A stretch of DNA of 64,000 nt from a phage. Every line of letters starts with the position of its first letter. Within the stretch, counting starts at the first letter, position 1. Positions 1-64,000 of the stretch are shown one piece after another. A model generated the notes under the pieces. The model worked only from the letters and a program-made list of their open reading frames with translations, was not told where the DNA came from and did not search any database. Location of the stretch: the sequence record PZ386970.1. One strand, written 5' to 3'. Both the position numbers and the translations under genes were made by a program.

Positions 1-36
1 TTATTTTGGGCTCTTTTTCAAAAGCCCTGGTAAAAT

Positions 37-252
37 TTACAAACTCATTTCTTTAATAAGGCCAATAAGTTTTGCCTTTTTAGAACGAAGCTTTTCTAAA
101 TGATATCCGTTTGAACCGCGAACAACTAAAGAATTGATTTCAACTTCTAAGAAATTTAATTCTTCAACAAGTGCTTTACGGGGAGCATTCATACCAGGTT
201 TAGCTTTACCGAAACGAGTAGTTGTGTTTTGGGTTAATTTCATTTTAGACAT
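37..252 (-). CDS. hypothetical small basic protein (71 aa)
   Basis: ATG ORF directly downstream of an early-type promoter (281-320); no recognisable family. Confidence 0.45.
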   Translation of the reverse strand: MSKMKLTQNTTTRFGKAKPGMNAPRKALVEELNFLEVEINSLVVRGSNGYHLEKLRSKKAKLIGLIKEMSL

Positions 253-280
253 TTTATTTCTCCAATTTGGTTGTTTTGTT

Positions 281-320
281 TTGATAGGTCTATAATATCA
301 TGTTTGAAGCACATGTAAAC
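281..320 (-). promoter_or_regulatory. early-type sigma70 promoter (family A): GTTTACA-N17-TGnTATTAT followed by AGACCTATCAAAAC
   Basis: minus strand reads GTTTACA, 17-nt spacer, extended -10 TGATATTAT; same 40-bp architecture recurs >15 times upstream of minus-strand starts. Confidence 0.6.
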
Positions 321-340
321 TGTTTTGTGAGAAAAATGCA

Positions 341-361
341 CAAAAGGGAGCCGAAGCTCCC
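341..361 (-). terminator. UUCG-tetraloop hairpin (GGGAGC-UUCG-GCUCCC) plus short U run, 3' of gene 52
   Basis: perfect 6-bp stem with UUCG loop on the minus-strand transcript, followed by UUUUG. Confidence 0.5.
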
Positions 362-437
362 TAATCATGTTTGTCCAACCAATACAACCAAATCACTAGT
401 GCAGCTATTGCACCGAGAAATCCTAAGGCTAGGGCAC

Positions 438-1763
438 TCAAAGTGCCTCCAAGTCTTTAGTGTACTCTGTCACAACATCAGTAGACTTCCAATACTCATT
501 TTCTTCTTTCTTAGCTTTAGCTTCTTCTGCTAGTTTACGTGCTTCGTCAGAAGTGATATGGAAGATGTTAAGACCTACCAGCTTATCGACATGTTCTTTA
601 TACATTTCTATTTGTGCTAGCTCTTCAGTCAAAGCTTTACGAGTCTTGCCTTGAATCACAATTTCGCCACTGATAACTTTTTTGATGAAGTGTGCCTTAG
701 CAAAAGCCAGTTTAAATGCTTTTTCAGATTCAAGAATTTTGTTGTCGATACGTTTCTGAACGTAAGTCTTACGGACTTCAACAAAATCTTTGATTAAGTC
801 TACTACATTATCGTAGACCGCTAATTTACCTTTTTCATTAATCACTGTGATGTTTTGTGAACGACGTTCGATGAGACTAAAATCTTTCATGATTTTTTCA
901 TGACGTAGCTCTTCATCGTCTGGAAGCGAGTACTCTTTACGGAACTTCACCTTAAACCCAAAGCCGTGTTCACCACAATCATCTTCCCATGAGATTAGAC
1001 CTTTGTCTTCCAACGGGTCAAGAACCTTACTCACATACGTTTCACGGTCGAATTTATATGGTATTTCAGTTATCTGCATTTGAGTACGAGATGTGAACTT
1101 ATATGTTCCGTGAATCTCATAACGCCCATCAACTTCATGCACTTCACCACGGAATTCTGGGAATTCAACTTTTGGCTTAGCGACATTTTTACCTTGAAGA
1201 GCTTGTAATACAGCCTTTTTGACAGATTTAAAACTATGAGGCAGAATATTTGTTGCGTAACCGGTTGCAATACCAGAGACACCATTCAAAAGAACTGTCG
1301 GAATAATAGGAAGATAGAATTTTGGTGGAACGTGTTCTTTATCTTCATGAGCTGGAGCATATTCAGTATCTTTATAGACATTATAGAAATTTTTACTTAC
1401 ACGAGCAAAAATATAACGAGATGCTGCAGCTTTTTGGACTGTTCGAGAACCAAAGTTGCCTTGACCATCTAATAGTGGATAGTTGTTATTCCATGTGTTA
1501 GCCATCAATGCACCTGCATCTTGTGCAGAAGATTCACCATGGTGATAACCTAAATCTGCAACACCGCCTGCAATTGACGCAAGTTTATGAAATTTTTCTT
1601 TATTACCACGAGCCAAATCTAATGCACGATGAACCACAAAACGTTGAACCGGCTTAAATCCATCAATCATATTTGGGATTGCACGGTTTTCAACGGTGTA
1701 CATCGCATATGCTAAGGCTTCGTTATCAATAATACTTTTTAGATTACGAGAATTCAATTGCAT
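438..1763 (-). CDS. 52: DNA topoisomerase II medium subunit (GyrA-like), gp52
   Basis: 441 aa; N-terminus MQLNSRNLKSIIDNEALAYAMYTVENRAIPNMIDGFKPVQR matches T4 gp52; synteny ndd-52. Confidence 0.9.
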   Translation of the reverse strand: MQLNSRNLKSIIDNEALAYAMYTVENRAIPNMIDGFKPVQRFVVHRALDLARGNKEKFHKLASIAGGVADLGYHHGESSAQDAGALMANTWNNNYPLLDGQGNFGSRTVQKAAASRYIFARVSKNFYNVYKDTEYAPAHEDKEHVPPKFYLPIIPTVLLNGVSGIATGYATNILPHSFKSVKKAVLQALQGKNVAKPKVEFPEFRGEVHEVDGRYEIHGTYKFTSRTQMQITEIPYKFDRETYVSKVLDPLEDKGLISWEDDCGEHGFGFKVKFRKEYSLPDDEELRHEKIMKDFSLIERRSQNITVINEKGKLAVYDNVVDLIKDFVEVRKTYVQKRIDNKILESEKAFKLAFAKAHFIKKVISGEIVIQGKTRKALTEELAQIEMYKEHVDKLVGLNIFHITSDEARKLAEEAKAKKEENEYWKSTDVVTEYTKDLEAL

Positions 1764-1767
1764 ATTT

Positions 1768-1908
1768 TCACCATATTAATGAACGAATATCCATTATAAC
1801 ATCTGAAATGAAAAGCACTACTTGGATTAGTCCAAACATCACACCGTAGTACAGAACCGTAAGCAACAACAAGAGCCCGAAGGCTCCTGCTAAGATTTTC
1901 TTAATCAT
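1768..1908 (-). CDS. small hydrophobic membrane protein (46 aa)
   Basis: manual translation MIKKILAGAFGLLLLLTVLYYGV...; start overlaps upstream stop (TAATG); occupies the T4 ac/stp slot. Confidence 0.3.
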   Translation of the reverse strand: MIKKILAGAFGLLLLLTVLYYGVMFGLIQVVLFISDVIMDIRSLIW

Positions 1909-2054
1909 TACTCGCCTTTTAGCACGTTAATAAGAGCTAAGACCGCTAAGGTACCTTGTGATACGGCCTGTTGAAATACTGTTGTTTCGCCTGTAACTAA
2001 AGTGTTAACGAATAAAAACGACCAACACAGCAATGCAATAATCCATGCTACCAT
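1908..2054 (-). CDS. small hydrophobic membrane protein (48 aa)
   Basis: manual translation MVAWIIALLCWSFLFVNTLVTGETTV...; below ORF-track size cut-off; ac/stp slot. Confidence 0.3.
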   Translation of the reverse strand: MVAWIIALLCWSFLFVNTLVTGETTVFQQAVSQGTLAVLALINVLKGE

Positions 2055-2070
2055 TTTAATTACCTCAAAA

Positions 2071-2100
2071 ATAAATTAAAGGCCCTATTAAGTTGGGCCT
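2071..2100 (-). terminator. hairpin (GGCCC...GGGCC) followed by U-rich tract, 3' of ndd
   Basis: inverted repeat with U-rich downstream sequence on minus strand. Confidence 0.35.
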
Positions 2101-2107
2101 GTATAAA

Positions 2108-2554
2108 TTAGTAACTCTGCAGAATGAATTTGAAATTATCAGCCAGAAGACGGTTCATTTCAGTGAGTGTTTGATATTCTGATGTATGGTTGCGAGTGAA
2201 TGCCAGAGCCAATTGACCTTTACCATAACCAGTGGTCAGTGGTTTCATGTTCTTAGCTGCAACAAAGATTACATCATATTCAATATTGTTAGTGCCCATG
2301 GTACGGGCTAGTTGCGAACGGCCTTGACGAATGTGAGAAAGAATTGCATCCAACCCTTGTTTAGAACGTTGACGTCCTACAAAGAATCGTGCTGCTACTT
2401 GTCGCCAATCAGATGAACCTTTAACGAAGAAGTAAAAACCTTCACGAGAACGAAACTCTTTAGAAACTTCAGAACCGTATTCGCCATTACGAACTACTGC
2501 AACAACTTCACCGCCAACTGCCAGAAGGTCTTTACGAGTTAAATATTTGGACAT
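2108..2554 (-). CDS. ndd: nucleoid disruption protein Ndd
   Basis: 148 aa; FYVGxQRSKQG...LSHIRQxRSQLART...[21 protein letters not shown]...EMNRxLADNFKF matches remembered T4 Ndd. Confidence 0.8.
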
Positions 2555-2630
2555 GCTAATTTCCTCAATTGATTAATGTTTTTGTAATCCATGAGAGCAT
2601 TATACTCTGCTCTCAAGAGTTTGTACAATT

Positions 2631-2831
2631 TTATTCGGCTATATCAGAACGTTCAAAAAGCTCTTCAACAGTTAAACATTCAGTGTCATCTTCAATAAAG
2701 AATCGAGTCCAACACGTTGGGGCGATACAGTTATGAGTTTGTCCGGCGATAGAAGCTACACGAATAAGCTGCTGACCATTATTCAGAACAAATTTTTCAC
2801 CAATTTCAACATCTTTAAAAAGCTTAGCCAT
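2631..2831 (-). CDS. hypothetical protein (66 aa)
   Basis: ATG ORF with family A promoter immediately upstream. Confidence 0.45.
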   Translation of the reverse strand: MAKLFKDVEIGEKFVLNNGQQLIRVASIAGQTHNCIAPTCWTRFFIEDDTECLTVEELFERSDIAE

Positions 2832-2847
2832 TTTGTATTCCTCGTGT

Positions 2848-2889
2848 TTTGATAGGTCTACTATACCATAATCCTACCGTGATGTAAAC
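2848..2889 (-). promoter_or_regulatory. early-type promoter (family A)
   Basis: GTTTACA, 18-nt spacer, TATAGT, then AGACCTATCAAAACA on minus strand. Confidence 0.55.
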
Positions 2890-3081
2890 AATTAAATTAC
2901 ATTAAAATACGTTAAAGCCAACCATGTTCCAGTGAACGAACATGCGATGTAAAAACCCGTATCACAAATTGTTCTTAGTACAATAAGAAGTGCATTTTTC
3001 ATAAGTACCTCAATGCAATTGAAAATATTATACAAATCATAGGGATACTAAGCAACCATATTCCGATCCACATTTTAGAAC

Positions 3082-3345
3082 TCATATCTCAACTTCCGCG
3101 AGTTCCATATATCCTTTGTTGATAACCTCTTTAAGGTCTTTAGAAAGAATAACATTAAAATGGTCGTTCATATGCCCGTTAACCAGACGAGTTATTTCGG
3201 CTTCAGATGACATATAAGGCACGTCTGAGTCCCAATGAGATAGACCTAAATGAGTATAAATCATCCCTTCGTCATCTGCGGTGTTGTACATTGAAACAAA
3301 CTCACCAGTCACTTTATGTTTTGCGTAGAAAAATTTAAATTTCAT
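3082..3345 (-). CDS. hypothetical protein (87 aa)
   Basis: ATG ORF with family A promoter upstream. Confidence 0.45.
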   Translation of the reverse strand: MKFKFFYAKHKVTGEFVSMYNTADDEGMIYTHLGLSHWDSDVPYMSSEAEITRLVNGHMNDHFNVILSKDLKEVINKGYMELAEVEI

Positions 3346-3361
3346 GGTGTTATCCTCTTTT

Positions 3362-3401
3362 AGATAGGACTACTATATCATAGACCTACTTAGGTGTAAA
3401 C
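3362..3401 (-). promoter_or_regulatory. early-type promoter (family A)
   Basis: GTTTACA, 18-nt spacer, TATAGT, then AGTCCTATCTAAAAG. Confidence 0.55.
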
Positions 3402-3413
3402 ACTTTTATGAAA

Positions 3414-3971
3414 TTAAAGATGAAGATACCACCCGTTGTAGTTGCTCTTGCGGACGATTTTCTTTAGGTCTTCATGGTCTCCCACAAACTTTATAGAATA
3501 AGAGAAGACGTCAGGTGAGGTTTCTTTGACATCTAATATAATAATGCAATCTGCGACTCGATGGTTCAAGAAGGGCCCTATATTGATTCCATTACCACCC
3601 GGATAATCACCACTGTATCCTGTGGTAACCGAAATCCATTTAGAATCTATCTGGTGTGTCTTGACTTCGACACGCAGCCCGCAGTATTTAGGATGAGCTA
3701 ACACGTCCCATGCATACGTGTACGGGTCTTCTACGTCTTCAATACCTTTATTAACATATCCGTCTAGCCAATTTGCTACTACATACTCGGCAAAGACTGC
3801 AACCTTACAACGTCGAACTACGTCTTCTTTTATTTGACCTGGATCTTGTTTCAACGAGTACCGAGCGGTATCAGCGATCTTCACCTTCATTTCGCTAGTC
3901 AAAAACTCATTCGACAGGATAAATGTCGGAAGATTCTTCAGTCTCAACAGCCCCAAGTTCGTCTTTACCAT
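3414..3971 (-). CDS. hypothetical protein in the T4 denB (endonuclease IV) slot, 185 aa if started at MVKTNLG
   Basis: position downstream of rIIB; GAGG RBS 5 nt before the internal ATG; length equals T4 DenB from memory; no motif verified. Confidence 0.35.
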   Translation of the reverse strand: MVKTNLGLLRLKNLPTFILSNEFLTSEMKVKIADTARYSLKQDPGQIKEDVVRRCKVAVFAEYVVANWLDGYVNKGIEDVEDPYTYAWDVLAHPKYCGLRVEVKTHQIDSKWISVTTGYSGDYPGGNGINIGPFLNHRVADCIIILDVKETSPDVFSYSIKFVGDHEDLKKIVRKSNYNGWYLHL

Positions 3972-4194
3972 AGATACCTCTGATGTGTAGTTCGCCAAAA
4001 TAAATGCGGTCACCTTCTTCAAGATATTCTGCATCTACAGGCGGAATTTCAATAACAACTTCGTCGCATTCTAACCAGCCGTAGTGTGCGTCGCCAGGAT
4101 GTTTTACCAATTTAGCGCAATAAACTGATTTACACTTATGATGACCACGAAGATTAGCAATTTTGGATTCTGATACGTCAAATGGATGAATCAT
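3907..4194 (-). CDS. hypothetical protein (95 aa from MIHPFDVSE), His/Cys-containing
   Basis: ORF begins just after the rIIB terminator with an AGGGG RBS; 3' end overlaps the next ORF by 65 nt. Confidence 0.3.
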   Translation of the reverse strand: MIHPFDVSESKIANLRGHHKCKSVYCAKLVKHPGDAHYGWLECDEVVIEIPPVDAEYLEEGDRIYFGELHIRGIYGKDELGAVETEESSDIYPVE

Positions 4195-4205
4195 AATTAC
4201 CCCTA

Positions 4206-4232
4206 AAGAAAAAAAAGGGGACCGAAGTCCCC
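4206..4232 (-). terminator. strong rho-independent terminator (GGGGAC-UUCG-GUCCCC plus U8) 3' of rIIB
   Basis: perfect 6-bp GC-rich stem, UUCG loop, followed by UUUUUUUUC on the minus strand. Confidence 0.7.
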
Positions 4233-4237
4233 AATTA

Positions 4238-5185
4238 TTATTCTGCAAATAATTCAGTAACGTCTGAAATTACTTCATAACGACAAGTACGCATCTTAGC
4301 ATCACCATAGTCAACTGGGATGGATACAACATCACGCGGATGAACTTTAACCTTAACAACTTTATCTGAGCTAGAACCAAAGTAACGAATATATGATTTA
4401 GCGCAAACATGTAGACCACGGGAGCAGGTTTGAGTATCATCATCGTTAACACGAGTACGAGGCATTGAAACAACTTTACCTGGTGAGTTATCAAATGTAC
4501 CACTATAACAGTCTAAATAGTCCTTACGAACTACTTTCCATGCATAGAAATGTCCATCTTCAGTGATTTCAATGTCATTTGCAACCAAGAAGTCGAATAA
4601 ACGTTGTACAGCTTTTTCGCTTGGGTTTTCTAACAGGTTTTCAAGGAACGGCAGATAGAATTTAAAGTCTTCACCTTTTTCCATGGAATCAATAATACGA
4701 TTAACCAGTCCTGAACGAATTTCTATACCTTGATAAAATAAACTACCACCTTCAATAGTAACATTACCGTCAACAAACTTACTAATAGCTTTCTTGATGT
4801 TAATAAGTTCGACAGCTTTACTAAGGTTTCCTGCGACCAGATTAGCTTTAATTTCTTCAAAATTTGCATGACTTGATGGGGTCGCATTGTATGCTACGCG
4901 TCCTTCAATAATTGAAATAAATTTAGATGACGCGTTCCATACGATTTCAGGACGATGTCCGCCGATAATAGGTTCATCATTTTCTGGAACTTCTTCGATT
5001 ACATAAGAGGCATCGTTTGCTTCAGGGACAACGCCTTCTGCTTTAAAATTCTTAACAATCTTACGAAGAGTATCTGTTGAAATGTCGAAGTAATCGGCAA
5101 TTTCTTTACGAGTCCATTTGCCTGATTCAACCAGGCCGTAAGCTTCTAACTGTTCTTCTTGGGACAAGCATTTGATATTGTACAT
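4238..5185 (-). CDS. rIIB: rIIB protein
   Basis: 315 aa, N-terminus MYNIKCL...; immediately downstream of rIIA as in T4. Confidence 0.8.
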   Translation of the reverse strand: MYNIKCLSQEEQLEAYGLVESGKWTRKEIADYFDISTDTLRKIVKNFKAEGVVPEANDASYVIEEVPENDEPIIGGHRPEIVWNASSKFISIIEGRVAYNATPSSHANFEEIKANLVAGNLSKAVELINIKKAISKFVDGNVTIEGGSLFYQGIEIRSGLVNRIIDSMEKGEDFKFYLPFLENLLENPSEKAVQRLFDFLVANDIEITEDGHFYAWKVVRKDYLDCYSGTFDNSPGKVVSMPRTRVNDDDTQTCSRGLHVCAKSYIRYFGSSSDKVVKVKVHPRDVVSIPVDYGDAKMRTCRYEVISDVTELFAE

Positions 5186-5194
5186 AATGTTTCC

Positions 5195-7408
5195 TTATTT
5201 GGCTGCTTCCACAGCCTTCATGAATTTAACGATTTGAGCGACCTGTTCTTTGGAAAGAGTACCACGTCGTCCCATGTATTCTGACACAATATGATAATTG
5301 GTTTCGAATTCAATAACCATTTTATCATCATTATCGTAAGCATTATCTTTAAGCTTATCGAAAATTTTAGCACACAATTCTAACTTCCTGTTCAGGTCTG
5401 TATTAGTAGCACCTGCGAATCGATTCCATCCCCAACGATTATTTACTGTTGAGAGTTTTGCAAAGTCTTTACTGATTTCTTTGTTCTTAGAGCTAAAATA
5501 CTTACTAAGGAAATTAAGCTCTTCATTACGAGTAATATGATTCAAATAAGGCTGTGCTCTACGACTTGGTGATACATACTCATCATAATCTACTTTATCG
5601 ATTAGCATAATATAGTCATTAATTGATTTTTCAAACAAACATTCTACTTCACCGAGTTTACGAACTTTCTTAGCAATCTGTGGGCGGACTACAGTGAACT
5701 CTTTAATACCTGACAAATCGGCAATACGGGTCAAGAAATTAGAGTCATAGTTCAACCAACCTTTATCTGCGTCAAGACATTCAGCATTAGAACGATTACG
5801 AACTATAGCATAACCTTGGATTTCATCAGCTTCACTCGCTGGAATAAAGAGATCTTCTGATACCCAAACATCGTTTTCATTCTTAAAGAACCGATGAGCA
5901 CTTGGGGATTTAGGACGAGGCTCATTAGTCCGTTTCCTGACTTCAATCCATGGCTTAACGATTTGTAAAAGCTCTGAAGTCTTGTACATGTTAATGTTGT
6001 CGCCATCAAAGATAACTTTAAGGCGTTCCAGAAGTTTCATTGCATCTTCGTCTGTAGGGTCAACGAATAGTACGCTTTTACCAAAACCACGTGGAACTTT
6101 ACCTGATAATTTAACCTCGTCTTTAGACATTTCAATTGAATTAAGAGCTCGCATTAATGGAACGCGTCCCTTAACGTCGTCAATAACAATTTCAACGTTT
6201 TTAATGTTAATGCCGATCAGGCTGTTAATTGAAATGGTTGATGATGAGCTACCACTTTCACGAATACGACGAAGACGAGGAGATTCAACGATATCGTATA
6301 CGACGCCAAGATTACACCACTCAGGCCCCATTTTAAAACGTTTGTACAACTCAGAATAAGTTAGTTGTTCTTTAGAGTATTTCAGTGATTCAATATTAGA
6401 CCCAGCCTTTTCCATGTATTTACGAGCGGTATAGCCAAGAGAATCAATTTCGCGGAACACATGACGTGGGTATTTACAATCAATCCATTTCTTAGAATCT
6501 TCAGCGAACAATTTAGCATCGATTTCTGCAACGCGTTTATGGATATTTGCTACTGTACGTTTATCAAATGACAATGCTTCACGAGACGGGGCTACATCTA
6601 GTTCACCCATAGGGAATTTAATATAAGCTGTAGTGCATCGCGTCATCATCCATGTTTGTTCTTTAATAACACTTCCGATTGGATATACAATGCCGCCATA
6701 AACAGCCATGATATTACCACGTTCACCCCATGGAGCTTCCTTGGCTAAATAAACATCATCGAATTCCGGGAAGTATTTGATATCTTTAACACCACGAACT
6801 TCTGCAATATCGCCGAGAGGACGCATAACATAAGCAATTTCGGATGCAAACTTTTCAAAATCTTCCGGGTTAACCGGTACAACTACTTCTACACCCGTAC
6901 GGTCATCAGGACCCATCTTATCTACAAAGGTCGGCTTAATCTGTGGACCACTGTCATCTTGATAAATTACATAACCACGAACTTCACCATTATGATAAGA
7001 CGTAAGGTTAAACGTATCAGTATATGCTAATGGAGCTTTAGAGCCGAGTCCGAATCCACCAATGAAATCGTTACTCGATGTTTTAGTTGAAGCAAAATAT
7101 GAGTTATAAATTCCTGGCTCTTCGTCATTACCACGAATAGTGAAATCACTCATACCCGGACCAAAGTCTCGAACTACAAAACGTGGGTCTAAACGACCTG
7201 GAGCCTGAACAATAAACTTATCAGTGCAACCATTAAGAATTTGCCCATCAATACAGTTTGTGATTAATTCACGTACACAAGCCAATTCTTTGTTTGTATA
7301 AAGGTCATTAGACAAAATCTTATAAACTTTGCTATTGCCTTGAATAGTGAATGCTGTGCTCTTACCGCCTGAACCAATAATCGTTTCTTTAGCCGTTTCG
7401 ATAATCAT
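5195..7408 (-). CDS. rIIA: rIIA protein
   Basis: 737 aa, size and position between 39 and rIIB as in T4. Confidence 0.8.
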   Translation of the reverse strand: MIIETAKETIIGSGGKSTAFTIQGNSKVYKILSNDLYTNKELACVRELITNCIDGQILNGCTDKFIVQAPGRLDPRFVVRDFGPGMSDFTIRGNDEEPGIYNSYFASTKTSSNDFIGGFGLGSKAPLAYTDTFNLTSYHNGEVRGYVIYQDDSGPQIKPTFVDKMGPDDRTGVEVVVPVNPEDFEKFASEIAYVMRPLGDIAEVRGVKDIKYFPEFDDVYLAKEAPWGERGNIMAVYGGIVYPIGSVIKEQTWMMTRCTTAYIKFPMGELDVAPSREALSFDKRTVANIHKRVAEIDAKLFAEDSKKWIDCKYPRHVFREIDSLGYTARKYMEKAGSNIESLKYSKEQLTYSELYKRFKMGPEWCNLGVVYDIVESPRLRRIRESGSSSSTISINSLIGINIKNVEIVIDDVKGRVPLMRALNSIEMSKDEVKLSGKVPRGFGKSVLFVDPTDEDAMKLLERLKVIFDGDNINMYKTSELLQIVKPWIEVRKRTNEPRPKSPSAHRFFKNENDVWVSEDLFIPASEADEIQGYAIVRNRSNAECLDADKGWLNYDSNFLTRIADLSGIKEFTVVRPQIAKKVRKLGEVECLFEKSINDYIMLIDKVDYDEYVSPSRRAQPYLNHITRNEELNFLSKYFSSKNKEISKDFAKLSTVNNRWGWNRFAGATNTDLNRKLELCAKIFDKLKDNAYDNDDKMVIEFETNYHIVSEYMGRRGTLSKEQVAQIVKFMKAVEAAK

Positions 7409-7420
7409 GTTTTTCTCTCA

Positions 7421-7621
7421 TCACAAGTTACGTTTAAAAATTTCTGCTACTTCAAGAAGTTCTTCTTTAGTAGCTGTGTCGGTTTGTATTTTATATCGAA
7501 TTTCCTTAAAGCGTTCTTTAAAGGCTTCAGCTGATTCGATATCAAAAAATCTTTGGATAAGCCGGAATTCCCGGAGCACTGCTTTATCAAAAAGTTCCAA
7601 GTCCACGTTATATGTTCTCAT
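7421..7621 (-). CDS. hypothetical protein (66 aa), rIIA.1 position
   Basis: ATG ORF MRTYNVDL... with RBS; synteny. Confidence 0.5.
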   Translation of the reverse strand: MRTYNVDLELFDKAVLREFRLIQRFFDIESAEAFKERFKEIRYKIQTDTATKEELLEVAEIFKRNL

Positions 7622-7645
7622 AATATTCTCTTCAGTAGATTCCTA

Positions 7646-7698
7646 GGGCACTATTACTAAAGACCATATAATCTATCATCTTATGTGTAATAGTGCCT
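7646..7698 (-). other. perfect 11-bp inverted repeat (GGCACTATTAC / GTAATAGTGCC) with 29-nt AT-rich loop
   Basis: seen directly in sequence, between the glycosyltransferase stop and the next start codon. Confidence 0.6.
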
Positions 7699-7713
7699 CA
7701 GGCGATTCAGGAT

Positions 7714-8814
7714 TTACGCTGTGAAGATTTTATCCCACATCGCAACAACTGCATCTCGATTATACTTCTTCCATACTGCTTCAGCACGTTTAACTCGAGC
7801 TTCGTATGTGTCAGTGAATTCTAATACAGCTTTTGTGTAAAGCGCAACTACTTCTTTCTTAGGAGTAGAAGAATCAATTTCTACACGCACAGTATCTGGG
7901 TCATATTCGAATGTCGCATGAGGATAATCCTTAAAAACTAACTGGATTACAGGGACACCTTTAGAGATGGCTTCAATAGAACTATTCTCTACCGTACCTG
8001 TGTCAGGACACGTATTAATAAGTGCTTTAGCTGTTTTAAGACGTTCCATAATTTCACTGTGTGGAGCATCAATAATAACAGGATATTTAGCTGGTGGTGC
8101 CCATTTACTAGGACAGTATCCTGCACCATTTTCGCCTAGTGCTTTAATCGCTTCAAGAGCAACATCAGTACGACGCATTTTAGTGTCATAACGTTGTGCA
8201 CTAATAATCAGATCAGTCGCCGGAAGAACTTCAGGTTTCTCATTCAAACAAATAACCGGATAATCTTCGGCTTCAAACAACGGATTTGCTCGCCAATAAT
8301 CATAATCAATTTTGTCAGTCAGTCCCGAAGTCATATAACAATATTTACGTTCAAATTCACGGAAGGCTTTAGTAGGAGCATAACTCTTACCACCATTCTT
8401 ATGAATTTGAATAGTCTGGTCCCAAATTTGAACAATGCCACGAGATACCGGCTCAAATGGTGTTGCCATAAAATTCTTATGAACTTTAGAGAGACCTGCG
8501 TCTTTAATTGCCTGAACGGTTAGTTTGGTCGGTTCCATTGTAACAACGAAATCGTACTCATTAATGCCGGCTAGTTCAACAATCTTACGAGCCATAGTAT
8601 AACTCATACCTAGACTGAATTTAGTCAGATGACCAACAGGATGATGATTAACCTTCCAATCACCAAATGTGTCATTATCAAAGCCGATATAATCAATATC
8701 AGCACCGATGGACACAAGATATTTCAACACATTTAAATGTACTGCTTCAAGACCACCTTGTACACGTTCTGGGTTAAATGGGACTGCGCGAGATGGGATA
8801 AACATAACTTTCAT
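7714..8814 (-). CDS. GT-B fold glycosyltransferase (GT4-like), candidate DNA sugar transferase
   Basis: 366 aa; N-terminus MKVMFIPSRAVPFNPERVQGGLEAV is the GT-B donor-scaffold signature; C-terminal E..SIEAISKGVPVI motif; lies between rIIA and 39. Confidence 0.7.
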   Translation of the reverse strand: MKVMFIPSRAVPFNPERVQGGLEAVHLNVLKYLVSIGADIDYIGFDNDTFGDWKVNHHPVGHLTKFSLGMSYTMARKIVELAGINEYDFVVTMEPTKLTVQAIKDAGLSKVHKNFMATPFEPVSRGIVQIWDQTIQIHKNGGKSYAPTKAFREFERKYCYMTSGLTDKIDYDYWRANPLFEAEDYPVICLNEKPEVLPATDLIISAQRYDTKMRRTDVALEAIKALGENGAGYCPSKWAPPAKYPVIIDAPHSEIMERLKTAKALINTCPDTGTVENSSIEAISKGVPVIQLVFKDYPHATFEYDPDTVRVEIDSSTPKKEVVALYTKAVLEFTDTYEARVKRAEAVWKKYNRDAVVAMWDKIFTA

Positions 8815-8821
8815 AATTAAG

Positions 8822-8857
8822 CCTTATTAAAATTAAAATGAAGCTCCCGAAGGAGCT
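8822..8857 (-). terminator. UUCG-tetraloop hairpin (AGCUCC-UUCG-GGAGCU) plus U-rich tail, overlapping the HNH gene stop
   Basis: stem-loop followed by UCAUUUUAAUUUU on minus strand. Confidence 0.45.
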
Positions 8858-9654
8858 TAGGACATCCAACACATTTTATAACCTTTGCAGGTTCTGTTAG
8901 GATTATTTAATGCTTTCAATATATTAGAAGACCCTATACCTAAATACTCCCTTAATTCATAAAGATAGTTAAAATCAATAGTTTCACCTGTTTTTACACT
9001 TGTGATTCTTATAGGCCTTCTTTCATATTTAGATTTATACAACTCTCTAGTCTTAGCTTTAGTTTCTTCTGACCTAGGAGTGTATGGTTTAAATCCTTTT
9101 GTTTTAAATGTTTCCATTCTTGATTTAGTTATTTTATCCTGGTGTTCTTTTGTTTTTACAGGTGCTTTTCGCCCATTCTCCCAAGATAACTTGTTGGCCT
9201 GTATTATTTTATCTATTGCTTCTTGCGTATGAGTTTTACCATAAAATGGATTTAATTCGCCTATACGTTGTGAAGCAATATGTGACATTAATTCTCTTGT
9301 TGCTTTAGTATGTTTTTTACCTTTAAATGGGTTGCCATTTTTAGCAATCCATTCTTTCATAAATCTAGAGTGCTCTTTAGAGAATTCTTGTTTAAGCCAA
9401 TCATAATCTCTAGAATTTCTAGCTCCCATGTAAAAAGCTCTAATAGCCATAAGCGTAGAACGGTTCTTATGAATTTTATAAAGCAATAAATGGGCGATAA
9501 AATGCTCTCTAGGGGTCATTTTAACTAGATTTGATTTAGCATTACTCCCGCCCATAGATTTAGGCAAAATATGGTGAGTTTCAGTATAATTAGGAATAGT
9601 GCTGCGGTTTTTAGCCGCAGCGATAAGTTTATCATAAATTTTACGATAATTCAT
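8857..9654 (-). CDS. HNH homing endonuclease with NUMOD-like repeats (free-standing, Mob-like)
   Basis: HHILPKSMGGSNAKSNLVKMTPREHFIAH HNH motif; repeated NPFYGKxHT motifs; ATG overlaps gene 39 stop (TAATG); track start is an upstream TTG. Confidence 0.75.
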   Translation of the reverse strand: MNYRKIYDKLIAAAKNRSTIPNYTETHHILPKSMGGSNAKSNLVKMTPREHFIAHLLLYKIHKNRSTLMAIRAFYMGARNSRDYDWLKQEFSKEHSRFMKEWIAKNGNPFKGKKHTKATRELMSHIASQRIGELNPFYGKTHTQEAIDKIIQANKLSWENGRKAPVKTKEHQDKITKSRMETFKTKGFKPYTPRSEETKAKTRELYKSKYERRPIRITSVKTGETIDFNYLYELREYLGIGSSNILKALNNPNRTCKGYKMCWMS

Positions 9655-11474
9655 TATCCTAGCATCCAATCTTTACGGAGTTCAGGGTCGTTACCCATGA
9701 GCATTTCAAATAGTTCTTTCCAATTTTCAGGAAGTTTAACTACGTCGTACACAGGGTTTTGAATCATTTCTTTATATTCATCCCGCTGAAGTGAGCCCAA
9801 TCCCTTGATGTATCGAATACTATGCTTAGGCAGTGTATCTTTAGCTTCTTCATACTCAGCTACAGTATAAAACCATTTTTGAGATTTGCCAATTTGTGCA
9901 ATAATTACAGGTGTTTTAACAAAGCGAATACGTCCTTGTTCAAACAATTCAGGCCAATTACTAAAGAAAGCAAGCAAAGCCGGATAGATACTTCCAAGAC
10001 CGTCATGATCGGCATCGGTCATAATTGCAATATTACGATAGTTCGTATTCTCTGCCTTTTCACCAAGAATAAGACCTGTGATAGCACAGATATCAAAGAG
10101 CTCTTTGTTCTTCATCATATCAGCATATGACATACCCCAGCTATTCATCACCTTACCACGTAACGGGAATCCACCATGTAGTTCACGGTCACGAACATCA
10201 ATGAGATAACCAATTGCCGAATCACCTTCTGTTAAGAACAATGTCGTATCTGCATCTTTACCACATTGGTTAGCTTTAATATGCTTATGAACCTTAGCTT
10301 TAGTTGCCTTTTTAGCTGCTTTAGTTTCTGCAGCCTTTTCTGCTGCCAATTTACGAGCTAATGCTGCTTCAACAATAGGCATAATCAAGGCTTCGTTTTT
10401 AAGAAGCGCCTGAGCAATTTTCTTAGCATCTAATTGGATATGATTACGAATATCACCATACGTTGACGTTAAACGTTCTTTAGTCTGAGAATCAAAACGC
10501 ATGTTGCTCATGTCTCTAATAAACATCAACATTGTGAGACATTCTTTAACACGAGCTTTAGTGACTTCAATACCCTTATATTTCTTTTTAATACCCGGCA
10601 AAAGATGTTCGCAGATATCATCCATTACACATTCAACATGATGACCGCCATTTTTAGTATGGATGTTATTAACATAAGTTAAATGACGGAAGCCATCTGG
10701 TGATGTTGTGAATGCTATAGAGACTTTATCATTTTCTTGAATGATGTTATCTTCACCAAATTGTTTAGCAAATCGTTTAAAATTACCATCAACCTTTTTA
10801 CCATTAAATGTGAACTTGATATCAGGATAAACGACTGCCAATGTTTGAAGTCGGTCTAAAGTAATATCTAAATAAATTTGAGATAAATTATGCTCTTCAA
10901 ATGAAGAGAAATCAGGAGTGAAGATTACTTTAGTGCCTTTACCTTTAGATTTCTTAGAAGACCATGATTTGTTTTCCATTCCATTTGAACAGTTAACAGT
11001 GATTTCATTTTCACCATCTGACGTGATGCCTGTAAACAACGTAGAGAAGATATTAGTTAAACTACTCCCGACGCCGTTCATACCACCAGTCTTGCGTTCA
11101 GAATCATCACCAAAGTTACCACCAGCTTTTGGAATAGTCCAGGCTGCTACAGGCCCAGGAATTTGTTCACCTGTTTGGTCGGTAACTAAACCTTGAGGAA
11201 TACCACGTCCGTTATCTTCAACCGAAACTTGATTATTTTTAATTTGCACATCAATTTTATTTGCAAACTTAAATGATGTACGAATAGCTTCATCAACTGA
11301 GTTGTCAATAATCTCATCGATTAATTTAACCAGGCCAGGAACATATTCAACTTGTTGATATTTACCAAACAAAAAACGCTCATGTGCTTCTTTGGCCGAA
11401 GAACCAATATACATACCACTACGTTTCTTAATATGTTCTACATCTGACAATACCTTAATTTCATTTTTAATCAT
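9654..11474 (-). CDS. 39: DNA topoisomerase II large subunit (GyrB-like ATPase + Toprim), unsplit gp39
   Basis: 606 aa; MIKNEIKVLSDVEHIKKRSGMYIGSS N-terminus; Toprim LFLTEGDSA...DADHDG at C-terminus in the same ORF. Confidence 0.9.
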   Translation of the reverse strand: MIKNEIKVLSDVEHIKKRSGMYIGSSAKEAHERFLFGKYQQVEYVPGLVKLIDEIIDNSVDEAIRTSFKFANKIDVQIKNNQVSVEDNGRGIPQGLVTDQTGEQIPGPVAAWTIPKAGGNFGDDSERKTGGMNGVGSSLTNIFSTLFTGITSDGENEITVNCSNGMENKSWSSKKSKGKGTKVIFTPDFSSFEEHNLSQIYLDITLDRLQTLAVVYPDIKFTFNGKKVDGNFKRFAKQFGEDNIIQENDKVSIAFTTSPDGFRHLTYVNNIHTKNGGHHVECVMDDICEHLLPGIKKKYKGIEVTKARVKECLTMLMFIRDMSNMRFDSQTKERLTSTYGDIRNHIQLDAKKIAQALLKNEALIMPIVEAALARKLAAEKAAETKAAKKATKAKVHKHIKANQCGKDADTTLFLTEGDSAIGYLIDVRDRELHGGFPLRGKVMNSWGMSYADMMKNKELFDICAITGLILGEKAENTNYRNIAIMTDADHDGLGSIYPALLAFFSNWPELFEQGRIRFVKTPVIIAQIGKSQKWFYTVAEYEEAKDTLPKHSIRYIKGLGSLQRDEYKEMIQNPVYDVVKLPENWKELFEMLMGNDPELRKDWMLG

Positions 11475-11496
11475 GTTGTCTCCTCGTTATGAAGGT

Positions 11497-11523
11497 ATTC
11501 TATCATCCGAAATCTAAAGCAAA
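11497..11523 (-). promoter_or_regulatory. MotA-type middle promoter upstream of gene 39 (TTGCTTTA box, 12 nt, TAGAAT)
   Basis: minus strand tttTTGCTTTAgatttcggatgaTAGAAT; MotA box consensus (a/t)(a/t)TGCTT(t/c)A. Confidence 0.45.
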
Positions 11524-11538
11524 AAGGGCCGAAGCCCT
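11519..11538 (-). terminator. UUCG-tetraloop hairpin (AGGGC-UUCG-GCCCU) plus U5
   Basis: stem-loop followed by UUUUUG directly after the stop of the upstream gene. Confidence 0.5.
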
Positions 11539-11963
11539 TATTTAAATTTAATTTTCTGAAGTGCATCAATTGCAGCCAAACGCCCTTGTTCACTTTTAAC
11601 TGTAATGACCACATCGCCGGATACGATCACCGAACCATCAACAAATTCTATAGAGCCTTTTTTGAAATCGACAGCTGTATCTGGTTCCGGAACTTCTTCA
11701 AAGAATTTAAATTCTGCACCATAAAGCAGAATATCACCTTGCATACTATGAATAGTTCGGCCATAATCGCCTACGGCTTCTACAGCAATAACCGAAACGC
11801 CGTAACCAATCATCTCTTCCACAATAAAATCTTTGGACAATAAAGTAGTATGCAGATTAGTATTAAGACGTTTACCAGTTGTATTAAGAATTCTCAAGAA
11901 ATTATCTTCTTGACCTTTGATAATACGATATTTCTTACCAACTTCAAAACCTTTAAAAGCCAT
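11538..11963 (-). CDS. hypothetical protein (141 aa)
   Basis: ATG ORF MAFKGFEV...; no family recognised. Confidence 0.5.
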   Translation of the reverse strand: MAFKGFEVGKKYRIIKGQEDNFLRILNTTGKRLNTNLHTTLLSKDFIVEEMIGYGVSVIAVEAVGDYGRTIHSMQGDILLYGAEFKFFEEVPEPDTAVDFKKGSIEFVDGSVIVSGDVVITVKSEQGRLAAIDALQKIKFK

Positions 11964-11965
11964 AA

Positions 11966-12145
11966 TTAACCCTTCTTAAGTAAGTCGTAAAAACCGCCGT
12001 TCACATGTTTAGGAGCAGAAACCCGACGAGTAGACAGACGATGACATTCAGGGCAAACATCATTTTCTCGTTCAGAAATCCTTTTAATTTTTTCATATTC
12101 ATGACCACAATCTTCAGATTGACATTTATAGTCGTATAACGGCAT
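11966..12145 (-). CDS. zinc-ribbon protein (59 aa), FmdB-like
   Basis: manual translation [18 protein letters not shown]...CPECH; two CxxC pairs; TAATG-coupled to upstream gene. Confidence 0.45.
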   Translation of the reverse strand: MPLYDYKCQSEDCGHEYEKIKRISERENDVCPECHRLSTRRVSAPKHVNGGFYDLLKKG

Positions 12146-12558
12146 TATTGTTCCTTAAAGTGAGCTTTCAACATTTGATACAAAGACCATGCCTGGTCGT
12201 TATTTTCGATAGTAATCGTCATCACCGGAAATTCAGACAATTCGTCAAGTTCACTAGAATCTTGCTCTTCGGGCGCTTGATATGGATTTCCAACTTCGTC
12301 AAAGAACTCTGCTTCATTCGTGGAGAGCCAGATAAAGTTTTCATCAAGAATATCACCACCTGTTGCGTATCCAACCATGCCAGTAGATGTCACAATTTTA
12401 GTAGGTCGTCCAAGATGGTCAACATCTAATACTTTAAATGGTTCCATGCCAAGACGTCGTGCATAAATCCCATTATCAGTGTGGTCTTTAATAAACTCTT
12501 CTTGGGCACGTTTATCTTTAAATTGGTACCATGAGTTAACACGGAATTTATTAGCCAT
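12145..12558 (-). CDS. hypothetical acidic protein (137 aa from MANKF)
   Basis: internal ATG chosen because it couples (TAATG) to the upstream stop. Confidence 0.45.
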
Positions 12559-12785
12559 TAGTAAGTTTCCTTCCAATAAGTTGTACCGTTTTCAGTGATT
12601 TCACGGAAGATACCATAGATAGGCATTTCATCACCAAGTTTTTCGTAAACGTAAACCACTTCAGTGTAGCATAAAAATTCGGTCCAGTTTTTCTGTACAA
12701 CAACTAAATCAGGATTAAACAAAACATCTTCAAACTCATCGATGTTTGAATCAGTAGTTACGTTTTTAATGATTTGACGTTTCAT
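12558..12785 (-). CDS. hypothetical protein (75 aa from MKRQIIKNV)
   Basis: track N-terminus MVYDTIDLSKQEEN is a translation of the promoter repeat; true start follows GAGGAG RBS. Confidence 0.45.
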
Positions 12786-12799
12786 AATATTCTCCTCTT

Positions 12800-12843
12800 G
12801 TTTTGATAGGTCTATAGTATCATAGACCATAGTTGTTGTACAT
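12800..12843 (-). promoter_or_regulatory. early-type promoter (family A, -35 variant TGTACA)
   Basis: TACTAT -10 followed by AGACCTATCAAAACAAGAGGAG. Confidence 0.5.
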
Positions 12844-13367
12844 CATTTTAGCAAAATAAAATCAACTTGTTCTGCCAATGAACGTCTAAACATTAATTGA
12901 CAACTTCCGAGTATGAAATCAGGTGCTTCATAGACCGCGATGTAGTATCCTTTAGCTTTCAAGAGTTCAACATCCACTTGGTCATCAAACCATGCATAAA
13001 CCGCGTCAACACTTTCAAATCCAAAATAGAACCCTTGAGCCCAATCTTCGCTCAATTCAAATGTGTGCTCAATTCTATAGTATCTTAAGATATTTTGTTC
13101 AAGGAGTTTGTCTTCATTTACTGTAGGACGATTAGGGACGTTATAGTTGTCGCCGTGATGGTAGAAGTTACCTGAGAGTATTCCATGCTTATCAAGGAAC
13201 TCCCATGTTTCTTCAGAGTTGTCGGTGCCCGACCAACCGTATGGTGAGCGAGGTTCTTTATTCCAAGAGGTTTCCCAAATTCTGACGGCTTTGCCGTCTT
13301 CGATAGCAATTCCTGGTAATGATTCACGTTGAGTACAAAAACTACGTTCTACGCGGTAAACTAACAT
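12843..13367 (-). CDS. hypothetical protein (174 aa from MLVYRVE)
   Basis: start placed downstream of promoter 13388-13425 after GAGGAG RBS. Confidence 0.5.
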   Translation of the reverse strand: MLVYRVERSFCTQRESLPGIAIEDGKAVRIWETSWNKEPRSPYGWSGTDNSEETWEFLDKHGILSGNFYHHGDNYNVPNRPTVNEDKLLEQNILRYYRIEHTFELSEDWAQGFYFGFESVDAVYAWFDDQVDVELLKAKGYYIAVYEAPDFILGSCQLMFRRSLAEQVDFILLK

Positions 13368-13387
13368 ATTATTCTCCTCTGGTTGAT

Positions 13388-13425
13388 ATGGCTCTATAAT
13401 ATCAAATCCAGAGGAGAAGTAAACA
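13388..13425 (-). promoter_or_regulatory. early-type promoter (family A)
   Basis: GTTTAC, spacer, TATTAT then AGAGCCATATCAAC. Confidence 0.45.
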
Positions 13426-13428
13426 ACT

Positions 13429-13848
13429 TTATGCAAAAGATGCTGGACAATATTTTTTGATTCGGAACTCAGGAACTACCATGAACTGCCCGGCAAAAAC
13501 AATGTTGTAAAGCTTGACACCATCTTCAACCCATTGGTCGCTAATAAATCCGGCAATTTGCTTAGTTTTCCATGGTGTTCCATCAGTTGCAGCAGAAATA
13601 GTAAATTCATGGTCTTTTACAACTAAAACAGACCTGCACAGTTTCCATTTGAATGCTTTTTCTTCTGGTTCAATGAACCGGCTTTTAACGTAACCAATGT
13701 TACCATCAGCGTCACGAACTTTAACTTCGTTACGTCCAAAAACCGGATCACTTACATAAAGGACTTCAACCAACTTCCCAGCAACTTTAGAGCGAGAAGC
13801 ATCTGATACGTGTACATAATCACCAATAGAGAGATTTGCAATATTCAT
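13429..13848 (-). CDS. hypothetical protein, member 1 of a tandem three-gene paralogous family
   Basis: shares SDASRSKxAGxLVEV and GFISDQWVEDGxKLYNIVF motifs with the two genes upstream. Confidence 0.5.
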   Translation of the reverse strand: MNIANLSIGDYVHVSDASRSKVAGKLVEVLYVSDPVFGRNEVKVRDADGNIGYVKSRFIEPEEKAFKWKLCRSVLVVKDHEFTISAATDGTPWKTKQIAGFISDQWVEDGVKLYNIVFAGQFMVVPEFRIKKYCPASFA

Positions 13849-13857
13849 AATAATTCC

Positions 13858-14313
13858 TTAAGCTTTACGAGGAGATACATAGCGAGTGATTTCAGATTCT
13901 TTAACAACTCGGAAGTCACCTAAGAATACGATATTGTATAACTTTTCACCATCTTCAACCCATTGGTCACTAATGAAGCCACACATAGTATCAGTTTTGC
14001 TTGGATAACCGTATTCATCGATGAAGTCAAATTCTTTATCAGTCTGGAATTCAACACCTTTACACAAGACCCATTTGAACTGTACATTAGGTTCAGTAGA
14101 AGCAAAATGAGCGCTCACATGAGTTTCCAAGAATTTAGGACTTACGTAAGCGTACTGAGTTTCAGTTTTTCCAGAACTAGGAATGATTCGAACTTTAACT
14201 TCTTTAACACGACCAGTACCATTAGTACGAAGTCCTACCACTTCAACTAGACGACCTGCAGCTTTAGAACGAGATGCAGACGATACACGCTTAATTTCAC
14301 CAATAGTAATCAT
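13858..14313 (-). CDS. hypothetical protein, paralogue 2 (from MITIGEIKRV)
   Basis: paralogue motifs; start trimmed to lie downstream of promoter 14335-14372. Confidence 0.5.
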   Translation of the reverse strand: MITIGEIKRVSSASRSKAAGRLVEVVGLRTNGTGRVKEVKVRIIPSSGKTETQYAYVSPKFLETHVSAHFASTEPNVQFKWVLCKGVEFQTDKEFDFIDEYGYPSKTDTMCGFISDQWVEDGEKLYNIVFLGDFRVVKESEITRYVSPRKA

Positions 14314-14334
14314 AATTTCTCTCTCTTTGTTTAA

Positions 14335-14372
14335 ATTGAATTCACTATACTCCATCCATCCTTGGATGTACA
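14335..14372 (-). promoter_or_regulatory. early-type promoter (family B variant, palindromic spacer)
   Basis: TTGTACA, spacer GGATGGATGGAG, TATAGT. Confidence 0.45.
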
Positions 14373-14375
14373 ACA

Positions 14376-14870
14376 TTAATTTAGAATATTAACCACAGCA
14401 CTACGTGGAACTACACTAAAATCACCTGCATGAACAACGTTCAGAAGTTCAACACCGTCTTCAATCCACTGATCAGTTACCCATCCACTCACTGGTCCTG
14501 CGAACGGACGACGAATTGAAACAGCTTTACACAACAAATCAGTAGGCTCAATAGGCTTAATCAGAGTACCGTACATACAAGCGATATCCATATCAAAGTG
14601 GAGACCATCTTTAACAGGTGCTTCTTCAATCAACAGTTCAAAGTCGGTGCTTGGAAGGGCGGTAGTAGAAATTGTACCGTATGAATTTTTAATTTCTAAG
14701 AATAACCAAGGGCCTTCAGCTTGTTTGATGAAGTTAACAATAGTGAAACTATTACCTTGAGTGGCACCTAAAATTTCACAAAACTTTTCATAAGCTCGCA
14801 CTGAAGCACCGTACCAGTTGATTTGTTTTTCGTCTTTCAGGATGTAAGTAGCCGTAGTATTGATATTCAT
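14376..14870 (-). CDS. hypothetical protein, paralogue 3 (from MNINTTATY)
   Basis: C-terminal GWVTDQWIEDGVELLNVVHAGDF matches paralogue motif; start trimmed downstream of promoter. Confidence 0.5.
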   Translation of the reverse strand: MNINTTATYILKDEKQINWYGASVRAYEKFCEILGATQGNSFTIVNFIKQAEGPWLFLEIKNSYGTISTTALPSTDFELLIEEAPVKDGLHFDMDIACMYGTLIKPIEPTDLLCKAVSIRRPFAGPVSGWVTDQWIEDGVELLNVVHAGDFSVVPRSAVVNILN

Positions 14871-14894
14871 AATGGTTTCCCGTTTGGTTAAGAT

Positions 14895-14930
14895 AGAAAG
14901 ATTATACTCCAACCATCCTTGGTTGTAAAC
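14895..14930 (-). promoter_or_regulatory. early-type promoter (family B): GTTTACAACCAAGGATGGTTGGAGTATAAT
   Basis: near-identical copy at 57820-57857; related copy upstream of gene 43. Confidence 0.55.
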
Positions 14931-14935
14931 TGTTT

Positions 14936-15613
14936 TTATCGCTGTTTTACACTTAACGGGTCAGGATTCTCAGGGACATCTTCAAGGCCAAGCGCATAAC
15001 GCTGAGCATATTTTAACATCAAAATATCTTTAGCACAATCATGAATACTATCATGGGCAACGAATCCTTTTAGCGTACCCATCGGTAATGGACACATACT
15101 TAATCCTCGTGTCAACGAGTAAGCTTCGATTGCTGTACGAATATCACGTTGAGCCCAGAATTTAACCGGTTCTAATTTATCAGTATCAATATCTGGTTCA
15201 AGAACACCTTCATCACGATAGAGGTCACGAATCAAATCGACCAAGATTGGGAAGTCAAAGCTCATACCACGGCACCACATCTGTGATTTCCATTGGTCAA
15301 CTTTATTAGCTCGGCAATAGTCTAAAAAGATTTTAATGCCTTCAAGCGTAGTGACATCGTCTTCAGACGGGGCCAAGTTTTTACGTGCTTCAGCCGATTG
15401 TTCTTTCCACCATTTCATAGTGGATTTAGCGAAAACTCGCTTCCCTTTCTGAGAAGCTAAATTAAATTTAATTCGTTTACCTCGTTGAACAAGTTCTTCA
15501 AATGATTCAACAACTTCAGGGTCGGAATTATATGCAATAACCGCAAGGTCAATAACAGCCGCTTTTGATGTATTGCCGAATGTTTCAAAATCTATAATAA
15601 CATCAGTGCTCAT
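14936..15613 (-). CDS. dexA: exonuclease A (DnaQ-like 3'-5' exonuclease), DexA
   Basis: 225 aa, N-terminus MSTDVIIDFETFGN...AAVIDLAVIAY with DxE motif; position next to dda. Confidence 0.75.
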   Translation of the reverse strand: MSTDVIIDFETFGNTSKAAVIDLAVIAYNSDPEVVESFEELVQRGKRIKFNLASQKGKRVFAKSTMKWWKEQSAEARKNLAPSEDDVTTLEGIKIFLDYCRANKVDQWKSQMWCRGMSFDFPILVDLIRDLYRDEGVLEPDIDTDKLEPVKFWAQRDIRTAIEAYSLTRGLSMCPLPMGTLKGFVAHDSIHDCAKDILMLKYAQRYALGLEDVPENPDPLSVKQR

Positions 15614-15622
15614 AATTTTCTC

Positions 15623-16936
15623 TCAAATAAAATGGACGTCAAAACGACCACGAGTTGTGCCTACATACAATAATTGTTTAGCTAATTCTGAATCGGCATA
15701 ATGGATACACGGTGTATAAACAAAGGCCGTGTCAACAGACATACCTTGGGCCTTATGGAAGGTTGATACTGGTAGTGCCTTCACCTTAGTGAACATACGT
15801 TTAGCATCCCAGAATTCGCTCCATGGAGCTTTACCACCTTTATTCCAAAATTTGTATGTTTCTGCGGTCTTAGCCAAAAACAAATTGAATTTATAAAGCT
15901 CTTCTTCGGAAGAAATAACCTTTATATCCTCGCGGACATATTCTTCGTCATCCCCATATGTTTCTACTGTAAGATTCCAGTATCGTATCATATATTCGCC
16001 TGAAACACCACGTGCTTTAACAAATGTAGACGTTTCTACAGCATCTCGAATACGAACGAATTGCCCGTTATTGAAAAGCATTTCAGTCATATTTTTGCCA
16101 TCTAGCTTGTACGTCTTAGTAAACGGCTCTTGTAGAACAATGACTTCGTCTTTAATAAATGGCTTTTCTGTTTCAAGAAGTTTTCGGCGAATAATTGAAT
16201 TTAACTTGTCCACCGACTTATTTGTGAATGCCATCATTCGATTTTCGAAAAGGTCTTCAGGAGTTTTAACGACGTTAAAATAGTTCATCATATACGATTT
16301 AAGGTCTGTATATCCATGAACACCGTGTCCATCAACTACTTTATCGTAAATCCATTTGCCATTACGAATATCAGTCGCAACATCAATAATTGGTGCATTG
16401 CTACGTTTAACTTCTGTAAGGTTGCATTGCACGAAGTCTTTGTGAGTGAAGAAAGGACTTAGATACGCAGTTGATTCGCCTGGGTCGACCGGACGAATCT
16501 GACATCGGTCACCAATTCCAATTACTGTACACCATTTAGGGATACTAGCTAACATTATTTTAAACAGAGAACGGTCACACATTGACGCTTCATCAAATAA
16601 CAGTACACGGCACAAGGCTAAGTCGGGAACCTTTTTCTGTTCAAACAATACGTTTTCTTCGTATGTAGTTGGGTTGATTTTAAGAATGCTATGAATAGTC
16701 GATGCTTCTTGACCCGCAAGTTTGCTTAGAACCTTTTTAGCAGCATGTGTAGGGGCTGCTAAAATAATACCTGATTCTCCAGAAGAAATAAGGGCTTCAA
16801 CGATGAATCTAGTGAGGGTTGTTTTACCTGTACCAGCAGGCCCATTAATAGTTACGTGATGTTTCTTTTCTTTAATAGCGTTCATAACAACGTTGAAGGC
16901 GTTTTTCTGGCCTTCAGTCAAATCATCAAATGTCAT
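15623..16936 (-). CDS. dda: Dda DNA helicase (SF1B)
   Basis: 437 aa, MTFDDLTEGQKNAFN...INGPAGTGKTT Walker A; matches T4 Dda. Confidence 0.9.
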   Translation of the reverse strand: MTFDDLTEGQKNAFNVVMNAIKEKKHHVTINGPAGTGKTTLTRFIVEALISSGESGIILAAPTHAAKKVLSKLAGQEASTIHSILKINPTTYEENVLFEQKKVPDLALCRVLLFDEASMCDRSLFKIMLASIPKWCTVIGIGDRCQIRPVDPGESTAYLSPFFTHKDFVQCNLTEVKRSNAPIIDVATDIRNGKWIYDKVVDGHGVHGYTDLKSYMMNYFNVVKTPEDLFENRMMAFTNKSVDKLNSIIRRKLLETEKPFIKDEVIVLQEPFTKTYKLDGKNMTEMLFNNGQFVRIRDAVETSTFVKARGVSGEYMIRYWNLTVETYGDDEEYVREDIKVISSEEELYKFNLFLAKTAETYKFWNKGGKAPWSEFWDAKRMFTKVKALPVSTFHKAQGMSVDTAFVYTPCIHYADSELAKQLLYVGTTRGRFDVHFI

Positions 16937-17244
16937 CGTAAAGTCCCTGCAATTGGAATACTAACAATACGGCCTGTATCCAGGATTCGTTGATACAATT
17001 TTTGCGTCTCCGCATCTAGTTTAATGTGTTTCATTTCAAGCTTATTAAACCAGAACTTACGCGGAGTTTCGACCATTCTTAGAACTCCCATTTTTAAATC
17101 TGTTTTATACTGGGTTTTCAAAGTATCGAAAACTTTATCTGCAATATCCTTTCTAAAAAATACTGCAGGACGATGCTCATCAAGTGGAACCGGGACAGTA
17201 AATCCTTCCATATCTCGATAAACTATTGCATATACATAAACCAT
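16933..17244 (-). CDS. hypothetical protein (103 aa), dda.1 position
   Basis: ATGA-coupled to dda. Confidence 0.5.
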   Translation of the reverse strand: MVYVYAIVYRDMEGFTVPVPLDEHRPAVFFRKDIADKVFDTLKTQYKTDLKMGVLRMVETPRKFWFNKLEMKHIKLDAETQKLYQRILDTGRIVSIPIAGTLR

Positions 17245-17246
17245 AA

Positions 17247-17993
17247 TTAACCTTTAATAAGTTGGAATAATGATGCGCTAAGTGGTAAGCCACGTTTCAA
17301 TTTTAATTTACCAATGAAACCGATCTTTTCAAAACGTTGCAGACCTTGGATAACTTTATCATATGTATCGAAAAGCGATTCAGCGTCAGTTAATTTAGTT
17401 TTAGTTTTCCAGTCAGAGCCTTTAAGAAGAACGTTGAGTTTAGTAAGTTCATGGCCTTCTGCTTGATGTGAGCCATTAATGCGTGCTTTCAAAGCAACAA
17501 TTCTAAGTTTAGATTCGTTAGATAAAGGTTGATTTTTCGTCATGTTCGCCATATGCTTAACACGATTTTCACGTTTTGCTCGGATTTTTAAAATAGTACC
17601 ATAAACCTTTTTGATTTGGGCCCATTTCTTCTCGTCGAGATTAAGTTTCTCTACTTTACGGGCAGAAGGATTAGCGATACGCCTTGCAATGGCATCACGT
17701 TTCTCAATAAGTTCTTCTAATGTTAAATCAGAACGAGCAGTGTTATATTTTTTCTTAACTGGGATAACATTACCTTTAATGTAGCCGATATCGTTATTAA
17801 AACGTTCTAAGGATAATTTCTCACCTTCAACAGAGTTATTGAAAGATTCACCTGAGTAAGCGCAGACCTTTTGATCAAGAATGTTTTTAAGGTAATTAAA
17901 GTCTAAGTTAAAATCCTTAGAGCGTCTCTTCGCAGAAGCTCTGGTGTGGTCAAGACGACGATTGATTTTGTTAATTTTATTATTTGATAACAT
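17247..17993 (-). CDS. putative HNH-family endonuclease (248 aa)
   Basis: KDFNLDFNYL...CAYSGESF...LSLERFNNDIGYIKGNVIPV resembles phage HNH_3-type nucleases; sits in the T4 srd slot. Confidence 0.45.
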   Translation of the reverse strand: MLSNNKINKINRRLDHTRASAKRRSKDFNLDFNYLKNILDQKVCAYSGESFNNSVEGEKLSLERFNNDIGYIKGNVIPVKKKYNTARSDLTLEELIEKRDAIARRIANPSARKVEKLNLDEKKWAQIKKVYGTILKIRAKRENRVKHMANMTKNQPLSNESKLRIVALKARINGSHQAEGHELTKLNVLLKGSDWKTKTKLTDAESLFDTYDKVIQGLQRFEKIGFIGKLKLKRGLPLSASLFQLIKG

Positions 17994-18034
17994 AATATTT
18001 TCCTCTGTCTTACGGACGTTAAGGTCATTTAGCT

Positions 18035-18071
18035 GATAAGTCTATAATATCATGCCCTCAGGTAGTGTACA
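18035..18071 (-). promoter_or_regulatory. early-type promoter (family A, -35 variant GTGTACA)
   Basis: TATTAT then AGACTTATCAGC. Confidence 0.45.
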
Positions 18072-18146
18072 CTCTTTTTTCATAAAATGCTTTAATTTTT
18101 TATGTGTTATAATGGTTCTGAGTTCCATCCGGTTATTCCAATTCAG

Positions 18147-18755
18147 TCAGTAACTGACAATAGACAGATTCCAGATTGTATAACGTCCATTTTGAATAAT
18201 AGAATCTACACGCAGTGTAGTCCCTATAGGGAGCATAAATTCACATTCGTCAGATATAAGTCTAGCATTAGACCGTCTTGTCGCTTCAGGGAAAGCTCCA
18301 TTGAACTCACAAGATGGCGCAGCCAGAATCATGTTAAGCATATGTTCACGGAAGTTGAAAGCAAATGGTGCATCTTTGATGCAGAACATATTAAATGTTC
18401 CATAAAAATTATACGAAGCAAAGTTACGTGCTACACTGAACACTGGGCTGAAGCTCATTACTCTGTCAAATTTAATAATACTACCAATGCCTTTATCATC
18501 GAGTGTGGCCATAGTTTTCTTAGAGATTCCACGATACATTGTCTCAGGAACAGAAGACGTCCAATTTCTACGAACAATTGAACTTAAATCTTGTTGGATG
18601 CTATCAGGCTTGTTTTCCATACACTGCCACAGTACACTTTGTTCAATGTCGCTGAATTGACTATCAATTTCATACTGCAATTCATCTTGATATTCAGGGT
18701 TTTGAGCACGACGAACCATTTCTTCAATTTCACACTCGTTATACGGCATAAACAT
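18147..18755 (-). CDS. modA: ADP-ribosyltransferase, ModA-like
   Basis: R-S-E triad context: MYRGIS, SFSPVFSVARNF (STS-like), ECEFML; paralogue of next gene; synteny. Confidence 0.6.
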   Translation of the reverse strand: MFMPYNECEIEEMVRRAQNPEYQDELQYEIDSQFSDIEQSVLWQCMENKPDSIQQDLSSIVRRNWTSSVPETMYRGISKKTMATLDDKGIGSIIKFDRVMSFSPVFSVARNFASYNFYGTFNMFCIKDAPFAFNFREHMLNMILAAPSCEFNGAFPEATRRSNARLISDECEFMLPIGTTLRVDSIIQNGRYTIWNLSIVSY

Positions 18756-18769
18756 TTAGGTTTCTCCTG

Positions 18770-18813
18770 TGGTTGATAAAGGTATAGTATCATCATCGGA
18801 AGAGTTTGTAAAC
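18770..18813 (-). promoter_or_regulatory. early-type promoter (family A)
   Basis: GTTTACAAAC, 18-nt spacer, TACTAT. Confidence 0.5.
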
Positions 18814-19394
18814 TAAAAATTCAACATCTTTAAGTGAATGATTTTGTATACTCGAGACAAAGGGTCATACTCTAACTCTTCGATTTCCACAATCTCAAAT
18901 CTAGAGATGCCTGAGACCATGTACTCTTGTTCAGATTCAATCATATCTAGGACGTCAACACGCGTTTCTTCCATAACATGCTTAGGATTCTTTCCGGCAA
19001 GTACAATGTTAACCATGTTTTGGTAGTAATCAAAAATGAATGGAGCATTCCTGAGACTAAGAATAGTGTACGTCTGATATTCCCATCTCCCAGAGAATTG
19101 ACGAGCTGTACTGAAATCAGTTGTGAACGATGTTACTCGTCCAGGAGACCAATGGCATCCAACAGAAAGAAGGGAAAGACGTTCTACTTCTTCTGGAGTT
19201 ACACCACGGTAGAGTTCTACTGGTACTGTAGAAGTCATATGCTTACGAACAAGATGGTCTAATTCATAGTGGAAATCTGGGTCTTCCTTAGAATCAGTGC
19301 AAGCCCAGAGAATGTTTTGTTCTTGGCGGGTGAATTTACTATCAATCAGATTTGTTAGGTATTCGCGTTCTTGAAGTTCAGATTGACATGTCAT
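18813..19394 (-). CDS. modB: ADP-ribosyltransferase, ModB-like
   Basis: LYRGV, SFTTDFSTARQF, EQEYMV motifs; paralogue of ModA-like gene. Confidence 0.6.
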   Translation of the reverse strand: MTCQSELQEREYLTNLIDSKFTRQEQNILWACTDSKEDPDFHYELDHLVRKHMTSTVPVELYRGVTPEEVERLSLLSVGCHWSPGRVTSFTTDFSTARQFSGRWEYQTYTILSLRNAPFIFDYYQNMVNIVLAGKNPKHVMEETRVDVLDMIESEQEYMVSGISRFEIVEIEELEYDPLSRVYKIIHLKMLNF

Positions 19395-19409
19395 GATAGA
19401 CCTCCATTT

Positions 19410-19450
19410 AAAGATAAGTCTATCATAACACGAGAGGAGGGAATGTAAAC
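19410..19450 (-). promoter_or_regulatory. early-type promoter (family A)
   Basis: GTTTACA, 17-nt spacer, TATGAT then AGACTTATC. Confidence 0.5.
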
Positions 19451-19610
19451 TACTTTTTAAGCTTTCCTACTAAAGGACCGTCAGGACCGGGTTGTTCTAA
19501 CATGAATAAAGATGCTTTAAAAAGCAATGTCAACCCTTTCACCATTCGATACCATGTCTCAAAGTCTTTTTCCTTGATTTCTAGTAAGAATTTCTCTTTA
19601 AATTTCTCTT

Positions 19611-19799
19611 TCATTTCCAAGGACTCCATGGCGGAGGGTCGTCATAATAAGAGGCAAGGTCTTTCAGGGCTTCAACAGGTAAACTAAAGCCGTGTCGTTG
19701 TATAATACTATCTAGTTCATCAACAAGTTCACTACGATGCACTTTAGGAGCCTTGACTTCAGGCTCGTCAAACATACTCATAAGGTCCATATTATTCAC
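19611..19799 (-). CDS. hypothetical protein (62 aa)
   Basis: ORF only. Confidence 0.4.
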   Translation of the reverse strand: MNNMDLMSMFDEPEVKAPKVHRSELVDELDSIIQRHGFSLPVEALKDLASYYDDPPPWSPWK

Positions 19800-20256
19800 C
19801 TAAATAAAAACTAGCAGGTTCAGAGAATGTTTCTAGTGCTACACCTTTTGTCTTAAAAAATTTCCAAATAGCTCGTTGCAAATGGGTTAAATCTGCTAAT
19901 GATGTAATAAAGTATTTTTTGGCAAAATACTTATGGTCTCGCTTTTCAAACAAGTCTAAACGCTTTTCAGGATTCACATAAACGGCATTTTCCGTAGATT
20001 CATAACCTAAGTCCTTTATGCCTTCTTCAAGACTAAACGGAGAATTTTTAGAATGAGTAATAGCTCCAACTCGTTCTACACGAATTTTGTAACCTTTAGG
20101 AATCTGCAATTTGTAGAATTCTTCTACAATATATTGCGGATTATTTAGACTTTTGTTAATGAGAATAGCTATTTCTAGTGGAGTCTTATCTTCTACCGGT
20201 ATATGTTTAAATGACTTGGCTTCAAGCAAATACATTTTAAATAGCATAGCATCCAT
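19792..20256 (-). CDS. hypothetical protein (154 aa)
   Basis: ATG ORF; mrh/srh region by synteny. Confidence 0.5.
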   Translation of the reverse strand: MDAMLFKMYLLEAKSFKHIPVEDKTPLEIAILINKSLNNPQYIVEEFYKLQIPKGYKIRVERVGAITHSKNSPFSLEEGIKDLGYESTENAVYVNPEKRLDLFEKRDHKYFAKKYFITSLADLTHLQRAIWKFFKTKGVALETFSEPASFYLGE

Positions 20257-20435
20257 TATAATTTCCTCGATGGTTCACCCATATAAAGTTTTACAATACG
20301 TTCGCCTTCATCTTCGACGAGCTTTTCTTCATGTTTCTGGAATTCTTTAGCCATATTCTCTTCAAGAACATCCAGCCAATCTTCTGGACCGACACCATCG
20401 TCCCAGCTTTTAAACCATTTTACTATTCTGTTCAT
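20256..20435 (-). CDS. hypothetical acidic protein (59 aa)
   Basis: manual translation MNRIVKWFKSWDDGVGPEDW...; TAATG-coupled at both ends. Confidence 0.35.
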   Translation of the reverse strand: MNRIVKWFKSWDDGVGPEDWLDVLEENMAKEFQKHEEKLVEDEGERIVKLYMGEPSRKL

Positions 20436-20635
20436 TAATCACAACTCCCGGAGCTTGAACTACAATCAGAATAACTTGACCCAGAATCTCCAGACCAGGA
20501 TGATACGTAAGAATGATTATAACTTGAAGAGCTTGAAGCATTCGCCTGTTTTGTTTTTGGGCGAATAACTTCTTCCATCATTCCGTCACCAATATATTCC
20601 CAACTTTTTTCATGTGTATCAGGAATAGGCATCAT
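20435..20635 (-). CDS. hypothetical Ser-rich protein (66 aa from MMPIPD)
   Basis: C-terminus SSSSSYNHSYVSSWSGDSGSSYSDCSSSSGSCD; start trimmed. Confidence 0.35.
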   Translation of the reverse strand: MMPIPDTHEKSWEYIGDGMMEEVIRPKTKQANASSSSSYNHSYVSSWSGDSGSSYSDCSSSSGSCD

Positions 20636-20648
20636 ACCTTCGCCTGGT

Positions 20649-20876
20649 TTAACAGCAAATAACTTCTTCAGTATCGTAAGCATTAATTGTTCCTCGAACA
20701 AAACGAACACCACCATCATCCCAACGGATTTCGGCGTTAAATTTGACGTCTTCACCATCCATCATGAATGAGTGTACGACTACATCATCGTAATATCCAA
20801 GACCATATTTCAACGAAACTTCTTGAGCAATCAAAGCACCTAATGTGTTATTAGGTTTAATCCAACGATTTAACAT
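20649..20876 (-). CDS. hypothetical protein (75 aa)
   Basis: ATG ORF after GAGGAG RBS and promoter. Confidence 0.45.
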   Translation of the reverse strand: MLNRWIKPNNTLGALIAQEVSLKYGLGYYDDVVVHSFMMDGEDVKFNAEIRWDDGGVRFVRGTINAYDTEEVICC

Positions 20877-20894
20877 ATTGTTCTCCTCTTGAGT

Positions 20895-20934
20895 AAGTAA
20901 GAATATCTTAACATAGTTTTTAGTGGTTGTAAAC
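20895..20934 (-). promoter_or_regulatory. early-type promoter (GTTTACA, 18 nt, TAAGAT)
   Basis: same architecture as promoter at 49900-49940. Confidence 0.45.
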
Positions 20935-20942
20935 TCTAGAAA

Positions 20943-20968
20943 CGAAAAAAGGAATCCTTCGGGATTCC
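20943..20968 (-). terminator. rho-independent terminator 3' of soc (GGAAUCC-CGAA-GGAUUCC plus U6)
   Basis: 7-bp stem followed by UUUUUUCGUUU on minus strand. Confidence 0.6.
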
Positions 20969-20977
20969 TTAAATTAT

Positions 20978-21214
20978 TTAACCACTTACTGGTGTAGGGG
21001 TAAACATTGCAGCGTTCTTAGTACGCCAATCTGCTGCGTCAGTCACCACAGTAGTGTAAGCAGCTTTTTCAGATGGGAAAGTCTGATAATGAGCATCAGC
21101 AATCCGATGTTCGTTTGAATAAATCTCAAACGGTACAGAAACTTCCATACCTTTAACTTCTTTACCTTCACCAGCAGGATGCGTAAAGGTTTTGATGTTT
21201 ACATAACCACCCAT
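20978..21214 (-). CDS. soc: small outer capsid protein Soc
   Basis: 78 aa; GYVNIKTF...AHYQTFPSEKAAYTTV matches T4 Soc. Confidence 0.8.
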   Translation of the reverse strand: MGGYVNIKTFTHPAGEGKEVKGMEVSVPFEIYSNEHRIADAHYQTFPSEKAAYTTVVTDAADWRTKNAAMFTPTPVSG

Positions 21215-21245
21215 AATTAACTCCTTTGTTGTTTAATTACAGGTG

Positions 21246-21253
21246 TATTTATA
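21246..21253 (-). promoter_or_regulatory. late promoter TATAAATA upstream of soc
   Basis: exact TATAAATA on minus strand about 32 nt before the soc ATG; soc is a late gene in T4. Confidence 0.55.
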
Positions 21254-21259
21254 ACTTAA

Positions 21260-21781
21260 TTAGTAACCATTATCCTGACGTTCAAAGTTGTGTTGGTTTT
21301 TCAGATAATACAGTTTGAAGATTTCTTCAGCAGAAAGTCCTAGACCTTGGAACATATTTAGAACGAAATGCAGAATATCAATCATTTCGAATTTAATTTC
21401 AAGCTGGTCTTCAGGAGACAGTTCATCGATACGACGATTACGATATTCAGCATGCTGTGCCTTCCACGGCTTCCATACACTGCTGGCGGCTTTTTCACCA
21501 TTGCTCATACCACCAAGTGAAGTCAGCAGTTCACGGAATTCATCATCAATATAATCTTTCTGATTACGCAGCCAATCAACAACATCACCAGCAGTAGCCA
21601 ATTCATCAGGATGTTTGTTATGTTCAGGCTTGTCATTTGCCAGACGAACCTGTAAAGATTTCTGCATATCAAGCATTACCTGCAGTGGGTCTTTATCTTC
21701 GTGAATCAGAGCATTAAAATAAGCTTCTTCTGCTTTATCAACACCAGAAATAAGTTGTGAACATTCGTTAAAGTGTGCCAT
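21260..21781 (-). CDS. 56: dCTP pyrophosphatase (MazG-like), gp56
   Basis: MAHFNECSQLISGVDKA... matches T4 gp56; track start is an upstream TTG. Confidence 0.85.
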   Translation of the reverse strand: MAHFNECSQLISGVDKAEEAYFNALIHEDKDPLQVMLDMQKSLQVRLANDKPEHNKHPDELATAGDVVDWLRNQKDYIDDEFRELLTSLGGMSNGEKAASSVWKPWKAQHAEYRNRRIDELSPEDQLEIKFEMIDILHFVLNMFQGLGLSAEEIFKLYYLKNQHNFERQDNGY

Positions 21782-21870
21782 TATTTTTCCTTTCAATTCA
21801 GTATAAGAGAGTTAATTCTAACATTAATTTTATAAAGCGTAATAAATAATAAGGTAACTAAGGAGATATT

Positions 21871-22068
21871 ATGTTTAAACTTCCATCGTTAATCAACGCT
21901 ATTAAAGGCAATAAAAAGAAAACTGCTATCGCTGCAATAGTTGTAGGTGGCATTATTTCATGGAACTTCGGGATTGCACCATTGTTAGTTGCCCATGGTA
22001 TTATAGTTCCTTCTGTTCCATTGGATACTGTTGTTGACCTAGCTTTTGCTGTTATAGGGCTAGTCTAA
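21871..22068 (+). CDS. hypothetical small membrane protein (65 aa), plus strand
   Basis: strong SD (TAAGGAG) 7 nt before ATG; hydrophobic; only plus-strand ORF lying in an otherwise gene-free gap. Confidence 0.4.
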   Translation: MFKLPSLINAIKGNKKKTAIAAIVVGGIISWNFGIAPLLVAHGIIVPSVPLDTVVDLAFAVIGLV

Positions 22069-23087
22069 ATTTTAGAATACCGAGATAATCTCATTTTAGC
22101 ATGCAACCCACTTGAAATATTCTGTTTCATATATTCTAAAATTTCTTGTGGTGTTGCATTTTCTTTCATTACCATATCATTCACATCCTTTGAACTCCAT
22201 GGAGCTCTATCCCAGAACATAACACGTTCACCTGCATCTACTAATCGCTTCATACGAGCTATAGTATCCGGATGCCTAGGTTCATTATCCATTACCCATA
22301 CCCGACGTTCTTTAAATGGTACCACATCTAAATCTATTGAGCCGCCTGTAATAGCGATTGCATTGGGTATGAATAAACTATCAATAGGGCCTTCCATTAC
22401 CCAGACGTCTCCTTCCTTAACACGTTCAACACCATAAATTTTTGTTGCGGTCTCAAACGCTTTAATAGTGATATATTTTTGAGGAGCATCTTTACGAAGT
22501 GCACGTCCTTGGAATGACTCAGCCTTCCCATCTTTATTAAAAATAGGAATAACTAAACGTGGTTCTGGAATCTCTTTCTTATACGTACCAGGTTGAATCT
22601 TGTTGACCAATTTGGGCCATTCTAATGTGAACCATAATCTGTTCCATGATTCTTTAGGAATACACCGAGACTTAACATATTTCACAATAGGATGCTCTTC
22701 AGGCAACTTGTCCAGACGAGAACAAGACGGCAAAGAATTTATAGTCTTTTTCTCTGGCTCCGGCTTAGCTTCAGGAACCTTTTCAATCTTTGGTTCCATT
22801 CTAGCTTTTTCTTTACGAACTTCCATTAGATACTCGCGATAAAGCTCTTCATCGTACTCTTTTAAGTATCCGGAAATTGTATTGTGGTATTGACAGTTAT
22901 AGCAATGTACATTACCAGGAGTACCACCGTAATACCAACCGCGGGCTTTCATTGCATCTGTCTGAGAGTCGCCACAAACTGGACAACGAAATGTTAATTT
23001 AAATGTGCTTGAATTATTGATTTGTCTAAAACGAGGGAGGTGAGAAAACGCACGATAAGCAAATTCATTATCTATCCATTCAGCCAT
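22065..23087 (-). CDS. 61: DNA primase gp61
   Basis: 340 aa; CPVCGDS...CYNC zinc ribbon, MAEWIDNEFAYRAF N-terminus as in T4 gp61. Confidence 0.9.
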   Translation of the reverse strand: MAEWIDNEFAYRAFSHLPRFRQINNSSTFKLTFRCPVCGDSQTDAMKARGWYYGGTPGNVHCYNCQYHNTISGYLKEYDEELYREYLMEVRKEKARMEPKIEKVPEAKPEPEKKTINSLPSCSRLDKLPEEHPIVKYVKSRCIPKESWNRLWFTLEWPKLVNKIQPGTYKKEIPEPRLVIPIFNKDGKAESFQGRALRKDAPQKYITIKAFETATKIYGVERVKEGDVWVMEGPIDSLFIPNAIAITGGSIDLDVVPFKERRVWVMDNEPRHPDTIARMKRLVDAGERVMFWDRAPWSSKDVNDMVMKENATPQEILEYMKQNISSGLHAKMRLSRYSKI

Positions 23088-23126
23088 AGTATTCTCCAGA
23101 GGCCTTAAATTAATAAGGCCATCTTA

Positions 23127-23621
23127 TCACAACTTATTAATATTTACTTTAATTCGCTTTCTTTTCTTGGAAGGAATTTGTTCTGGACCTTTATTTACAA
23201 TTGCGCCTGTAGTAGTTCCTGATGCAATAGCTTGAGGACTGCCGCCTGAATCACCAGCAACCATATCCTCAAATAAAGGGAGTTCTTTAAATATTTCTTT
23301 CTGCTGTTCTTCTGTAATGTTATAGCGGGATGCTACAGCACTCCAGGCAGACATCATTGAGGCCATTCCATTAAGACCTGGAACAGTACTCATCATTCGC
23401 TTCATTGAACGAACTGAAGCATGAAAAGGTGTATAAGCCACTTTCTCTTCGGGAGTAGAAGGACGTTTAAGAACACTTCCACGTTCGTCGATGATTTTGG
23501 CTTCGTATGCTTTCCATTCGGTAAAAGGTTTTTGCATTAGTCGAATAAACTTATATGCGTAAACAGAATCTATTGCAGTGTTAATAATACCCATAGGTAC
23601 CTCCTGAGTATATTTAATCAA
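23127..23621 (-). CDS. hypothetical protein (164 aa)
   Basis: ORF; 61.1 position. Confidence 0.5.
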   Translation of the reverse strand: MIKYTQEVPMGIINTAIDSVYAYKFIRLMQKPFTEWKAYEAKIIDERGSVLKRPSTPEEKVAYTPFHASVRSMKRMMSTVPGLNGMASMMSAWSAVASRYNITEEQQKEIFKELPLFEDMVAGDSGGSPQAIASGTTTGAIVNKGPEQIPSKKRKRIKVNINKL

Positions 23622-23811
23622 TCACAAAGATCGCTTTATCACCGTTCGCATCTGTGACTTCATATGTAGTGCCTTCATACTGTGGAATATTCCAAATTAC
23701 ACCGTCATTAGCTTTTACGCTAATATGGCATTGGTGTTTTGAAACAACTTCATAATCTTCAAAACTTGTAAAAACACTAATTTTAGAACCAGTGCAAATT
23801 GCAGTAGTCAT
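23614..23811 (-). CDS. hypothetical protein (65 aa)
   Basis: ORF only. Confidence 0.4.
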   Translation of the reverse strand: MTTAICTGSKISVFTSFEDYEVVSKHQCHISVKANDGVIWNIPQYEGTTYEVTDANGDKAIFVID

Positions 23812-23812
23812 T

Positions 23813-24472
23813 TTAACCTCGATTCATAAATGCATTAAATATTTGGTCATCAACAGAAATTTCTAATTCGACTTCAATTGTTTCAGCCTTTTCTTCAGGT
23901 GGTAATTCGTATCCACACACTACAATTTTTTCATCGATATCAAAATATACAGAAGCAATACGATTAATGTTACTTTCAGTTAAGTCTAAATCAACATCAA
24001 CATCTTTTTGACCTACACTTAAAGGATAACTAATACGGGTTATTTTATTATCTTTAACAAAGAGTCCGCCAACATACTCTGTACTACGTTTGAAGTTTAC
24101 ACGTTTCCGAATTGAAAGATATGATACATCTTTACCATGAGCTCGGCTCATAGGACATAATGAATAGCTAGAATAAGAGATGTCAAATCCTACGCCTTCA
24201 ACATGTGCTAGAGTATCATGAGTAAACCAATTATAGTCGTATGCCAAATCCATTAAATTATAATATGTGAAAGGCACTGGATTAACATCGTATGTTGTAC
24301 CTTTAAAATCTGCCCAGGCGACGATTTCGTTATCTTTAACAATTACAAAAATTACACCAATATGATATCCGTTATTATTTTCATTCGGCGTTATATTATA
24401 ACATTGTGCATTAGGAAATTTACCATATTTAAATGGCGCATTTTTGTGCATATAATAAATCATATTATTCAC
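23813..24472 (-). CDS. hypothetical protein (219 aa)
   Basis: ORF only. Confidence 0.5.
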   Translation of the reverse strand: MNNMIYYMHKNAPFKYGKFPNAQCYNITPNENNNGYHIGVIFVIVKDNEIVAWADFKGTTYDVNPVPFTYYNLMDLAYDYNWFTHDTLAHVEGVGFDISYSSYSLCPMSRAHGKDVSYLSIRKRVNFKRSTEYVGGLFVKDNKITRISYPLSVGQKDVDVDLDLTESNINRIASVYFDIDEKIVVCGYELPPEEKAETIEVELEISVDDQIFNAFMNRG

Positions 24473-24758
24473 CTGTGATTTCGGTTACGATATCTTTGTT
24501 ATCGAAATTAGGGTCACAATACAAAACATAGTTGTACTGCATGATACCGCCAGACTTAAGTTGTTCAACAACTTTATTAACCATATTAGGACGGTCTCGT
24601 TTAGTGATGTTCATGATATCAGAGAAGATTTGTTGTTCAACATCTTCTTGATTTGCAGTCATTGACCACTCACAGAGGTCTTTATCATAACCTGCCGTAA
24701 CTGGAGCTGGTGCACATGATACTGCAAGTAAGATTGCTGCCAATGATAACTTTTTCAT
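24465..24758 (-). CDS. putative secreted protein or lipoprotein (97 aa)
   Basis: signal peptide MKKLSLAAILLAVSCAP. Confidence 0.5.
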   Translation of the reverse strand: MKKLSLAAILLAVSCAPAPVTAGYDKDLCEWSMTANQEDVEQQIFSDIMNITKRDRPNMVNKVVEQLKSGGIMQYNYVLYCDPNFDNKDIVTEITGE

Positions 24759-24775
24759 TTTAACTCCTTAGTTGA

Positions 24776-24818
24776 TTTGATAGGACTACTATACTATAGT
24801 CCATCTATAATGTAAACA
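24776..24818 (-). promoter_or_regulatory. early-type promoter (family A)
   Basis: GTTTACA, 18 nt, TATAGT then AGTCCTATCAAATC. Confidence 0.5.
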
Positions 24819-24821
24819 AAT

Positions 24822-25070
24822 TTATTCTTTTTCGCGAATAATAATTACTTGTTGAGGCTGCTGAGCCGATTTCTTTTCGGCAACGATAGACCAAATTAAA
24901 GTTCCAATCCAACCAACCATCGTCCAGTTAAAGAGTAAAGATACAAAGAAGATTGCTGTTGTGCTTTTTGTGCCACGAATAAGTGCGATTACCCAAGGCA
25001 ACATGTAAATGATGATTGAACCAATACCTGCGATTAAAACTGCTACTGAACTAGCTACGAATAATTCCAT
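24822..25070 (-). CDS. small membrane protein (82 aa)
   Basis: two predicted TM helices. Confidence 0.5.
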   Translation of the reverse strand: MELFVASSVAVLIAGIGSIIIYMLPWVIALIRGTKSTTAIFFVSLLFNWTMVGWIGTLIWSIVAEKKSAQQPQQVIIIREKE

Positions 25071-25089
25071 GTTAATTTCCTCTTGATTT

Positions 25090-25128
25090 GTTATGTTTAT
25101 AATATCTTGTTTTAACTTTGGTGTAAAC
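25090..25128 (-). promoter_or_regulatory. early-type promoter
   Basis: GTTTACAC, spacer, TATTAT. Confidence 0.4.
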
Positions 25129-25131
25129 CAA

Positions 25132-25500
25132 TTAATTAAATTTGTTTAAACGTTCAATACACTGGACGTAGTTATTCGCGATTTGTTTCTGGGTAGGCTC
25201 TTTACCAGTTGTTTCAACATAGCGAATGAATGCGATTTCAGTAGCCTGTAGGCAATGTTCTTTAACGCGTTGTTCTTTTGACAATGCGACAGTATCAGAA
25301 TCACGATAACGTTGAGCATGAGCATCAGCTTGAATCATTCGATTACCTACAGTAACCGGGTCTTCCACTTCAACTTTAGGTTGGTCGTACTGTTTAACAT
25401 TCGGATTGTAAATCAGTTGGCCAACGTTATTAGGGATAAAGCCATGAGCACCACATCCAGTTAATCCAAATACCATTGCTAAAGCGATTAATTTTTTCAT
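25132..25500 (-). CDS. putative lipoprotein (122 aa)
   Basis: MKKLIALAMVFGLTGC lipobox. Confidence 0.5.
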   Translation of the reverse strand: MKKLIALAMVFGLTGCGAHGFIPNNVGQLIYNPNVKQYDQPKVEVEDPVTVGNRMIQADAHAQRYRDSDTVALSKEQRVKEHCLQATEIAFIRYVETTGKEPTQKQIANNYVQCIERLNKFN

Positions 25501-25514
25501 TTCAATTTCCTCTG

Positions 25515-25558
25515 TAGTTGATAGAAAGATAGTAACACAGTACGTGGTGCTTGTAAAC
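25515..25558 (-). promoter_or_regulatory. early-type promoter (family A)
   Basis: GTTTACA, 18 nt, TACTAT. Confidence 0.5.
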
Positions 25559-25560
25559 AG

Positions 25561-25773
25561 CTATTTTAAACTTTTGCGAAATTTGCGTTTTTCTTGACGA
25601 ATCTGTCGTTTAGTCGGACGTACAGCAAATTTAACGAAGTCCACTTTGCCGTGTGGAAACTTTTCAGATGCTTCACAGTCCATCATTAGTTCCCATCCTT
25701 CCAGAATAAGAGCTTTCCATGGAGTGGTTGACACAAATTCGTACGGGGATGGTTTAAATACTGTTGAATACAT
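25561..25773 (-). CDS. hypothetical small protein with basic VRPTKRQ tail (70 aa)
   Basis: shares C-terminal FxVRPTKRQ[IL]R motif with ORF 55247-55444. Confidence 0.4.
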   Translation of the reverse strand: MYSTVFKPSPYEFVSTTPWKALILEGWELMMDCEASEKFPHGKVDFVKFAVRPTKRQIRQEKRKFRKSLK

Positions 25774-25774
25774 A

Positions 25775-25966
25775 TTAACCTCTGAAATCAGCTTCGAAAA
25801 CTTTCTCGTCATTAACAAATGCTTTAACTAATGCTTTGTTCACTTCAGCAAGTTGTACCGTAACCCACTCGATTTCTTCACGATCACCTGATAACATGAT
25901 ATCTTTAGTGAACATCTCACCGCTTTTAAACCAGCCAATAAAAGTAACTTTAGTTAATTTGCTCAT
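25775..25966 (-). CDS. hypothetical protein (63 aa)
   Basis: ATGA-coupled ORF. Confidence 0.4.
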   Translation of the reverse strand: MSKLTKVTFIGWFKSGEMFTKDIMLSGDREEIEWVTVQLAEVNKALVKAFVNDEKVFEADFRG

Positions 25967-26280
25967 ATTTCCTCGCAAAAGGCCCATTCAGCGTGATAAA
26001 CTGTAGCACCTTTAGTATCATTCATTTGAACTACGTCTACCGGAGAAATTACTCGATAGAGACGTGGTTCACCTCCATAAGAGCGTGCTGCTCGTCCTGC
26101 ATAAATCTTTGCTAAACCGATATCTTCAGTAAAGAATACACGATCCAAGTTTTTCTTACGTCCAGTTTCAGACAGAACTCCTGTTTCTTCAGGAGGACAA
26201 AGCATGTTTTCGATGTTAGCTGAACTACTTGAACCGTGATAAAAAATCTTAAATTCTGCTTTACAATCGATGGTTTTCAT
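25963..26280 (-). CDS. hypothetical protein (105 aa)
   Basis: ATG ORF downstream of family A promoter. Confidence 0.45.
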   Translation of the reverse strand: MKTIDCKAEFKIFYHGSSSSANIENMLCPPEETGVLSETGRKKNLDRVFFTEDIGLAKIYAGRAARSYGGEPRLYRVISPVDVVQMNDTKGATVYHAEWAFCEEI

Positions 26281-26291
26281 TTTGTTCTCCA

Positions 26292-26336
26292 GTAGTTGAT
26301 AGGTCTATAGTAACATGATTTAGGAGTGTTGTAAAC
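26292..26336 (-). promoter_or_regulatory. early-type promoter (family A)
   Basis: GTTTACA, 18 nt, TACTAT then AGACCTATCAACTAC. Confidence 0.55.
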
Positions 26337-26359
26337 CCCGAAAGGAGACCGAAGTCTCC
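26337..26359 (-). terminator. UUCG-tetraloop hairpin (GGAGAC-UUCG-GUCUCC) 3' of gene 41, weak U tail
   Basis: stem-loop seen; U run interrupted. Confidence 0.4.
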
Positions 26360-26365
26360 TTTCTA

Positions 26366-27808
26366 TTAAAATTTTAACTCATTGGCTAAGCTATCTAGGT
26401 CAGCACGTGTTGCTTTGGCTTTACCTACGCGTTCCGTACGATTCACCTCTGCCTGACGCATCTGAGCACCTGCGTTTTCATTTACTGTGTTAGGTGTGTT
26501 CATTCCTTCTTGCTCAATCTCAACCCATTTCTGATTGCCTTTACGTACACCCATCAGGAATTTATTCCACTTATTCTTATCACCATATCGTGATTTGATT
26601 TGTTTGATAAGTTGTTGTTCAGCTTGTGCAAGTTCTTCGGTTTCAATTACGGCCAACATGAAATCTGCCGTTGCTGGTAAACCTGCTGATTCTGCGATAT
26701 CACTCATGTTCATGTCTGAAGCATCCCATGCTGCACGTCCTACTTGAGCTGCAGTCCATAGAACTGTTTCAGATTCTACTGCTAATGCACGAAGTTCTTC
26801 TGCGATAGCTTTAACTAATGTGTAGCTATTTTCAGTGTAAACTCTGATACGACAAGACCCACAAATACCTAAGTAATCGACTATAATTACAGACGGCACA
26901 AAGTTCTTCTTGAGTTTTAACTCATTAAGCAATGCACGGAATGTATTAGCATTAGCTCCACCAGTAGGATACTGTTTGACTACTAAACGTCCTAATGTGG
27001 ATTTTGAACGCCATTTTTCCATTTTGGCTTTATATTCAGCATAAGATACGTTACCATCATCGATATCATCGAGTGATACGTCAAGCATGTTTGCATCTAT
27101 ACGCTTAGCACAAACTTCTTCAGCCATTTCCATGGAAATATAAAGAACATTATGGCCTGTTTGAAGATAATCTGCAGCAAGTGAACAAAGGCCTAAAGAT
27201 TTACCAACGTTAACACCGGCCATTAAAACATTCAGTGTACCGGTTTCAGCACCACCTTTAGTGATTTTATTCAAAATGTTTAATTTGAACGGGACCTTAC
27301 GTGCTTTGTTCAGATAAGAAAGCCAGCGTGCTTCGTAGTCTTCCATCCAGTCATGTCCAACATAACTATCAAACGAAATTGAAAGTGCTTGACGCATAAT
27401 ATCAGGAATAGCTCCTACGTCAGGCATTTTCTTGTTACGTTGTTCTGGAGGTAATTCAGCATTAGACTGAATCTCAATGATTTTGGATGTAGCATTATAC
27501 ATCGCTTTTTGCTGGACATATTTCTCAGTTTCTTTAACCAACCATTCGTGGTCTTCAGGAGTATCAGCCAATTTTTCAATTAGGTCTGAAGTTCCTTTAT
27601 ATTCGGCTTCAGTTAAAGAACTGTTATCTAAAGCCACCTTTAACGCATTGATAGACGGCATTGCATTATATTCGTTAACGTGGCTCTTTATAATTTTAAA
27701 GACATTTTTTGCCGGTCCACGCTCAAAATACTCAGAATCCATATAAGGCCAGACCTTAGAAAAATAAGCCTGGTCGTATACTAGATGAGACAAAATAATT
27801 TCTACCAC
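26366..27808 (-). CDS. 41: replicative DNA helicase (DnaB-like), gp41
   Basis: 480 aa; MVEIILSHL N-terminus, Walker A GVNVGKS; GTG start 5 nt after TAAGGAG. Confidence 0.9.
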   Translation of the reverse strand: MVEIILSHLVYDQAYFSKVWPYMDSEYFERGPAKNVFKIIKSHVNEYNAMPSINALKVALDNSSLTEAEYKGTSDLIEKLADTPEDHEWLVKETEKYVQQKAMYNATSKIIEIQSNAELPPEQRNKKMPDVGAIPDIMRQALSISFDSYVGHDWMEDYEARWLSYLNKARKVPFKLNILNKITKGGAETGTLNVLMAGVNVGKSLGLCSLAADYLQTGHNVLYISMEMAEEVCAKRIDANMLDVSLDDIDDGNVSYAEYKAKMEKWRSKSTLGRLVVKQYPTGGANANTFRALLNELKLKKNFVPSVIIVDYLGICGSCRIRVYTENSYTLVKAIAEELRALAVESETVLWTAAQVGRAAWDASDMNMSDIAESAGLPATADFMLAVIETEELAQAEQQLIKQIKSRYGDKNKWNKFLMGVRKGNQKWVEIEQEGMNTPNTVNENAGAQMRQAEVNRTERVGKAKATRADLDSLANELKF

Positions 27809-27817
27809 GATAACTCC

Positions 27818-28159
27818 TTAAAAGAATTTAAATTTTTTCTTGGTCCGTTCATTAAAAGCTTGTTGTACTTGCATTGTAACACATTTTTCAACATGTGGTG
27901 CAAGTTCTGCTTTTCTGTCTTGGTCAAGAACTGCAAAGTCCATTACGATTTTACCATCAACCCAGTCTAGTTTTGTAATATAGACTATATGATGAGAACC
28001 ATCTTCAAGTGTAATCAGAATCTCTTGAATGACATTTTCCATTGCTGAACGGATAATTTTAAGAGATTCATTAAACACTCGTTCTTTGCGAATGTCTTCC
28101 CCTTCCGAAGAAGGGGATTCATCAACGATTTCTAGATTTAAATCATCAAGATTATTCAT
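27818..28159 (-). CDS. 40: hypothetical protein at the gene 40 position (113 aa from MNNLDDL)
   Basis: synteny between 41 and uvsX; size close to T4 gp40; no motif verified. Confidence 0.4.
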   Translation of the reverse strand: MNNLDDLNLEIVDESPSSEGEDIRKERVFNESLKIIRSAMENVIQEILITLEDGSHHIVYITKLDWVDGKIVMDFAVLDQDRKAELAPHVEKCVTMQVQQAFNERTKKKFKFF

Positions 28160-29324
28160 CGAAATCTTCCATTTCGTCAAGGTCATTTTCTATATCTGCT
28201 GCAGACGGAGCATCAGAAGTTTTAACCGGAACTTTAGTTGTTGCTTTGCAATTAATAAGGTCGTTAACAGCGTCATCAACTTCTTTAATAGAAGAGATAG
28301 CACCTAGTTTATATTTAGTTTCAATTGCATCTCGGAAAGGTTTGTGTTTAAACAACGGTCCCCAGAATTCTACACAATCAGTAGCTTTAGCACGCCACGA
28401 TTTCTCTTCACGAATCATTTCACCTGTTTCTTCGTCAAGGAATTCACGAGCATACCAACCAGCTTTAGGCTTAACAACAAATCCAATTTCAGTTGCCATT
28501 TCTAACAAGCCACTGAATGGGTCGATACCACCATCAAAATTAACTGTGATTGGGAAAGTAGATTTTTCTTTAACAGTACGAGATTTTTCTGCTTTCAACG
28601 TGAAGTCATAACCTGTCAATTCTGTACCTTCTTTAACCTGACGTTTAGAGATAAAGAATACAGTGTTAGCAGAGTAAAGAATACCTGTACCACCACCCAT
28701 AATCTCTTTAGGATACAATCCACCAATTTCCATTGCGGTATGGTTAATTGCAACACACGGAATATCTTTAATAGTCAGATACGGGGTCACAATACGGAAA
28801 AGAGATTTAAGTGCCTTAGCACGAGACATATCACCTACGACTTTCTCGTTCAATGCATCTTCGGTTTCTTTCTTAGATGCAGTATTACCGATTGAATCGA
28901 TAAAGATAATAACTTTATCACCGCGTTCAATTGCATCAAGCTGATTAGTCATATCAACTTTAAGTTGTTCGACGGACTGAATTGGTGTATGAACTACACG
29001 GTCTAAATCAACACCCATTGAACGGAAGTAAGATTCTGAAGCACCGAATTCCGAGTCATAAAACAAACAGATTGCATCTTTATATTTCTTCATATACGCT
29101 GCAACCATGGTCAGCCCAAACAATGTTTTAAAGTGTTTAGAAGGAGCAGCAAAAATAGTTAAGCCTGATTGCAACCCGGCATTCAGTGCACCACCTAATG
29201 CAATATTCAACATCGGAATACGAGTAGGGACTTCATCACGATTATTAAACAGCTTAGACTTAGTCAAGTCGGCAGTCATTTTAGAAGTAGAAGCTTTAAT
29301 CAGACGAGATTTTAAATCAGACAT
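28152..29324 (-). CDS. uvsX: UvsX recombinase (RecA-like)
   Basis: 390 aa; RecA-like core; acidic C-terminus. Confidence 0.9.
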   Translation of the reverse strand: MSDLKSRLIKASTSKMTADLTKSKLFNNRDEVPTRIPMLNIALGGALNAGLQSGLTIFAAPSKHFKTLFGLTMVAAYMKKYKDAICLFYDSEFGASESYFRSMGVDLDRVVHTPIQSVEQLKVDMTNQLDAIERGDKVIIFIDSIGNTASKKETEDALNEKVVGDMSRAKALKSLFRIVTPYLTIKDIPCVAINHTAMEIGGLYPKEIMGGGTGILYSANTVFFISKRQVKEGTELTGYDFTLKAEKSRTVKEKSTFPITVNFDGGIDPFSGLLEMATEIGFVVKPKAGWYAREFLDEETGEMIREEKSWRAKATDCVEFWGPLFKHKPFRDAIETKYKLGAISSIKEVDDAVNDLINCKATTKVPVKTSDAPSAADIENDLDEMEDFDE

Positions 29325-29377
29325 TGTATTTTTCCATAGGCATCATTATATTTTACTCATGTTTAAAAGATAAGATG

Positions 29378-29402
29378 ATTATATACTAAGGGTTATACAG
29401 CA
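29378..29402 (-). promoter_or_regulatory. putative middle promoter for uvsX (imperfect MotA box TGCTGTA, 12 nt, TATAAT)
   Basis: spacing matches MotA-dependent promoters; box has one mismatch. Confidence 0.35.
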
Positions 29403-29432
29403 TTTAAAACTTTAAATGGCTCTTAACGAGCC
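29400..29432 (-). terminator. hairpin (GGCUC-GUUAA-GAGCC) with U-rich tail 3' of kinase gene
   Basis: short stem, AU-rich downstream. Confidence 0.3.
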
Positions 29433-29971
29433 CATTTAATGATTTCTGTAATCAAATAATTACGTTCGCTTGCATTAAATCCTATAACTTTGTTAGCACC
29501 ATCATGATTAAGTAATTGATACGTTTGGATTTTGTTATGAATTGCAAACTCTTCAAAATATGAAATGACTGTATTAAAACCGAATGAAGACAAAGTAATA
29601 AGGTCGTCTTCAAAACTTTCAGTCATTTCGTTACGTGTTAAAATAATTGTGAACACATCATGGTTTTGGCAAAGACGAACATAATCCTGTTCATAAACGT
29701 CAAGAACCGAGTCCACATCTTGTCGAATACGTCCATAAACCCAGTTACTAATATATCCACGGTCTAACAGATAAATCTTAGTAGGGTCTAAATAATTCAA
29801 CATCGTTTCGAAACAACCAACTTCATTTCGAGACTTAACATCGAAACGCCCATCAACTGTTCGTTTAGGGAAATCAATCTTTACATATCTTTCACTAATT
29901 TCCATTATGTCATTAATGAAAGTTGTTTTACCAGCATTATCTGGGCCGTCTACTAAAATAATTTTAGCCAT
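29423..29971 (-). CDS. P-loop nucleotide kinase, thymidylate kinase-like
   Basis: Walker A ILVDGPDNAGKTT; downstream DRGY motif resembling the Tmk DRx motif; 182 aa. Confidence 0.55.
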   Translation of the reverse strand: MAKIILVDGPDNAGKTTFINDIMEISERYVKIDFPKRTVDGRFDVKSRNEVGCFETMLNYLDPTKIYLLDRGYISNWVYGRIRQDVDSVLDVYEQDYVRLCQNHDVFTIILTRNEMTESFEDDLITLSSFGFNTVISYFEEFAIHNKIQTYQLLNHDGANKVIGFNASERNYLITEIIKWAR

Positions 29972-29972
29972 T

Positions 29973-30872
29973 TTATTCCTCGATTACGACATCTTCGTAT
30001 TTAGGTATATTATACGGTGAAGAAATTAAAGCATTAAAGTAGATGAACTCACCAAGACCTGGATGGAATACTTCTTCAGGATTTTCGAAATATTGAATTT
30101 TCGGACGTCCTTTAAGAATTTGATAGTACTCAGTTTTAGTTGGATTAAAAATTCGAATCAGCGCTTCTTCAGGATACTTATTTCTGTCGAAACTATTATT
30201 TGGATCAGTTATATAAAGCGGTTGACCTAATTGAATTGCGCATTCAACAACTTGTTCAAAACGATAGCATGGGTCACTAATTCGAAATGGATGAAAAATA
30301 CCATCTAGATGAATAGGAGCCAAATCACCTACAAGACGCTGCATGATGGAAGGACGTATAACTTTCTGAGTTACGATAATCTTATTACCATCTGCACCTG
30401 CGTTAACCAGCACTTCTTTTTGACGTTCATTCAACACAGTAGTTTGAAGTGAACGATTAACTGACAACATATCGGTTTTTAAGAATTCGTCAATATAAAA
30501 ACGTGGTTTATTAGGGTCTGCCGTGATATTGAAATTGAATTCTACATCAAAAGCGCCGTCATATCCAGTGATATCTGTTATTAGAAAATCACAATCATAA
30601 TAAGCAATTAATGAATCAACCACAAATTCATTTTCAGACCAGAAATATTTACGAGTGTTATACGCGTTATCTTTATACCATAATGGAACAAACTTAAATT
30701 CCGGGAAAAGACGTTCACATTCTTTAATATCAGATGCATTACGTGGATATGTAATCACATCACCCGGATTAGCACGGTGCAAATGAAGTTGGAAGTTGCC
30801 ATCCTTAAGGATAGCATACTGTCCAGTTTCATAAGACCGCATACTCAAGATTGGTACGCGGAAAATAGCCAT
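29973..30872 (-). CDS. hypothetical protein (299 aa), cluster member of unknown function
   Basis: TAATG-coupled to the hydroxymethylase-like gene; no family recognised. Confidence 0.5.
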   Translation of the reverse strand: MAIFRVPILSMRSYETGQYAILKDGNFQLHLHRANPGDVITYPRNASDIKECERLFPEFKFVPLWYKDNAYNTRKYFWSENEFVVDSLIAYYDCDFLITDITGYDGAFDVEFNFNITADPNKPRFYIDEFLKTDMLSVNRSLQTTVLNERQKEVLVNAGADGNKIIVTQKVIRPSIMQRLVGDLAPIHLDGIFHPFRISDPCYRFEQVVECAIQLGQPLYITDPNNSFDRNKYPEEALIRIFNPTKTEYYQILKGRPKIQYFENPEEVFHPGLGEFIYFNALISSPYNIPKYEDVVIEE

Positions 30873-31588
30873 TAGTCAAGGAATCCTTTAACATAATCAA
30901 AATCACGTTCAAACACATGGGCACTTACCATGGTATGAGTATAATCACCAACTTCTACACCACATTCGTTAGCGATATAATGAAGTAATTTTCCTTGGAG
31001 ATAAAAATCCAACTGCATAACAACAGCACAATTCTGAGAACGCATATGACAGTGGGTATAAAGCTTACCATCACGAATATAATAAGTCACTGAGTCAGTA
31101 CATGGATATTCAAGCGTTTCGTCCGAATCAAGCAAAGCCTGATCAGAACTTTCTAGAATTTGGAACACAACTCTTCGGGAGTTAGGCTTCTCTTTAAGTT
31201 CTTTTAGAAGAGCTGGTAATTGGGCCGCAATTCGAGGACCATAGAAAGTGTTGAAGTTCGCAGGCAAAGCATCTGATTTTGGTTTAGAAATAAATTTAGC
31301 GACATTAGGATATGCCTTAAACGCTTCTTCTGCATCAGTACCACCAGAAATCATAAACTTCCAGAAATCTTCGGCATATTCATAAGAGATGCGGTTAATA
31401 CGTGGGTCGGTCATTTTGAATGATGATGGAGTGTCAACAACTACTGTCATGGACCCAATTTCATTACAACGTCCAATACGAGAATCAGTTACGAATTCCG
31501 GGTTTTCTAAAATTTCACGATTGACTGCTTTAAATGCGGCTTGAAAATCTGCTGCTTTGATATATTTCATTGTGTTATGTTTTCCCAT
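30872..31588 (-). CDS. 42: thymidylate synthase-family pyrimidine hydroxymethylase, gp42-like (dCMP hydroxymethylase), divergent
   Basis: KPNSRRVVFQI and PCTDSVTYYIRDGKL align with T4 gp42 NPDSRRGIMIY and MCTNTVQYLIRDKKI (catalytic Cys); 238 aa. Confidence 0.7.
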   Translation of the reverse strand: MGKHNTMKYIKAADFQAAFKAVNREILENPEFVTDSRIGRCNEIGSMTVVVDTPSSFKMTDPRINRISYEYAEDFWKFMISGGTDAEEAFKAYPNVAKFISKPKSDALPANFNTFYGPRIAAQLPALLKELKEKPNSRRVVFQILESSDQALLDSDETLEYPCTDSVTYYIRDGKLYTHCHMRSQNCAVVMQLDFYLQGKLLHYIANECGVEVGDYTHTMVSAHVFERDFDYVKGFLD

Positions 31589-31607
31589 GTTTACCTCAAT
31601 ACAATTT

Positions 31608-31633
31608 ATTATATACTCAATTCGTAAAGCTTA
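31608..31633 (-). promoter_or_regulatory. putative middle-type promoter (GCTTTAC box, 11 nt, TATAAT)
   Basis: upstream of the hydroxymethylase-like gene. Confidence 0.3.
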
Positions 31634-31870
31634 TTTGAATTTCTTGGCAATGTTGATATAACGTAAAGCTTCAGAATCTATACTTCCAAGAACACTATGA
31701 AGGAATGCATCAGTGTAGTATTCCAATTGAACAGGTTCTTTAATCACTTTAGCCGCTTTGGTTTCAAACAGGCCCATCAGGGCCTTTTTAAGAATTTGTT
31801 CGTTAGTGTTCAGTTTTATAGTCAAAATCTCTTCATTAAGTTTATAATTAAAAGTTTTTCTAGAAATCAT
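31631..31870 (-). CDS. hypothetical protein (79 aa)
   Basis: ORF only. Confidence 0.4.
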   Translation of the reverse strand: MISRKTFNYKLNEEILTIKLNTNEQILKKALMGLFETKAAKVIKEPVQLEYYTDAFLHSVLGSIDSEALRYINIAKKFK

Positions 31871-33027
31871 TCCGGGTACCTCAAAGCGTCATCAGAGTTA
31901 GTTATATCAATAATAGATATAGAGTTTTCTGCTAACCCGTTTTTAGATAATTGACGTTTATAATACCTTTCACAATATGTACACGTTGACCCACAGATTT
32001 CATTAGCACAATCAAAATCCGGATGTCTGAACCACCTTTTTTCTAAAAAGCCATCTAACAAAGAGGTTTCAATATTTACTGTATGTGAAAACTCAGTCTC
32101 ATTTTCAAGAGTGAAAATAGTCTCTAAAGGCTTCCACAGTTCTAACAAATTACCTTCAAACTTTTCAGAAGCGTATGCTTCAAGAACTTTCAAAATGTAG
32201 TCTGTGCTACCTGTACGTCCTGAAACTTTGAATTGAGTGATACCAATATCATTATAAAGTTTCAAATCTTGTGGACGAACAAAACGAGTTCTCAACCAGT
32301 TAAACGGGTCTGTATCACGAGCTTTAATACAGTGCTGCATAGGATATCCATTTAAGGATTTAGCATCATCAGCTGTAACATCAGTACTATGGAAAATATA
32401 GCAAGAGTCACGATAGCTACAATGTGTTGTATACCCTTTACCAGCATTAGAACAGAACTCATTTACAAGAACTTCAAATATTATATTGTTTTTATTGCAA
32501 AACTCTGCTGCACGCTTCAGGAAAGAAACTGAACGGTTCTTATGAATTCCACAGCAGACCTTTTTGATATTATACTGGTCATGTAAGTATTTGATTTGAG
32601 TTACAGCATCGACATGTAGAATTGTTGAAACTTCAATCTCAATGTCTTTATTGACTTCACGAACAATTTCCATAACAACAGGGTTAGCGATAGTAATACG
32701 CCATACGCCTATTGACCAAAGATACTGAACATAATCCTGAATAGCTTTCTTCTTCCACTCAACTAGTTCTCTTTTTGAACCAGGATTTATCGTGTTGAGT
32801 GTATAGTTAAAGCAAATACCTAATTCGTTACAACGTTTAACATAATCTTCTAACATCTTTTTGTCAACGTCAGGAAGCCTAAAATCAGGTCTGGCTGCTA
32901 CAAAAGCCATTTCTCTTGTAGAGCCGTATACTTCGTTTATCAAGCTATTAGGATAAGTTTTATTGAGCTCTACGATTTTATCAAGAAGAGCTAAATCAAA
33001 ATTCGTTCCGATTTTAAAAGTATTCAT
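31867..33027 (-). CDS. Cys-rich putative metalloenzyme, weak resemblance to peptidase-U32-family Fe-S proteins
   Basis: 386 aa; EVLVNEFCSNAGKGYTTHCSY resembles the U32 signature; additional C-terminal CxxxxCxxxCxxC; N-terminal pattern similar to U32 barrel. Confidence 0.35.
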   Translation of the reverse strand: MNTFKIGTNFDLALLDKIVELNKTYPNSLINEVYGSTREMAFVAARPDFRLPDVDKKMLEDYVKRCNELGICFNYTLNTINPGSKRELVEWKKKAIQDYVQYLWSIGVWRITIANPVVMEIVREVNKDIEIEVSTILHVDAVTQIKYLHDQYNIKKVCCGIHKNRSVSFLKRAAEFCNKNNIIFEVLVNEFCSNAGKGYTTHCSYRDSCYIFHSTDVTADDAKSLNGYPMQHCIKARDTDPFNWLRTRFVRPQDLKLYNDIGITQFKVSGRTGSTDYILKVLEAYASEKFEGNLLELWKPLETIFTLENETEFSHTVNIETSLLDGFLEKRWFRHPDFDCANEICGSTCTYCERYYKRQLSKNGLAENSISIIDITNSDDALRYPE

Positions 33028-33083
33028 TTTTTTGCATCTCGCGTTAATTGATGCGATGGTTTTTGCAGGTCTTACTTAAATTA

Positions 33084-33452
33084 TTATAGATTCGGTTTAT
33101 ATGATTTAAATGTTTCGAATTCGCCTTTATTCATAAGAGCTTTGAATTCGTCAGGACGCATAGCTTTGTCGTCGATAATCCAATCATATACTGGTTTATG
33201 TGTTAGCAAATTATGGTACTTCAAACCAATGTTTTCCAAGTTCTGAATCAGACTTGGGAGAATGTCAATTGCTATACGACCAGGACCTACTGACTTCATA
33301 CCACGAGCAGTGTAAAGCGTTATGGTATGCCCTGCATCATACAGGGCATTAATGGCAGACACCATTTCGACGTCTGGTTTGAAGTTCACGTAATCACGAT
33401 TGTTATTCCACTCTGTTATACAATCATCGACATCAAAACAAAGATTAAGCAT
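33084..33452 (-). CDS. small HAD-like phosphatase (122 aa from MLNLCFDVDD)
   Basis: FDVDDCIT (motif I-like), TARG, DWIIDDK (motif IV-like); resembles KdsC-type phosphatases; motif I imperfect. Confidence 0.35.
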   Translation of the reverse strand: MLNLCFDVDDCITEWNNNRDYVNFKPDVEMVSAINALYDAGHTITLYTARGMKSVGPGRIAIDILPSLIQNLENIGLKYHNLLTHKPVYDWIIDDKAMRPDEFKALMNKGEFETFKSYKPNL

Positions 33453-33469
33453 GTTTTCTACACGGTGCA

Positions 33470-35155
33470 TTAGATTCGTTCCCATTGATGAGTGATATCG
33501 CCACCGATTGGACGATAGGAAACACCAGTTTCTTTATCAGTTAGTACCCATTTACCAGGATTTTTTGTAATCAGAGTAGCCGTTACAGGTTCTGCTACGT
33601 CATAACTAATAGAGCCGTCCTGAAGTACACGGCCCATGTTACGTAATTGCTTAGTCAGAAGTTCCATGCCTTTATAATATGCGGCTACCGCTTTAAGTGG
33701 ATTATTCTTGAAATAACCACCCAATGCAATCCAGATAATTGCCACCGCCAAATGATGATACTCGTTAAACGAACTCATCTTTCCATATTTGTAAACTAAT
33801 GGATTGATGTTAATAGTCACATTACAAGTTGTTTCATCAATAGTAAACTGACCCCAGGTCGGATTAGCATTGAATTCATCATAACCTGAAACAGCATAAA
33901 GCACTTTAGCTTCATCATATAATTTTGGCCCGTAAATCTTGGTTTCACCAAAATATCCACGAGGGTCGATAAACTTGACTTCGCCGTTATCAGTAATCAT
34001 AGTATTACTGAAGTTCGGGTCACCGTGAATAACAGAGTACTGTCCCTGAGAACGGTTATGATAACGAATAAGATGTTCTAAAGCTTGTTTCAACATTGGC
34101 TTCAGACGTCCAATCTTAGTGTAGTTCACGTGTGTGATTTTACCAAATGAATCAATCAATGGCTGAATGCTTTCACAACGATCAATAACTTTCGTATAGA
34201 ACTCTTTAGTGAAATCACGGCGAACAGTTTCAGGACTTACAAAATAAGTGTCTGTGCTGAATTTCAGTGCATCTAAAATTGCATCAACAATTTGTGGACG
34301 AGCAAGACTTGATTTGGATTTAATATATTCAAATGCCGGCTTACCTTTAATGCGTTCCATTTCAAAGTTATTTTCATTAACAGAAACTAACTGAGGAACT
34401 GAATCTGATTTCACTTTCAAATACCACGAAATCTCATCTTTCTGAAGAGCTCGACCCTGTTCGGTTAATGCGAATTTAGTTACAGTTTCTTCACCAATTT
34501 CAACTGCATTAAAACTACGATTAAGTTCACGAACTTCATGAGCTTTTTCAAGTTTAGGCATATCACCTAAATCAATTATATTCATAAGCTCTGATTTATT
34601 GAATGCGCCGCTGTAAAGGAATTCTACGAAATCACGTCCTTTGCAGTATTCATGAATTTCCTCATCGGTAGAACCCATATAGAATTCCCAGTCTTTGAAT
34701 TGATAAATTCCTACAACATTACCGCCTGTTGCACCTACATTAGTGATATTTTCACCGTCGAAATTATATCGACATTCATCACCCTTAACATAGATTGCGT
34801 TAACATTCCAAGACCATGAACCAAAATCAGGAATAATATCGCACCAGTTAACAATTACGTTATGGCCGTCTAAATCTTTGTGTAATTTAGCAAGAGCATA
34901 AGCAGAACCATACGCTTCATCAACTGTACGAATAGTCACATTGAACCCTTCTTGCTCACAATAAGCTCGAACAGTTTCAGCAAATTTTGAATGAACTACT
35001 ACAATAATTTCATCTGCGCCAAGGTCAGAATAAATTGTATATAAATTGCTCAGAATAGTGTCTTGTTTATAGTTAACAAGCACCTTAGGAATATGATGCG
35101 TTATTGGATACAAACGAGTTGCCAGTCCGGCACCAAGAATAACAGCTTTTTTCAT
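33470..35155 (-). CDS. bifunctional sugar-1-phosphate nucleotidyltransferase (N-terminal) / APH-like sugar kinase (C-terminal)
   Basis: N-terminus MKKAVILGAGLATRLYPIT (GxGTRL NTP-transferase motif); C-terminus VIHGDPNFSNTMI...FIDPRG (Brenner HGDxxxxN and DxE/D kinase motifs); 561 aa. Confidence 0.65.
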   Translation of the reverse strand: MKKAVILGAGLATRLYPITHHIPKVLVNYKQDTILSNLYTIYSDLGADEIIVVVHSKFAETVRAYCEQEGFNVTIRTVDEAYGSAYALAKLHKDLDGHNVIVNWCDIIPDFGSWSWNVNAIYVKGDECRYNFDGENITNVGATGGNVVGIYQFKDWEFYMGSTDEEIHEYCKGRDFVEFLYSGAFNKSELMNIIDLGDMPKLEKAHEVRELNRSFNAVEIGEETVTKFALTEQGRALQKDEISWYLKVKSDSVPQLVSVNENNFEMERIKGKPAFEYIKSKSSLARPQIVDAILDALKFSTDTYFVSPETVRRDFTKEFYTKVIDRCESIQPLIDSFGKITHVNYTKIGRLKPMLKQALEHLIRYHNRSQGQYSVIHGDPNFSNTMITDNGEVKFIDPRGYFGETKIYGPKLYDEAKVLYAVSGYDEFNANPTWGQFTIDETTCNVTININPLVYKYGKMSSFNEYHHLAVAIIWIALGGYFKNNPLKAVAAYYKGMELLTKQLRNMGRVLQDGSISYDVAEPVTATLITKNPGKWVLTDKETGVSYRPIGGDITHQWERI

Positions 35156-35183
35156 GTTGTGGTCCTCATTGGTAAGTAGGTGT

Positions 35184-35208
35184 ATTGTACACTATTCTAG
35201 TTAAAGCA
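35184..35208 (-). promoter_or_regulatory. MotA-type middle promoter (TGCTTTA, 12 nt, TACAAT) upstream of the nucleotidyltransferase-kinase gene
   Basis: exact MotA box core with canonical spacing to a TAnnnT -10. Confidence 0.45.
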
Positions 35209-35340
35209 TTCATACTTTGCCTGTAGACCAATCATAATCCATCCAATTACAAGTGTTGGAATCATTACTGGAGCCGTTAAGCTCCAGTAGATAGTCATGA
35301 CAAGCATCAATAGTAAAAGTCCTATTGTTATTGCTTTCAT
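35197..35340 (-). CDS. small membrane protein (47 aa)
   Basis: manual translation MKAITIGLLLLMLVMTIYWSL...; TAATG-coupled to SIS gene stop. Confidence 0.3.
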   Translation of the reverse strand: MKAITIGLLLLMLVMTIYWSLTAPVMIPTLVIGWIMIGLQAKYECFN

Positions 35341-35972
35341 TATTCGCCTCGTAACATGGCACCTAGTGCACCGCCAGGGTGGAACTTAAGGAAGTCATTA
35401 GAGGTAAATCCACGTTCAGAAGAAAGGTTGATAGCAAACGTATCGATAAGCGCTAACAACAATGTAGTGGACATTGTCGGAGCTAAAGAGTTCTCATCGA
35501 CCTCTACCGCGATGCCTGTACAGAAAGAGTAATCAAAAAGGGCTTCATTTTCTTGCGGAATGTCAGGGTTACAATGTAACAGAATCTGTTTAACCTGAGG
35601 ACGAATCATACGAAGATGTTTAGCAACACCTATCATTTCTTCGGTCTTACCAGAACGACTAATATGAATCAACACATCATTAGGCGCAATGAATCCTGCA
35701 TCACCGTGAGAATAATGCCCGGTGTTCAAGTACATACTAGGAATACCTAGTGAAGCAAATGTCTCAGAAGCTTTAGTTGCAATATTAGCATTCTTACCAA
35801 CACCTGTAATAATTACTCGGCTTTCATAATTACTAAGTCCTGGGCGTCGAAGAGTTTCTAGAATAGCATTATAACGAGCAGGGTTTTGACTAATTACTTT
35901 GGCCATAGTAGCCAAAGAAGAAGCTTGTTTTATGATTGCGTCAATAGCGATAGTGATTGGTGTAGTTTTCAT
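35340..35972 (-). CDS. SIS-domain sugar-phosphate isomerase, KdsD/GutQ-like (arabinose-5-phosphate isomerase-like), no CBS domains
   Basis: VIITGVGKNANIATKASETFASLGIPS...HISRSGKTEE and FLKFHPGGALG match the KdsD SIS domain; 210 aa. Confidence 0.7.
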   Translation of the reverse strand: MKTTPITIAIDAIIKQASSLATMAKVISQNPARYNAILETLRRPGLSNYESRVIITGVGKNANIATKASETFASLGIPSMYLNTGHYSHGDAGFIAPNDVLIHISRSGKTEEMIGVAKHLRMIRPQVKQILLHCNPDIPQENEALFDYSFCTGIAVEVDENSLAPTMSTTLLLALIDTFAINLSSERGFTSNDFLKFHPGGALGAMLRGE

Positions 35973-36012
35973 ATTTCTCTCATTTAATTAGTTTACCGTC
36001 CATGGTATTATA

Positions 36013-38724
36013 TCAAAAATCGAACATATCGAACAGAGATGCTTTCTTCTCGTAATCGAGTTTCGCTGCTGATGTGAATCCTTCAAGTGGTTTAATAAAT
36101 GTCTTCTCAAGGAGAACAGTGTAGTCCATCCAATGAAGTACGTCGTCTTTAATTAAATCTGTGATTTCAGTACCAGAAGGCCATGCGATACATTTATCAC
36201 CGAATGGGTTTCCATCACGTAAAGGCAGAACGTATACCTTTTCGCCTTCTACAACTTGTGGAGCATCAATATTACCTTTGATAGCCCGGTTATATGTCAG
36301 AATTCCACGAATATGGAACGGGCATTTAGGACCAGGGAATCCACCAACGTCATATTTAGCAATGTTATTCGCAGAAGATACCGACGCGATGCTAATATAA
36401 TTCAATTGACGGAATTCTTTTTCAAACTCTTTAAAATATTCTTGTAATGATTCTTCACCTTCTTGAAGCATACGACGAATACATTCTTTAAGAGCTTTCT
36501 GTACTGCTTTAGGGGTCGAAGATTTCTGAGTCTCTAGACCCATGATTTTGAGTTTAGGCTCAGCGTAACGAGTACCTTCCATATCCCACACGTTTAATGC
36601 ATAACGTTTCTTACCAGTCCAGAATCCACCAATACCTTTAGAACCAAGCGGAGGCCCAGCGATAGCTTCTCGGTCCATGAACATCAAATGTTGCTTATTA
36701 TTCATGTATTCGCACATTTCACGGAAACCTCTATCAATAGCAGGTTCCATACGTTCACGAGCGAACTTATCTAAGAAGTCTACCCAATGGTTGGTATCAC
36801 GGAATTTAGATTCACCAACCTTATCGATAATTTTATCAGCAGATACGTAAATAGAGTCTGTATCACCATAAAGAACGAAAGCTTCGCCTTCTGTACCACA
36901 AACTTCATTCAGATATTCATTAACTTTACGTTCAATCCACTGTAAAGCCATTTGCCCGAATGTTGTGATTGCAGTAGCATTACGCAAATCATAATAACGG
37001 AACCAAACGTTACCAAGTGCACCATAAAGTGAGTTGATAAGCAATTTACGGTTAATTTGTGCAGTCATACCTGCAACTTCAGTACGTTGAGCTCTAAACA
37101 GCATTTCATTAAGAGATTTAGCAGACAACTTTTTAATCTTTTCTTTAATCTCATCACTGAAGTCGAAACGATAATCAACATCTAATGGTTCGTCAACAGA
37201 AAGATTAGGATTATGCAATGCCTCTTTAATTATTTCACCATTACGTTGAGCTGCAAGCATGTAACCTTTATGTTCTTTACGTTGATTAAAGACCTTAGTG
37301 ATTTCAGTTGGAACTACACCATCACGGTCTTTATAATACATCATGCCGTTAGGAGAGCAACTGTACACATCTGAAGGACGTTCAGCAACAGCGTTAATAT
37401 AATCATGCAATGGAGCTACTTTAAACGTTCCTGCTATTGTTTCTGGGCTAATATTCACTTGGCGAATAATACTTGGATACAGAGATGTAAGGTCGAAACT
37501 CATTACATATTTGTATCGATTTGGAATAGGTTCCTTAACAAAAGCGCCTGGGTAAGGTTGAACTGGATGCGAACGACCTTGTGGAATCACCTTGTTCTGC
37601 TCTTTAAGGCTATTAAAAATAATAGCATCCCATGTTTTAATTGGGCTAAACACAGATTGAATCTGTATCTTAGCATAATAACCCATGTCCAAGCTCAAGT
37701 TAATGAACTGGCGTTTAGCATCAATTTGCAATACACGATACACGTCGATAATGTTATAAGAAATATATCGTTGGTGATTGCTTTCACGAAGCTTAGAAAT
37801 AGGGCCGTCGTATTTCAGTTTACCAACGTTCAATTCAAATTCTGAAATGTAATCCAGAGAATATGACGGTTGATTGGTAAAAGAGAATTTTTTGTAAAGG
37901 TCAATGTAATCAAGAACAGAGATACCGAACAATGTAATGATTTCACGAGAACCATACATGTTTTCGATAACTTTAACACGAGTTTTACGATGTGGCGATA
38001 AACGTTTCGCAGTAGATTCGCCAAAAATATTCTTGATTCGGTTATACACATATGGAATATCAAATGACTCAACGTTCCATCCAGTCAAAATGACAGGAGT
38101 TTTCTGTTGCCAGAAGTTGAGATATTCCATCAACAATTCTTTTTCGTTATCGAACGGCATATAAATGATTTTATCGATAATTTCAGATGGAACTTCATCA
38201 CCGCCTTGTTCTTGAAGCTTAGCCGCAATTTCGATAGACCATTCTTCTACATTACCATATGGAGAATTCAATAGATCAAATACGTAGAACCTGTCGTCAA
38301 TTGAGTCATAATGGGTGATAGCATCAATCGGATGTTTTGCTTGTGACGGCTCAGGGAACCCATCCGGAGATGTTACTTCGATGTCGAAGTTAGCCACACG
38401 AATTTTTGTATGGTCGTATTTGATTTCATAGTTATAAGTGTCAGACAAATACGCCAATTTGAAATCGTCCATGCCAAGTGCTTCAAGTCCGATATCTTCC
38501 ATGCGTTTAATCCATTGGGAGGCATCACGCATATTAGCGAACAACTTACGAGTACACGGCTTACCGTAGATATCGAAATATTTCGTAGCCTGACTTTCTG
38601 GACAATGAGCAAACAGTGATGGTTTATATTCTACTTCGCGAGTACGTTCACGGCCATTAGAATCGATGTAACGTTCAAAAATTGAATCACCAATCTGTTC
38701 AACCGTTAAGTAAAATTCTTTCAT
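36013..38724 (-). CDS. 43: DNA polymerase gp43 (family B)
   Basis: 903 aa; exo motifs FDIE and YNIIDV, pol motifs DLTSLYPS, KILINSLYG, YGDTDS. Confidence 0.95.
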   Translation of the reverse strand: MKEFYLTVEQIGDSIFERYIDSNGRERTREVEYKPSLFAHCPESQATKYFDIYGKPCTRKLFANMRDASQWIKRMEDIGLEALGMDDFKLAYLSDTYNYEIKYDHTKIRVANFDIEVTSPDGFPEPSQAKHPIDAITHYDSIDDRFYVFDLLNSPYGNVEEWSIEIAAKLQEQGGDEVPSEIIDKIIYMPFDNEKELLMEYLNFWQQKTPVILTGWNVESFDIPYVYNRIKNIFGESTAKRLSPHRKTRVKVIENMYGSREIITLFGISVLDYIDLYKKFSFTNQPSYSLDYISEFELNVGKLKYDGPISKLRESNHQRYISYNIIDVYRVLQIDAKRQFINLSLDMGYYAKIQIQSVFSPIKTWDAIIFNSLKEQNKVIPQGRSHPVQPYPGAFVKEPIPNRYKYVMSFDLTSLYPSIIRQVNISPETIAGTFKVAPLHDYINAVAERPSDVYSCSPNGMMYYKDRDGVVPTEITKVFNQRKEHKGYMLAAQRNGEIIKEALHNPNLSVDEPLDVDYRFDFSDEIKEKIKKLSAKSLNEMLFRAQRTEVAGMTAQINRKLLINSLYGALGNVWFRYYDLRNATAITTFGQMALQWIERKVNEYLNEVCGTEGEAFVLYGDTDSIYVSADKIIDKVGESKFRDTNHWVDFLDKFARERMEPAIDRGFREMCEYMNNKQHLMFMDREAIAGPPLGSKGIGGFWTGKKRYALNVWDMEGTRYAEPKLKIMGLETQKSSTPKAVQKALKECIRRMLQEGEESLQEYFKEFEKEFRQLNYISIASVSSANNIAKYDVGGFPGPKCPFHIRGILTYNRAIKGNIDAPQVVEGEKVYVLPLRDGNPFGDKCIAWPSGTEITDLIKDDVLHWMDYTVLLEKTFIKPLEGFTSAAKLDYEKKASLFDMFDF

Positions 38725-38730
38725 TTAATT

Positions 38731-38751
38731 TCCTTTAGACGAGTTATTGTC
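38731..38751 (-). promoter_or_regulatory. gene 43 translational operator-like element: short hairpin with loop AAUAACUC next to the SD
   Basis: minus strand GACAAUAACUCGUC then AAGGAAAUUAA-AUG; loop resembles remembered T4 gene 43 operator loop. Confidence 0.4.
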
Positions 38752-38771
38752 TTTTGTTTGTTGATGAACTT

Positions 38772-38800
38772 ATTATACTCCAAATGGGACCGAAGTCCCA
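38772..38800 (-). promoter_or_regulatory. promoter for gene 43 (TATAAT -10 of the family B repeat; -35 overlaps terminator hairpin)
   Basis: TATACTCCAA motif shared with family B promoters. Confidence 0.4.
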
Positions 38801-38805
38801 TTGCT
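38785..38805 (-). terminator. UUCG-tetraloop hairpin (UGGGAC-UUCG-GUCCCA) 3' of regA
   Basis: stem-loop followed by UUUGG. Confidence 0.45.
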
Positions 38806-39174
38806 TTAATTACCAATTGTATATTTTGCTTTCAAAGTCCAGTCGTCTTTCTGTTTAAAAGAGATAACACGGAAGTTATTAGTCAGGCTAAATAGATCTT
38901 CACGAGCAGAGTCTTCAATAACAATCAATCCCCAGTCTTCAAGCAACTGAGCAATCGAATCACGTCGCTGATAGTCTTCACCGTCAATATCAACCTGGCG
39001 TCCATCCATACGCAGCATTTCTTTAAAGTGGACAATATAGTACTTACCTTGCTTTTGGAGGATATGACAAGACTGGTAAAGGACTTTATCTTTGTTATTA
39101 GCGATGCCCATACGGGTCAAAGTCTCTTTGACTTTCAGAAAATCTTCAGGGTTCTTCAATTTAATTTCAATCAT
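38806..39174 (-). CDS. regA: translational repressor RegA
   Basis: MIEIKLKNPEDFLKVKETLTRMGIANNKDKVLYQSCHILQK near-identical to T4 RegA; 122 aa. Confidence 0.85.
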   Translation of the reverse strand: MIEIKLKNPEDFLKVKETLTRMGIANNKDKVLYQSCHILQKQGKYYIVHFKEMLRMDGRQVDIDGEDYQRRDSIAQLLEDWGLIVIEDSAREDLFSLTNNFRVISFKQKDDWTLKAKYTIGN

Positions 39175-39176
39175 TT

Positions 39177-39740
39177 TTACCATTCCAATGCTAATTTTTT
39201 AAATTGTTTTTGTTCTTTCACGTTTTTGGTAACTTCTTTAAGAAATTCATCAGTGACCATGGCCTTCAGTTCTTTAAGGACTATTGGCAACTTGTTATTT
39301 TTTTCAAGGAGCCGCTTATACTCGGTAGCATCATTCATGTTGATTGTGTAATGTTTCATCAACAGTTTGATAACTAGTAACTCTGAAGTGTCTTCAACTA
39401 GTTTAGCCCATTTAGAGAATCGACGACCACGCGGAATTGCCGCCATCATATAGTTGAAGTGCGCTTCATCACTTAATTCAGAACCGACTAAGTTCATCAT
39501 GTAAACGGCTGGCATACATTCTGGGAACTGTGATAATGAGTTCTCAACCATAAATTTTGAGTAGTCGACCTGAGCAATTGACATAGATTTCTTTTCATTA
39601 ATAGCATTAATGATTTTAAAGAATTCATTCTCAGGTTTTTCTTTAAACATATCAGCACATTTTTGAATCGCATCAGCGTCATTAGACTTCCATGCAATTT
39701 GGTGCTCGTTAAGCTGGACGTCATCATCGAATAAGTTCAT
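39177..39740 (-). CDS. 62: clamp loader small subunit gp62
   Basis: 187 aa; matches T4 gp62 throughout. Confidence 0.85.
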
Positions 39741-39741
39741 A

Positions 39742-40704
39742 TTATTTCCAAGTCAGTTCACAGGTCAGTTGAAGAAGCATATACATAACATGTAATTCAA
39801 TATTACTTGCTAGTCCATGAAACTTATTATTTTCGCCTGCAATTTCGTAAAGCGAAATAATACTTTTACCAGGTGCAACTTGGTCATAACATTCTGAAAC
39901 TAATTTATCGATGAACCATGAATAATCTGCAGCATATTTTGGAGCTAATGCACGAAGTTGTTTGATATCTTTGTTCTTCATTGCTTCGATAACATCAGAG
40001 ACTGTGCCACGGTCATTAGTTACGATAGACAGAATACCTGCATCAAGAACACCTTTAGACGAGTACTGGTCTAATTGGCCAATTGTACGACGAAAGTCTG
40101 GGAAGTTCTTTTTAACCAGAGCTGCAACAACTTTCATATCAGCGATTTCGATATTTTCGTTCTTACAGATTTCAACCATACGATGAATCATTTTCTTCAT
40201 CATCGAGATTTTATCTTCTTCAGTCGGACGACCGAATTCGATAACTCGACAACGGCTACGTAATGGTTCAATAATTCCGTCAATGTTGTTAGCAGTGATA
40301 ATAATAGAGCAGTTACTAGAGAATTCTTCCATAAACGTACGAAGGTGACGTTGTGATTCGGCGAGGCCACTACGGTCAAATTCATCAATAACAATAACTT
40401 TAGGCTTGCCTTCCATTGAGACTGAACGAGCGAATGCAGTTAACGGACCACGCACAAAATCAATCTTACAATCAGAACCGTTGACGAACATCATTTCGGC
40501 ATTGATATCATTACATAATGCTTTTGCTACGGTTGTTTTACCTGTACCAGGAGAAGGAGAGTGCAAAATAATATGAGGAAGTTTTCCTTTAGATACTAAA
40601 GACTTGAATGTTTCGTGGTCATACGCAGGCAGAATACATTCGTCAATGGAAGAAGGACGATATTTCTGTTCTAGAATGTGTTCTTTGGAATTGATAGTAA
40701 TCAT
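39742..40704 (-). CDS. 44: clamp loader ATPase gp44 (AAA+)
   Basis: 320 aa; Walker [15 protein letters not shown] Walker B, SRC motif. Confidence 0.9.
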
Positions 40705-40779
40705 GTAATTTTCCTCATTATCATTAAACTGGAGGATTTCTCCTCCATAATCGTACTACATTAAACGTAAAGCTTTGAC

Positions 40780-41466
40780 TTAGAAGTCGTGAGTAGAATC
40801 AGCTTCCATTGCAATAACATAACTTACTTGAGAGCTTTCAAACTTAGCTGCAACTTTATCACCAGCTCCCCACAACATTACTTTATAGTTACCTGGCTGG
40901 ATTTTCATATTAGCCATATTGATTACGAAGTTAAAGTTGTTAGAACCATCATAATCGGTAAGAGTCAAAGAATACTTAGGACGAGTCAAGCCAGAATCTT
41001 CAACTTTATTGTAACCGTTGATAACAATTTTACCATCTTTATTTGTAATAGCAATTGTATCAATCTGCAGTCCACGTGAAACTCGGAGCAATTGTTGGAG
41101 GTCTTCAGCTTTAATTTCAGTAATAACGGAAGCTACTGGGAACTGAATTGGCTTATTCGGGAACACGATAGTGCTCTTGTCAGCGGCAGGCCAATAAACT
41201 GTGGAACGTGTATCTGCAATTTTAATATTACCGTCAGTGTGCATTGAAATTTCAGCATCATCAGACACTAGACTCAAAATGCTTAAGAAGCTATTCAAAT
41301 CATAAAGTGCTACGTCAAAATCAATTTCATCAGAGATATTTGCTTCTGCATAAGTGGTGCCATTAACTGCACGAGTCATAATAAATTTACCTTGACTCAG
41401 AAGAATACCGGAGTTAATAGAGGCAAAGTTTTTCAGAATAGCGATAGTATCTTTAGACAGTTTCAT
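40780..41466 (-). CDS. 45: sliding clamp gp45
   Basis: MKLSKDTIAILKNF... matches T4 gp45; track start over-extended by 5 codons. Confidence 0.9.
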   Translation of the reverse strand: MKLSKDTIAILKNFASINSGILLSQGKFIMTRAVNGTTYAEANISDEIDFDVALYDLNSFLSILSLVSDDAEISMHTDGNIKIADTRSTVYWPAADKSTIVFPNKPIQFPVASVITEIKAEDLQQLLRVSRGLQIDTIAITNKDGKIVINGYNKVEDSGLTRPKYSLTLTDYDGSNNFNFVINMANMKIQPGNYKVMLWGAGDKVAAKFESSQVSYVIAMEADSTHDF

Positions 41467-41506
41467 TTTATTTCCTTTCAAGACAATTCAAAGTTTAACA
41501 AATTTA

Positions 41507-41923
41507 TTATGCAGCAACCATCTGCTTTTTAATAGCTTCAGGCAGTGATTCAATATATTCTGGAATTTTAGAAGCAACAATTTCGCCAGCTGCAATTAGT
41601 TGTTCGTCGGCATCAACACAGTAAAAATCTTCAAGGCGTTCAGAACCGTCTTTATCAAGAACGATTTTAGCACCTGCTTCGATAGAATCTTTATAGTGCT
41701 TACGCATCAGATGAATCCACATATCAGATACATCATTATCAATAAAACCATAAATCATAAAACGAGTTTCTTGTGGCAAAGATTGAAGCTTTTTAGCACT
41801 TGCGTCATCACAATGCAGGACCCATGCTTTACGAACACGATTATGGTTATGCGGGTTAGCGTCAGTACGGATAGAAGTAACTTTCAGATCAGCAGCGGTA
41901 AAACCTTTAGCAGTAGTAAACAT
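41507..41923 (-). CDS. rpbA: hypothetical protein at the rpbA position (138 aa)
   Basis: synteny between 45 and 46 only. Confidence 0.4.
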   Translation of the reverse strand: MFTTAKGFTAADLKVTSIRTDANPHNHNRVRKAWVLHCDDASAKKLQSLPQETRFMIYGFIDNDVSDMWIHLMRKHYKDSIEAGAKIVLDKDGSERLEDFYCVDADEQLIAAGEIVASKIPEYIESLPEAIKKQMVAA

Positions 41924-41935
41924 ATTATTTCTCTC

Positions 41936-42136
41936 TTATTCGTAGAAGTCGGTAACTGTCCATGCGGAATTGCGATTAGACATTATTTTATTATACTCAT
42001 CTTTAAAAGCAGATTTGAGCATTTGTTCAGTAACAATATGTTCTTCACCTGAAAAAGTATTGGTCAAAACATATTTTTTAATTTCAGGGACAACGAGAAG
42101 ATGTTGTCCGGTTGAATACTCCATGTTGTTCTCCAT
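41936..42136 (-). CDS. hypothetical protein (66 aa)
   Basis: ORF; 45.2 position. Confidence 0.4.
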   Translation of the reverse strand: MENNMEYSTGQHLLVVPEIKKYVLTNTFSGEEHIVTEQMLKSAFKDEYNKIMSNRNSAWTVTDFYE

Positions 42137-42178
42137 TTAATTTGATGTGGTCATTATAACCACATCGTGTTAAAGCGT

Positions 42179-43867
42179 TTATGAAACAGTCATCACAGTA
42201 AATCGTCCAACTTTGCTCATTTGAAGATGTTGTCCATAAGCTTGTGGGTCATGGTCTCTGTGACTAATTATAAACACGTTTGCATCGGTTAGAGAGTTAA
42301 GAATTGTTGAAATAGCTTTAATACCTTCAGAATCAGTCGCTGAATCCATGACTTCGTCCATAATTAATGTATTGATTCTAACACCAGAGACCTTTTCAGC
42401 AATATCTCGCCATGTAAACAACAATGCGATATCGATACGTGCCTTTTCACCTTGACTAAATGAAGCATAACTAAAATCTTCACGGCCACGTGATTTTATA
42501 GATTCATTGAATTCTTCGTCAATAGAAAACACGTAATCAGCTTCCATGATTTTAAGATAATGGTTAATCTGCTTGTTGAACAGAGGCACATATTTTTTAA
42601 TGATAGCACCTTTAATACCAGAATCTTTTAACATATCTGTGATAATACCACGATGGTATTTTTCAAGAACGATATCTGATTTTGTTTTAATGATTTTATC
42701 AAGTTCTTTTTGAAGCAAAGCTATCTCATCGGCATGGTCGATAAATTCTGCTGAGGCTTGTTCTATTGCAGCTTTAACTTTCTTAGCTTTATCAATAGTG
42801 GCAATCATTGCTTGTTTCTTGGTACGAATATCAGATGCAAGGTCCTGTTTAGTCTTAACATTAGCTCTATATTCGTCCACTAGGACACTCAGATTATCTC
42901 TGTGACAGGTAAGTTGCTCGAATGAGTGATTACATTCATGAAGCTTATCGGTAATCTTAGAGACAATAGGATCACCCTGGTGCAACTGTGATGCGCAAGT
43001 AGGACATGTACCGCCATCATGATACATCTTAATAACTTTGTTATATGAGTCAATTTTAGATTTAATCAAGAATGCTTCTTGTCCTATCTTGTTGAATGCC
43101 TCAGTAGGATCTTCATCAAGAACGATATTAAGTAGTCGCTCATTAGCTTCTTCGATTTCTGCTTTTAATGAACGAGCTTCTTTGGCTAGGTCGTCATACA
43201 TATTCTGTAGACGCGCTACATTATCACCAGATAATTTCTTTTGACGTTCGATATTATCGTTATAAATCTTAATTTGTTGGATAATACCATCTTTCTTGGC
43301 ATCAAGAACTTGTCCCTGGGAATTAAGTTCTCGAACTTGAGACTTATTGATTTTATCCATTTCAGCGAGTGTGCCAACTTCTAAAAGGTCTTCGACAAGT
43401 TTTCTACGAGCAGGGGTGCTAAGAGCCATGAAAGGGGTATACCCTGCCGTCCCAAGCACAACGATTTGTTTAAAAGACGCGTATGACATTCCGATGCTAC
43501 GTTCAAATTCTTCTTGGAAGTCACGACTGCTGGCAGATTCATCGAGACGAACACCGTCAACGGAGATTTCGAAAATATTGGGCTTTTGGCCGCGTTTAAT
43601 GAAGTATTTTTTATCATCGAATTCCATCCAAAGCTCAACTAAGAGCTCTTTCTTGTTCGTGCTATTAATGATTTGTCCTTTCTTAACATCACGAAATGGT
43701 TTACCGAAAAGTCCGAAAGTAATGGCTTCTAACATCGTAGATTTACCACCGCCGTTTTTACCGGTGATTAATGTCTTTTGGACTTTATCTAATTGGATAT
43801 CAATAGGATTCCCACCTACCGACATGATGTTTTGATAACGAACACGATTTAATTTAAATGATTTCAT
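42179..43867 (-). CDS. 46: recombination nuclease subunit gp46 (SbcC/Rad50-like ATPase)
   Basis: 562 aa; Walker A GKNGGGKST, coiled-coil middle, CPTC zinc hook-like, C-terminal DE Walker B. Confidence 0.9.
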   Translation of the reverse strand: MKSFKLNRVRYQNIMSVGGNPIDIQLDKVQKTLITGKNGGGKSTMLEAITFGLFGKPFRDVKKGQIINSTNKKELLVELWMEFDDKKYFIKRGQKPNIFEISVDGVRLDESASSRDFQEEFERSIGMSYASFKQIVVLGTAGYTPFMALSTPARRKLVEDLLEVGTLAEMDKINKSQVRELNSQGQVLDAKKDGIIQQIKIYNDNIERQKKLSGDNVARLQNMYDDLAKEARSLKAEIEEANERLLNIVLDEDPTEAFNKIGQEAFLIKSKIDSYNKVIKMYHDGGTCPTCASQLHQGDPIVSKITDKLHECNHSFEQLTCHRDNLSVLVDEYRANVKTKQDLASDIRTKKQAMIATIDKAKKVKAAIEQASAEFIDHADEIALLQKELDKIIKTKSDIVLEKYHRGIITDMLKDSGIKGAIIKKYVPLFNKQINHYLKIMEADYVFSIDEEFNESIKSRGREDFSYASFSQGEKARIDIALLFTWRDIAEKVSGVRINTLIMDEVMDSATDSEGIKAISTILNSLTDANVFIISHRDHDPQAYGQHLQMSKVGRFTVMTVS

Positions 43868-44112
43868 ATGTATTCTCTTCGAATGAAGTCCTCTACATAT
43901 TTTAACATGTCATCCCTATCAGCAAAATATTCATCTAGTTCTGCATACATAACAACACCTGGTGCGTACTCACAGGTAACATACATTGTTCCAAAGAAAC
44001 GAGGAGTTGATTCCTCGTAATTCTCAGTCCATTCTACGATACCAAAATAACCGTCGCCAATACTAAATTCATGGCGCTGGTATTCATTAGTCTTCGTAGT
44101 CATTATAAGCAT
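43864..44112 (-). CDS. hypothetical protein (82 aa)
   Basis: ORF; 46.1 position. Confidence 0.4.
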   Translation of the reverse strand: MLIMTTKTNEYQRHEFSIGDGYFGIVEWTENYEESTPRFFGTMYVTCEYAPGVVMYAELDEYFADRDDMLKYVEDFIRREYI

Positions 44113-44347
44113 CCTCGATGCAGGCTTCAGCCATTTTCAGAAGAGAACCAGGAGTATCACCGTCCATTACATTGAAACTGAATTCCACAGCCCAGTCTGT
44201 ACAGACACGAACTGCTTTAACTTCACCGTCTTCAACTCGTAATGGTTCAATCCAGTATTTCACTGTGTTCTCGAATCCATCATCATCTTTAACGTCTATT
44301 TCAACTTCAAGCCCGAGCCCAGCATTGTTAAATTCATCTAAAGTCAT
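44087..44347 (-). CDS. hypothetical acidic protein (86 aa)
   Basis: ORF; 46.2 position. Confidence 0.4.
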   Translation of the reverse strand: MTLDEFNNAGLGLEVEIDVKDDDGFENTVKYWIEPLRVEDGEVKAVRVCTDWAVEFSFNVMDGDTPGSLLKMAEACIEDAYNDYED

Positions 44348-45363
44348 TGTGTTGCCTCAATATAAAGTTCGTTGGAATATTTGACCAGCGCTTCTCTGTC
44401 TTCGTCTGAGATATCTGGAATCGCATCAATATATTCTTTAATGATATCTTGAAGTGATTTAATCTCGATTTCCTGGTCGTCATCGGATTCAACACTGTTA
44501 TCAACTTTAGAAACCATACGAAGAGAGTGAACTACTTTTTCAAGTTCAGATTCAAACTTAGTCAATTCTGAATCAATTTCTGATACTATAACACGTACGG
44601 CTAGATTAGTATAATCAGAATAATTGATTTTGCCTTTAAACGGATAAGTGATTCGTCGATGCCATGTTGTTTCATTAGGAATAAATTCCATACGTTCAAC
44701 ATCAGTGTCAAATACCCAGAATCCGCGCGGGTCATTCTCATCGCCTGCAGTAAGGGTCCATGGTGTCCCAATATATTTGACGTTAGCAGCTTCAGAGATT
44801 GTGTGGAAGTGGCCAGACCAGACTTGTTTATAGGTCTTTAAGAAATCAGGTTCAAGCCCATGAGACTTCATTCCTTTATAGAAATAAAAGCCATTCAGTT
44901 CCCAGTGTCCAACACAATACGCAGCAGAAGAAGTCTTGATGTGCTCTAAGATTTCACCTGTATTTTCTTCACACATCCATGGAATTAAATCAATCAGACA
45001 CCCATCGAAATCAACAGTCGTAGGTTTATCATAAATAACAACATTTTTACGATGAGACAAAAGCTCTTGGGTTGTATTAGGGTATAAAGTTGTCTTATAA
45101 AAAAGGTCGTGGTTACCCAAAATAGTGTGAACGGTTATTCCAGCGTTTTCAGCCATATCAAATAATTCACGAGTAAACTCCATACAACGTTGTGTTGTGT
45201 GAGCTCGTACATCAAATACGTCCCCGTACTGTATCCATGTTGTTATTCCATTTTTAACAGAATAATCCACCATTTGTTTGAATCCGTGTCGTTGGATGTT
45301 TTGAATCCAAACATCATCCTTTTTTACACCTAAGTGCAAATCGCCCACGTTAAGAATTTTCAT
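44344..45363 (-). CDS. 47: recombination nuclease subunit gp47 (SbcD/Mre11-like phosphoesterase)
   Basis: MKILNVGDLHLG, GNHD, GHxH phosphoesterase motifs; start trimmed to MKILNVG. Confidence 0.9.
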   Translation of the reverse strand: MKILNVGDLHLGVKKDDVWIQNIQRHGFKQMVDYSVKNGITTWIQYGDVFDVRAHTTQRCMEFTRELFDMAENAGITVHTILGNHDLFYKTTLYPNTTQELLSHRKNVVIYDKPTTVDFDGCLIDLIPWMCEENTGEILEHIKTSSAAYCVGHWELNGFYFYKGMKSHGLEPDFLKTYKQVWSGHFHTISEAANVKYIGTPWTLTAGDENDPRGFWVFDTDVERMEFIPNETTWHRRITYPFKGKINYSDYTNLAVRVIVSEIDSELTKFESELEKVVHSLRMVSKVDNSVESDDDQEIEIKSLQDIIKEYIDAIPDISDEDREALVKYSNELYIEATQ

Positions 45364-46177
45364 ATTGCACCTTAAATTTACCATAAATTATACTGTGATA
45401 ACTTAAATCAGGAAAACCTTCTGCGACGGCTAAAGGTCTAAACTTCTTAGGACTTATTCTACCACATTTTACCCAAAGAGTATATAGTGCTTCATAATAT
45501 TCAAATAATGGTCCTTTACGAGCTTCAGAAACAGTTTTACGCACTTTGTCCTTTATTGACGGGTCTAAATTTCTAAGGGTTTCACTAATTTTGTTTCGAT
45601 GGGTTTCATTAATAAGATTTCCTTTAACCCAGCCTTCAGGTTCAGTCCCTGGGACAAACATTTTCTTTTCTTTGCCATTATTATACCATTTGCGACCTTT
45701 ATTGTGACTAGAGGCTTTATATTCAGGAGAACGACCTTTTACATTACCTTCTGGTATATAAGGTAGAAAACTTTGTTCTAACGTTTCAGGGTTGTATGAG
45801 TGTATATGGCCTTTACCATTATGTGAGCCGTACAATGGGTGCTCTTCTTTTGGAAGTGATAATCCGAAAAATCCTTTAGGAGCAGCAATTGCTTTATTCA
45901 TATACATCGGGTTATTGGCAGCATCCACCTTTAGTTGGAGTAAACGTTCAGCTTTTGTCGCTTCTTCTCTTGTGGCGTGTTCACTTACAATACATGAATC
46001 AAAAAGATGTGGATTCATTTTTAGTTCAGAATTGTAAATTTCCTTATACGCTTTTGATAAAACCGTTCCGTGATATCCAGCTTTATGTTTTGCAATATTT
46101 GTGGAACCTATATAAAACGGTGGAAGTTTGTCACCATCATAAATCGTAAAATATACTATGTACATGTTATTCTCCAT
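45350..46177 (-). CDS. GIY-YIG homing endonuclease (Seg-like) with NUMOD-type repeats
   Basis: MYIVYFTIYDGDKLPPFYIGST GIY-YIG-like core; repeated basic GKxHxxYN / KGRKWYNNG motifs; occupies the T4 alpha-gt slot next to 47. Confidence 0.6.
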   Translation of the reverse strand: MENNMYIVYFTIYDGDKLPPFYIGSTNIAKHKAGYHGTVLSKAYKEIYNSELKMNPHLFDSCIVSEHATREEATKAERLLQLKVDAANNPMYMNKAIAAPKGFFGLSLPKEEHPLYGSHNGKGHIHSYNPETLEQSFLPYIPEGNVKGRSPEYKASSHNKGRKWYNNGKEKKMFVPGTEPEGWVKGNLINETHRNKISETLRNLDPSIKDKVRKTVSEARKGPLFEYYEALYTLWVKCGRISPKKFRPLAVAEGFPDLSYHSIIYGKFKVQYENS

Positions 46178-46185
46178 TTTGTATA

Positions 46186-46220
46186 GAAATTACTATATCA
46201 TAGTTTATACTGTTTGTAAA
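46186..46220 (-). promoter_or_regulatory. early-type promoter (GTTTACA, 18 nt, TATAGT)
   Basis: drives the GIY-YIG gene. Confidence 0.5.
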
Positions 46221-46227
46221 CCCTAGA

Positions 46228-46254
46228 AACGAGAAAAGGAACTCCGAAGAGTTC
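46228..46254 (-). terminator. UUCG-tetraloop terminator (GGAACUC-UUCG-GAGUUCC plus U-rich tail)
   Basis: 7-bp stem followed by UUUUCUCGUUU. Confidence 0.55.
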
Positions 46255-46428
46255 CTATCCACATAGTACACCGTACAGAGGCTCATTTGAACTTTTAAAT
46301 CGAATGGGCTTGTATGTAATAGTTCCTTCGGCAGAAGCTTTATCATAAGACTCTTTAAAACGTCTCATTCTTTCTGCTTTGCCTTTACGGATTTTATCGA
46401 AATTTTCAGAAGTCGGGATGTTCGTCAT
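46255..46428 (-). CDS. hypothetical small basic protein (about 57 aa)
   Basis: manual translation MTNIPTSENFDKIRKGKAERMRRF...; coordinates approximate to 1 nt. Confidence 0.25.
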   Translation of the reverse strand: MTNIPTSENFDKIRKGKAERMRRFKESYDKASAEGTITYKPIRFKSSNEPLYGVLCG

Positions 46429-46467
46429 GCATAAGCACCTCTCAGAAAATGCCTAAATCGATTTCTC

Positions 46468-46674
46468 TCATCGTTTCCACCATTTCTTAACTTGAAATGA
46501 ATCAACCCACACGAGTTGTTTTGGGTCTGCCTTTACAATAGGCAGACAAATTTCTGTAATAGAACCGTCGTGATATTCCTTTTCAGAAATTTTAACACAA
46601 AGAGGACCTCCCAATTTAAGGGTGAACCCTGCGTTCAGCTTCAGACGTTTAAACTTTGTTTGAACTAGCGCCAT
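46468..46674 (-). CDS. hypothetical protein (about 68 aa)
   Basis: ORF; start uncertain. Confidence 0.3.
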   Translation of the reverse strand: MALVQTKFKRLKLNAGFTLKLGGPLCVKISEKEYHDGSITEICLPIVKADPKQLVWVDSFQVKKWWKR

Positions 46675-46972
46675 TAATGATGTCCTCAATAGCCTGACGA
46701 GTAGTAACCCACTGGATTTTAATTAACTTGTCATTATATGGTTGTCGTAGAATATCCCGAGATTTCTTAATAGCATATTCGTAAGCTTCGAAGTTGTTTT
46801 GAATTGCTGCTTCTTGAGCATGAGCATAAAGACGGTTTAGCTCAAAACGATTCTTTTTAAGAATCTTTTCGGATTTTTTACGTGCTTCAGCTTCATTTTT
46901 CTTTTGTATTTCTTGTAGCATTTTGGCTACTGCATCTTCTGCTTCTTTATTTTCAATAATCTCGGTAGTCAT
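46649..46972 (-). CDS. hypothetical protein (107 aa)
   Basis: ORF only. Confidence 0.45.
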   Translation of the reverse strand: MTTEIIENKEAEDAVAKMLQEIQKKNEAEARKKSEKILKKNRFELNRLYAHAQEAAIQNNFEAYEYAIKKSRDILRQPYNDKLIKIQWVTTRQAIEDIINGASSNKV

Positions 46973-46973
46973 A

Positions 46974-47189
46974 TTATCTCATTAAATTAAAATAAAAACG
47001 TCCGTCCTCTTCAATACAGAACTCGTACTCAACTGGAGTCCCATTTATCGAAAATGACACGTCATGTGGGTTCAAAGGGTCGATGTCAAAATTAATTTTA
47101 AATTCTCTACCCAACAGTTTTACCAAATAAGGGATTGCTTCGTCAAAAGGTTCTTCTAAGTAGTTAGAGATGTCAATTGTTATCCTCAT
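46974..47189 (-). CDS. hypothetical protein (71 aa from MRITIDIS)
   Basis: track start overlaps gene 55 by 95 nt; trimmed. Confidence 0.35.
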
Positions 47190-47730
47190 ATAAAAAATCC
47201 AAACTAGGCGAATCGCTAACAACTTCCTTCTTTTCAGCCCCAGGAGCTTTATAAGCTGATTCTTCATAATGCGTCATTTTATCGTAGATGTCTTGAATAA
47301 ACGTTTCATCTACCAACGCTACCATATCATCGTCATGACTGTCGTAGACATTATGAACGAAGTAACTATATTTCTTTGCAACTTCCTTACGTTCTTTTTT
47401 GATACGTTGGACAAAAGCATTAAAACAAGCTCGAGTTATGTATGCATGTGGGTTATTGTACTTAGTTTCGTCGAAATTATGAAGTCCCTTAATAGAGGCT
47501 TCAATCCCATCTGCAATCATCTCCTGCTTCCAAGACTGGGTATATCCTGAAAAGTTGAAACGTTTGGACAGGCCTTCGGCGATAAGCATAATTGCTAAAC
47601 CGATGGTATCATTCTGACGAATAATTTTGTTTGGGTCTTTATTATTTAAGAGCTCCTTTTTCCACTCGATTATAGCGGCGAGAAGCTCTTTATTATTCAC
47701 ATAGTTATTTTTAGGTTTTTGTTCAGTCAT
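47173..47730 (-). CDS. 55: late sigma factor gp55
   Basis: 185 aa; [24 protein letters not shown]...; matches T4 gp55. Confidence 0.85.
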
Positions 47731-47754
47731 AAGTACCTCTTAGCTCAATTCATA

Positions 47755-47790
47755 GGTCTATTATATCATAATATTTAGAGACCTATCTTA
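47755..47790 (-). promoter_or_regulatory. promoter upstream of gene 55 with TATAAT and flanking inverted copies of the ATAGGTCT motif
   Basis: TATAAT then AGACCTATGAATTG; second ATAGGTCT copy in opposite orientation replaces the usual -35. Confidence 0.4.
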
Positions 47791-47802
47791 AAGCACGAGA
47801 TA

Positions 47803-48072
47803 CTATCGGAGCAAACAATAAGCCTGAAACACTTTTTCCATTAAACGTTTGAACTCATGGATATCGATATAAAGCTCAGTAAGACCGGCATTATAAAGAA
47901 AATCTAAAAAGTTCTCATGTGTTTCGTTATAGTCGCCTTCGTTTAATTGAGATACATGAGTTTCCCAAAAACCAACACCTTTAACGAATGGAAAATACGT
48001 GACTTTCATGTATTCGTCAACATAAAATTCGCCAAGCTTTTCTTCTGTTATAGAAATTCGAGATAGTTTCAT
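47803..48072 (-). CDS. hypothetical protein (89 aa)
   Basis: ORF only. Confidence 0.45.
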   Translation of the reverse strand: MKLSRISITEEKLGEFYVDEYMKVTYFPFVKGVGFWETHVSQLNEGDYNETHENFLDFLYNAGLTELYIDIHEFKRLMEKVFQAYCLLR

Positions 48073-48296
48073 TCTATTTCCTTTGCTGCTTCAAGAGCAG
48101 CATCCAGCGAATCAAATTGGTCAACGAAATCAATATTCAACGCATCGTCAACCGTAGCATATAACCACCATTGTTTGAATTCATATTCTAGGATAAATCC
48201 AGGCCCTTCAATCTGAGGAAGACCTAGACTATTTGTACCAACTTCGTAACCAGCTAGACGCAGGTCATTAATCAAAGTTTCTGTTAATACGCTCAT
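48069..48296 (-). CDS. hypothetical acidic protein (75 aa)
   Basis: ATGA-coupled. Confidence 0.45.
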   Translation of the reverse strand: MSVLTETLINDLRLAGYEVGTNSLGLPQIEGPGFILEYEFKQWWLYATVDDALNIDFVDQFDSLDAALEAAKEIE

Positions 48297-48673
48297 TTTA
48301 CCGCCTTAACAATTTTCAGGTCAGCGAATTTTTTCTTACGTTGATTTTTCATACGACGGATAGTCTTTTCAGAGATTTCATGTTTCTGATAAGCTTTAGA
48401 TTCAACACCAAATGCAGCAACGTCAAATTCAGAAAGAATATATTGTACTAGAATTTCACGAATAGAATTACGTCCAATTTTCTGGTCGTGTTTTTGCATG
48501 ATTTCATAAAGACGGAATTCCCACGCGTCAAGAACTTGAGGAGTAACAATATTGCCGGATTCCAGAAGAGCAACAACTTTATCGAAAGCGAAAGAATTAA
48601 CTACGTTTTTGATTTTAGTAGACATATTATTTTCCTCGGTTATTTTATTATCCAACGAGAGAATTATACTCAT
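48293..48673 (-). CDS. hypothetical protein (126 aa)
   Basis: ORF only. Confidence 0.45.
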   Translation of the reverse strand: MSIILSLDNKITEENNMSTKIKNVVNSFAFDKVVALLESGNIVTPQVLDAWEFRLYEIMQKHDQKIGRNSIREILVQYILSEFDVAAFGVESKAYQKHEISEKTIRRMKNQRKKKFADLKIVKAVK

Positions 48674-48691
48674 CTCCCAAGAGTTTGTATA

Positions 48692-48931
48692 TTATTTTTT
48701 AAGCATGAAAAGTAAGTAATTTGTATCACGTGGAGTAATATCAACACCCATATCAAAGATGCCTTTATAGATTGGGTATTTGTTTTCGGTTGTATCGAAG
48801 CTGAAACTATTTCCATCACAACTAACAGTAATAGCATCTGTTAAAATGTCATACTCAACCCTAACAATTGAATCCCCAATTTTAACGTCGAGGTGTTTTT
48901 TGAATTTGATAAAATCTAATTCTTGGGCCAT
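48692..48931 (-). CDS. hypothetical protein (79 aa)
   Basis: ORF only. Confidence 0.45.
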   Translation of the reverse strand: MAQELDFIKFKKHLDVKIGDSIVRVEYDILTDAITVSCDGNSFSFDTTENKYPIYKGIFDMGVDITPRDTNYLLFMLKK

Positions 48932-48994
48932 GATATTTTCCTCATTTTAAGACGATAGGAAGACATGTTATTATCTTCCTATCGTTGTACATTA

Positions 48995-49207
48995 TTAACC
49001 GAACTTTTTAGCGCCTTTCCAGCCTTCGTACATAACTGCACAAGTCAGTAGTACAGCGTGCTGGCATTCTTTGTATTTGTAAATCCAGAACCAGCGTAAG
49101 AAGTCTTCATCCTCAACGCCGTTGAGTTTCATATTGGCAAAGAATTCGGCACGTTCTTCACGAAGTTGCCATGACACAATATTTTCAGGATTCATTTTGT
49201 GTTCCAC
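48995..49207 (-). CDS. hypothetical protein (70 aa)
   Basis: ORF only. Confidence 0.4.
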   Translation of the reverse strand: MEHKMNPENIVSWQLREERAEFFANMKLNGVEDEDFLRWFWIYKYKECQHAVLLTCAVMYEGWKGAKKFG

Positions 49208-49333
49208 GCCCCATTTTCATCGATGAACTTAATCCAGTCATTTACAGACCATTTAGTTGTATCACCCTTTGGATTAACATTTAAAGTATATAATCCCTGC
49301 TTAAAAAGCATTCGTTTGATATTCATAATTTCC

Positions 49334-49627
49334 TCAACTGTAACGATAACATTCGTTAGCTTTACGTTTGGCTTCAGTATGAGAAGTATTATAATCATAC
49401 TCTTCTTTACTGTAAACATCTTTTTTCAACTTACGAACTTCTTTGCGGAGTTGTCGATTCATTTCATTCTTGACTTCAGAATCAACACCTTTCATACGTT
49501 TCCATTTATCTGAGCGGAAGATGTTTTCAACCATGTTTTTGTGGCTAACACCATCAGGAGCTTTACGCTTACCAAAATAGTCGTAATCGCGAACTTTCAA
49601 ATCTTTACGACGATATGTTTTACCCAT
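49334..49627 (-). CDS. hypothetical highly basic protein (97 aa from MGKTYRRKD)
   Basis: Lys/Arg-rich; start trimmed. Confidence 0.4.
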   Translation of the reverse strand: MGKTYRRKDLKVRDYDYFGKRKAPDGVSHKNMVENIFRSDKWKRMKGVDSEVKNEMNRQLRKEVRKLKKDVYSKEEYDYNTSHTEAKRKANECYRYS

Positions 49628-49634
49628 AAGTACC

Positions 49635-49883
49635 TCAGAGGTTGATTGATACAATGCGTTTGATAAAATTCACTTCACTTACTGAAAGGTCTTTAAGACC
49701 GATTGATTCTAAACGCTGAGTAAGCGTCAACATCGGGATATAGTCCCATTGAGTTTTAGACGCTTGATAAGTACGAACGCCATTAGCAATTTCAACATGC
49801 AAATTTGAAATGGTAACGAATACCAGACGCTCATCATTAACTTTAAGGGTTAGAACAACTTTCTTTGAATCTAAACTAATCAT
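49635..49883 (-). CDS. hypothetical protein (82 aa)
   Basis: ORF downstream of promoter 49900-49940. Confidence 0.45.
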   Translation of the reverse strand: MISLDSKKVVLTLKVNDERLVFVTISNLHVEIANGVRTYQASKTQWDYIPMLTLTQRLESIGLKDLSVSEVNFIKRIVSINL

Positions 49884-49899
49884 TTTATTTTCCTCTATA

Positions 49900-49940
49900 G
49901 TAGTTGGTTTAATCTTAACATATCTATCGAGGATGTAAAC
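49900..49940 (-). promoter_or_regulatory. early-type promoter (GTTTACA, 17 nt, TAAGAT)
   Basis: same architecture as 20895-20934. Confidence 0.45.
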
Positions 49941-50030
49941 TGTTTTATGAAAATATTTTTATTTGAGAGGGGCACAAGGAGATAGTGAAGTGAAGATTCC
50001 AATGGATTATATTAGAAATAGGATAAAGAA

Positions 50031-50050
50031 GACCAGGCGGCACCTGGTCA
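50031..50050 (-). terminator. hairpin (GACCAGG-loop-CCUGGUC) with U-rich tail 3' of glutaredoxin gene
   Basis: 7-bp stem followed by UUCUUUAUCCUAUUU. Confidence 0.4.
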
Positions 50051-50371
50051 ATCTTCTATGATATCAGAGTCGTATCCTAATGAAATCAAAGACTTTTTAA
50101 ACTCTGCAATATTCTTTTGTTTCTTATCATTTAAAAATATGACAGGATAACGAATATTAAGTGAAGTGAATCCTGCACGTTTAGCAAGAGATACGATTAA
50201 AGGACGGTCATATTCAATCTTACCATTATTAGTGAGGACTTTATAAAATGTATAAGGAGCATTGAGCTCCTTTAAAAGTTTTGTAACAGTATAACATCCT
50301 GGACAACGTCCTACTTCTTCAGGGATGCCGTAGATTTCAATCTTATTCTTTAAGTTCGAGTTTTGTTCCAC
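50048..50371 (-). CDS. nrdH: glutaredoxin-like protein (NrdH-like), probable GTG start
   Basis: CPGC redox motif in IEIYGIPEEVGRCPGCY; no in-frame ATG after upstream stop, GTG at 50371 in frame. Confidence 0.5.
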   Translation of the reverse strand: MEQNSNLKNKIEIYGIPEEVGRCPGCYTVTKLLKELNAPYTFYKVLTNNGKIEYDRPLIVSLAKRAGFTSLNIRYPVIFLNDKKQKNIAEFKKSLISLGYDSDIIED

Positions 50372-50654
50372 GAGAAATAATTCCTTGATAAGCCCAATAA
50401 GGAGGATTAACAGAATCCTCACCCGAGTTTTCTTCAGGAAAATAAACCTGGATAACAAATCCAGATGCATCAAAGGTAAAATAAACCGTAGGCAGTTCAC
50501 CTAACAATTCGGCACGAGCGTTGATTTCTTCGAGGTCTTGTTCACGTCCAGCCCAAAAACTAGGATTTAGACTACATTCGTAAAAATAATAGTCATTACC
50601 GAACATATCAAACCCCTTCCAACTCTCTACCACGTACCGCTCAAAACTAATCAT
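50343..50654 (-). CDS. hypothetical acidic protein (103 aa)
   Basis: ATG ORF. Confidence 0.45.
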   Translation of the reverse strand: MISFERYVVESWKGFDMFGNDYYFYECSLNPSFWAGREQDLEEINARAELLGELPTVYFTFDASGFVIQVYFPEENSGEDSVNPPYWAYQGIISRGTKLELKE

Positions 50655-50656
50655 AA

Positions 50657-50872
50657 TTAAGCCTTTTTATCAAGAACAGAATTCAGTTTGTTAGTAATTT
50701 TGTCCAGACGCTCATTGAACTCACTAGAAGATAAGCCCTTTTCCGGAGAAATTAAACTAATCACGAAAAATACACCAGTAAAAGGAATAAGAAAAATAGC
50801 TCCAACTGCCATAAACAGAAAGAATGTTACAGTTGTAAGAAAATCAGCTAAACCTTTACGAAATTTATACAT
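50657..50872 (-). CDS. small membrane protein (71 aa)
   Basis: two TM helices. Confidence 0.45.
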   Translation of the reverse strand: MYKFRKGLADFLTTVTFFLFMAVGAIFLIPFTGVFFVISLISPEKGLSSSEFNERLDKITNKLNSVLDKKA

Positions 50873-50983
50873 ATTTACCCTTAATTAATTAACCAAGCGT
50901 TGATAAGCAAACCATATTGCGAATAAAATTCTGGACCAAAATGAAAAATCATATCATTTATAGTATCCATAATGTAGTTCAAT

Positions 50984-51454
50984 TTAATCATGTTTCCACA
51001 CCCCATCGGTATTTGACCAAAGTCGCTGATTATCTGATCCTCGCCACAGCTTTTTGGTCGGAAGATTTTTCTCATACTTCCCATCAATAATAACATCAAC
51101 ATATTTAAGCATTTCTAGCTGTTTAATATCTTCAAACTTATATCCTGTCCACAACCAAATGCTTTTATTAGGATAAAGATTTTTTACTGTTTGAACAATG
51201 CAATGAATAACATCTCGGTTATCAGGATAGAGAGGGTCACCTCCGGTTATAGTCAATCCTTCTATATAATCATTATTCAAACATTCAATTAATTGTTCTA
51301 GTGTTTCACCAGTGAATGGAATACCATTTCTAGCATTCCATGTTGATTTATTATAACACCCTTCGCATTTATGCAAACACCCTGTAACGAAAAGAACGAC
51401 CCTACAACCAGGGCCATTCACAAAATCGCAAGGATAAAACCTATCATAATTCAT
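50984..51454 (-). CDS. nrdG: anaerobic ribonucleotide reductase activating protein NrdG (radical SAM)
   Basis: 156 aa; CLHKCEGC (CxxxCxxC) radical-SAM motif, GGDP. Confidence 0.85.
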   Translation of the reverse strand: MNYDRFYPCDFVNGPGCRVVLFVTGCLHKCEGCYNKSTWNARNGIPFTGETLEQLIECLNNDYIEGLTITGGDPLYPDNRDVIHCIVQTVKNLYPNKSIWLWTGYKFEDIKQLEMLKYVDVIIDGKYEKNLPTKKLWRGSDNQRLWSNTDGVWKHD

Positions 51455-52751
51455 TGGTGTTTAACCCTATGCATGATTTCTTTATTTTTACCGAGATTAA
51501 ATCCGCGTTCGTTCGGATTTCCCAAATAGCCGCATGTTCTTCTTATGGTGTTCATCTTTTTAGGATCAGTTTCTCCACAAACTGAACAAACAAATCCGTT
51601 TTCAGTAGGAGTCATTTCATGAGTACTTCCGCATGTAAAACATTTATCCACTGGCATATTAACACCAAAATAATCTAAATGTTGTGCAGCATAATCCCAG
51701 ACAGCCTCAAGACCCTTTAAATTGTTTTTCATATCTGGAAGTTCAACATAAGAAATGTGACCACCTGTCGCAATGAAATGATATGGCGCTTCACGAGAAA
51801 TCTTTTCAAATGGAGTAATATTTTCTTCTACTGAAACATGGAAACTGTTAGTGTACCAGCCTTTATCGGTAACATCTTTTACACTTCCATATTTTTCTGT
51901 GTCTAGTTTACAGAAACGATAACAAAGGTTTTCAGCAGGAGTAGAATACAAACTAAAAGCAAATCCAGTTCTTTCAGTCCACTGTTTAAGATGAGCATTC
52001 ATTTTAGTTAAAATTTCTTGCCCAATATCACGACCAACAAGAATATTCAATTCATGAATACCAATGTATCCTAAAGACACTGAACTTCTACCATTTTTAA
52101 ATAACTCAATTATGTCATCATCAGGTTTAAGACGAACCCCGAATGCACCTTCTTGGTAAAGAATAGGAGCAACAGTCGCTTTAACTCCTTTTAAGGAACT
52201 AATTCTACACATCAAAGCTTCAAAACATAAATCCATTCGTTCATTGAATAATTCAACAAATTTCTGTTCATTGAACTGTGTTCCAATATAAGAATCTAAT
52301 GCGATACGAGGAAGATTCAGTGTTACAACACCGAGATTATTACGTCCATCAAGAATTTCATTACCAGTCGAATCTTTCCATACACTCAAGAAACTACGGC
52401 AGCCCATTGGAGAAACAGGAACAGATGAACCGGTAATAGCTTTATTATTCTTAACAGAAATAATGTCAGGATACATTCTTTTGCTTGCACATTCTAACGC
52501 AAGTTGTTTAATATCATAGTTCGGATCATCTTTATAAAGATTAACACCCTCTTCAACAAACATAACAAGTTTAGGAAAAATAGGAGTTATCCCATCACGA
52601 CCAAGACCTTTAATACGATTTTTCAGAATTGCTTTCTGAATCATTCGTTCAGTCCAGTCAGTTCCCGTACCAAATGTAATTGTTACAAAAGGCGTTTGTC
52701 CATTAGAGCTGAAAAGTGTATTTACTTCATCATTATATTCAGCATGAGTCG
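51451..52751 (-). CDS. nrdD: anaerobic ribonucleoside-triphosphate reductase NrdD, exon 2
   Basis: C-terminal CxxC...C and glycyl-radical region (RTCGYLG); 5' boundary predicted from intron terminal G and reading-frame continuity. Confidence 0.75.
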
Positions 52752-52756
52752 CAAAT

Positions 52757-53527
52757 TCATGCCCGTTTATATGAAACAACAAAATTTGGATAGTCCATAG
52801 ATATGCAACGTTCTTTTATAGTGCTAGGATGAAAATTTAGCGCTTTAGCTGCTTCTATATAAGACGTATACTTAATACCGTCAACAACCACATATTCAGG
52901 AACTTTATGAATAGTAGTCTTAATACTCAAAACAAGAGGATGAGTTTCGACTTCACTTTCAGTGCAATTTAAATATTCCGCTGCTTTTTTAAAACTTCTA
53001 AAAGTTTTATTTTTAAGCTTTATCGATACTTGTTTTTTACTTTTTCGACTATTGATATTATTTTGCACATGTTCCTTAGATCTTCCATTTTTAGCATAAT
53101 ATTCAGCTACAGAAGATTTTATATTGTTTTTATGAGATTTGGATAACACTTTACCCTTATGAGCATCTCTTAATTTTTGAATATGTTCTTCAGTATCCGG
53201 ATGTTTATAAAACTTTTTACCGCCTATGGATTTATTTAAACATTTTTTGCTATAAAAATATTTACGTATGACCTCTTCTTCATGTTTTAATGCATCTTTA
53301 TAACTATCAAATGTTTTTAAAATTATCCATTTAGTAGGTGTATCAGTTTTTAAGCGTTCATTTATATACTTAGATGACGTTGTGTAAGTTTTCCAGTTTG
53401 TGGGCTTGTTTTTAATTGTTCTAAATTTTTTATAACCGATATAAATGTCGCCATTAGAAAACTTAACTAAGTATGTAAATGCGTCTTTATCTTTTATTTT
53501 AGTACAACGTCTTTTTATCCATTTCAT
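52757..53527 (-). CDS. intron-encoded GIY-YIG homing endonuclease (I-TevII-like)
   Basis: 256 aa; FTYLVKFSNGDIYIGYKKF GIY-YIG core, NUMOD-like repeats, C-terminal HTH-like IKYTSYIEAAKALNFHPSTI; own RBS GAGGTG. Confidence 0.75.
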   Translation of the reverse strand: MKWIKRRCTKIKDKDAFTYLVKFSNGDIYIGYKKFRTIKNKPTNWKTYTTSSKYINERLKTDTPTKWIILKTFDSYKDALKHEEEVIRKYFYSKKCLNKSIGGKKFYKHPDTEEHIQKLRDAHKGKVLSKSHKNNIKSSVAEYYAKNGRSKEHVQNNINSRKSKKQVSIKLKNKTFRSFKKAAEYLNCTESEVETHPLVLSIKTTIHKVPEYVVVDGIKYTSYIEAAKALNFHPSTIKERCISMDYPNFVVSYKRA

Positions 53528-53556
53528 TGTTTCACCTCGTATTCATAAGATAATCT

Positions 53557-53564
53557 TATTTATA
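53557..53564 (-). promoter_or_regulatory. late promoter TATAAATA inside the intron, upstream of the homing endonuclease ORF
   Basis: exact TATAAATA about 30 nt before the ATG; T4 intron endonucleases are late-expressed. Confidence 0.5.
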
Positions 53565-53776
53565 CAAGATGACTGCTGCATGTCGCCATGCAGATTAGAC
53601 TATATCTTCATCTTTCGATGCCGGCCGTTTCGAATAGCATTAGCTTCTATTCTACACCGTTACATTCATCACGGTTAGTCGTTAGGCATTTAGTTCAAAA
53701 GAACATTTAGCACGGGATTGTCTTACTAGAGAGGTTCCCCGTTTAGACCGGTTTTACATGAGCCTGAATTAAATTA

Positions 53777-54314
53777 ACTCATACGCCTGAAATGCATCGT
53801 ATACATCTTTTTCTGTTTTAGATTGAGCATAATTCAACGCATCAGCGATTTGCCATTTTTCTGCATCCTCAATATGTTTTGCATAGGTGCGTTTAACATA
53901 AGGAGAAAGTACTTTATCTACATTTGCAAAAGTCGTTCCGCCGTATTGATGGGAAGCAACCTGTGCAGTAATTTGTGCCATAATTGCAGTAGCAACGCCA
54001 ATTGATTTAGGAGTTTCAATCTGTGCATTACCTAGCTTAAATCCATTTTCAAGCATTCCTTTTAAATCTACTAAACAGCAATTAGTAAAAGGAAGAGCAG
54101 GGGAATAATCAATATCGTGCACGTGAATAATTCCGCTTTCATGCGCTTTCATAATAAAAGACGGGACCATATTTTTGGCAATGTGTTTAGACACAATACC
54201 AGCCATAAGGTCCCGTTGAGTTGGAAAAACACGAGAATCTTTATTAGCATTCTCGTTCAAAAGATCTTTATTAGTTTTATGAATTAATCCTTCAATTTCT
54301 TTTTCAATTTTCAT
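53777..54314 (-). CDS. nrdD: anaerobic ribonucleoside-triphosphate reductase NrdD, exon 1
   Basis: 181-aa ORF ends in a stop just inside the intron; exon ends at U of GAGU predicted by P1 pairing. Confidence 0.75.
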
Positions 54315-54784
54315 TTTAAACTCTTTCTAAGCTGCTTTTTGAATGAAGCTATTAATTGTGGTTTAGTATCAGATTCATTATATTCAAATCCTCTTTGAAG
54401 CATCTCAGCCATCATTTCCTCTTTACCTAAACGAGAAAATTCCTTTGATTTATCTCCAACAAAATTAGGATGGATATTATTATCAGAATAATCTTGTTTC
54501 AAATAAGCAAGAAGAGCTTCAAGCCATTCTAGGTAGTCGACATCACGGCCTTTAAGACCAGAACGGTTGAACTTATGCTTCATTTGACCTTCTGCTGCGT
54601 TGCACAGATTACAGAGTAATCCACGAACTCTACCGGCTTTTGGCCCGTTTAATTCGTGGTCGTGGTCAAGATGGTTACCTTGAACATCAGGGTCTAATTC
54701 ACGGTGGCAAATAGGACACTTACCGTTCTGTGCATCATAAAATTTTTGTTTTTCTTCTTTATATTTTGCGCCTGATAATAACAT
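54311..54784 (-). CDS. 49: endonuclease VII (Holliday junction resolvase), gp49
   Basis: 157 aa; CPICHRELD...HLDHDHELNGPKAGRVRGLLCNLCN matches T4 endo VII. Confidence 0.9.
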   Translation of the reverse strand: MLLSGAKYKEEKQKFYDAQNGKCPICHRELDPDVQGNHLDHDHELNGPKAGRVRGLLCNLCNAAEGQMKHKFNRSGLKGRDVDYLEWLEALLAYLKQDYSDNNIHPNFVGDKSKEFSRLGKEEMMAEMLQRGFEYNESDTKPQLIASFKKQLRKSLK

Positions 54785-54819
54785 GATAAACCCTTACCTT
54801 AAATAGATAAGGGTATTTA

Positions 54820-55245
54820 TTAACTTAAACGTCTTTCTAAATATTCAATGTATTCTGCGGCTGCTTGCATCAGGTTACCTTCATATCCGTCATTATTTTC
54901 TTGTCCGGCTAATTTAGCTAATGCATAAGAAATTCGTTCACCTTCGAATTCACCAAGTTTACTACCTAGCACATCCGCAATATCAGCCGAATCAATTTCT
55001 TCGAGTTCATCTATTGAATGGGATTCCCAGAAGCACCAAAGAGAAGTATCACGGTCATAGATGCAAAGTTTCTCACCTGTGTTCAACATCACTTCGTTAA
55101 TGCCATGGTCGCCATAACCATCCTCGGTAGTAGTACCAATTACCTTGATGATTGTTCCTTTCTTTAATTCAGGAAACTTGGCTTGTAGTTCTTCATCTTC
55201 TTTAACAATCTTGAACCATTTACCGCGAGTTTCAGAAATATTCAT
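54820..55245 (-). CDS. hypothetical acidic protein at the pin position (141 aa from MNISETRG)
   Basis: synteny only; track start overlaps upstream ORF and was trimmed. Confidence 0.35.
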   Translation of the reverse strand: MNISETRGKWFKIVKEDEELQAKFPELKKGTIIKVIGTTTEDGYGDHGINEVMLNTGEKLCIYDRDTSLWCFWESHSIDELEEIDSADIADVLGSKLGEFEGERISYALAKLAGQENNDGYEGNLMQAAAEYIEYLERRLS

Positions 55246-55246
55246 A

Positions 55247-55444
55247 TCAATATTCTCTATAAAAGTTACGATGAGAACGTTTAGCTTTGCGAAGCTGACG
55301 TTTAGTAGGACGAACTGTAAATGGTTGTCCAGAGAAAAAATTCGGATCGGTTTTAATAAGCAAATACCAATCATGCTTGCCATTTTTTAATAAACGGTAC
55401 AATAATTTAACTTGCATAATAATCTCTTCCCATTTCCATATCAA
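55247..55444 (-). CDS. hypothetical small protein with basic VRPTKRQ tail (65 aa)
   Basis: C-terminal FTVRPTKRQLRKAKR shared with ORF 25561-25773. Confidence 0.4.
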   Translation of the reverse strand: MIWKWEEIIMQVKLLYRLLKNGKHDWYLLIKTDPNFFSGQPFTVRPTKRQLRKAKRSHRNFYREY

Positions 55445-55545
55445 TTAATTCATTTATTGAAGGTTCATCATAACACGTTTCTTCGTCGTTGTAAACTGTT
55501 TCGACGTCTGGCTCGACTGTCTCCCATCGAGCGGTATACCATGGT

Positions 55546-55881
55546 TTAACCCCGGAGTTTATTGAGCTCTTCATAATCAACCCAGGATTCTAGCCCAGAT
55601 GGCAAAGCTGATTCAACGTTCCACAGAAGCTCTTCGATGGCTTGTAGGCGATTATATTCTTCAACAGTAATAGTAACCATTGTTTCAGGCTTTTTAACCA
55701 TCATGTCATTCATCAGAATGTACAGGTCTTCACAAACAGCCGGGTCGTCCCATGTCCATATTTCAGCATCTCGAACCAATGAAGTCGGAATCGAATTTAA
55801 AACTTCAAGCTTAGTAGGAGCGTCAGGGCCGAGAAGAGTTGCTACAAATTTATATGCTTTGGCGAAATCAATATCGTTCAT
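55546..55881 (-). CDS. hypothetical acidic protein (111 aa)
   Basis: ORF only. Confidence 0.45.
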   Translation of the reverse strand: MNDIDFAKAYKFVATLLGPDAPTKLEVLNSIPTSLVRDAEIWTWDDPAVCEDLYILMNDMMVKKPETMVTITVEEYNRLQAIEELLWNVESALPSGLESWVDYEELNKLRG

Positions 55882-56141
55882 TTAAAATATTCTCGCAGTT
55901 GGTCAAATCCACCAATGTGACTTCCGTCAGGAGCAAACACTTGAGGCATAGTCAATCCAACTTGTGATTCACGTCCAAGCTTAACCAGAAGCTCAGCAAT
56001 TTTCTCATCGTCGAACACACCTTTTTCTGGCATAACATTAATGAATTCGAATGGCTGTTTCTTAACAGTCAGCAATCGTTTCGCATTATCACAATAAATG
56101 CATTTATGAATAGTAGAGTCATACCCGTACACTTTAAACAT
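55878..56141 (-). CDS. nrdC: glutaredoxin/thioredoxin NrdC
   Basis: MFKVYGYDSTIHKCIYCDNAKRLL...TMPQVFAPDGSHIGGFDQLREYFK near-identical to T4 NrdC; 87 aa. Confidence 0.85.
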   Translation of the reverse strand: MFKVYGYDSTIHKCIYCDNAKRLLTVKKQPFEFINVMPEKGVFDDEKIAELLVKLGRESQVGLTMPQVFAPDGSHIGGFDQLREYFK

Positions 56142-56547
56142 TATTTTTCCTTTCATCGATTAAATATGCAATGCCAAATACAATACATGTAATAAAACCT
56201 GTGATACAGATAGAAACCAACAACACTGTACCAAAGAACCAAATCAAGTTATCTTTAGTAGTTTGTTTGATATCCATCTCACGAATTTCTATAGCTATCG
56301 TATCACCTTTATTCAGAAGCGTATAAAACGATGGTGATACATGCCTGTCAAAAACTCGACCTTGTTCATCTTTATAAACTGCAATAAATTCCAATTTAGA
56401 ATATTTTCCTGTAGATTGGCCTGAGATTAATTCCACTACCTCCACAGGAATTACTTTAGTTTCCATGTAAGTATTCTGGCTGTTCCAAATGAATGGAATG
56501 ATGGCAAAAACTAAAGCTGCGATAAAACAACGAAGGCTATATCTCAT
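56134..56547 (-). CDS. membrane protein (137 aa)
   Basis: N- and C-terminal TM helices. Confidence 0.45.
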   Translation of the reverse strand: MRYSLRCFIAALVFAIIPFIWNSQNTYMETKVIPVEVVELISGQSTGKYSKLEFIAVYKDEQGRVFDRHVSPSFYTLLNKGDTIAIEIREMDIKQTTKDNLIWFFGTVLLVSICITGFITCIVFGIAYLIDERKNNV

Positions 56548-56852
56548 TATAATGTTCTCTCAAATTTGTGGAAGCATTTACGGCATTTCAATTTCAAGTT
56601 ATCAGTGGTCCAGTTAACCAGTTGGACTTGGATAGTTCCACATTCCGGGCATGGGTGTTTTGCTGCCGATTTGGCAGCATTTTCACGTCGTTCAACCATT
56701 TTCATTATTTCGTTCCATGCCGGAGGAACGAACTCTTCTTCACCGTGGATTTTATCTCGCTGAACAAATTCAATCTTTGAACTATCGTCAATAAACTTAA
56801 CCAAGCCATGATTAGTGCTCATATCAATATCCTCTAAAAGACGTAGTTTCAT
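56547..56852 (-). CDS. zinc-ribbon protein (101 aa)
   Basis: CPECG...CRKC motif. Confidence 0.45.
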   Translation of the reverse strand: MKLRLLEDIDMSTNHGLVKFIDDSSKIEFVQRDKIHGEEEFVPPAWNEIMKMVERRENAAKSAAKHPCPECGTIQVQLVNWTTDNLKLKCRKCFHKFERTL

Positions 56853-57799
56853 TATAACACCTCAATGGCATTTCGTAAACCGTCCGCTTTCGCATTCAGA
56901 GCTTTTAACGATTTAGTCTGTTCTTTAATCTGGGCTTCGACTTCTTTCAGACGAGATTTGAGGTACTCACGTTCTTCGCTCAAGTTGTCAACTTTTTCTA
57001 CTTTAGGTTCTTTAATAGTCTTAAGTTTATACTCGTTAGGGTTCTTCAGCTTAATTCGGGTGCGAGAACTGAATAACATTGAACCGTTATCTTCGGATTC
57101 GTCGAACGTTTCAACAACATCCATAGTCTCTAACAATGTAATAAGTTTATAAGACAACGAACGAATAGTTTTGTTGTGCTTATTAATTTCTTCGGCTTTC
57201 ATGGTACCGAGATTACGTGAGTAATAATAAGGAACCTGGATATTAATTGATAATGATGCGTTACCATTACCGGTTGGTTTGAATACTGCAGTAACCCAAT
57301 CTTTAACATGAACTTTATTTGTACGACCATCACCACCTGTGAATAATTTACGAGAATGTTTAAAAAGCATATTCACTTGGTTATTGAATTCACAAGCAAA
57401 TTTATCAGCAAATTTAGTTTCAGGAATGGTAGAGAACCAATCGGCTAAATGGGTCTTTTTAACATCGTTAATAATAGTAAATTCAACTAAATCTGATTTA
57501 GATTCCACTGATTTGAAGCATGGCTTCATAAAGTTTTTAATATTATCGCGAGCTACAGTAGAAGATAATAAACGAGAACGTTTGAACCATTGAAGCAGTG
57601 TCCCTAATGAATGAGAATACGCATTCTGAGTATCTTTACAGATATGATTTTCTTGGTCTGTGTATGTACCAAAATCTCGAAGAATACCACTTACTACATC
57701 TCGGTGTGGAACATCAAATCCTAGTGTACCAGTGGCGCGCTGAGCATGAACGTTAGCGATAAGACCGGCAAAGTATTCAATGTAATGTGAACGTGTCAT
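56852..57799 (-). CDS. hypothetical protein (315 aa) with C-terminal coiled coil
   Basis: ATG ORF downstream of family B promoter. Confidence 0.5.
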   Translation of the reverse strand: MTRSHYIEYFAGLIANVHAQRATGTLGFDVPHRDVVSGILRDFGTYTDQENHICKDTQNAYSHSLGTLLQWFKRSRLLSSTVARDNIKNFMKPCFKSVESKSDLVEFTIINDVKKTHLADWFSTIPETKFADKFACEFNNQVNMLFKHSRKLFTGGDGRTNKVHVKDWVTAVFKPTGNGNASLSINIQVPYYYSRNLGTMKAEEINKHNKTIRSLSYKLITLLETMDVVETFDESEDNGSMLFSSRTRIKLKNPNEYKLKTIKEPKVEKVDNLSEEREYLKSRLKEVEAQIKEQTKSLKALNAKADGLRNAIEVL

Positions 57800-57819
57800 A
57801 ATATTTTCCTCTCGTTAAG

Positions 57820-57857
57820 ATAGATTTATTATACTCCAACCATCCTTGGTTGTACAT
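57820..57857 (-). promoter_or_regulatory. early-type promoter (family B): TGTACAACCAAGGATGGTTGGAGTATAAT
   Basis: near-identical to 14895-14930. Confidence 0.55.
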
Positions 57858-58852
57858 CATTCCTTAAGAAGTTTTACTACTTGAATAAGATTAGCTCGTT
57901 CTGTTTTATTTTTACCGTTCAATCCGGCCAGTCGCGAGATTTCATCGTCAATCTGTTGAATAGTTACATTAAGTTCGTTAATCAAAGCTTCAAAGTATTT
58001 GATTTGCTCAGCATGTTTTGATTCAAATTTCTGAACCGGAATAACGTCTTGGTTCAGTTCATCAATAAGGTCTTTAAGAGCATCTTCTTGGTTGATATCG
58101 TATTCAACTTCTTTTATTTCTTCAACGAGCTCGTCTTTATATCTAACGTCTTTTAGTCCTGAAGCTGGTCCTGAAATCTCTTCTTTAAGAGTACAAACAT
58201 ATCCAATACGGTATCCAATGCCGTCTCGCTTGATATCAACTTCGTCGATAAATCCACAATGTTTAAGCCCGGAGCCAATTAGGTCAAAATATCCTTGACG
58301 TCGTCCTTCAAACGTTACACGAACTACTAAGACAGTTTTACCTGCAACCTTTTGAAGCTCACATTTATAAAAGTCAGTTGAACCTGAATAACGTGGATGA
58401 GTTTTAAAGTTCATCTGACGATCTAGACCCATTTGTAAACGTGCTGATACGGCCAGAAAACGTGTTTGGTTCTCGTTAAGATGAGCAACAATCCATTTCA
58501 AAGGCATTTTACCCTGTTCACGGCCGAACAAATCAGTACGTCCTAAATTACGCAGGATATTGTTAGAGTTAATCATCGACAGAACGTTAAGTTTATTCAG
58601 CGCGCTGAAGATTCCATCAGCCATTGATTTTCCATAACCTTTACACGCTTTAATAAGTGCTCGCGGCAGATTAGTATAGATTTCAGACGGCATATGAAAA
58701 TCAAATTTACTAGTCAGTAATTGATGAACTTGGATAGCAATTTGTTCATAATTAAGTGCTCTGCGATCATTATGGTCTTTAAACCACACTTTAATCTGTG
58801 AAGCACATAAACCGTTAATTTCATGTTTTACCGCATCAGATGTAATGCTCAT
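57857..58852 (-). CDS. hypothetical protein (331 aa) with C-terminal coiled coil
   Basis: ORF only. Confidence 0.5.
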   Translation of the reverse strand: MSITSDAVKHEINGLCASQIKVWFKDHNDRRALNYEQIAIQVHQLLTSKFDFHMPSEIYTNLPRALIKACKGYGKSMADGIFSALNKLNVLSMINSNNILRNLGRTDLFGREQGKMPLKWIVAHLNENQTRFLAVSARLQMGLDRQMNFKTHPRYSGSTDFYKCELQKVAGKTVLVVRVTFEGRRQGYFDLIGSGLKHCGFIDEVDIKRDGIGYRIGYVCTLKEEISGPASGLKDVRYKDELVEEIKEVEYDINQEDALKDLIDELNQDVIPVQKFESKHAEQIKYFEALINELNVTIQQIDDEISRLAGLNGKNKTERANLIQVVKLLKE

Positions 58853-58914
58853 AACTATTTCCTCAGATTGAATTGGAACTCAAAACCATTATAACCCGTC
58901 CTTGGGTAAAGCGT

Positions 58915-59442
58915 TTATGCGTGAACCGACTTTAAACGTTCTTCAAATTTCCGAAGAGTACTAATACGTTCTGCTTTCTGTTTTGTGTAGTTTGCAATAC
59001 GTTCTGAAGTGAGAGCGTATCGTTCGTTTACTGATTCTTTCATGAAGTCAGGGATTTCACGAGAAGCTTTAATTTCATCAAACTTATCGAGTACTGCCTG
59101 GTCTTCAGCAATTAAATTTTCGTACATCTCGATATCTTTCTTGATGAAGTCGATATCTTCCTGGGTTACTTTGGATAAACGAGATGCTTTATCCTTTTTG
59201 TACTGCTCGTTAGTTTCACGAGACCAGAATAATGTACGTTTTTTATTAGTGTTTTTGTAGACTTCCACAATTCCAACTGAATCGATGATAACAATCCAAT
59301 TCCAGCGAGATTTGAAAATCTGACCTCCATCCACGGTAATCTCGTTACCATAAGCAACGTCATTAAAGAACTTGCTCTGTGCTTCAGATTTAAATTTACC
59401 GTCGTTATAATTTACCAGGTTGAAAATATCTTTAGCGTTCAT
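58915..59442 (-). CDS. hypothetical protein (175 aa)
   Basis: ATG ORF downstream of family A promoter. Confidence 0.5.
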   Translation of the reverse strand: MNAKDIFNLVNYNDGKFKSEAQSKFFNDVAYGNEITVDGGQIFKSRWNWIVIIDSVGIVEVYKNTNKKRTLFWSRETNEQYKKDKASRLSKVTQEDIDFIKKDIEMYENLIAEDQAVLDKFDEIKASREIPDFMKESVNERYALTSERIANYTKQKAERISTLRKFEERLKSVHA

Positions 59443-59454
59443 GTTTTACCTCCA

Positions 59455-59496
59455 GTAGTTGATAGGTCTATAATAACATAACCATAGACCTTGTAA
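59455..59496 (-). promoter_or_regulatory. early-type promoter (family A)
   Basis: GTTTACA, 17 nt, TATTAT then AGACCTATCAACTAC. Confidence 0.55.
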
Positions 59497-59500
59497 ACAA

Positions 59501-59788
59501 CTAAAAGAAACTTTTTTCGGTATTTTTTCCACTGAACCAAACCGACTTCGGGTTTTTTTGTAATTTTTCAGATTTAAGTTTCTCTTCCTGTTCTTTCTTA
59601 TATACACCCTTGTCGTACTGGAGCATCTCTATGGCACTCTTTTGCAAACGATCTAAGGTAATTAAGGCTTTAGTTTTTCCTTTCAAGGAAGAGTCCTGGC
59701 GAACCTCCTCGCTATATTGCATTGTAGAACTAACCATACGATGAGCATAGAGTTCGACTGCGGCTTTAATTTTTTGCATAAAATCCAT
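59501..59788 (-). CDS. hypothetical protein (95 aa)
   Basis: ORF only; overlaps an alternative frame ORF. Confidence 0.3.
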   Translation of the reverse strand: MDFMQKIKAAVELYAHRMVSSTMQYSEEVRQDSSLKGKTKALITLDRLQKSAIEMLQYDKGVYKKEQEEKLKSEKLQKNPKSVWFSGKNTEKSFF

Positions 59789-59926
59789 AACATATCCTCT
59801 TTGATTTGTACATCATTATTTTTAAATATTTCTATGCCCTCAGTAGGTTCCTGGTGTCCTTCTTTGAGGTAAGCTATATGATTATTCATCTTTATGGCTT
59901 TTGTTACCTCAGAACTTCCTATAAGC

Positions 59927-60907
59927 TTATTTCAGTAAAGTTACTTCAGAGATTTCCTCCCAACCATCTTTATCAGTTGAAATAAAATCTGCTACATAAA
60001 GAGCCGTACGTAATGATACATTGCGAAGACGAGATACGTTAGCCTTCATCCAGGACAATGCTTTATACGTTTCTGCATCCGTCAGACCACGTTTCTGCAT
60101 CATGTCAGTAGATAATATTACATCTTCAACTCGAACCATAATCTCTTCATTAGAGTGTACTCCAAGGTCGAGATACACTGAACGAGATACTAAAGCTTGA
60201 AGGTGCGGAGCAAGTTTCGAACCACGTTCTAACTCTTTATCGATATCAACGTTTGTAATGAAAACGATAGTACCTTCAAACTCAAATTCTTTATCAATAC
60301 CCTTATCATCGAGATAAGATGACGCAGTACTCCAACAAACTTTGCGTTTATCGCCAGTATCCAATGCTGCTTTAAGAAGGTTCAGGATGTCCATATCCGA
60401 GAATACGTCAACGTCGTCGATTAAGAGAACGCTGTCTGCATCACGGTTGAGCCAAAGTTGTTCGTAAAGGCCAATACCAGAGATTTTGCCATTAATGCTT
60501 TTGTATTTGATGAAACCGTTATCATTAGCATTATTAAGTGCTTTATCCAGAGAATACGTCTTACCAATACCAGCTGCACCTGAAATAATGAGTGAACGAA
60601 TTTTGCCATCGATAATGCCATTCGTCATCATGTTCATTACTTTAAAGCGTTTGTTGATACGAGTTTTCATATCTTCAGTGCTTTCAACAACTGCAACTGG
60701 TGATGTCTCAACTCCTTCCATTACGATGTCTGATTTGAAGACCCATACTCCACGTTCAGAACCATCAATCATAACGAAAATTTTACCATCACCTAAGTGG
60801 GAACATTCAGGATTAAGCTTTGCCGGGAACCATGTCTTTGTGGCAACATAAGAACCAGAGATTTCGTTATTACGATAGATACCTTTTTTGATTTGAACGT
60901 TGAACAT
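59927..60907 (-). CDS. P-loop NTPase (AAA-like), about 326 aa from MFNVQIKKG
   Basis: Walker A SGAAGIGKT, Walker B LLIDDVD; start trimmed to the ATG preceded by GGAGAA RBS. Confidence 0.55.
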   Translation of the reverse strand: MFNVQIKKGIYRNNEISGSYVATKTWFPAKLNPECSHLGDGKIFVMIDGSERGVWVFKSDIVMEGVETSPVAVVESTEDMKTRINKRFKVMNMMTNGIIDGKIRSLIISGAAGIGKTYSLDKALNNANDNGFIKYKSINGKISGIGLYEQLWLNRDADSVLLIDDVDVFSDMDILNLLKAALDTGDKRKVCWSTASSYLDDKGIDKEFEFEGTIVFITNVDIDKELERGSKLAPHLQALVSRSVYLDLGVHSNEEIMVRVEDVILSTDMMQKRGLTDAETYKALSWMKANVSRLRNVSLRTALYVADFISTDKDGWEEISEVTLLK

Positions 60908-60934
60908 TTTATTCTCCAATTTACTCATTTCGTT

Positions 60935-60974
60935 TCGATAGGTCTATAATAACATGTTTAAAGCAAAAGTAAAC
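60935..60974 (-). promoter_or_regulatory. early-type promoter (family A)
   Basis: GTTTAC, 17 nt, TATTAT then AGACCTATCGAAAC. Confidence 0.55.
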
Positions 60975-60976
60975 AA

Positions 60977-61195
60977 TTATTTGCGACGAGATTTTTTGGT
61001 AAGAGGTTGAAAGAACACTGCTTTACCTGCCGGGGTTAAGGTGACTCGTAATGCGTTACCGATTCCTAAGGATGCTTTAACTAGTCCTTTAGCTTTCAGT
61101 TCACCGAATGCTTGACGTTGGTCTGCATCACGAGTGTTAACCATAAGACCTTTATCACCAGCTTCACGAATCATTTCTAACATTTTGGTTTTCAT
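60977..61195 (-). CDS. hypothetical small protein (72 aa from MKTKMLEMIREAG)
   Basis: track N-terminus IIDLSKQEEN is promoter read-through; trimmed. Confidence 0.45.
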   Translation of the reverse strand: MKTKMLEMIREAGDKGLMVNTRDADQRQAFGELKAKGLVKASLGIGNALRVTLTPAGKAVFFQPLTKKSRRK

Positions 61196-61210
61196 TTTGT
61201 TCTCCTCTTG

Positions 61211-61251
61211 TTTTGATAGGTCTATAATAACATATCCTAAAAGCATGTACA
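61211..61251 (-). promoter_or_regulatory. early-type promoter (family A, -35 variant GTGTACA)
   Basis: TATTAT then AGACCTATCAAAACAAGAGGAG. Confidence 0.5.
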
Positions 61252-61276
61252 CTACTTTTTAAAAATATTTTGACCC

Positions 61277-61299
61277 CCTAAAGGGACCCGAAGGTCCCC
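61277..61299 (-). terminator. UUCG-tetraloop hairpin (GGGACC-UUCG-GGUCCC)
   Basis: stem-loop directly 3' of the secreted-protein gene; weak U tail. Confidence 0.4.
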
Positions 61300-61303
61300 A
61301 CAT

Positions 61304-61570
61304 TTACTTATCGCACTTAGCAACATAATTAGGCATATCACAGAATACGGAGCGAGTAACTACTCGGCCCTTTGACCATGCTTCAGTTGCTTGTCCTGCC
61401 GTGCTATTAATATAGCTTGATTTAATGTTCTCAATACCCTGAGAATGTGATGCATTTACCGAACCGTTGGAAGGTGCAGAAGACTGGTTACCACCAGCTC
61501 CTGTACCTGTGGTAGCACCAACAGAGAATGCCATCATTACTGCGAATAAACCAATTACTAATTTTTTCAT
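61304..61570 (-). CDS. putative secreted/periplasmic protein (88 aa)
   Basis: signal peptide MKKLVIGLFAVMMAFSVGA; late promoter upstream. Confidence 0.5.
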   Translation of the reverse strand: MKKLVIGLFAVMMAFSVGATTGTGAGGNQSSAPSNGSVNASHSQGIENIKSSYINSTAGQATEAWSKGRVVTRSVFCDMPNYVAKCDK

Positions 61571-61601
61571 ATTTACCTCAAGTTAAGAGTTATTTATCTA
61601 C

Positions 61602-62591
61602 TTATTTATAGTAAGAATTATGATTTTCGAGATAGACTTGCTCAAGGAAATCATCCCAGAAACTCATATCTACTTTTTGTTGCATACCGTTCTTAGCGGC
61701 CTGTTCTGATGCTTGTTCTACCTGGTCAACGATATCTTCTAGGAATTCTTGTACAGTTTTAAACGTATGTTTACCAAGCTTAACATCGAGAATAAATGGA
61801 GCATCTTGAAGTGGGTAAACCAGGTCGCCGGTTTTATAAATTTCCAATAGTTGAAGTCCACCACGACATGCATGACTCAATGCTTTCCAGTCAATACCTT
61901 CGTTAGCTTCTGCCTTACGAGCACGTTCACCGTAGTTCTCTTCCAGTTTAACCAGGATGGCATTGAACTCTTTATTGGTTAACGTGTCTTGGAATTTACG
62001 GTCTAACAGACTATAGAACGTTTGCTTACCTGTTTTCTCGTTTTCGGTTTCAACCCATGAAGCAAATTCACCTACAGGCAGAACATTCTTCATATGTGAT
62101 AAACGAATTACTGCACCATTATCAAAGTATTGTCCCCATTCATTAGAACGTTTAAGGGCTTGACGAAGAACAGCCAGTCGAGAACCCTTGACACCGTATT
62201 TAGAAGCTTGCTTACGGACATACCCTAAATAAGATTTCATGTTAGTGGTATAGAAACGAGACCTGTTATCTTGAATATACTTCCATACATCAGGCAAATC
62301 AGATTTAACTACTAGACTTTGTGGAGTGTGAAGCATATCTAATGCGACGGTTTCACCATCCGCAGCTAGTTTAAAGAAATATTTGAGACTATATAACTCA
62401 TGGTCCACGTCGTCTTTTGTGTTCTTAGAAGATGTGTTATTCGTGTTCTTGCTCATATGTTCTTTAACGTTACCGGTCAAGATATCACGAGCATGAGGGA
62501 CATAAATTTCTTTAAAATCGACGTCAGATTCAGGAGTAGACGTTCCATAAAGGTGGCTACCAAAGTAGCCTTTCATAATTGTTTTCATCAT
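61602..62591 (-). CDS. nucleotidyltransferase-fold protein (329 aa)
   Basis: GSHLYGTSTPESDVDF resembles the Pol-beta-type NTase motif (G[SG]...DxD). Confidence 0.45.
   Translation of the reverse strand: MMKTIMKGYFGSHLYGTSTPESDVDFKEIYVPHARDILTGNVKEHMSKNTNNTSSKNTKDDVDHELYSLKYFFKLAADGETVALDMLHTPQSLVVKSDLPDVWKYIQDNRSRFYTTNMKSYLGYVRKQASKYGVKGSRLAVLRQALKRSNEWGQYFDNGAVIRLSHMKNVLPVGEFASWVETENEKTGKQTFYSLLDRKFQDTLTNKEFNAILVKLEENYGERARKAEANEGIDWKALSHACRGGLQLLEIYKTGDLVYPLQDAPFILDVKLGKHTFKTVQEFLEDIVDQVEQASEQAAKNGMQQKVDMSFWDDFLEQVYLENHNSYYK
61603..61610 (-). promoter_or_regulatory. late promoter TATAAATA
   Basis: exact TATAAATA about 33 nt before the ATG at 61570. Confidence 0.5.
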
Positions 62592-63061
62592 TTAGCCTTA
62601 TATTCAAGAGTAGGACAGACTTTTTCTTTACGAGCTTTAAGGTATTCACCTATTAATGATTTCTTACGTTCAATAGGCTCAAGTCCATTTTTAATTCGTT
62701 CTTGGTTTTGCGCAATGAGCTCAATTTCTTTATAATATTTTCTGTCGTTATATTTGTCTAACAACCAAGACGGACCAATTACCAACCCGGTAGCAATAAA
62801 AGCCATGACTGCTACAATTAAAATGCCTACACCAATTGAGGCTGGAACTAATGTCCATAGACTGCTAAAAACAAAGAATTTAGTTAAAATTTCCTGGCCA
62901 ATGATTGTGACTGCTGCTAAAATCGCAAATCCAATAATTGAAACAGCCAATACCGGGATTAACGTTTTCCAAAAATAAGCACACAACGTTTTCGGACGAT
63001 TCCATGTACTATTGAACGCGGCATAAATTTTAAAGTGCCAAGAGTTTTCATTGATAATCAT
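62588..63061 (-). CDS. membrane protein (157 aa)
   Basis: multiple TM helices. Confidence 0.45.
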   Translation of the reverse strand: MIINENSWHFKIYAAFNSTWNRPKTLCAYFWKTLIPVLAVSIIGFAILAAVTIIGQEILTKFFVFSSLWTLVPASIGVGILIVAVMAFIATGLVIGPSWLLDKYNDRKYYKEIELIAQNQERIKNGLEPIERKKSLIGEYLKARKEKVCPTLEYKAK

Positions 63062-63070
63062 AATAATTCC

Positions 63071-63613
63071 TTATTTCAAAGTCGGGATAATAGAATCGAG
63101 ATAAGCTTTAAGAGCAACCGCTTCATCTTTGTCTAATGTAACGATATGCTGACGAAGGTCATCAATTTGGCGAATAACTACGACATCACCGTCTTCATAA
63201 GAAGGATTAACGCCTAGGACTGTTGTATAGTCAGGGCGGTCCTGATTTGTAATAAAAGCATTACGGCATTTAGCCCATTGAAGTTTGGCCTTTTTGGCTG
63301 TTTCAGATTCCACGAATTCTTTCACCTTAGTGACGAATGTTTTCCAATTATTAATAGAAAGGCATTCATCTTCTGTTTCGATATTAACCCCACTATAAAG
63401 GCCGTGATAAAAACGAACTTGAAGGTCTTCATCGATGTTAATTACAGATGCATGGCCGGGCGGATTGAGTTTCAAAATCTTGTCCAGTTCCATAGGAAGA
63501 ATAGTAATAGAATCATCTTCTTGTGTCAGAACATACACATAACCGCGTTTTTCGATACATAAATCGCCAAACAACTCGGTTGTTTCAATTACGGTTTTCA
63601 TATTATTCACCAA
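63071..63613 (-). CDS. hypothetical protein (180 aa)
   Basis: ORF only. Confidence 0.45.
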   Translation of the reverse strand: MVNNMKTVIETTELFGDLCIEKRGYVYVLTQEDDSITILPMELDKILKLNPPGHASVINIDEDLQVRFYHGLYSGVNIETEDECLSINNWKTFVTKVKEFVESETAKKAKLQWAKCRNAFITNQDRPDYTTVLGVNPSYEDGDVVVIRQIDDLRQHIVTLDKDEAVALKAYLDSIIPTLK

Positions 63614-63782
63614 TTAAAGTTTCAACAAAATTCACCAAAGCATTCTGGCAAGCGTCAACCTGATTTTCATAAAAGTCTCCGTTATCATTTACCGCATGAT
63701 AAGCTACATCACTCAAATCTGAATCGGCTTCACGTAAGTCACGGATAAGGTCCATCAATTTATTAGCTTGTTCACGGGTCAT
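63603..63782 (-). CDS. hypothetical small acidic protein (about 58 aa)
   Basis: manual translation MTREQANKLMDLIRDLREADSD...; coordinates approximate. Confidence 0.25.
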   Translation of the reverse strand: MTREQANKLMDLIRDLREADSDLSDVAYHAVNDNGDFYENQVDACQNALVNFVETLIGE

Positions 63783-63904
63783 TTTACCATACTCGTTTCA
63801 ATAAGATTCACTATGCCGTTTACCATGTTATAAGTAAACATCGGATAATTGTATTGTACTACAACATAAGCGATAAGCAAAAGTTTCATTTTGTTCTCCA
63901 ATTG

Positions 63905-63946
63905 TTTTGATAGGACTACTATAACATAGTCCTACCAAGATGTAAA
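63905..63946 (-). promoter_or_regulatory. early-type promoter (family A)
   Basis: GTTTACA, 18 nt, TATAGT then AGTCCTATCAAAACAA. Confidence 0.55.
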
Positions 63947-64000
63947 CTACCGATTATGTTTTAAATGTTGATAAAGTTCTTCAACTTGTTTAGGGTCCAA

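Follow-up and report, generated by a model that had tools for sequence, protein, structure and literature searches.

The 64,000-nt window analysed here (PZ386970.1), from a Mosigvirus, carries nine ORFs in the ORF list that fill the interval between uvsX (28152-29324) and gene 43 (36013-38724). All nine are co-oriented on the minus strand and lie exactly where a preliminary description of the sequence had placed them; four gene junctions within this island overlap or abut. The island is 98% identical to that of PhAPEC2 and corresponds gene for gene to RB69 gp45–gp55. At least 80% of it is covered in 152 deposited phage genomes, and 155 phage records match it with 95-99% identity; given this wide recurrence, the island is no chance feature. 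Catalytic motifs are complete in every island enzyme. In T4 this interval is occupied by segA, b-gt, 42, imm and imm.1, of which the preliminary description had named b-gt, 42 and imm; its statement that no Bgt- or Agt-like gene is present holds for the whole 64-kb window, where the best match had an E value of about 3-4. Pairs of a MotA box and a -10 element, scored as sequence matches only to the pattern TGCTTYA-N10-13-TANNNT, are enriched in the window (18 versus 2.1 expected; 0 of 100 shuffles reach 18). Four of the 18 lie in the island on the minus strand: a middle-promoter-like match upstream of the nucleotidyltransferase-kinase gene (35184..35208) and similar matches at 35734-35757, 33878-33903 and 30009-30033.

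A 210-aa SIS-domain protein (35340..35972; RB69 gp55 homologue) is predicted to be a D-arabinose-5-phosphate isomerase. It contains the motifs GVGKN and SRSGKT and matches PHROG 5670 (E=7e-116), TIGR00393 KpsF/GutQ (E=4.7e-32) and KdsD (E=1.3e-30); by profile match it is of the KdsD/KpsF type proposed earlier rather than a GmhA-type heptose isomerase. Its family points to conversion of ribulose-5-phosphate to arabinose-5-phosphate (Ara5P), a role likewise predicted computationally in NAR 2026 (PMC13326640). The 561-aa bifunctional nucleotidyltransferase (NTase)-kinase (33470..35155; RB69 gp52:53, HY126 AfhE type) combines an N-terminal sugar-1-phosphate NTase domain (roughly 34550-35155; NTP_transferase, E=8.4e-10, aa 3-99; LicC-like PDB match 1jyk) with a C-terminal APH-like kinase domain (roughly 33470-34520) that has the catalytic loop HGDPNFSN (aa 377-384) and IDPR (aa 396-399), in agreement with the fusion described before. 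The small HAD phosphatase of 133 aa (33084..33485; RB69 gp51, HY126 AfhF type), also recognised previously, carries DVDDCI as its DxD motif I and matches the capsule-biosynthesis phosphatase family TIGR01689 (E=1.9e-13). According to the part of He et al. relayed in PMC13326640, HY126 AfhE has Ara5P kinase and UDP-Ara pyrophosphorylase activities and AfhF converts Ara-1,5-P2 to Ara1P.

The 238-aa thymidylate-synthase-fold protein (30872..31588; RB69 gp48; Thymidylat_synt) had been taken for a divergent gp42-like hydroxymethylase. It is identical at 235 of 238 positions (98.7%) to the crystallised protein of PDB 9iqc/9ir2 and has all elements of the hydroxylase signature described in the literature (D169N, N177D, L143E, C146), whereas T4 gp42, a distant relative (25% identity, E=2.5e-10), keeps D169. 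For RB69 gp48 and DLP3 gp80, dCMP 5-hydroxylase activity has been demonstrated, with 18O2 labelling and bound flavin (PMC13326640). By this close homology the TS-like protein is a flavin- and O2-dependent dCMP 5-hydroxylase (5hodCMP synthase). The gene is also carried by 57 Acinetobacter and 20 Rhizobium phages.

Next to it lies a 299-aa protein (GT1; 29973..30872; RB69 gp46:47), whose AF2 model (pLDDT 93.8) has the retaining glycosyltransferase MshA (3c4q) as its best Foldseek match (E=7e-7); its genus counts equal those of the TS-like gene across 349 phage records. GT1 is a GT-B glycosyltransferase, putatively the first arabinosyltransferase, and the island thus has a transferase of its own, which the preliminary description left unassigned when it routed the sugar solely to the glycosyltransferase gene at 7714..8814 (minus strand). 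The latter (GT2; RB69 gp3), which lies apart from the island, flanked by rIIA and the topoisomerase II gene, was rightly viewed as DNA-modifying: 363 of its 366 residues are identical to RB69 gp3, and it matches PDB 9iqz/9ir0, 'phage HY126 glycosyltransferase with UDP' (E=2.6e-248), which identifies it, by homology, as a DNA arabinosyltransferase, the putative second one. The island gene nearest uvsX encodes the Tmk-like P-loop nucleotide kinase (29423..29971; 182 aa; RB69 gp45) anticipated from its sequence, with the P-loop GPDNAGKT and a match to PHROG 761 'thymidylate kinase' (E=8e-45); in DLP1, JS98, PspYZU05, L019 and L032 it is found together with GT1 and the hydroxylase.

This gene set is very probably the arabinosyl-5-hydroxycytosine (ara-5hoC) DNA hypermodification system of RB69-type phages, an assignment that for this phage draws on its homologues; the ara-5hoC cluster of RB69-like phages is already known and is not new here. 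Mahler et al., in Cell Host Microbe 2025, reportedly described phages with arabinosyl-5-hydroxycytosine DNA. Studies from 2025–2026, including Lee et al. NAR 2026 (PMC13326640) and, in the part relayed there, He et al. Nat Chem Biol 2026, found arabinosylated 5-hydroxycytosine rather than arabinosyl-hydroxymethylcytosine (arabinosyl-hmC) in the DNA of RB69, HY126, Bas46/47 and DLP3. NMR and MS place the arabinose in ether linkage directly on C5, via the oxygen of 5hoC (PMC13326640; PMC13390438), and in RB69 and DLP3 all cytosine is replaced, with only arabinosylated 5hoC reported (PMC13326640). In RB69-like phages, turning cytosine into arabinose-decorated 5-hydroxycytosine is an escape from bacterial nucleases.

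The SIS protein would convert host ribulose-5-phosphate to Ara5P, from which the kinase domain would make Ara-1,5-P2; the HAD protein would remove the C5 phosphate to give Ara1P, and the NTase domain would uridylylate Ara1P to UDP-arabinofuranose, the last three steps having been shown in close homologues according to the relayed portion of He et al. The TS-fold enzyme would hydroxylate dCMP at C5 with O2 and flavin, and a phage dNMP kinase encoded outside the island would take 5hodCMP to the diphosphate, 5hoC thereby replacing cytosine, as shown in close homologues. GT1 would then put the first arabinose on the 5-hydroxyl and GT2 would add the second. The preliminary description had proposed a route from ribulose-5-phosphate via arabinose-5-phosphate to NDP-arabinose for DNA glycosylation without host UDP-glucose, and this core is supported. 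Its full model, in which a gp42-like enzyme makes hydroxymethylcytosine, the sugar is dephosphorylated before anomeric phosphorylation and the 7714-8814 transferase yields arabinosyl-hmC, is almost certainly wrong here and is already refuted for close relatives. In 2018 this was still what had been published for RB69 (PMC6024577), the TS-like protein is indeed distantly related to gp42, and Table 1 of PMC13326640 still words the sugar steps as dephosphorylate-then-phosphorylate. However, the acceptor base in relatives is 5-hydroxycytosine, the 2018 assignment has been explicitly called erroneous (PMC13390438), the D169N substitution and near-identity to a crystallised hydroxylase argue against a gp42-type activity, and the text of PMC13326640, relaying He et al., gives the order kinase, HAD, NTase (Ara5P, Ara-1,5-P2, Ara1P, UDP-Araf); the model also overlooks GT1.

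Compared with RB69 gp45-gp55 plus gp3 and the HY126 Afh cluster, the genes and their order are the same, protein identities are 90-100%, the HY126 crystal structures are matched by the TS-like and GT2 proteins, and there is no substantive difference; the 299-aa and 561-aa ORFs are intact in the window but seemingly divided in the older RB69 entry. T4 hmC glucosylation (gp42 plus Agt/Bgt, host UDP-glucose) uses the same uvsX–gene 43 slot and the same principle, a TS-fold enzyme that modifies dCMP before replication followed by GT-B enzymes that add sugar. The island differs from it in flavin/O2 hydroxylation with D169N, in contrast to folate-dependent hydroxymethylation, and in a sugar that is arabinofuranose from a phage-made donor. 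The ADP-heptose pathway (GmhA, HldE, GmhB) shares the four-step logic and enzyme superfamilies, including the kinase-NTase fusion and a HAD enzyme that removes the distal phosphate of a bisphosphate; the island substrate, however, is a pentose rather than a heptose, its SIS enzyme is KdsD/KpsF-type rather than GmhA-type, and its kinase is APH-like, whereas the HldE kinase domain has a ribokinase fold.

The 386-aa U32-family Fe-S protein (31867..33027; RB69 gp50) matches Peptidase_U32 with E=7.3e-11, over the Pfam cutoff; the preliminary description had the family right but gave it no role. BASEL annotates the gene as 'putative enzyme involved in UDP-arabinose biosynthesis', and Table 1 of PMC13326640 labels the protein 'sugar or heterocycle reductase'. 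The ara-5hoC papers covered here offer no explanation of it; U32 may already be addressed by He et al. or by Mahler et al. Its AF2 model (pLDDT 90.4) has the U32 protein 5d88 as best PDB match, and among E. coli proteins it is closest to RlhA, which synthesises 5-hydroxycytidine (E=2.5e-5), with an hhalign probability of only 75%; TrhP and UbiU are matched weakly. C203, C209 and C233 align with the UbiU ligands C169, C176 and C193 and with the essential C169/C176 of RlhA, so that three of four Fe-S ligand positions are kept; the fourth does not align. The protein lacks the C-terminal DUF3656 of RlhA and has its own invariant CX4CX3CX2C tail. It belongs to a distinct subfamily, with members of some 360-390 aa, that numbers 464 representative clusters at E<=1e-30 and whose profile did not pick up the canonical U32 families, and it is 82-86% identical across genera, better conserved than DNA polymerase.

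The U32 gene behaves as an optional cassette. It is absent from DLP1, PspYZU05, JS98 and Q7622, and from Acinetobacter and Pseudomonas phages with the rest of the pathway, and varies within a single genus (present in Entb_45, absent from Q7622). All 222 of 222 U32-bearing phage records are apparently from Enterobacterales or Shewanella hosts; the cassette has turned up solely in phages that infect facultative anaerobes. A chorismate mutase (CM) gene sits between U32 and the TS-like gene in 56 phages and encodes a true AroQ enzyme (CM_2, scoring 36-45 bits where the cutoff is 27), and L030, whose lineage is about 50% identical, has a DAHP-synthase/CM fusion after U32; chorismate mutase is absent from the window and from all Mosigviruses. 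Prephenate, which chorismate mutase makes, is the reported oxygen donor for UbiUV and is needed by RlhA. Six metagenomic phage loci cluster GT1 with U32 and show no TS-like gene in the 5-8 kb visible on either side; since the contigs are visible only that far, the gene could lie elsewhere on them. Conversely, L031 and L032 pair GT1 with a D169N TS-like gene and have no U32, and L032 also has an adjacent flavin-reductase-type gene.

We propose, with about even confidence, that the U32 protein is an O2-independent cytosine C5-hydroxylase. Not homologous to the TS-like enzyme, it would be a second hydroxylase, of the RlhA/TrhP/UbiUV type, that forms the same 5-hydroxy-pyrimidine without O2, with prephenate as oxygen donor, so that the phage could go on modifying its DNA where oxygen is absent, for example in the gut. 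The proposal is favoured by RlhA as best E. coli match, the three conserved ligand columns, the CM/DAHP-synthase linkage together with the use of prephenate by RlhA and UbiUV, the distribution of the cassette within a genus and by host, the high conservation of U32 across genera, the GT1 plus U32 loci without a visible TS-like gene, and the converse pairing in L031 and L032. Counting against it are the unaligned fourth ligand, the weak family matches, the lack of CM in Mosigviruses, and E. coli phage JS98 and Enterobacter phage Q7622, which infect facultative anaerobes without U32. With RlhA (23S rRNA ho5C2501), TrhP (tRNA ho5U34) and UbiU/UbiV (anaerobic ubiquinone) the phage protein shares the U32 domain, the aligned ligand cysteines and linkage to prephenate supply, and the RlhA/TrhP chemistry is the C5 hydroxylation of a pyrimidine proposed here; it differs in its subfamily, fourth ligand, tail and neighbours in dNMP metabolism and DNA glycosylation. 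No U32 hydroxylase has so far been reconstituted in vitro.

The position of the gene between the HAD and TS-like genes, within the sugar-gene block, could instead suggest a step in sugar-donor synthesis, as could its TIM-barrel fold, which also resembles sugar isomerases/epimerases and MTHFR, and a locus (L021) where it neighbours SIS, NTase-kinase and epimerase genes. We consider this very unlikely: DLP-type Acinetobacter phages make tri-arabinosyl-5hoC without U32, PspYZU05, JS98 and Q7622 keep NTase-kinase and HAD without it, and the relayed account of HY126 assigns Ara5P to UDP-Araf to AfhE and AfhF alone. Moreover, most metagenomic U32 loci lack sugar-activation genes and have GT1, Tmk, dCMP deaminase or dUTPase genes, and pentose chemistry offers no rationale for the chorismate mutase linkage. 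Just as improbable is an activity unrelated to DNA modification, on host or phage rRNA or tRNA or as a peptidase. The characterised pyrimidine-directed U32 enzymes all act on RNA and the family is annotated everywhere as peptidase/collagenase, but DUF3656, the RNA-associated part of RlhA, is missing, no peptidase activity is established for Fe-S U32 clades, and the gene consistently has neighbours for dNMP metabolism and DNA glycosylation and shows translational coupling to transferases of the GT1 or TAGT type.

A nucleic-acid hydroxylase that complements the TS-like enzyme rather than backing it up anaerobically is unlikely, though less so; its target could be cytosine in DNA, dUMP (giving 5-hydroxyuracil) or another ring position. 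A dCMP deaminase gene, a source of dUMP, is adjacent to or near U32 in L004, L018 and L027, U32 is coupled in L019 to TAGT, a family acting on bases in DNA, and PMC13326640 did not distinguish whether the first arabinosylation occurs on the nucleotide or on DNA. Against this, the complete replacement of cytosine by arabinosylated 5hoC in RB69 and DLP3 DNA leaves no second product reported, and sequence does not discriminate between the substrates. For the proposed O2-independent hydroxylase, T-even phages offer a parallel. Their ribonucleotide reductases NrdAB and NrdDG are an experimentally established O2-dependent and O2-independent pair at the same nucleotide-pool step; the window encodes an NrdG (50987-51454) 81% identical to that of T4. 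The TS-like/U32 pair would resemble them by analogy only.

The start of a 79-aa protein, X (31631..31870; RB69 gp49), overlaps the U32 stop. A Pfam search with X gave no match. The X family is confined to Mosigvirus and includes many truncated variants, among them one of 40 aa in HY126. We rejected X as a chorismate mutase, as hhalign against the phage CM family gave a probability of 1.3% and a separate CM gene adjoins X in Yersinia TG1 and Serratia 92A1. A 47-aa predicted membrane protein (35197..35340; RB69 gp54 homologue; PHROG 3610) is kept in Entb_45, LC53, Q7622 and JS98, and transmembrane segments are noted for the homologue in the LC53 record.

The island (29423-35972) lies in a segment of a T-even-type phage genome, between uvsX (28152-29324) and DNA polymerase gene 43 (36013-38724). 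Its nine ORFs are all on the minus strand, and four of the gene junctions overlap or abut. Over its 6.5 kb, the island shares 98% identity with Escherichia phage PhAPEC2 and 95–99% with 155 deposited phages, most of them belonging to Mosigvirus; RB69 gp45-gp55 is its gene-for-gene counterpart. The corresponding T4 interval contains segA, b-gt, 42, imm, and imm.1. A tblastn search of the whole 64-kb window yielded no homologue of T4 Agt or Bgt (best E 2.8–4.0); the preliminary description had noted their absence at the syntenic positions. MotA-box/-10 pairs, identified by sequence match, number 18 in the window against 2.1 expected, with four inside the island. The ORF coordinates, the comparison with the T4 interval, the absence of Agt/Bgt, and the MotA enrichment confirm in every particular the observation of nine co-oriented genes in this slot. 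Homologues of Imm (24825-25070, minus strand; 64% identical to T4 Imm) and Imm.1 (25147-25494, minus strand) are found ~5 kb from their T4 site beside gene 43, a place taken by the island.

Three sugar-donor enzymes are encoded together on the minus strand of the island and are 98–100% identical to the RB69 proteins: a KpsF/KdsD-type arabinose-5-P (Ara5P) isomerase of the SIS family (35340-35972, 210 aa; KpsF/KdsD HMMs E ~1e-31, best 4.7e-32), a fusion protein of a sugar-1-P nucleotidyltransferase and an APH-like kinase (NTase-kinase; 33470-35155, 561 aa; NTP_transferase, with HGDPNFSN and IDPR motifs), and a HAD phosphatase (33084-33485, 133 aa; DVDDCI (DxD) motif; TIGR01689 E=1.9e-13). In phage HY126, as the work of He et al. 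(2026) is relayed by Lee et al. (2026; PMC13326640), the bifunctional enzyme converts Ara5P to Ara-1,5-P2, from which the HAD protein cleaves the 5-phosphate; UDP-Araf is then formed by the NTase domain. The text of Lee et al. follows this scheme (Ara5P to Ara-1,5-P2 to Ara1P), unlike their own Table 1, in which HAD takes Ara5P to arabinose and the kinase takes arabinose to Ara1P. The latter order, phosphatase before kinase, is also that of the preliminary description and is wrong by the relayed HY126 results, which place the kinase first. The central idea, that the phage by itself turns a pentose phosphate into an NDP-arabinose that feeds DNA glycosylation, is right and matches the published RB69/HY126 work.

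The acceptor base is made by a different enzyme from the one first proposed. The 238-aa thymidylate synthase (TS)-like protein (30872-31588, minus strand) is identical at 235 of 238 positions to PDB 9iqc/9ir2, and we annotate it as a dCMP 5-hydroxylase. Set against E. coli ThyA and T4 gp42, its sequence shows C at catalytic position C146, E at L143, D at N177, and N at D169, a position at which gp42 retains D. This residue set, judged by sequence, is the one published as characteristic of 5-hydroxy-dCMP synthases. A gp42-type folate-dependent dCMP hydroxymethylase, the earlier assignment, would catalyze the wrong reaction: we rejected it on the grounds of N169, a C terminus without the folate tail, and an identity to gp42 of only 25%, and the near-identity to 9iqc points the same way. 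The window thus differs from T4-type glucosylation of hydroxymethylcytosine (hmC) in lacking both a gp42-type hydroxymethylase and Agt/Bgt.

Published chemistry agrees. Thomas et al. (2018; PMC6024577) found arabinose on RB69 DNA, assumed hmC as the base, and proposed gp3, gp52:53, and gp55 for sugar transfer and UDP-arabinose synthesis. MS and NMR of RB69 and Acinetobacter phage DLP3 DNA later placed arabinose in an ether linkage directly on C5 of 5-hydroxycytosine (5hoC), and RB69 gp48 was found to form 5hodCMP in vivo, to take 18O from O2, and to bind flavin (PMC13326640); a 2026 survey (PMC13390438) calls the hmC assignment erroneous. Mono- or di-arabinosyl-5-hydroxy-dC replacing C in virion DNA has been shown for RB69, NP, and Bas46/47. 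The arabinosyl-hmC expected at the outset therefore names the wrong base. By its gene content, the island is an arabinosyl-5hoC hypermodification cluster of the RB69/HY126/DLP3 type, an already-published system that explains the resistance of a large group of therapeutic-candidate coliphages (Mosigvirus and relatives) to restriction enzymes and CRISPR. The initial finding is a correct re-discovery of this system with several outdated mechanistic details, and adds little to what papers and solved structures already document.

Two glycosyltransferases accompany these enzymes. GT1 (29973-30872, minus strand, 299 aa), a GT-B protein that had been overlooked inside the island, adjoins the hydroxylase gene. 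It matches no Pfam family and no PDB sequence; its predicted model (pLDDT 93.8) is closest in the PDB to the retaining glycosyltransferase MshA. GT2 (7714-8814, minus strand, 366 aa), correctly singled out before, is identical to RB69 gp3 at 363 of 366 positions, matches PDB 9iqz/9ir0 ("phage HY126 glycosyltransferase with UDP"), and provides the second transferase expected for the di-arabinosyl form. Lee et al. (PMC13326640) assigned the roles of GT1 and GT2 by inference only, and single GTs failed in their hands to arabinosylate 5hoC-containing DNA in vitro. This failure and the conserved order TS-like/GT1/Tmk-like leave room for a first arabinosylation of the mononucleotide, whose bulky product the P-loop Tmk-like kinase (29423-29971, minus strand, 182 aa) may phosphorylate.

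The interest of the island rests only on its remaining enzyme, a U32 protein (31867-33027, 386 aa; RB69 gp50) whose role can be tested with existing assays. It matches PF01136 (Peptidase_U32) at E=7.3e-11 and 42.2 bits (cutoff 22.4), the domain common to the U32 hydroxylases RlhA, TrhP, UbiU, and UbiV. RlhA is the 23S rRNA 5-hydroxycytidine synthase; RlhA, TrhP, and UbiUV are O2-independent hydroxylases, and prephenate is required by RlhA and serves as the oxygen donor for UbiUV. No U32 hydroxylase has so far been reconstituted in vitro (PNAS 2024). The sequence has no match in the PDB, and a PDB fold search with the predicted model (pLDDT 90.4) returned only generic TIM barrels and, as best match, the old structure 5d88, the sole solved U32 protein; there is thus no solved U32 hydroxylase for comparison. 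Among the E. coli U32 proteins, hhalign of the family profile against single sequences ranked RlhA best (E=2.5e-5 over 192 columns), a moderate similarity, with weak matches to TrhP (E=0.004) and UbiU (E=0.012), so that placement within the U32 family is loose.

U32 hydroxylases hold a [4Fe-4S] cluster with four Cys in a CX6CX15-16C...C pattern. The invariant C203, C209, and C233 of the phage protein share columns with the UbiU ligands C169, C176, and C193, and the columns of the essential RlhA C169 and C176 also coincide with phage cysteines; the fourth ligand, in which the phage protein departs from the known enzymes, is not aligned. Other invariant cysteines, such as C192 (kept in 118/119 divergent representatives), could serve in its place. 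A C-terminal CX4CX3CX2C cluster, conserved across the same representatives (92–107 of 119), could bind a second Fe-S cluster; within it, residues 345-352 (31972-31995, minus strand), CGSTCTYC, fit a radical-SAM-type CX3CX(aromatic)C motif preceded by C340. The subfamily comprises 464 representative clusters (E<=1e-30), and across genera the protein is 82–86% identical, compared with 73–79% for DNA polymerase. In PMC13326640, RB69 gp50 appears only as the table entry "sugar or heterocycle reductase", and the text makes no mention of U32, peptidase, prephenate, or chorismate. The gene is likewise passed over by Thomas et al. (PMC6024577) and by the Thanatos paper; neither they nor a phage Tn-seq preprint contain experimental U32 data. 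A literature search combining U32 with hydroxycytosine, or LC53 with chorismate, found nothing relevant, and the HY126 GenBank record gives no gene names.

The gene neighborhoods of U32 point to prephenate. A true AroQ chorismate mutase (CM; 36–45 bits on CM_2, cutoff 27) is encoded between U32 and the TS-like enzyme in 56 phage genomes, whose hosts span more than a dozen genera. A metagenomic lineage (L030) with ~50% identity has a fused DAHP-synthase/chorismate-mutase following U32, and another metagenomic locus has a DAHP-synthase-family gene beside it. Many U32 relatives seem to be paired with a dedicated CM or a DAHP-synthase/CM fusion, a link to prephenate that is one of genomic association. 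The window itself lacks a CM gene, and prephenate would have to come from E. coli PheA and TyrA. The 79-aa protein encoded between U32 and the TS-like enzyme (31631-31870, minus strand; RB69 gp49), whose gene overlaps the U32 stop codon and is translationally coupled to U32, was considered as a CM and rejected: it has no CM_2 match even at E<=10, scores E=16 by BLASTP against the CM of Serratia phage LC53 and 1.3% hhalign probability against the phage CM alignment, and is a separate gene beside CM in Yersinia phage TG1 and Serratia phage 92A1. It is confined to Mosigvirus-like phages, evolves far faster than the genes around it (85–100% identity within Mosigvirus versus at least 99% for U32), and carries frameshifts or truncations in many phages, HY126, JS09, AV116, and TU01 among them. 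It has an invariant motif, YYxDAFxHSxxG, and may either assist U32 as an accessory factor or be undergoing gene decay.

The U32 gene is an optional cassette rather than one of the pathway's steps. Acinetobacter phage DLP1, Pseudomonas phage PspYZU05, E. coli phage JS98, and Enterobacter phage Q7622 encode the NTase-kinase, HAD, TS-like, GT1, and Tmk-like proteins without U32, and DLP3-type phages make tri-arabinosyl-5hoC without it (PMC13326640). In Entb_45, of the same genus as Q7622, U32 sits exactly between the HAD and TS-like genes. In LC53 (locus L002), a putative homing endonuclease gene (6352-6990) separates HAD from U32; its location at the junction where the cassette comes and goes suggests a recombination hot spot. 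The Dhakavirus JS98 (L011, 3400-8600) carries the NTase-kinase, HAD, Tmk-like, TS-like, and GT1 genes in a region where neither the SIS isomerase nor U32 was detected; its Ara5P presumably comes from host KdsD/GutQ, making the isomerase optional too.

GT1 occurs with either hydroxylase candidate or with both. DLP1, PspYZU05, JS98, Q7622, and the loci L031 and L032 combine it with a D169N TS-like enzyme only; the window, RB69, Entb_45, LC53, TG1, and 92A1 have U32 and the TS-like enzyme; six metagenomic phage loci (L019, L020, L021, L027, L028, and L029) have U32 and no TS-like homologue in the 5–8 kb seen on each side. The U32 stop codon in L019 overlaps a gene for a TAGT-family DNA-base glycosyltransferase, L021 also encodes SIS and NTase-kinase homologues, and further U32 neighbors include dCMP deaminase, dUTPase, Tmk, dNK, UDG, ThyX, and replication genes. 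Hosts differ as well. Those of 222 U32-bearing phage records appear to be only Enterobacterales or Shewanella, facultative anaerobes, whereas the TS-like gene is also present in 57 Acinetobacter and 20 Rhizobium phages; this contrast is based on genus tallies for 222 U32 and 374 TS-like matches, 60-row spread samples, and four inspected loci.

In the simplest reading, U32 would yield the acceptor that the TS-fold enzyme yields, a 5-hydroxy-pyrimidine, but draw its oxygen from prephenate and need no O2. We judge the chances of this reading to be roughly even, given the unaligned fourth ligand, the moderate similarity to RlhA, coliphages that lack U32, and metagenomic contigs that are only partly visible. 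Phages of facultative anaerobes would then keep both hydroxylases, as they do an aerobic and an anaerobic ribonucleotide reductase. An NrdG homologue is encoded in the window (50987-51454, minus strand); it is 81% identical to the T4 anaerobic ribonucleotide reductase activase and equips the phage for anoxic dNTP synthesis. More broadly, the phage proteins may, with the balance tipping neither way, represent a new, largely viral U32 subfamily of C5-hydroxylases that act on deoxycytidylate or DNA cytosine, depend on prephenate, and need no O2. They would be non-orthologous to the TS-fold enzymes, with RB69-type phages carrying both and hypermodifying DNA across the whole oxygen range, and many uncultured phages appearing to rely on U32 alone. 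If so, the hypermodification of phage DNA would be adapted to how much oxygen is available, which bears on phage therapy in the anoxic gut, and 5-hydroxypyrimidine-based DNA modification would reach several hundred uncultured phage lineages without a TS-type enzyme. The phage protein could also give the U32 hydroxylase field its first tractable assay: a small soluble enzyme, a simple nucleotide substrate, 5hodCMP as a known product with standards and LC-MS assays at hand, and a neighboring prephenate-supplying enzyme.

Several loci merit separate description. L019 (3777-12179) encodes a DXD glycosyltransferase, Tmk-like, GT1-like, U32, TAGT, and dUTPase/dCTP deaminase proteins, and UDP-galactopyranose mutase; the set resembles a galactofuranosyl-hydroxypyrimidine DNA modification system, so far undescribed, without a TS-like enzyme. 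L020, L027, L028, and L029 share a recurrent Tmk-like, radical-SAM/SPASM, GT1-like, U32 module directly upstream of PolIII-alpha replicase and RecA. Locus L005 contains a second, very divergent U32-like gene (13227-14360; 22% identity, E=1.5e-17) 4 kb from the first, together with NT5C, dNK, NMN transporter, and nucleoside deoxyribosyltransferase genes; an adjoining dockerin/GH43 protein suggests an anaerobic cellulolytic host. In L032, from an uncultured 169-kb phage (5715-8555; also L031, 1-123), the D169N TS-like, GT1, and Tmk-like genes are immediately preceded by a Flavodoxin_2 (FMN-reductase-type) gene. A plausible role for its product is dedicated supply of reduced flavin to the flavin-dependent hydroxylase, mirroring the position of CM beside U32.

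Follow-up and report, generated by a model that had tools for sequence, protein, structure and literature searches.

A Tmk-like kinase and a divergent GT-B protein at the end of the arabinosyl-5-hydroxycytosine operon of an RB69-like phage

Arabinosylated 5-hydroxycytosine in RB69 and related phages

The DNA of phage RB69 contains arabinose, for which ORF003c was proposed as the transferase; ORFs 45-47 were not discussed in that work (Thomas et al., 2018; PMC6024577). The modified base was later identified as arabinosylated 5-hydroxycytosine, not hydroxymethylcytosine (Lee et al., 2026; PMC13326640). In the latter study, gp48 of RB69 was shown to be a flavin- and O2-dependent 5-hydroxy-dCMP synthase, and the gene-1-type dNMP kinase, gp159, to convert 5-hydroxy-dCMP (5hodCMP) to 5hodCDP in vitro; together, gp159 and gp48 suffice for 5hodC to appear in E. 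coli DNA (PMC13326640). A transferase role for gp46:47 was put forward as a hypothesis, and gp45 was tabulated as a 'nucleotide kinase' and given no pathway step in the text (PMC13326640). In phage DLP3, the glycosyltransferases gp76 and gp77 are active only together, and the third arabinose is added on DNA (PMC13326640). The individual DLP3 transferases were inactive on DNA containing 5-hydroxycytosine (5hoC-DNA), including the orthologue of gp46:47, hereafter the GT1 type, which showed no activity with either UDP-Araf or UDP-Arap, and the authors state that first glycosylation at the nucleotide level and at the DNA level could not be distinguished (PMC13326640). The final modification carries no phosphate (PMC13326640). 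The DNA of phage Thanatos is mono-arabinosylated, and a protein of the GT1 type is its only glycosyltransferase (PMC13326640); this orthologue was tried only on acceptors lacking a 5-hydroxyl, and was reported to form UDP-xylose from UTP and xylose-1-P (PMC12838424). The activities of the hydroxylase and of the gene-1 kinase, the route to UDP-arabinofuranose and the addition of the later sugars on DNA have all been shown elsewhere.

The last two genes of the operon and their neighbours

Here, we analysed a window of 64,000 nucleotides (record PZ386970.1), a T4-type phage segment of about 36% G+C that belongs to a Mosigvirus (RB69 group). The stretch at 29300-31000 shares 98.9% DNA identity with Mosigvirus genomes (NHEP29, moskry and the BASEL phages AlbertHofmann, which is Bas47, and ChristianSchoenbein; Bas46/47) and is matched by 197 phage records. 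An earlier note on this DNA had described two ORFs at 29423-30872, and both exist exactly as given: a P-loop nucleoside-monophosphate-type kinase with a Tmk fold, of 182 aa (29423..29971), and a protein of 299 aa (29973..30872), which we call GT1 and predict to be the first 5-hydroxycytosine O-arabinosyltransferase. Both lie on the minus strand, 3' of a ThyA homologue and 5' of uvsX, gene 40 and gene 41. The kinase is identical to RB69 gp45 at 178 of its 182 residues (98%) and GT1 to gp47 joined to gp46 at 294 of 299 (98%), so that the two are orthologues of gp45 and gp46:47, and the gene order of the cluster is that of RB69. Thus, the operon for arabinosyl-5-hydroxycytosine DNA hypermodification in an RB69-like phage, also described as DLP3 gp76-83 and HY126 Afh, ends with GT1 and the kinase. 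Both have been published, as the RB69-type 'nucleotide kinase' and 'first arabinosyltransferase', with predicted functions. We found no material difference between GT1 and RB69 gp46:47, DLP3 gp79 or Thanatos TH1_063 ('arabinosyltransferase 1', PHROG 3891), the function being predicted here as there, nor between the kinase and RB69 gp45, DLP3 gp78 or RL38J1 gp214, which belong to the same family and have the same Tmk-like structural matches. GT1 and the gene at 33470..35155 are each one intact ORF, whereas the RB69 record (L088) splits both (ORF46/47 and ORF52/53); this lends weight to the published interpretation of the splits as sequencing errors, stated for ORFs 46 and 47, which form a single gene (PMC13326640).

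The earlier note had also described the 299-aa protein as TAATG-coupled, which holds on one side of the gene. A TAATG stop/start overlap (30870..30874, minus strand) couples the upstream ThyA homologue to GT1 at 30872; the junction of GT1 with the kinase (29969..29981, minus strand) reads GAGGAA-TAA-a-ATG, that is, a Shine-Dalgarno-like GAGGA, the GT1 stop, a 1-nt spacer and the kinase start. Scans of the cluster for sigma-70 promoters and terminators gave site counts not above those in shuffled sequence. The 98-nt spacer between the kinase stop and uvsX (29325..29422, minus strand) contains aaaTGCTgtA followed, after 12 nt, by TATAAT, an arrangement that is absent from the list of the sigma-70 scan and by eye resembles a T4 MotA-dependent middle promoter for uvsX.

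The ThyA homologue (30872..31588, minus strand; 238 aa) is identical to RB69 gp48 at 237 of 238 residues (99.6%) and matches PDB 9iqc/9ir2 with an E value of 4.5e-162. It carries the signature MRSQN...D of the 5hodCMP synthases, read in the sequence as MRSQNCAVVMQLD and corresponding to D169N and N177D in E. coli numbering. The suggestion of the earlier note that either protein could be a second transferase or an accessory factor of the modification pathway is partly supported and was broadly right, but the chemistry is that of 5-hydroxycytosine and not of hydroxymethylcytosine. Further upstream, and likewise on the minus strand, lie the genes that supply UDP-arabinofuranose: a HAD-type sugar-phosphate phosphatase of 133 aa (33084..33485; RB69 gp51, AfhF-like; TIGR01689, E 1.9e-13; PHROG 1238), a bifunctional sugar kinase/UDP-sugar pyrophosphorylase of 561 aa (33470..35155; RB69 gp52:53, AfhE-like; Pfam NTP_transferase, E 8.4e-10, and weak APH-like kinase matches), both with roles assigned by Lee and co-workers (PMC13326640), and an arabinose-5-phosphate isomerase with a SIS domain, of 210 aa (35340..35972; RB69 gp55; KpsF/GutQ TIGR00393, E 4.7e-32; PHROG 5670).

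The cluster also encodes, on the same strand, a 79-aa protein (31631..31870; RB69 gp49, PHROG 8601), which only some related loci encode, and a protein of the Peptidase-U32 family of 386 aa (31867..33027; RB69 gp50; Pfam PF01136, E 7.3e-11), labelled 'sugar or heterocycle reductase' in the RB69 paper and not linked there to RlhA-type hydroxylation (PMC13326640). The U32 family includes RlhA, which is needed for 5-hydroxycytidine in 23S rRNA, as well as TrhP and UbiU/V, O2-independent, prephenate-dependent hydroxylases (PMC5727448, PMC6599085, PMC10990095). Among the phage homologues (n=21) ten Cys residues are invariant, of which C192 aligns with the essential C169 of RlhA, and the C-terminal part carries a CX4CX3CX2C cluster. 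The U32 protein may provide an oxygen-independent route to 5-hydroxycytosine. The order kinase-GT1-U32 occurs in four viral loci (L051, L052, L055 and L057) in which there is no ThyA-type hydroxylase nearby; the U32 observation extends to a further locus, L060.

The second glycosyltransferase, GT2 (7714..8814, minus strand; 366 aa), is of the RB69 gp3 type, a second arabinosyltransferase, and lies between rIIA and the topoisomerase gene. It has no Pfam match and is essentially identical to the solved glycosyltransferase of phage HY126 (PDB 9iqz/9ir0, E 2.6e-248); that structure corresponds to GT2 and not to GT1. Between GT2 and the gene for the large subunit of topoisomerase, a 270-aa ORF (8857..9669, minus strand) has a NUMOD3 motif (E 5e-9) and is, by its sequence, probably a homing-endonuclease-like mobile gene.

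Fold and family of the two proteins

GT1 had been described as having no recognisable family, and this stands for Pfam, NCBIfam (2026 names included) and the sequences of PDB entries, none of which gave a match even when the search was made with a profile of 34 sequences. The only family found is PHROG 3891 (E 1.5e-155), of unknown function. Its fold, however, is recognisable: the AlphaFold model (pLDDT 93.9, pTM 0.88) has two Rossmann-like domains separated by a cleft, and as modelled the fold is clearly GT-B. The GT4-like family signature of GT-B enzymes was absent, with no match to Pfam Glycos_transf_1 or Glyco_trans_4 and no E-x7-E motif in the Pfam, NCBIfam and PDB-profile searches; an invariant H270-P-G...E275 may be the counterpart of E-x7-E. 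Nor was any sequence similarity detected between GT1 and the GT4-like GT2 (hhalign probability, 0.3%). Homologues of GT1 form 138 clusters, in T4-like phages of Escherichia, Yersinia, Edwardsiella, Serratia, Providencia, Pseudomonas and Acinetobacter and in metagenomic contigs. An alignment taken to 35% identity has 39 invariant columns, including S10-M-R-S13, K23-D-G-N26, F196-R-x-S-D200, T222-D-P-N225 and H270-P-G272. This conservation, together with 301 profile matches for the kinase, indicates that neither gene is a chance ORF. GT1 occupies the genomic slot of the T4 alpha- and beta-glucosyltransferases and of the T2/RB3-type transferase, from which it differs in being shorter (299 aa) and in having no detectable sequence similarity to them; whereas the T4-type enzymes transfer glucose from UDP-glucose to 5-hydroxymethylcytosine on DNA, the predicted acceptor of GT1 is 5-hydroxycytosine and the predicted donor UDP-arabinofuranose.

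Two distant relatives suggest that the family has a wider range of sugars. One (L053, 9452-11104) is fused to an N-terminal HAD phosphatase, and another (L054, 5248-6198) is followed by a UDP-galactopyranose mutase (PF03275, E 5.6e-34). The GT1 family is thus not restricted to arabinose; its members probably act in pathways for other furanose sugars too, as in Rhizobium phage RL38J1. The long ORF of L053 had been considered as a fusion of GT1 to the kinase; this was rejected when it proved to be the HAD phosphatase fusion.

The kinase has the Walker A motif G9-P-D-N-A-G-K15-T16, of the GxxxxGK[ST] type, and D70-R71-G72, as the earlier note had read them; neither varies among 20 homologues or across a broader set of 36. 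With the 36-sequence alignment, hhalign gave a probability of 91% over 142 columns of E. coli Tmk, in which the P-loop, the FPK/REP segment (FP(K/E)R-type), the DR motif (D70-R71 against the DRH of E. coli Tmk) and one lid arginine are aligned. The closest solved structures are thymidylate kinases, and both RefSeq and PHROG 761 (E 7.9e-45) carry the label 'thymidylate kinase'. The fold is thus shared with Tmk (PF02223/TIGR00041), but the scores fall far under the family cut-offs: PF02223 was not matched at E <= 0.1, the only Pfam hit being a sub-threshold one to AAA_14, and the match to TIGR00041 (dTMP kinase) reached 16.1 bits against a curated cut-off of 83. The kinase also has no NCBIfam 2026 name and no sequence match to solved structures, either alone or as a profile. 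In the region of the Tmk lid only one invariant arginine (R113) aligns, the remainder being F-E-D-D-L-I, part of a family-specific F-x-DD-L-I-x-L-S..FN motif that stands in place of the Tmk lid. In BFVD, a large gap separates an orthologue of the kinase (E 5e-19) from ordinary viral Tmks (E ~3e-6; TM 0.54-0.67). Thus, the kinase is an NMP kinase of the Tmk superfamily, outside the Tmk family proper. A plain phage thymidylate kinase that supplies dTDP and is unconnected to the modification would agree with the database labels and the closest structures; the TIGR00041 and PF02223 results, the gap in BFVD and the gene linkage described below make it improbable.

Relatives of the kinase fused to a C-terminal HhH-GPD, endonuclease-III-like domain with the motif PG[LC]GKYAADS...EPxDKEL were found in three loci (L080, 8001-9074; L083, 1446-2390; L081, 127-1092; proteins P0179, P0180 and P0185). 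In L080 and L083 the fusion gene lies directly 3' of a ThyA homologue, which in L080 bears the 5hoC signature; L080, which lacks GT1, continues after the fusion with genes for an FMN reductase, a SIS isomerase and a bifunctional sugar enzyme. These fusions led us to consider the kinase as a member of the 5-hmdU DNA kinases (5-HMUDK) of thymidine-hypermodifying phages (M6 gp54, ViI gp67), which are likewise small P-loop kinases encoded beside a ThyA homologue and with relatives fused to a glycosylase-like HhH domain. This was rejected: similarity to M6 gp54 is confined to 82 columns around the P-loop, with the DR motif aligned to F-E, and the two belong to different families (PHROG 800 for M6 gp54, PHROG 761 for the kinase).

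Gene linkage and the level of the first glycosylation

To place the two genes in context, 58 viral loci encoding GT1 relatives were collected and their ORFs scored with profiles of each component of the cluster; linkage was counted over the 50 loci with at least 1.5 kb of flank on both sides of GT1. In 46 of the 50, or 48 if two weaker matches are included, a gene of the kinase family is found no more than 4 kb from GT1. A ThyA homologue is nearby in 46/50, with the 5hoC signature MRS[QN]N...D in all 46, the bifunctional arabinose-activating enzyme in 32/50 and the U32 protein in 20/50. The linked set includes 18 loci in which no arabinose-activating enzyme is nearby, so that the kinase is not a sugar-pathway kinase, and in the metagenomic loci L033-L045 a bare ThyA-GT1-kinase triad has no arabinose genes within 10 kb. 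In the four loci without a nearby ThyA-type hydroxylase (L051, L052, L055 and L057) the kinase-GT1-U32 genes stand beside those for a Pol III alpha subunit and a primase; their kinases were found with a broader profile, which refuted the idea that the kinase tracks the ThyA-type hydroxylase and not GT1. A locus scan seeded with the kinase was too narrow, and mostly returned the same contigs. In L060 the kinase adjoins a YfbR-like 5'-deoxynucleotidase, a nucleotide-pool setting. The order of the genes varies: ThyA-GT1-kinase in Mosigvirus, Acinetobacter phages and Thanatos, HAD-kinase-ThyA-GT1 in JS98, and HAD-kinase-U32-ThyA-GT1 in Marfa. The same slot in the hydroxymethylcytosine (hmC) phage RB3 contains gene 42, a glucosyltransferase gene with an overlapping start, and uvsX. 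No kinase is present there, which indicates that the kinase is specific to 5-hydroxy systems and, like its linkage to GT1 and the hydroxylase, speaks against a plain thymidylate kinase; the linked genes modify cytosine and do not serve thymidylate synthesis. The kinase therefore belongs to the core of the 5-hydroxycytosine glycosylation module, and its presence does not depend on the genes for sugar activation. What is new here is this linkage of kinase and GT1, in 46–48 of 50 loci, which holds where arabinose genes are missing and in four loci without a ThyA-type hydroxylase.

In the pathway that we favour, and to which we give about an even chance of being correct as a whole, the ThyA homologue would convert dCMP to 5-hydroxy-dCMP, an activity shown for the 99.6%-identical RB69 gp48. 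The kinase, as a dedicated kinase for the modified cytidylate, would most likely use ATP to phosphorylate 5hodCMP to 5hodCDP, as its fold, motifs and gene linkage suggest, after which host NDP kinase and the phage polymerase would place 5-hydroxycytosine in DNA. GT1 would most likely move the first, alpha-linked arabinofuranose to the 5-hydroxyl of the base, whether on DNA, as the T4 glucosyltransferases do, or on the mononucleotide; the donor would be UDP-arabinofuranose, which the products of the upstream genes (isomerase, kinase/pyrophosphorylase and phosphatase) supply. GT2 would then extend the sugar chain. What GT1 does and on which acceptor, and which substrate the kinase takes, we infer from sequence and gene context. 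The pathway as a whole draws on the identity to the published RB69 genes and the 98.9% DNA identity to Mosigviruses; the role of GT1 on its position directly 3' of the hydroxylase gene, its translational coupling through TAATG, the ThyA homologues with the 5hoC signature beside GT1 in 46/50 loci and the mono-arabinosylated DNA of Thanatos, which has the GT1 type only; and the role of the kinase on the Tmk fold with its aligned P-loop, FPK/REP segment, DR motif and lid Arg, on its linkage to GT1 with or without arabinose genes, on the nucleotide-pool setting of L060 and on its absence from the slot in hmC phages. By analogy, the kinase would do for a phage-specific modified dCMP what the T4 gene 1 dNMP kinase (RB69 gp159) does.

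The main weakness of this pathway is that gp159 already phosphorylates 5hodCMP, so that a second 5hodCMP kinase looks redundant. The inactivity of the DLP3 GT1 orthologue on 5hoC-DNA also stands against it, as do the formation of UDP-xylose by the Thanatos orthologue, which is unlike a simple transferase, and the fusions of kinase relatives to an endonuclease-III-like domain, which hint at a role at the DNA level. The apparent redundancy keeps alive a different order of events, in which GT1 would arabinosylate 5hodCMP, the Tmk-like kinase would be a dedicated glycosyl-dCMP kinase, the polymerase would take up a sugar-bearing dCTP and only the later sugars would be added on DNA. A kinase would then be needed because the host kinases and the gene-1 kinase would reject the bulky arabinosyl-5hodCMP, and the Tmk-like kinase, otherwise left with no obvious substrate of its own, would have one. 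Such an order would also be in line with kinase and GT1 forming the most constant gene pair (46-48/50), even where the ThyA-type hydroxylase is missing, and with the failure of the DLP3 GT1 orthologue on 5hoC-DNA in a study whose authors cannot separate the two levels (PMC13326640). A further point in its favour is that bare 5-hydroxycytosine would never be exposed in DNA. There, 5-hydroxycytosine is a classic substrate of E. coli endonucleases III and VIII. We nevertheless consider this order of events unlikely, as the characterised phage DNA glycosylations are all post-replicative and the third arabinose of DLP3 is added on DNA (PMC13326640). Moreover, 5hodCTP is evidently polymerisable, and a GT1-kinase fusion was not found, the sole GT1 fusion being to a HAD phosphatase. 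The adjacency of GT1 to the ThyA homologue is uninformative on the acceptor, because the same slot in RB3, with the same overlap, holds a transferase that acts on DNA.

The fusions to the HhH-GPD domain bear on one more reading, in which GT1 would require the kinase as a partner, or the kinase would itself operate at the DNA level, for instance in ATP-dependent access to, or flipping of, the base, or in a transient phosphorylation of the base. In the host, excision of 5-hydroxycytosine falls to endonuclease III. The fused proteins are members of the family with the same motifs (E ~1e-18), encoded directly 3' of a 5hoC-type ThyA homologue, and they parallel SP10 gp186, a 5-hmdU DNA kinase fused to a glycosylase-like domain. 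Dependence on a partner exists in the system, in that DLP3 gp76 and gp77 work only together, and the in vitro tests of GT1 were run without the kinase. This reading is somewhat less likely again than glycosylation of the nucleotide, because the kinase is not of the 5-HMUDK family (M6 gp54 matches the P-loop region only, lacks the DR motif and is in a different PHROG), keeps the NMP-site motifs of Tmk and serves a modification that finally carries no phosphate (PMC13326640). That the kinase is acidic (pI 4.9) and has no DNA-binding domain of its own weighs little, as pI and net charge are uninformative on DNA binding: the values are 5.05 for GT1 and 4.89 for the kinase, against 5.45 for the DNA-binding UvsX.

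Sugar-coated cytosines allow these phages to escape restriction enzymes and several CRISPR systems, which is relevant to phage therapy and to enzymatic tools. The gene set itself has been published, and finding it here adds little. The linkage of kinase and GT1 in 46–48 of 50 loci, regardless of which sugar genes or hydroxylase type are present, sharpens the tests of two questions: why every 5-hydroxycytosine system carries a Tmk-like kinase of its own beside the gene-1 kinase, and whether addition of the first sugar precedes or follows DNA synthesis. We know of no earlier case of pre-replicative base glycosylation in any DNA hypermodification pathway; if GT1 and the kinase did act on the nucleotide, they would be the first, and would represent a way of avoiding the exposure of the repair-prone 5-hydroxycytosine in DNA.

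Follow-up and report, generated by a model that had tools for sequence, protein, structure and literature searches.

The window analyzed here, a 64,000-nucleotide stretch of phage DNA (record PZ386970.1), encodes a thymidylate synthase (TS)-family enzyme at the gene 42 position of the T4 map, and the question raised by this locus is which reaction the enzyme catalyzes. The initial annotation regarded it as a gp42-like hydroxymethylase that is unusually divergent from T4 gp42. The gene (30872..31588, minus strand) is an intact ORF of 238 amino acids with an ATG start, and is the only TS-superfamily gene detectable in the 64 kb window. Its product matches Pfam PF00303 (Thymidylat_synt) with 56.9 bits (cutoff 24.3); the match is limited to residues 122–235 (profile positions 110–220 of 266) and leaves the N-terminal half of the protein outside. 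PHROG 160, which is named 'thymidylate synthase', is matched at 1e-46. GenBank labels for the protein vary among 'thymidylate synthase', 'dCMP hydroxymethylase' and 'hypothetical'.

As a baseline for the divergence, the window was searched by tblastn with 22 proteins encoded in the corresponding T4 segment, 20 of which were found. gp42 is the lowest of these 20, with 24.8% identity, whereas the 19 others range from 32 to 86% (gp41 86, gp46 83, gp45 79, regA 79, gp44 78, gp62 74, UvsX 68 and gp43 62%). The initial annotation was thus right that core replication proteins (43, 44, 45, 62 and regA) are close to T4 and that the enzyme at the gene 42 position is exceptional among them. In BLASTP, T4 gp42 aligns with the window protein over 218 residues with 25% identity and 52.4 bits, and the alignment confirms the short blocks noted as common to the two: PNSRR/PDSRR, the catalytic C-T and Y(Y/L)IRD.

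The searches revealed no kinship to gp42 above the background of the superfamily. E. coli ThyA scores 57.4 bits in BLASTP versus 52.4 for T4 gp42, with 30% identity in the C-terminal 115 residues, and phmmer gives 50.6 bits for Xp15, 41.8 for E. coli ThyA and 29.4 for T4 gp42. gp42 is absent from the best 60 matches of a PDB search with the window protein, and when gp42 itself serves as query, the chain of PDB entry 9iqc, a near-identical relative of the window protein, is ranked under 12 other TS sequences. Alignment to T4 gp42 and to TS, which had been proposed as a check, thus fails to give the identity of an ordinary gp42 orthologue. None of the NCBIfam TS models reaches its cutoff with the protein; the best, TIGR03283, attains 68.4 bits versus a cutoff of 174.55, and the remaining models attain 17–50 bits versus cutoffs of 108–427. 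A weak NCBIfam match of the window protein to NimABCDEF (17 bits) was discarded as noise. Because the score to gp42 is no closer than that to E. coli ThyA, we assign the protein, on sequence comparison, to a separate branch of the TS superfamily and not to a drifted gp42 orthologue.

A nearly identical protein is encoded by phage RB69 (Mosigvirus). Between positions 24000 and 44000, the window and RB69 share 97.4% identity across all 20 kb, and 237 of the 238 residues of the window protein (99.6%) are those of RB69 gp48 (ORF048c); the sole substitution, A17T, lies outside the signature positions described below. The two genes also agree in length, in the four signature residues and in gene neighborhood. 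Three PDB entries (9iqc, 9ir2 and 9iqu), in which the molecule is named 'Thymidylate synthase', are ~99% identical to the window protein, and the three substitutions with respect to the PDB sequence (A17S, E30Q and E87K) are all away from signature positions. A literature search with the code 9IQC found nothing; we take the three entries to be, probably, the HY126 homologue structures of He et al. (Nat Chem Biol, 2026), who reportedly solved the crystal structure of a gp48 homologue. The same authors are said to have reconstituted full activity in vitro with only a generic flavin reductase.

The chemistry of RB69 gp48 is established. The enzyme is a 5-hydroxy-dCMP synthase, with a product that was matched by LC-MS to an authentic standard (Lee et al., NAR 2026, PMC13326640). 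Purified gp48 carries FMN, the oxygen of the product originates from O2, as determined by 18O2 incorporation, and gp48 together with the phage dNMP kinase suffices in E. coli for 5-hydroxy-dC to enter DNA (PMC13326640). gp80 of Acinetobacter phage DLP3 is also a characterized 5-hydroxy-dCMP synthase, and a flavin is reported in the structure solved for the homologue from phage HY126 (PMC13326640). In Mosigvirus DNA, arabinose is joined directly to C5 of cytosine (PMC13390438). Because of its near-identity to RB69 gp48, the window protein is predicted to have the same dCMP 5-hydroxylase function, and we identify it, with a probability of about 0.93, as a 5-hydroxy-2'-deoxycytidylate synthase, a dCMP C5 hydroxylase of TS fold. 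No sequence feature counting against this assignment was found. The divergence had been thought to reflect an altered substrate or product; the gp48 data bear this out for the product, 5-hydroxy-dCMP, and not for the substrate, since dCMP is common to gp42 and the gp48 type, which differ in product and cofactor. The label 'hydroxymethylase' has to be abandoned, because gp48 makes 5-hydroxy-dCMP rather than 5-hydroxymethyl-dCMP, and because the signature residues and the arabinose context are present.

The identity and chemistry of gp48-type enzymes are already published and nothing is new in the TS-like enzyme itself; likewise, the turning of a folate enzyme scaffold to flavin/O2 chemistry is a striking case whose discovery has been reported. 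The value of the present result is corrective, as many GenBank records and PDB entries misname the protein. Read as a divergent gp42, it predicts the wrong DNA chemistry, that is, arabinosyl-hydroxymethyl-C rather than arabinosyl-5-hydroxy-C, and it is the true chemistry that decides whether the phage evades or sets off a given restriction, CRISPR or type IV system.

The published signature of 5-hydroxy-dCMP synthases comprises D169N, N177D and L143E, where Asn177 selects uracil and its replacement by Asp switches the preference to dCMP (PMC13326640). Alignments show that the four signature residues are present in the window protein as Cys163, Glu160, Asn186 and Asp194. Asn186, within the sequence MRSQN, occupies the position of ThyA Asp169, which is Asn in all six 5hoC-type sequences aligned and stays Asp in T4 gp42, Xp15, ThyA and the TS of locus L038. 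The complete D169N/N177D/L143E set is common to five homologues (WG01, Kosakonia 305, Serratia 4S, Ac42 and Rhizobium RHph_I9), and absent from T4 gp42, Xp15 and E. coli ThyA. Residues C163, R138, R139, R183 and S184 fall in invariant columns that correspond to the catalytic ThyA C146 and the phosphate-binding Arg126, Arg127, Arg166 and Ser167, and Tyr116 of the TS nucleotide-binding and covalent-catalysis set is also kept. Glu73 is likely the equivalent of ThyA Glu58; MAFFT places the E-x-x-W element (E73...W76 in the query versus E58...W61 in ThyA) two columns out of register.

The folate pocket is altered. In TS structures, Asp169, Gly173 and Trp80 hold the pterin of the folate. These residues are replaced in the window protein by Asn186, Val190 and Ala, respectively, whereas T4 gp42 has Asp, Gly and Trp at the three positions; the pocket is not of the gp42 type.

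The genes surrounding the hydroxylase, all on the minus strand, correspond to a pathway for arabinosylation of DNA. Immediately downstream, the base-proximal DNA arabinosyltransferase 1 (29973..30872; RB69 gp46:47, PMC13326640 Table 1) is one intact ORF of 299 amino acids whose start overlaps the hydroxylase stop by 1 nt. It has no Pfam match and belongs to PHROG 3891, of unknown function; its homologues adjoin the TS-like gene in Ac42, Rhizobium phage RHph_I9, WG01, 4S and Kosakonia 305. The next gene (29423..29971; RB69 gp45) encodes a thymidylate-kinase-like P-loop nucleotide kinase, a possible member of the pathway, as indicated by PHROG 761 (7.9e-45), a weak NCBIfam dTMP kinase match and Table 1 of PMC13326640. 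On the other side, beyond a small ORF and a U32-family gene that are discussed below, three genes correspond to the formation of the sugar donor. A HAD-type sugar phosphatase (33084..33485; RB69 gp51, analogous to HY126 AfhF, PMC13326640) matches TIGR01689 capsule biosynthesis phosphatase at 1.9e-13. The bifunctional sugar kinase/sugar-1-phosphate nucleotidyltransferase for UDP-arabinofuranose (33470..35155; RB69 gp52:53, analogous to HY126 AfhE, PMC13326640) is a single intact ORF of 561 amino acids with Pfam NTP_transferase, weak kinase-family and NCBIfam nucleotidyltransferase matches. The arabinose-5-phosphate isomerase (35340..35972; RB69 gp55) is a KpsF/GutQ/KdsD-like SIS protein (TIGR00393 kpsF 4.7e-32, KdsD 1.3e-30, Pfam SIS).

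Two further genes are located at a distance, also on the minus strand. The product of 7714..8814 (PHROG 8302, unknown function) is probably a second DNA arabinosyltransferase at the RB69 gp3 position; it lies between genes assigned by PHROG to rIIA (5195..7408) and the topoisomerase II large subunit (9654..11474), a position that agrees with PMC13390438 and with Table 1 of PMC13326640. A gp56-type dCTP pyrophosphatase (21260..21796; Pfam dUTPase_2 and, at 1.8e-45, PHROG 173, a nucleoside triphosphate pyrophosphohydrolase) provides dCMP while clearing the pool of dCTP, and in T4-like loci its homologues again lie ~9–10 kb away from the cluster. The hydroxylase gene is thus accompanied in the window by a dCTPase (21260..21796), DNA glycosyltransferases (29973..30872 and 7714..8814) and an NDP-sugar pathway (33084..35972). 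The proposal that the divergence is tied to a different downstream modification chemistry holds, with 5-hydroxy-dC as the modified base and the arabinose pathway arranged around the gene.

A plausible catalytic route can be outlined on this basis. Addition of Cys163 to C6 of dCMP would activate C5 for attack on a flavin C4a-hydroperoxide made from reduced FMN and O2, and loss of the C5 proton with elimination of Cys163 would release 5-hydroxy-dCMP. In the anticipated pathway, the dCTPase would feed dCMP to the enzyme, the phage dNMP kinase and the host NDP kinase would raise the product to the triphosphate, and gp43 would incorporate it into DNA. The 5-OH group would then be arabinosylated on DNA by the products of 29973..30872 and 7714..8814, with UDP-arabinofuranose made by the genes in 33084..35972 as the donor.

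Other assignments of the TS-like gene were weighed against the same data. A fast-evolving but true orthologue of T4 gp42 would be folate-dependent and would form 5-hydroxymethyl-dCMP that is later arabinosylated, in keeping with the 2018 view of RB69, in whose DNA Thomas et al. (2018) reportedly found arabinosyl-hmC. T4 gp42 (PDB 1b49, 1b5d and 1b5e) does resemble the window protein in its TS fold, dCMP substrate and Cys nucleophile, in having the cytosine-selecting Asp where ThyA has N177 and an acidic side chain where ThyA has L143, and in mapping between gene 43 and uvsX, and some GenBank records say 'dCMP hydroxymethylase'. However, the folate-pocket residues kept in gp42 are those replaced in the window protein, the YG-W-x-x-W segment of gp42 is deleted, and the similarity to gp42 is no greater than that to a bacterial ThyA in a segment where the other 19 proteins retain 32–86% identity. 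The reactions also differ: gp42 uses methylene-tetrahydrofolate to form a 5-CH2OH product, whereas the gp48 type uses flavin and O2 to form a 5-OH product, the RB69 enzyme having been found to bind FMN and to yield 5-hydroxy-dC with O2-derived oxygen (PMC13326640). The 2018 hmC assignment is called erroneous in later work (PMC13390438), and we consider orthology to gp42 very improbable. A second alternative is an enzyme that modifies dUMP, whether thymidylate synthase or another; the Pfam, PHROG and NCBIfam matches and the PDB molecule name all say 'thymidylate synthase', and E. coli ThyA has in common with the window protein the fold, the phosphate-binding Arg/Ser and the equivalents of Cys146 and Tyr94. 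By contrast, ThyA is specific for uracil, while the window protein, with Asp194 in place of the uracil-selecting Asn177, is of the cytosine type; it also lacks the folate-pocket Asp and, at the C-terminus, the ~45 residues with which ThyA covers the folate. With all NCBIfam TS models far under their cutoffs and 5-hydroxy-dC as the published product (PMC13326640), the probability of a dUMP-modifying enzyme is negligible. MilA, a CMP 5-hydroxymethylase (PDB 5jnh and 5b6d), gives a near full-length match among the non-identical PDB chains (residues 14–237, 47 bits) and is likewise a TS homologue specific for a cytosine nucleotide, but it acts on a ribonucleotide by folate-dependent hydroxymethylation and comprises 325–342 amino acids.

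The enzyme could also be a 5-hydroxy-dCMP synthase that relies on a different partner or substrate, such as the U32/Fe-S protein for the reduction of the flavin, or other pyrimidine nucleotides. The tight linkage of the U32-like gene to the TS-like gene, observed in 15 of the 15 T4-like loci retrieved via the U32 gene, would agree with such an arrangement. Against it, gp48 and the dNMP kinase alone are enough in E. coli (PMC13326640), and the TS-like enzyme is found without the U32 gene in Acinetobacter, Rhizobium, Dhakavirus, Serratia 4S and Kosakonia 305 phages; a different partner or substrate is highly unlikely. Because the U32 gene is present without a nearby TS-like enzyme in 32 other viral loci, its product is itself unlikely to serve the TS-like enzyme by reducing the flavin or donating electrons. 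A 5-hydroxy-dCMP synthase that acts on dCMP with flavin and O2 is, hence, the assignment retained for 30872..31588.

The U32-family gene (31867..33027, minus strand; RB69 gp50) may represent a new part of the system. Its product is labeled in the literature examined only as 'sugar or heterocycle reductase'. Pfam PF01136 matches gp50 with 42.2 bits against a cutoff of 22.4 (7.3e-11), and hhalign aligns it to a profile of RlhA, TrhP, UbiU and UbiV with 88.9% probability, pairing E185, C203 and C209 of gp50 with E161, C169 and C176 of RlhA. The Glu and the two Cys are essential in RlhA (E161, C169 and C176) and TrhP (E162, C170 and C177) (PMC6599085). Across 121 sequences, C203 and C209 never vary, and at least 95% retain E185. 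Ten Cys are kept in at least 98% of these sequences, nine of them invariantly; those outside the E/C/C motif are C158, C177, C192 and C233 and a C-terminal C340-x4-C345-x3-C349-x2-C352. The AF2 model of gp50 (pLDDT 87.5) has the U32 structure 5d88 as its top PDB match. BLASTP of gp50 against RlhA was not significant and a PDB sequence search with gp50 returned noise only; the kinship to U32 hydroxylases rests on Pfam, profile comparison and the fold search.

RlhA and TrhP, which have the same U32 domain with the essential E...C...C motif, catalyze the prephenate-dependent, O2-independent C5 hydroxylation of cytidine or uridine in RNA, with RlhA forming 5-hydroxycytidine in rRNA, and C5 hydroxylation is the very step performed by the TS-like enzyme. 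In contrast to RlhA, TrhP, UbiU and UbiV, gp50 contains a 10-residue insert inside the motif and the extra C-terminal four-Cys motif, and its gene belongs to a phage and is linked to genes for DNA glycosylation.

The U32 gene occurs in 32 unrelated, non-T4 viral loci alongside the same glycosyltransferase and sugar genes. Its companions there are homologues of arabinosyltransferase 1 (16–20 loci), genes of the arabinose pathway, a Tmk-like kinase and a MazG-like pyrophosphatase. In 0 of these 32 loci was a TS homologue of the 5hoC type found within 10 kb. The only TS gene near a distant U32 gene, that of L038, has the canonical ThyA signature (L/D/N), which rules it out as a gp48-type hydroxylase. 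A role of gp50 in the sugar pathway is weakened by the presence of the U32 gene with a galactofuranose-type cluster (Glf and a TAGT-like GT; L020) and in dCMP-deaminase/kinase/polymerase clusters without sugar genes (L014 and L019). Cultured phages with the U32 gene are only those of facultative anaerobes, and the gene is absent from the Acinetobacter and Rhizobium phages with the TS-like enzyme. The converse, that all TS-like-positive phages of facultative anaerobes carry U32, is false; because Dhakavirus WG01, Serratia 4S and Kosakonia phage 305 are without it, the U32 gene is accessory and its correlation with host lifestyle is one-way only.

These observations point tentatively, at somewhat less than even odds, to gp50 as a second, O2-independent pyrimidine C5 hydroxylase. 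Mosigviruses would then carry an aerobic/anaerobic 5-hydroxycytosine pair, and in many uncultured phages DNA glycosylation would depend on the U32 protein as its sole hydroxylase. An Fe-S cluster, prephenate dependence, hydroxylase activity and O2 independence are predicted for gp50 from its family and gene context only. The proposed gp48/gp50 pair would be comparable to TrhO/TrhP, UbiI-H-F/UbiU-V and the NrdAB/NrdDG of T4-like phages. For a phage of the gut, dependence of the hydroxylase on O2 is a handicap, and an anaerobic U32 hydroxylase, if true, would explain full DNA modification without oxygen in gut phages, add DNA precursors to the RNA and quinone substrates of U32 hydroxylation, and flag a large set of uncultured phages for glycosylated 5-hydroxypyrimidines. 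A literature search found no paper joining U32 with arabinosyl, RB69 or 5hoC; prior art is possible.

Between the hydroxylase and U32 genes lies, on the same strand, a 79-amino-acid ORF (31631..31870; RB69 gp49; PHROG 8601, unknown function) whose start shares 4 nt with the stop of the U32-like gene, and homologues of which were detected by phmmer in 5 of the 15 T4-like loci.

The open reading frame at 30872..31588 (minus strand) is intact, with exact coordinates, an ATG start and 238 codons, and is part of a minus-strand gene run in which its stop overlaps the start of the gene at 29973..30872 by 1 base. The encoded protein matches the Pfam profile Thymidylat_synt (PF00303) with 56.9 bits (cutoff 24.3), with the alignment confined to residues 122–235, equivalent to profile positions 110–220 of 266. 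None of the NCBIfam thymidylate synthase (TS) equivalogs came near its cutoff (best 68 bits vs 174), and no second TS-superfamily gene was detected in the 64-kb window.

The initial annotation had described this protein as a hydroxymethylase unusually divergent from T4 gp42, the dCMP hydroxymethylase, and the divergence is borne out. A BLASTP alignment with gp42 (from NC_000866) spans 218 columns, of which 25% are identical, and scores 52.4 bits, compared with 57.4 bits for Escherichia coli TS (ThyA); the blocks in common with gp42 are those named in the initial annotation, P(N/D)SRR, IRD and the C-T of the catalytic site. As a baseline, all 22 T4 proteins of the segment 61.2 to 46.2 were searched against the window with tblastn. 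Among the 20 that were located, gp42 is the lowest (24.8% identity), and the remaining 19 range from 32% to 86% (gp41 86, gp46 83, gp45 79, RegA 79, gp44 78, gp62 74, UvsX 68 and gp43 62%). On the common scale of phmmer, the protein scores 50.6 bits to its homologue in Xanthomonas phage Xp15, 41.8 to ThyA and 29.4 to gp42. When all PDB sequences were searched, the gp42 entries (1b49/1b5d/1b5e) fell outside the best 60 matches and, with gp42 as the query, the chain 9iqc, near-identical to our protein, ranked below 12 other TS sequences. These sequence comparisons show no specific relationship of the protein to gp42; it is a separate branch of the TS superfamily that occupies the gene 42 map position, and not a drifted gp42 orthologue.

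The nearest annotated relatives of the window are Mosigvirus phages, and a 20-kb stretch that includes the gene aligns end to end with phage RB69 at 97.4% identity. The protein is identical to RB69 ORF048c (gp48) at 237 of 238 residues, originally annotated as "hypothetical, similar to dCMP hydroxymethylase, td" and not as gene 42, and is ~99% identical to three PDB chains (9iqc, 9ir2 and 9iqu), all named "Thymidylate synthase". Of 50,697 phage records searched with tblastn, 457 matched, 343 of them at ≥60% identity; the latter, from organism counts and the matches listed, belong to T4-like phages whose hosts are Escherichia, Shigella, Klebsiella, Serratia, Kosakonia, Providencia and Acinetobacter, and Rhizobium phages match at ~30%. 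Near-identical copies are variously labelled 'hypothetical protein', 'thymidylate synthase', 'putative thymidylate synthase', 'dCMP hydroxymethylase' and 'deoxycytidylate 5-hydroxymethyltransferase', and none of the matches listed is annotated with the function that experiments support.

The explanation of this enzyme is already published. The DNA of RB69 and Acinetobacter phage DLP3 contains arabinose ether-bonded directly to cytosine C5 (Lee et al., NAR 2026, PMC13326640), and expression of RB69 gp48 or DLP3 gp80 with the cognate dNMP kinase yields 5-hydroxy-dC in E. coli DNA, a 243-Da product that matches the authentic standard and derives its oxygen from 18O2; both purified proteins are yellow and release FMN (PMC13326640). 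As cited in PMC13326640, He et al. (Nat Chem Biol 2026) solved the crystal structure of the homologue from phage HY126, which contains a flavin, and are likewise credited there with in vitro reconstitution; the 9iqc-series PDB entries presumably represent that structure. A second group calls the arabinosyl-hydroxymethyl-C assignment of RB69 erroneous, and states that Mosigvirus DNA contains 5-arabinosyl-dC and its diarabinosyl form (PMC13390438). The suggestion that product and downstream chemistry differ from those of T4 thus stands, and the hydroxymethylase label gives way to hydroxylase.

The diagnostic of Lee et al., in ThyA numbering, comprises N177D (cytosine substrate), L143D/E and D169N, the last being unique to hydroxylases; nine of nine diverse D169N homologues yielded 5-hydroxy-dC (PMC13326640). 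We aligned the protein with five homologues (Dhakavirus WG01, Kosakonia phage 305, Serratia phage 4S, Acinetobacter phage Ac42 and Rhizobium phage RHph_I9) and three references (T4 gp42, Xp15 and ThyA). The protein and all five homologues carry Asp194 at ThyA N177 and Glu160 at L143 (Asp at both in gp42 and Xp15), Asn186 at D169 (Asp in all three references), and Cys163 at C146 (Cys throughout). Further changes found in the hydroxylase clade only, and additional to the published signature, are Gly173 to Val, Trp80 to Ala and the deletion of a YG-W-x-x-W segment; Arg138/139/183, Ser184, Tyr116 and His224 are invariant. In TS structures, Asp169, Gly173 and Trp80 line the pterin site. Since these are replaced and the nucleotide and catalytic residues are invariant, the half of the enzyme for nucleotide binding and covalent catalysis is conserved in the alignment, and the cofactor half is rebuilt. 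In the literature, the reaction converts dCMP and O2 to 5-hydroxy-dCMP on a flavin-bearing TS fold. Cys163 would add to C6 of dCMP, the activated C5 would attack a flavin C4a-hydroperoxide, and C5 deprotonation with elimination of Cys163 would release 5-hydroxy-dCMP.

Following the assignments in Table 1 of PMC13326640, the genes that form its context in the window are a gp56-type dCTP pyrophosphatase (21260..21796), a Tmk-like kinase (29423..29971), arabinosyltransferase 1 (GT1; 29973..30872, minus), a HAD phosphatase (33084..33485), a bifunctional kinase/uridylyltransferase (33470..35155, minus), an arabinose-5-phosphate isomerase (35340..35972) and a probable second arabinosyltransferase (7714..8814) between rIIA and topoisomerase II. 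GT1 (299 aa) and the bifunctional enzyme (561 aa) are single intact ORFs, which the RB69 reference splits into ORF046c/047c and ORF052c/053c, in keeping with the published view that these splits are sequencing errors. A 159-aa ORF at 18102..18581 (plus) is unlikely to be a gene: it overlaps the minus-strand ORF 18147..18755, and all other long ORFs of that region are minus-strand.

Two genes upstream of the hydroxylase lies a U32-family gene (RB69 gp50; 31867..33027, minus; 386 aa; Pfam Peptidase_U32, 7.3e-11). In Lee et al., gp50 appears solely as a table entry, "sugar or heterocycle reductase", with no mention of U32, RlhA or TrhP (PMC13326640). Characterised U32 proteins are oxygen-independent hydroxylases: RlhA forms 5-hydroxycytidine in 23S rRNA, and TrhP, prephenate-dependent and O2-independent, forms 5-hydroxyuridine in tRNA, and both require a Glu and two Cys residues in the U32 motif (PMC6599085). 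gp50 keeps this motif, E185/C203/C209 corresponding to RlhA E161/C169/C176 in a profile comparison (88.9% probability). In an alignment of 121 members of the family, the most distant at 46% identity, C203 and C209 do not vary and at least 95% have E185; C158, C177, C192 and C233 are also conserved, and the C-terminal motif C340-x4-C345-x3-C349-x2-C352 is invariant. The best PDB match to the AlphaFold model (pLDDT 87.5) is 5d88, a U32 structure. The intervening 79-aa ORF (gp49; 31631..31870, minus; PHROG 8601) has no Cys and shares 4 nt with the end of the U32-like gene, at its stop; as phmmer detects homologues in only 5 of 15 T4-like loci with the U32 gene, gp49 is not an obligate partner.

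Among cultured phages, 222 records carry the U32 gene, with ≥80% identity in every case, and the genera among the matches listed are all Enterobacterales plus Shewanella, with no Acinetobacter or Rhizobium phage. By contrast, the TS-like enzyme is found in 64 Acinetobacter and 22 Rhizobium phage records, and its gene is present but the U32 gene absent in Dhakavirus WG01, Serratia 4S and Kosakonia 305, so that the host correlation of the latter is one-way only. We further collected 32 loci from non-T4 viral contigs (7 by exact-protein look-up, 25 from an IMG/VR scan) with U32 homologues at 40–56% identity; a PolIII-alpha polymerase gene is present on many of the contigs. Within 10 kb either side of the U32 gene are homologues of GT1 (16 of 32 loci by phmmer, 20 by clustering), which often overlap the U32 start, Tmk-like kinase and gp52:53-like bifunctional enzyme (11 each), HAD phosphatase (10), SIS isomerase (9), MazG-like pyrophosphatase (~7) and dCMP deaminase (5). 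A D169N-type TS homologue is present within this distance in none of the 32, and the sole TS gene found close to a distant U32 homologue carries the signature residues of canonical ThyA; in the T4-like loci of the same scan, the TS-like, GT1 and U32 genes occur together in 15 of 15.

The TS-like and U32 genes thus each occur without the other in otherwise similar modules, a pattern expected of analogous enzymes. On this pattern we tentatively propose, with a probability of about 0.4, that U32 proteins of the gp50 type hydroxylate pyrimidines at C5 independently of O2; gp50 may instead have a role in the sugar pathway. If the hydroxylase proposal is true, gp50 may provide an oxygen-independent route to 5-hydroxypyrimidine, two genes from an O2-dependent dCMP hydroxylase.

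In several loci of uncultured phages, a DAHP/KDO8P-synthase-family gene (PF00793) adjoins the U32 homologue (10145..10891 in locus L018, with six related loci, e.g. 7290..8354 in L050). U32 hydroxylases need prephenate, a product of the shikimate pathway, so this gene could serve cofactor supply; equally, it could encode a sugar-pathway (KDO-like) enzyme. In locus L020 (Logan SRR33454321 contig, 6777..15179), the genes flanking the U32 homologue encode UDP-galactopyranose mutase, a GT1 homologue, a TAGT-like glycosyltransferase, and Gly_transf_sug and dUTPase/DCD-like proteins. This set resembles the galactofuranosyl-5-hydroxycytosine system of Rhizobium phage RL38J1, but has U32 where RL38J1 has a TS-like hydroxylase. 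The contig of locus L015 carries two U32-family genes (8001..9098 and 13227..14360), 48% and 22% identical to gp50, among NT5C, deoxynucleoside kinase, nucleoside deoxyribosyltransferase-like and radical SAM/SPASM genes; given a nearby GH43 gene with a dockerin, the host or prophage may be that of a strict anaerobe among the Firmicutes.
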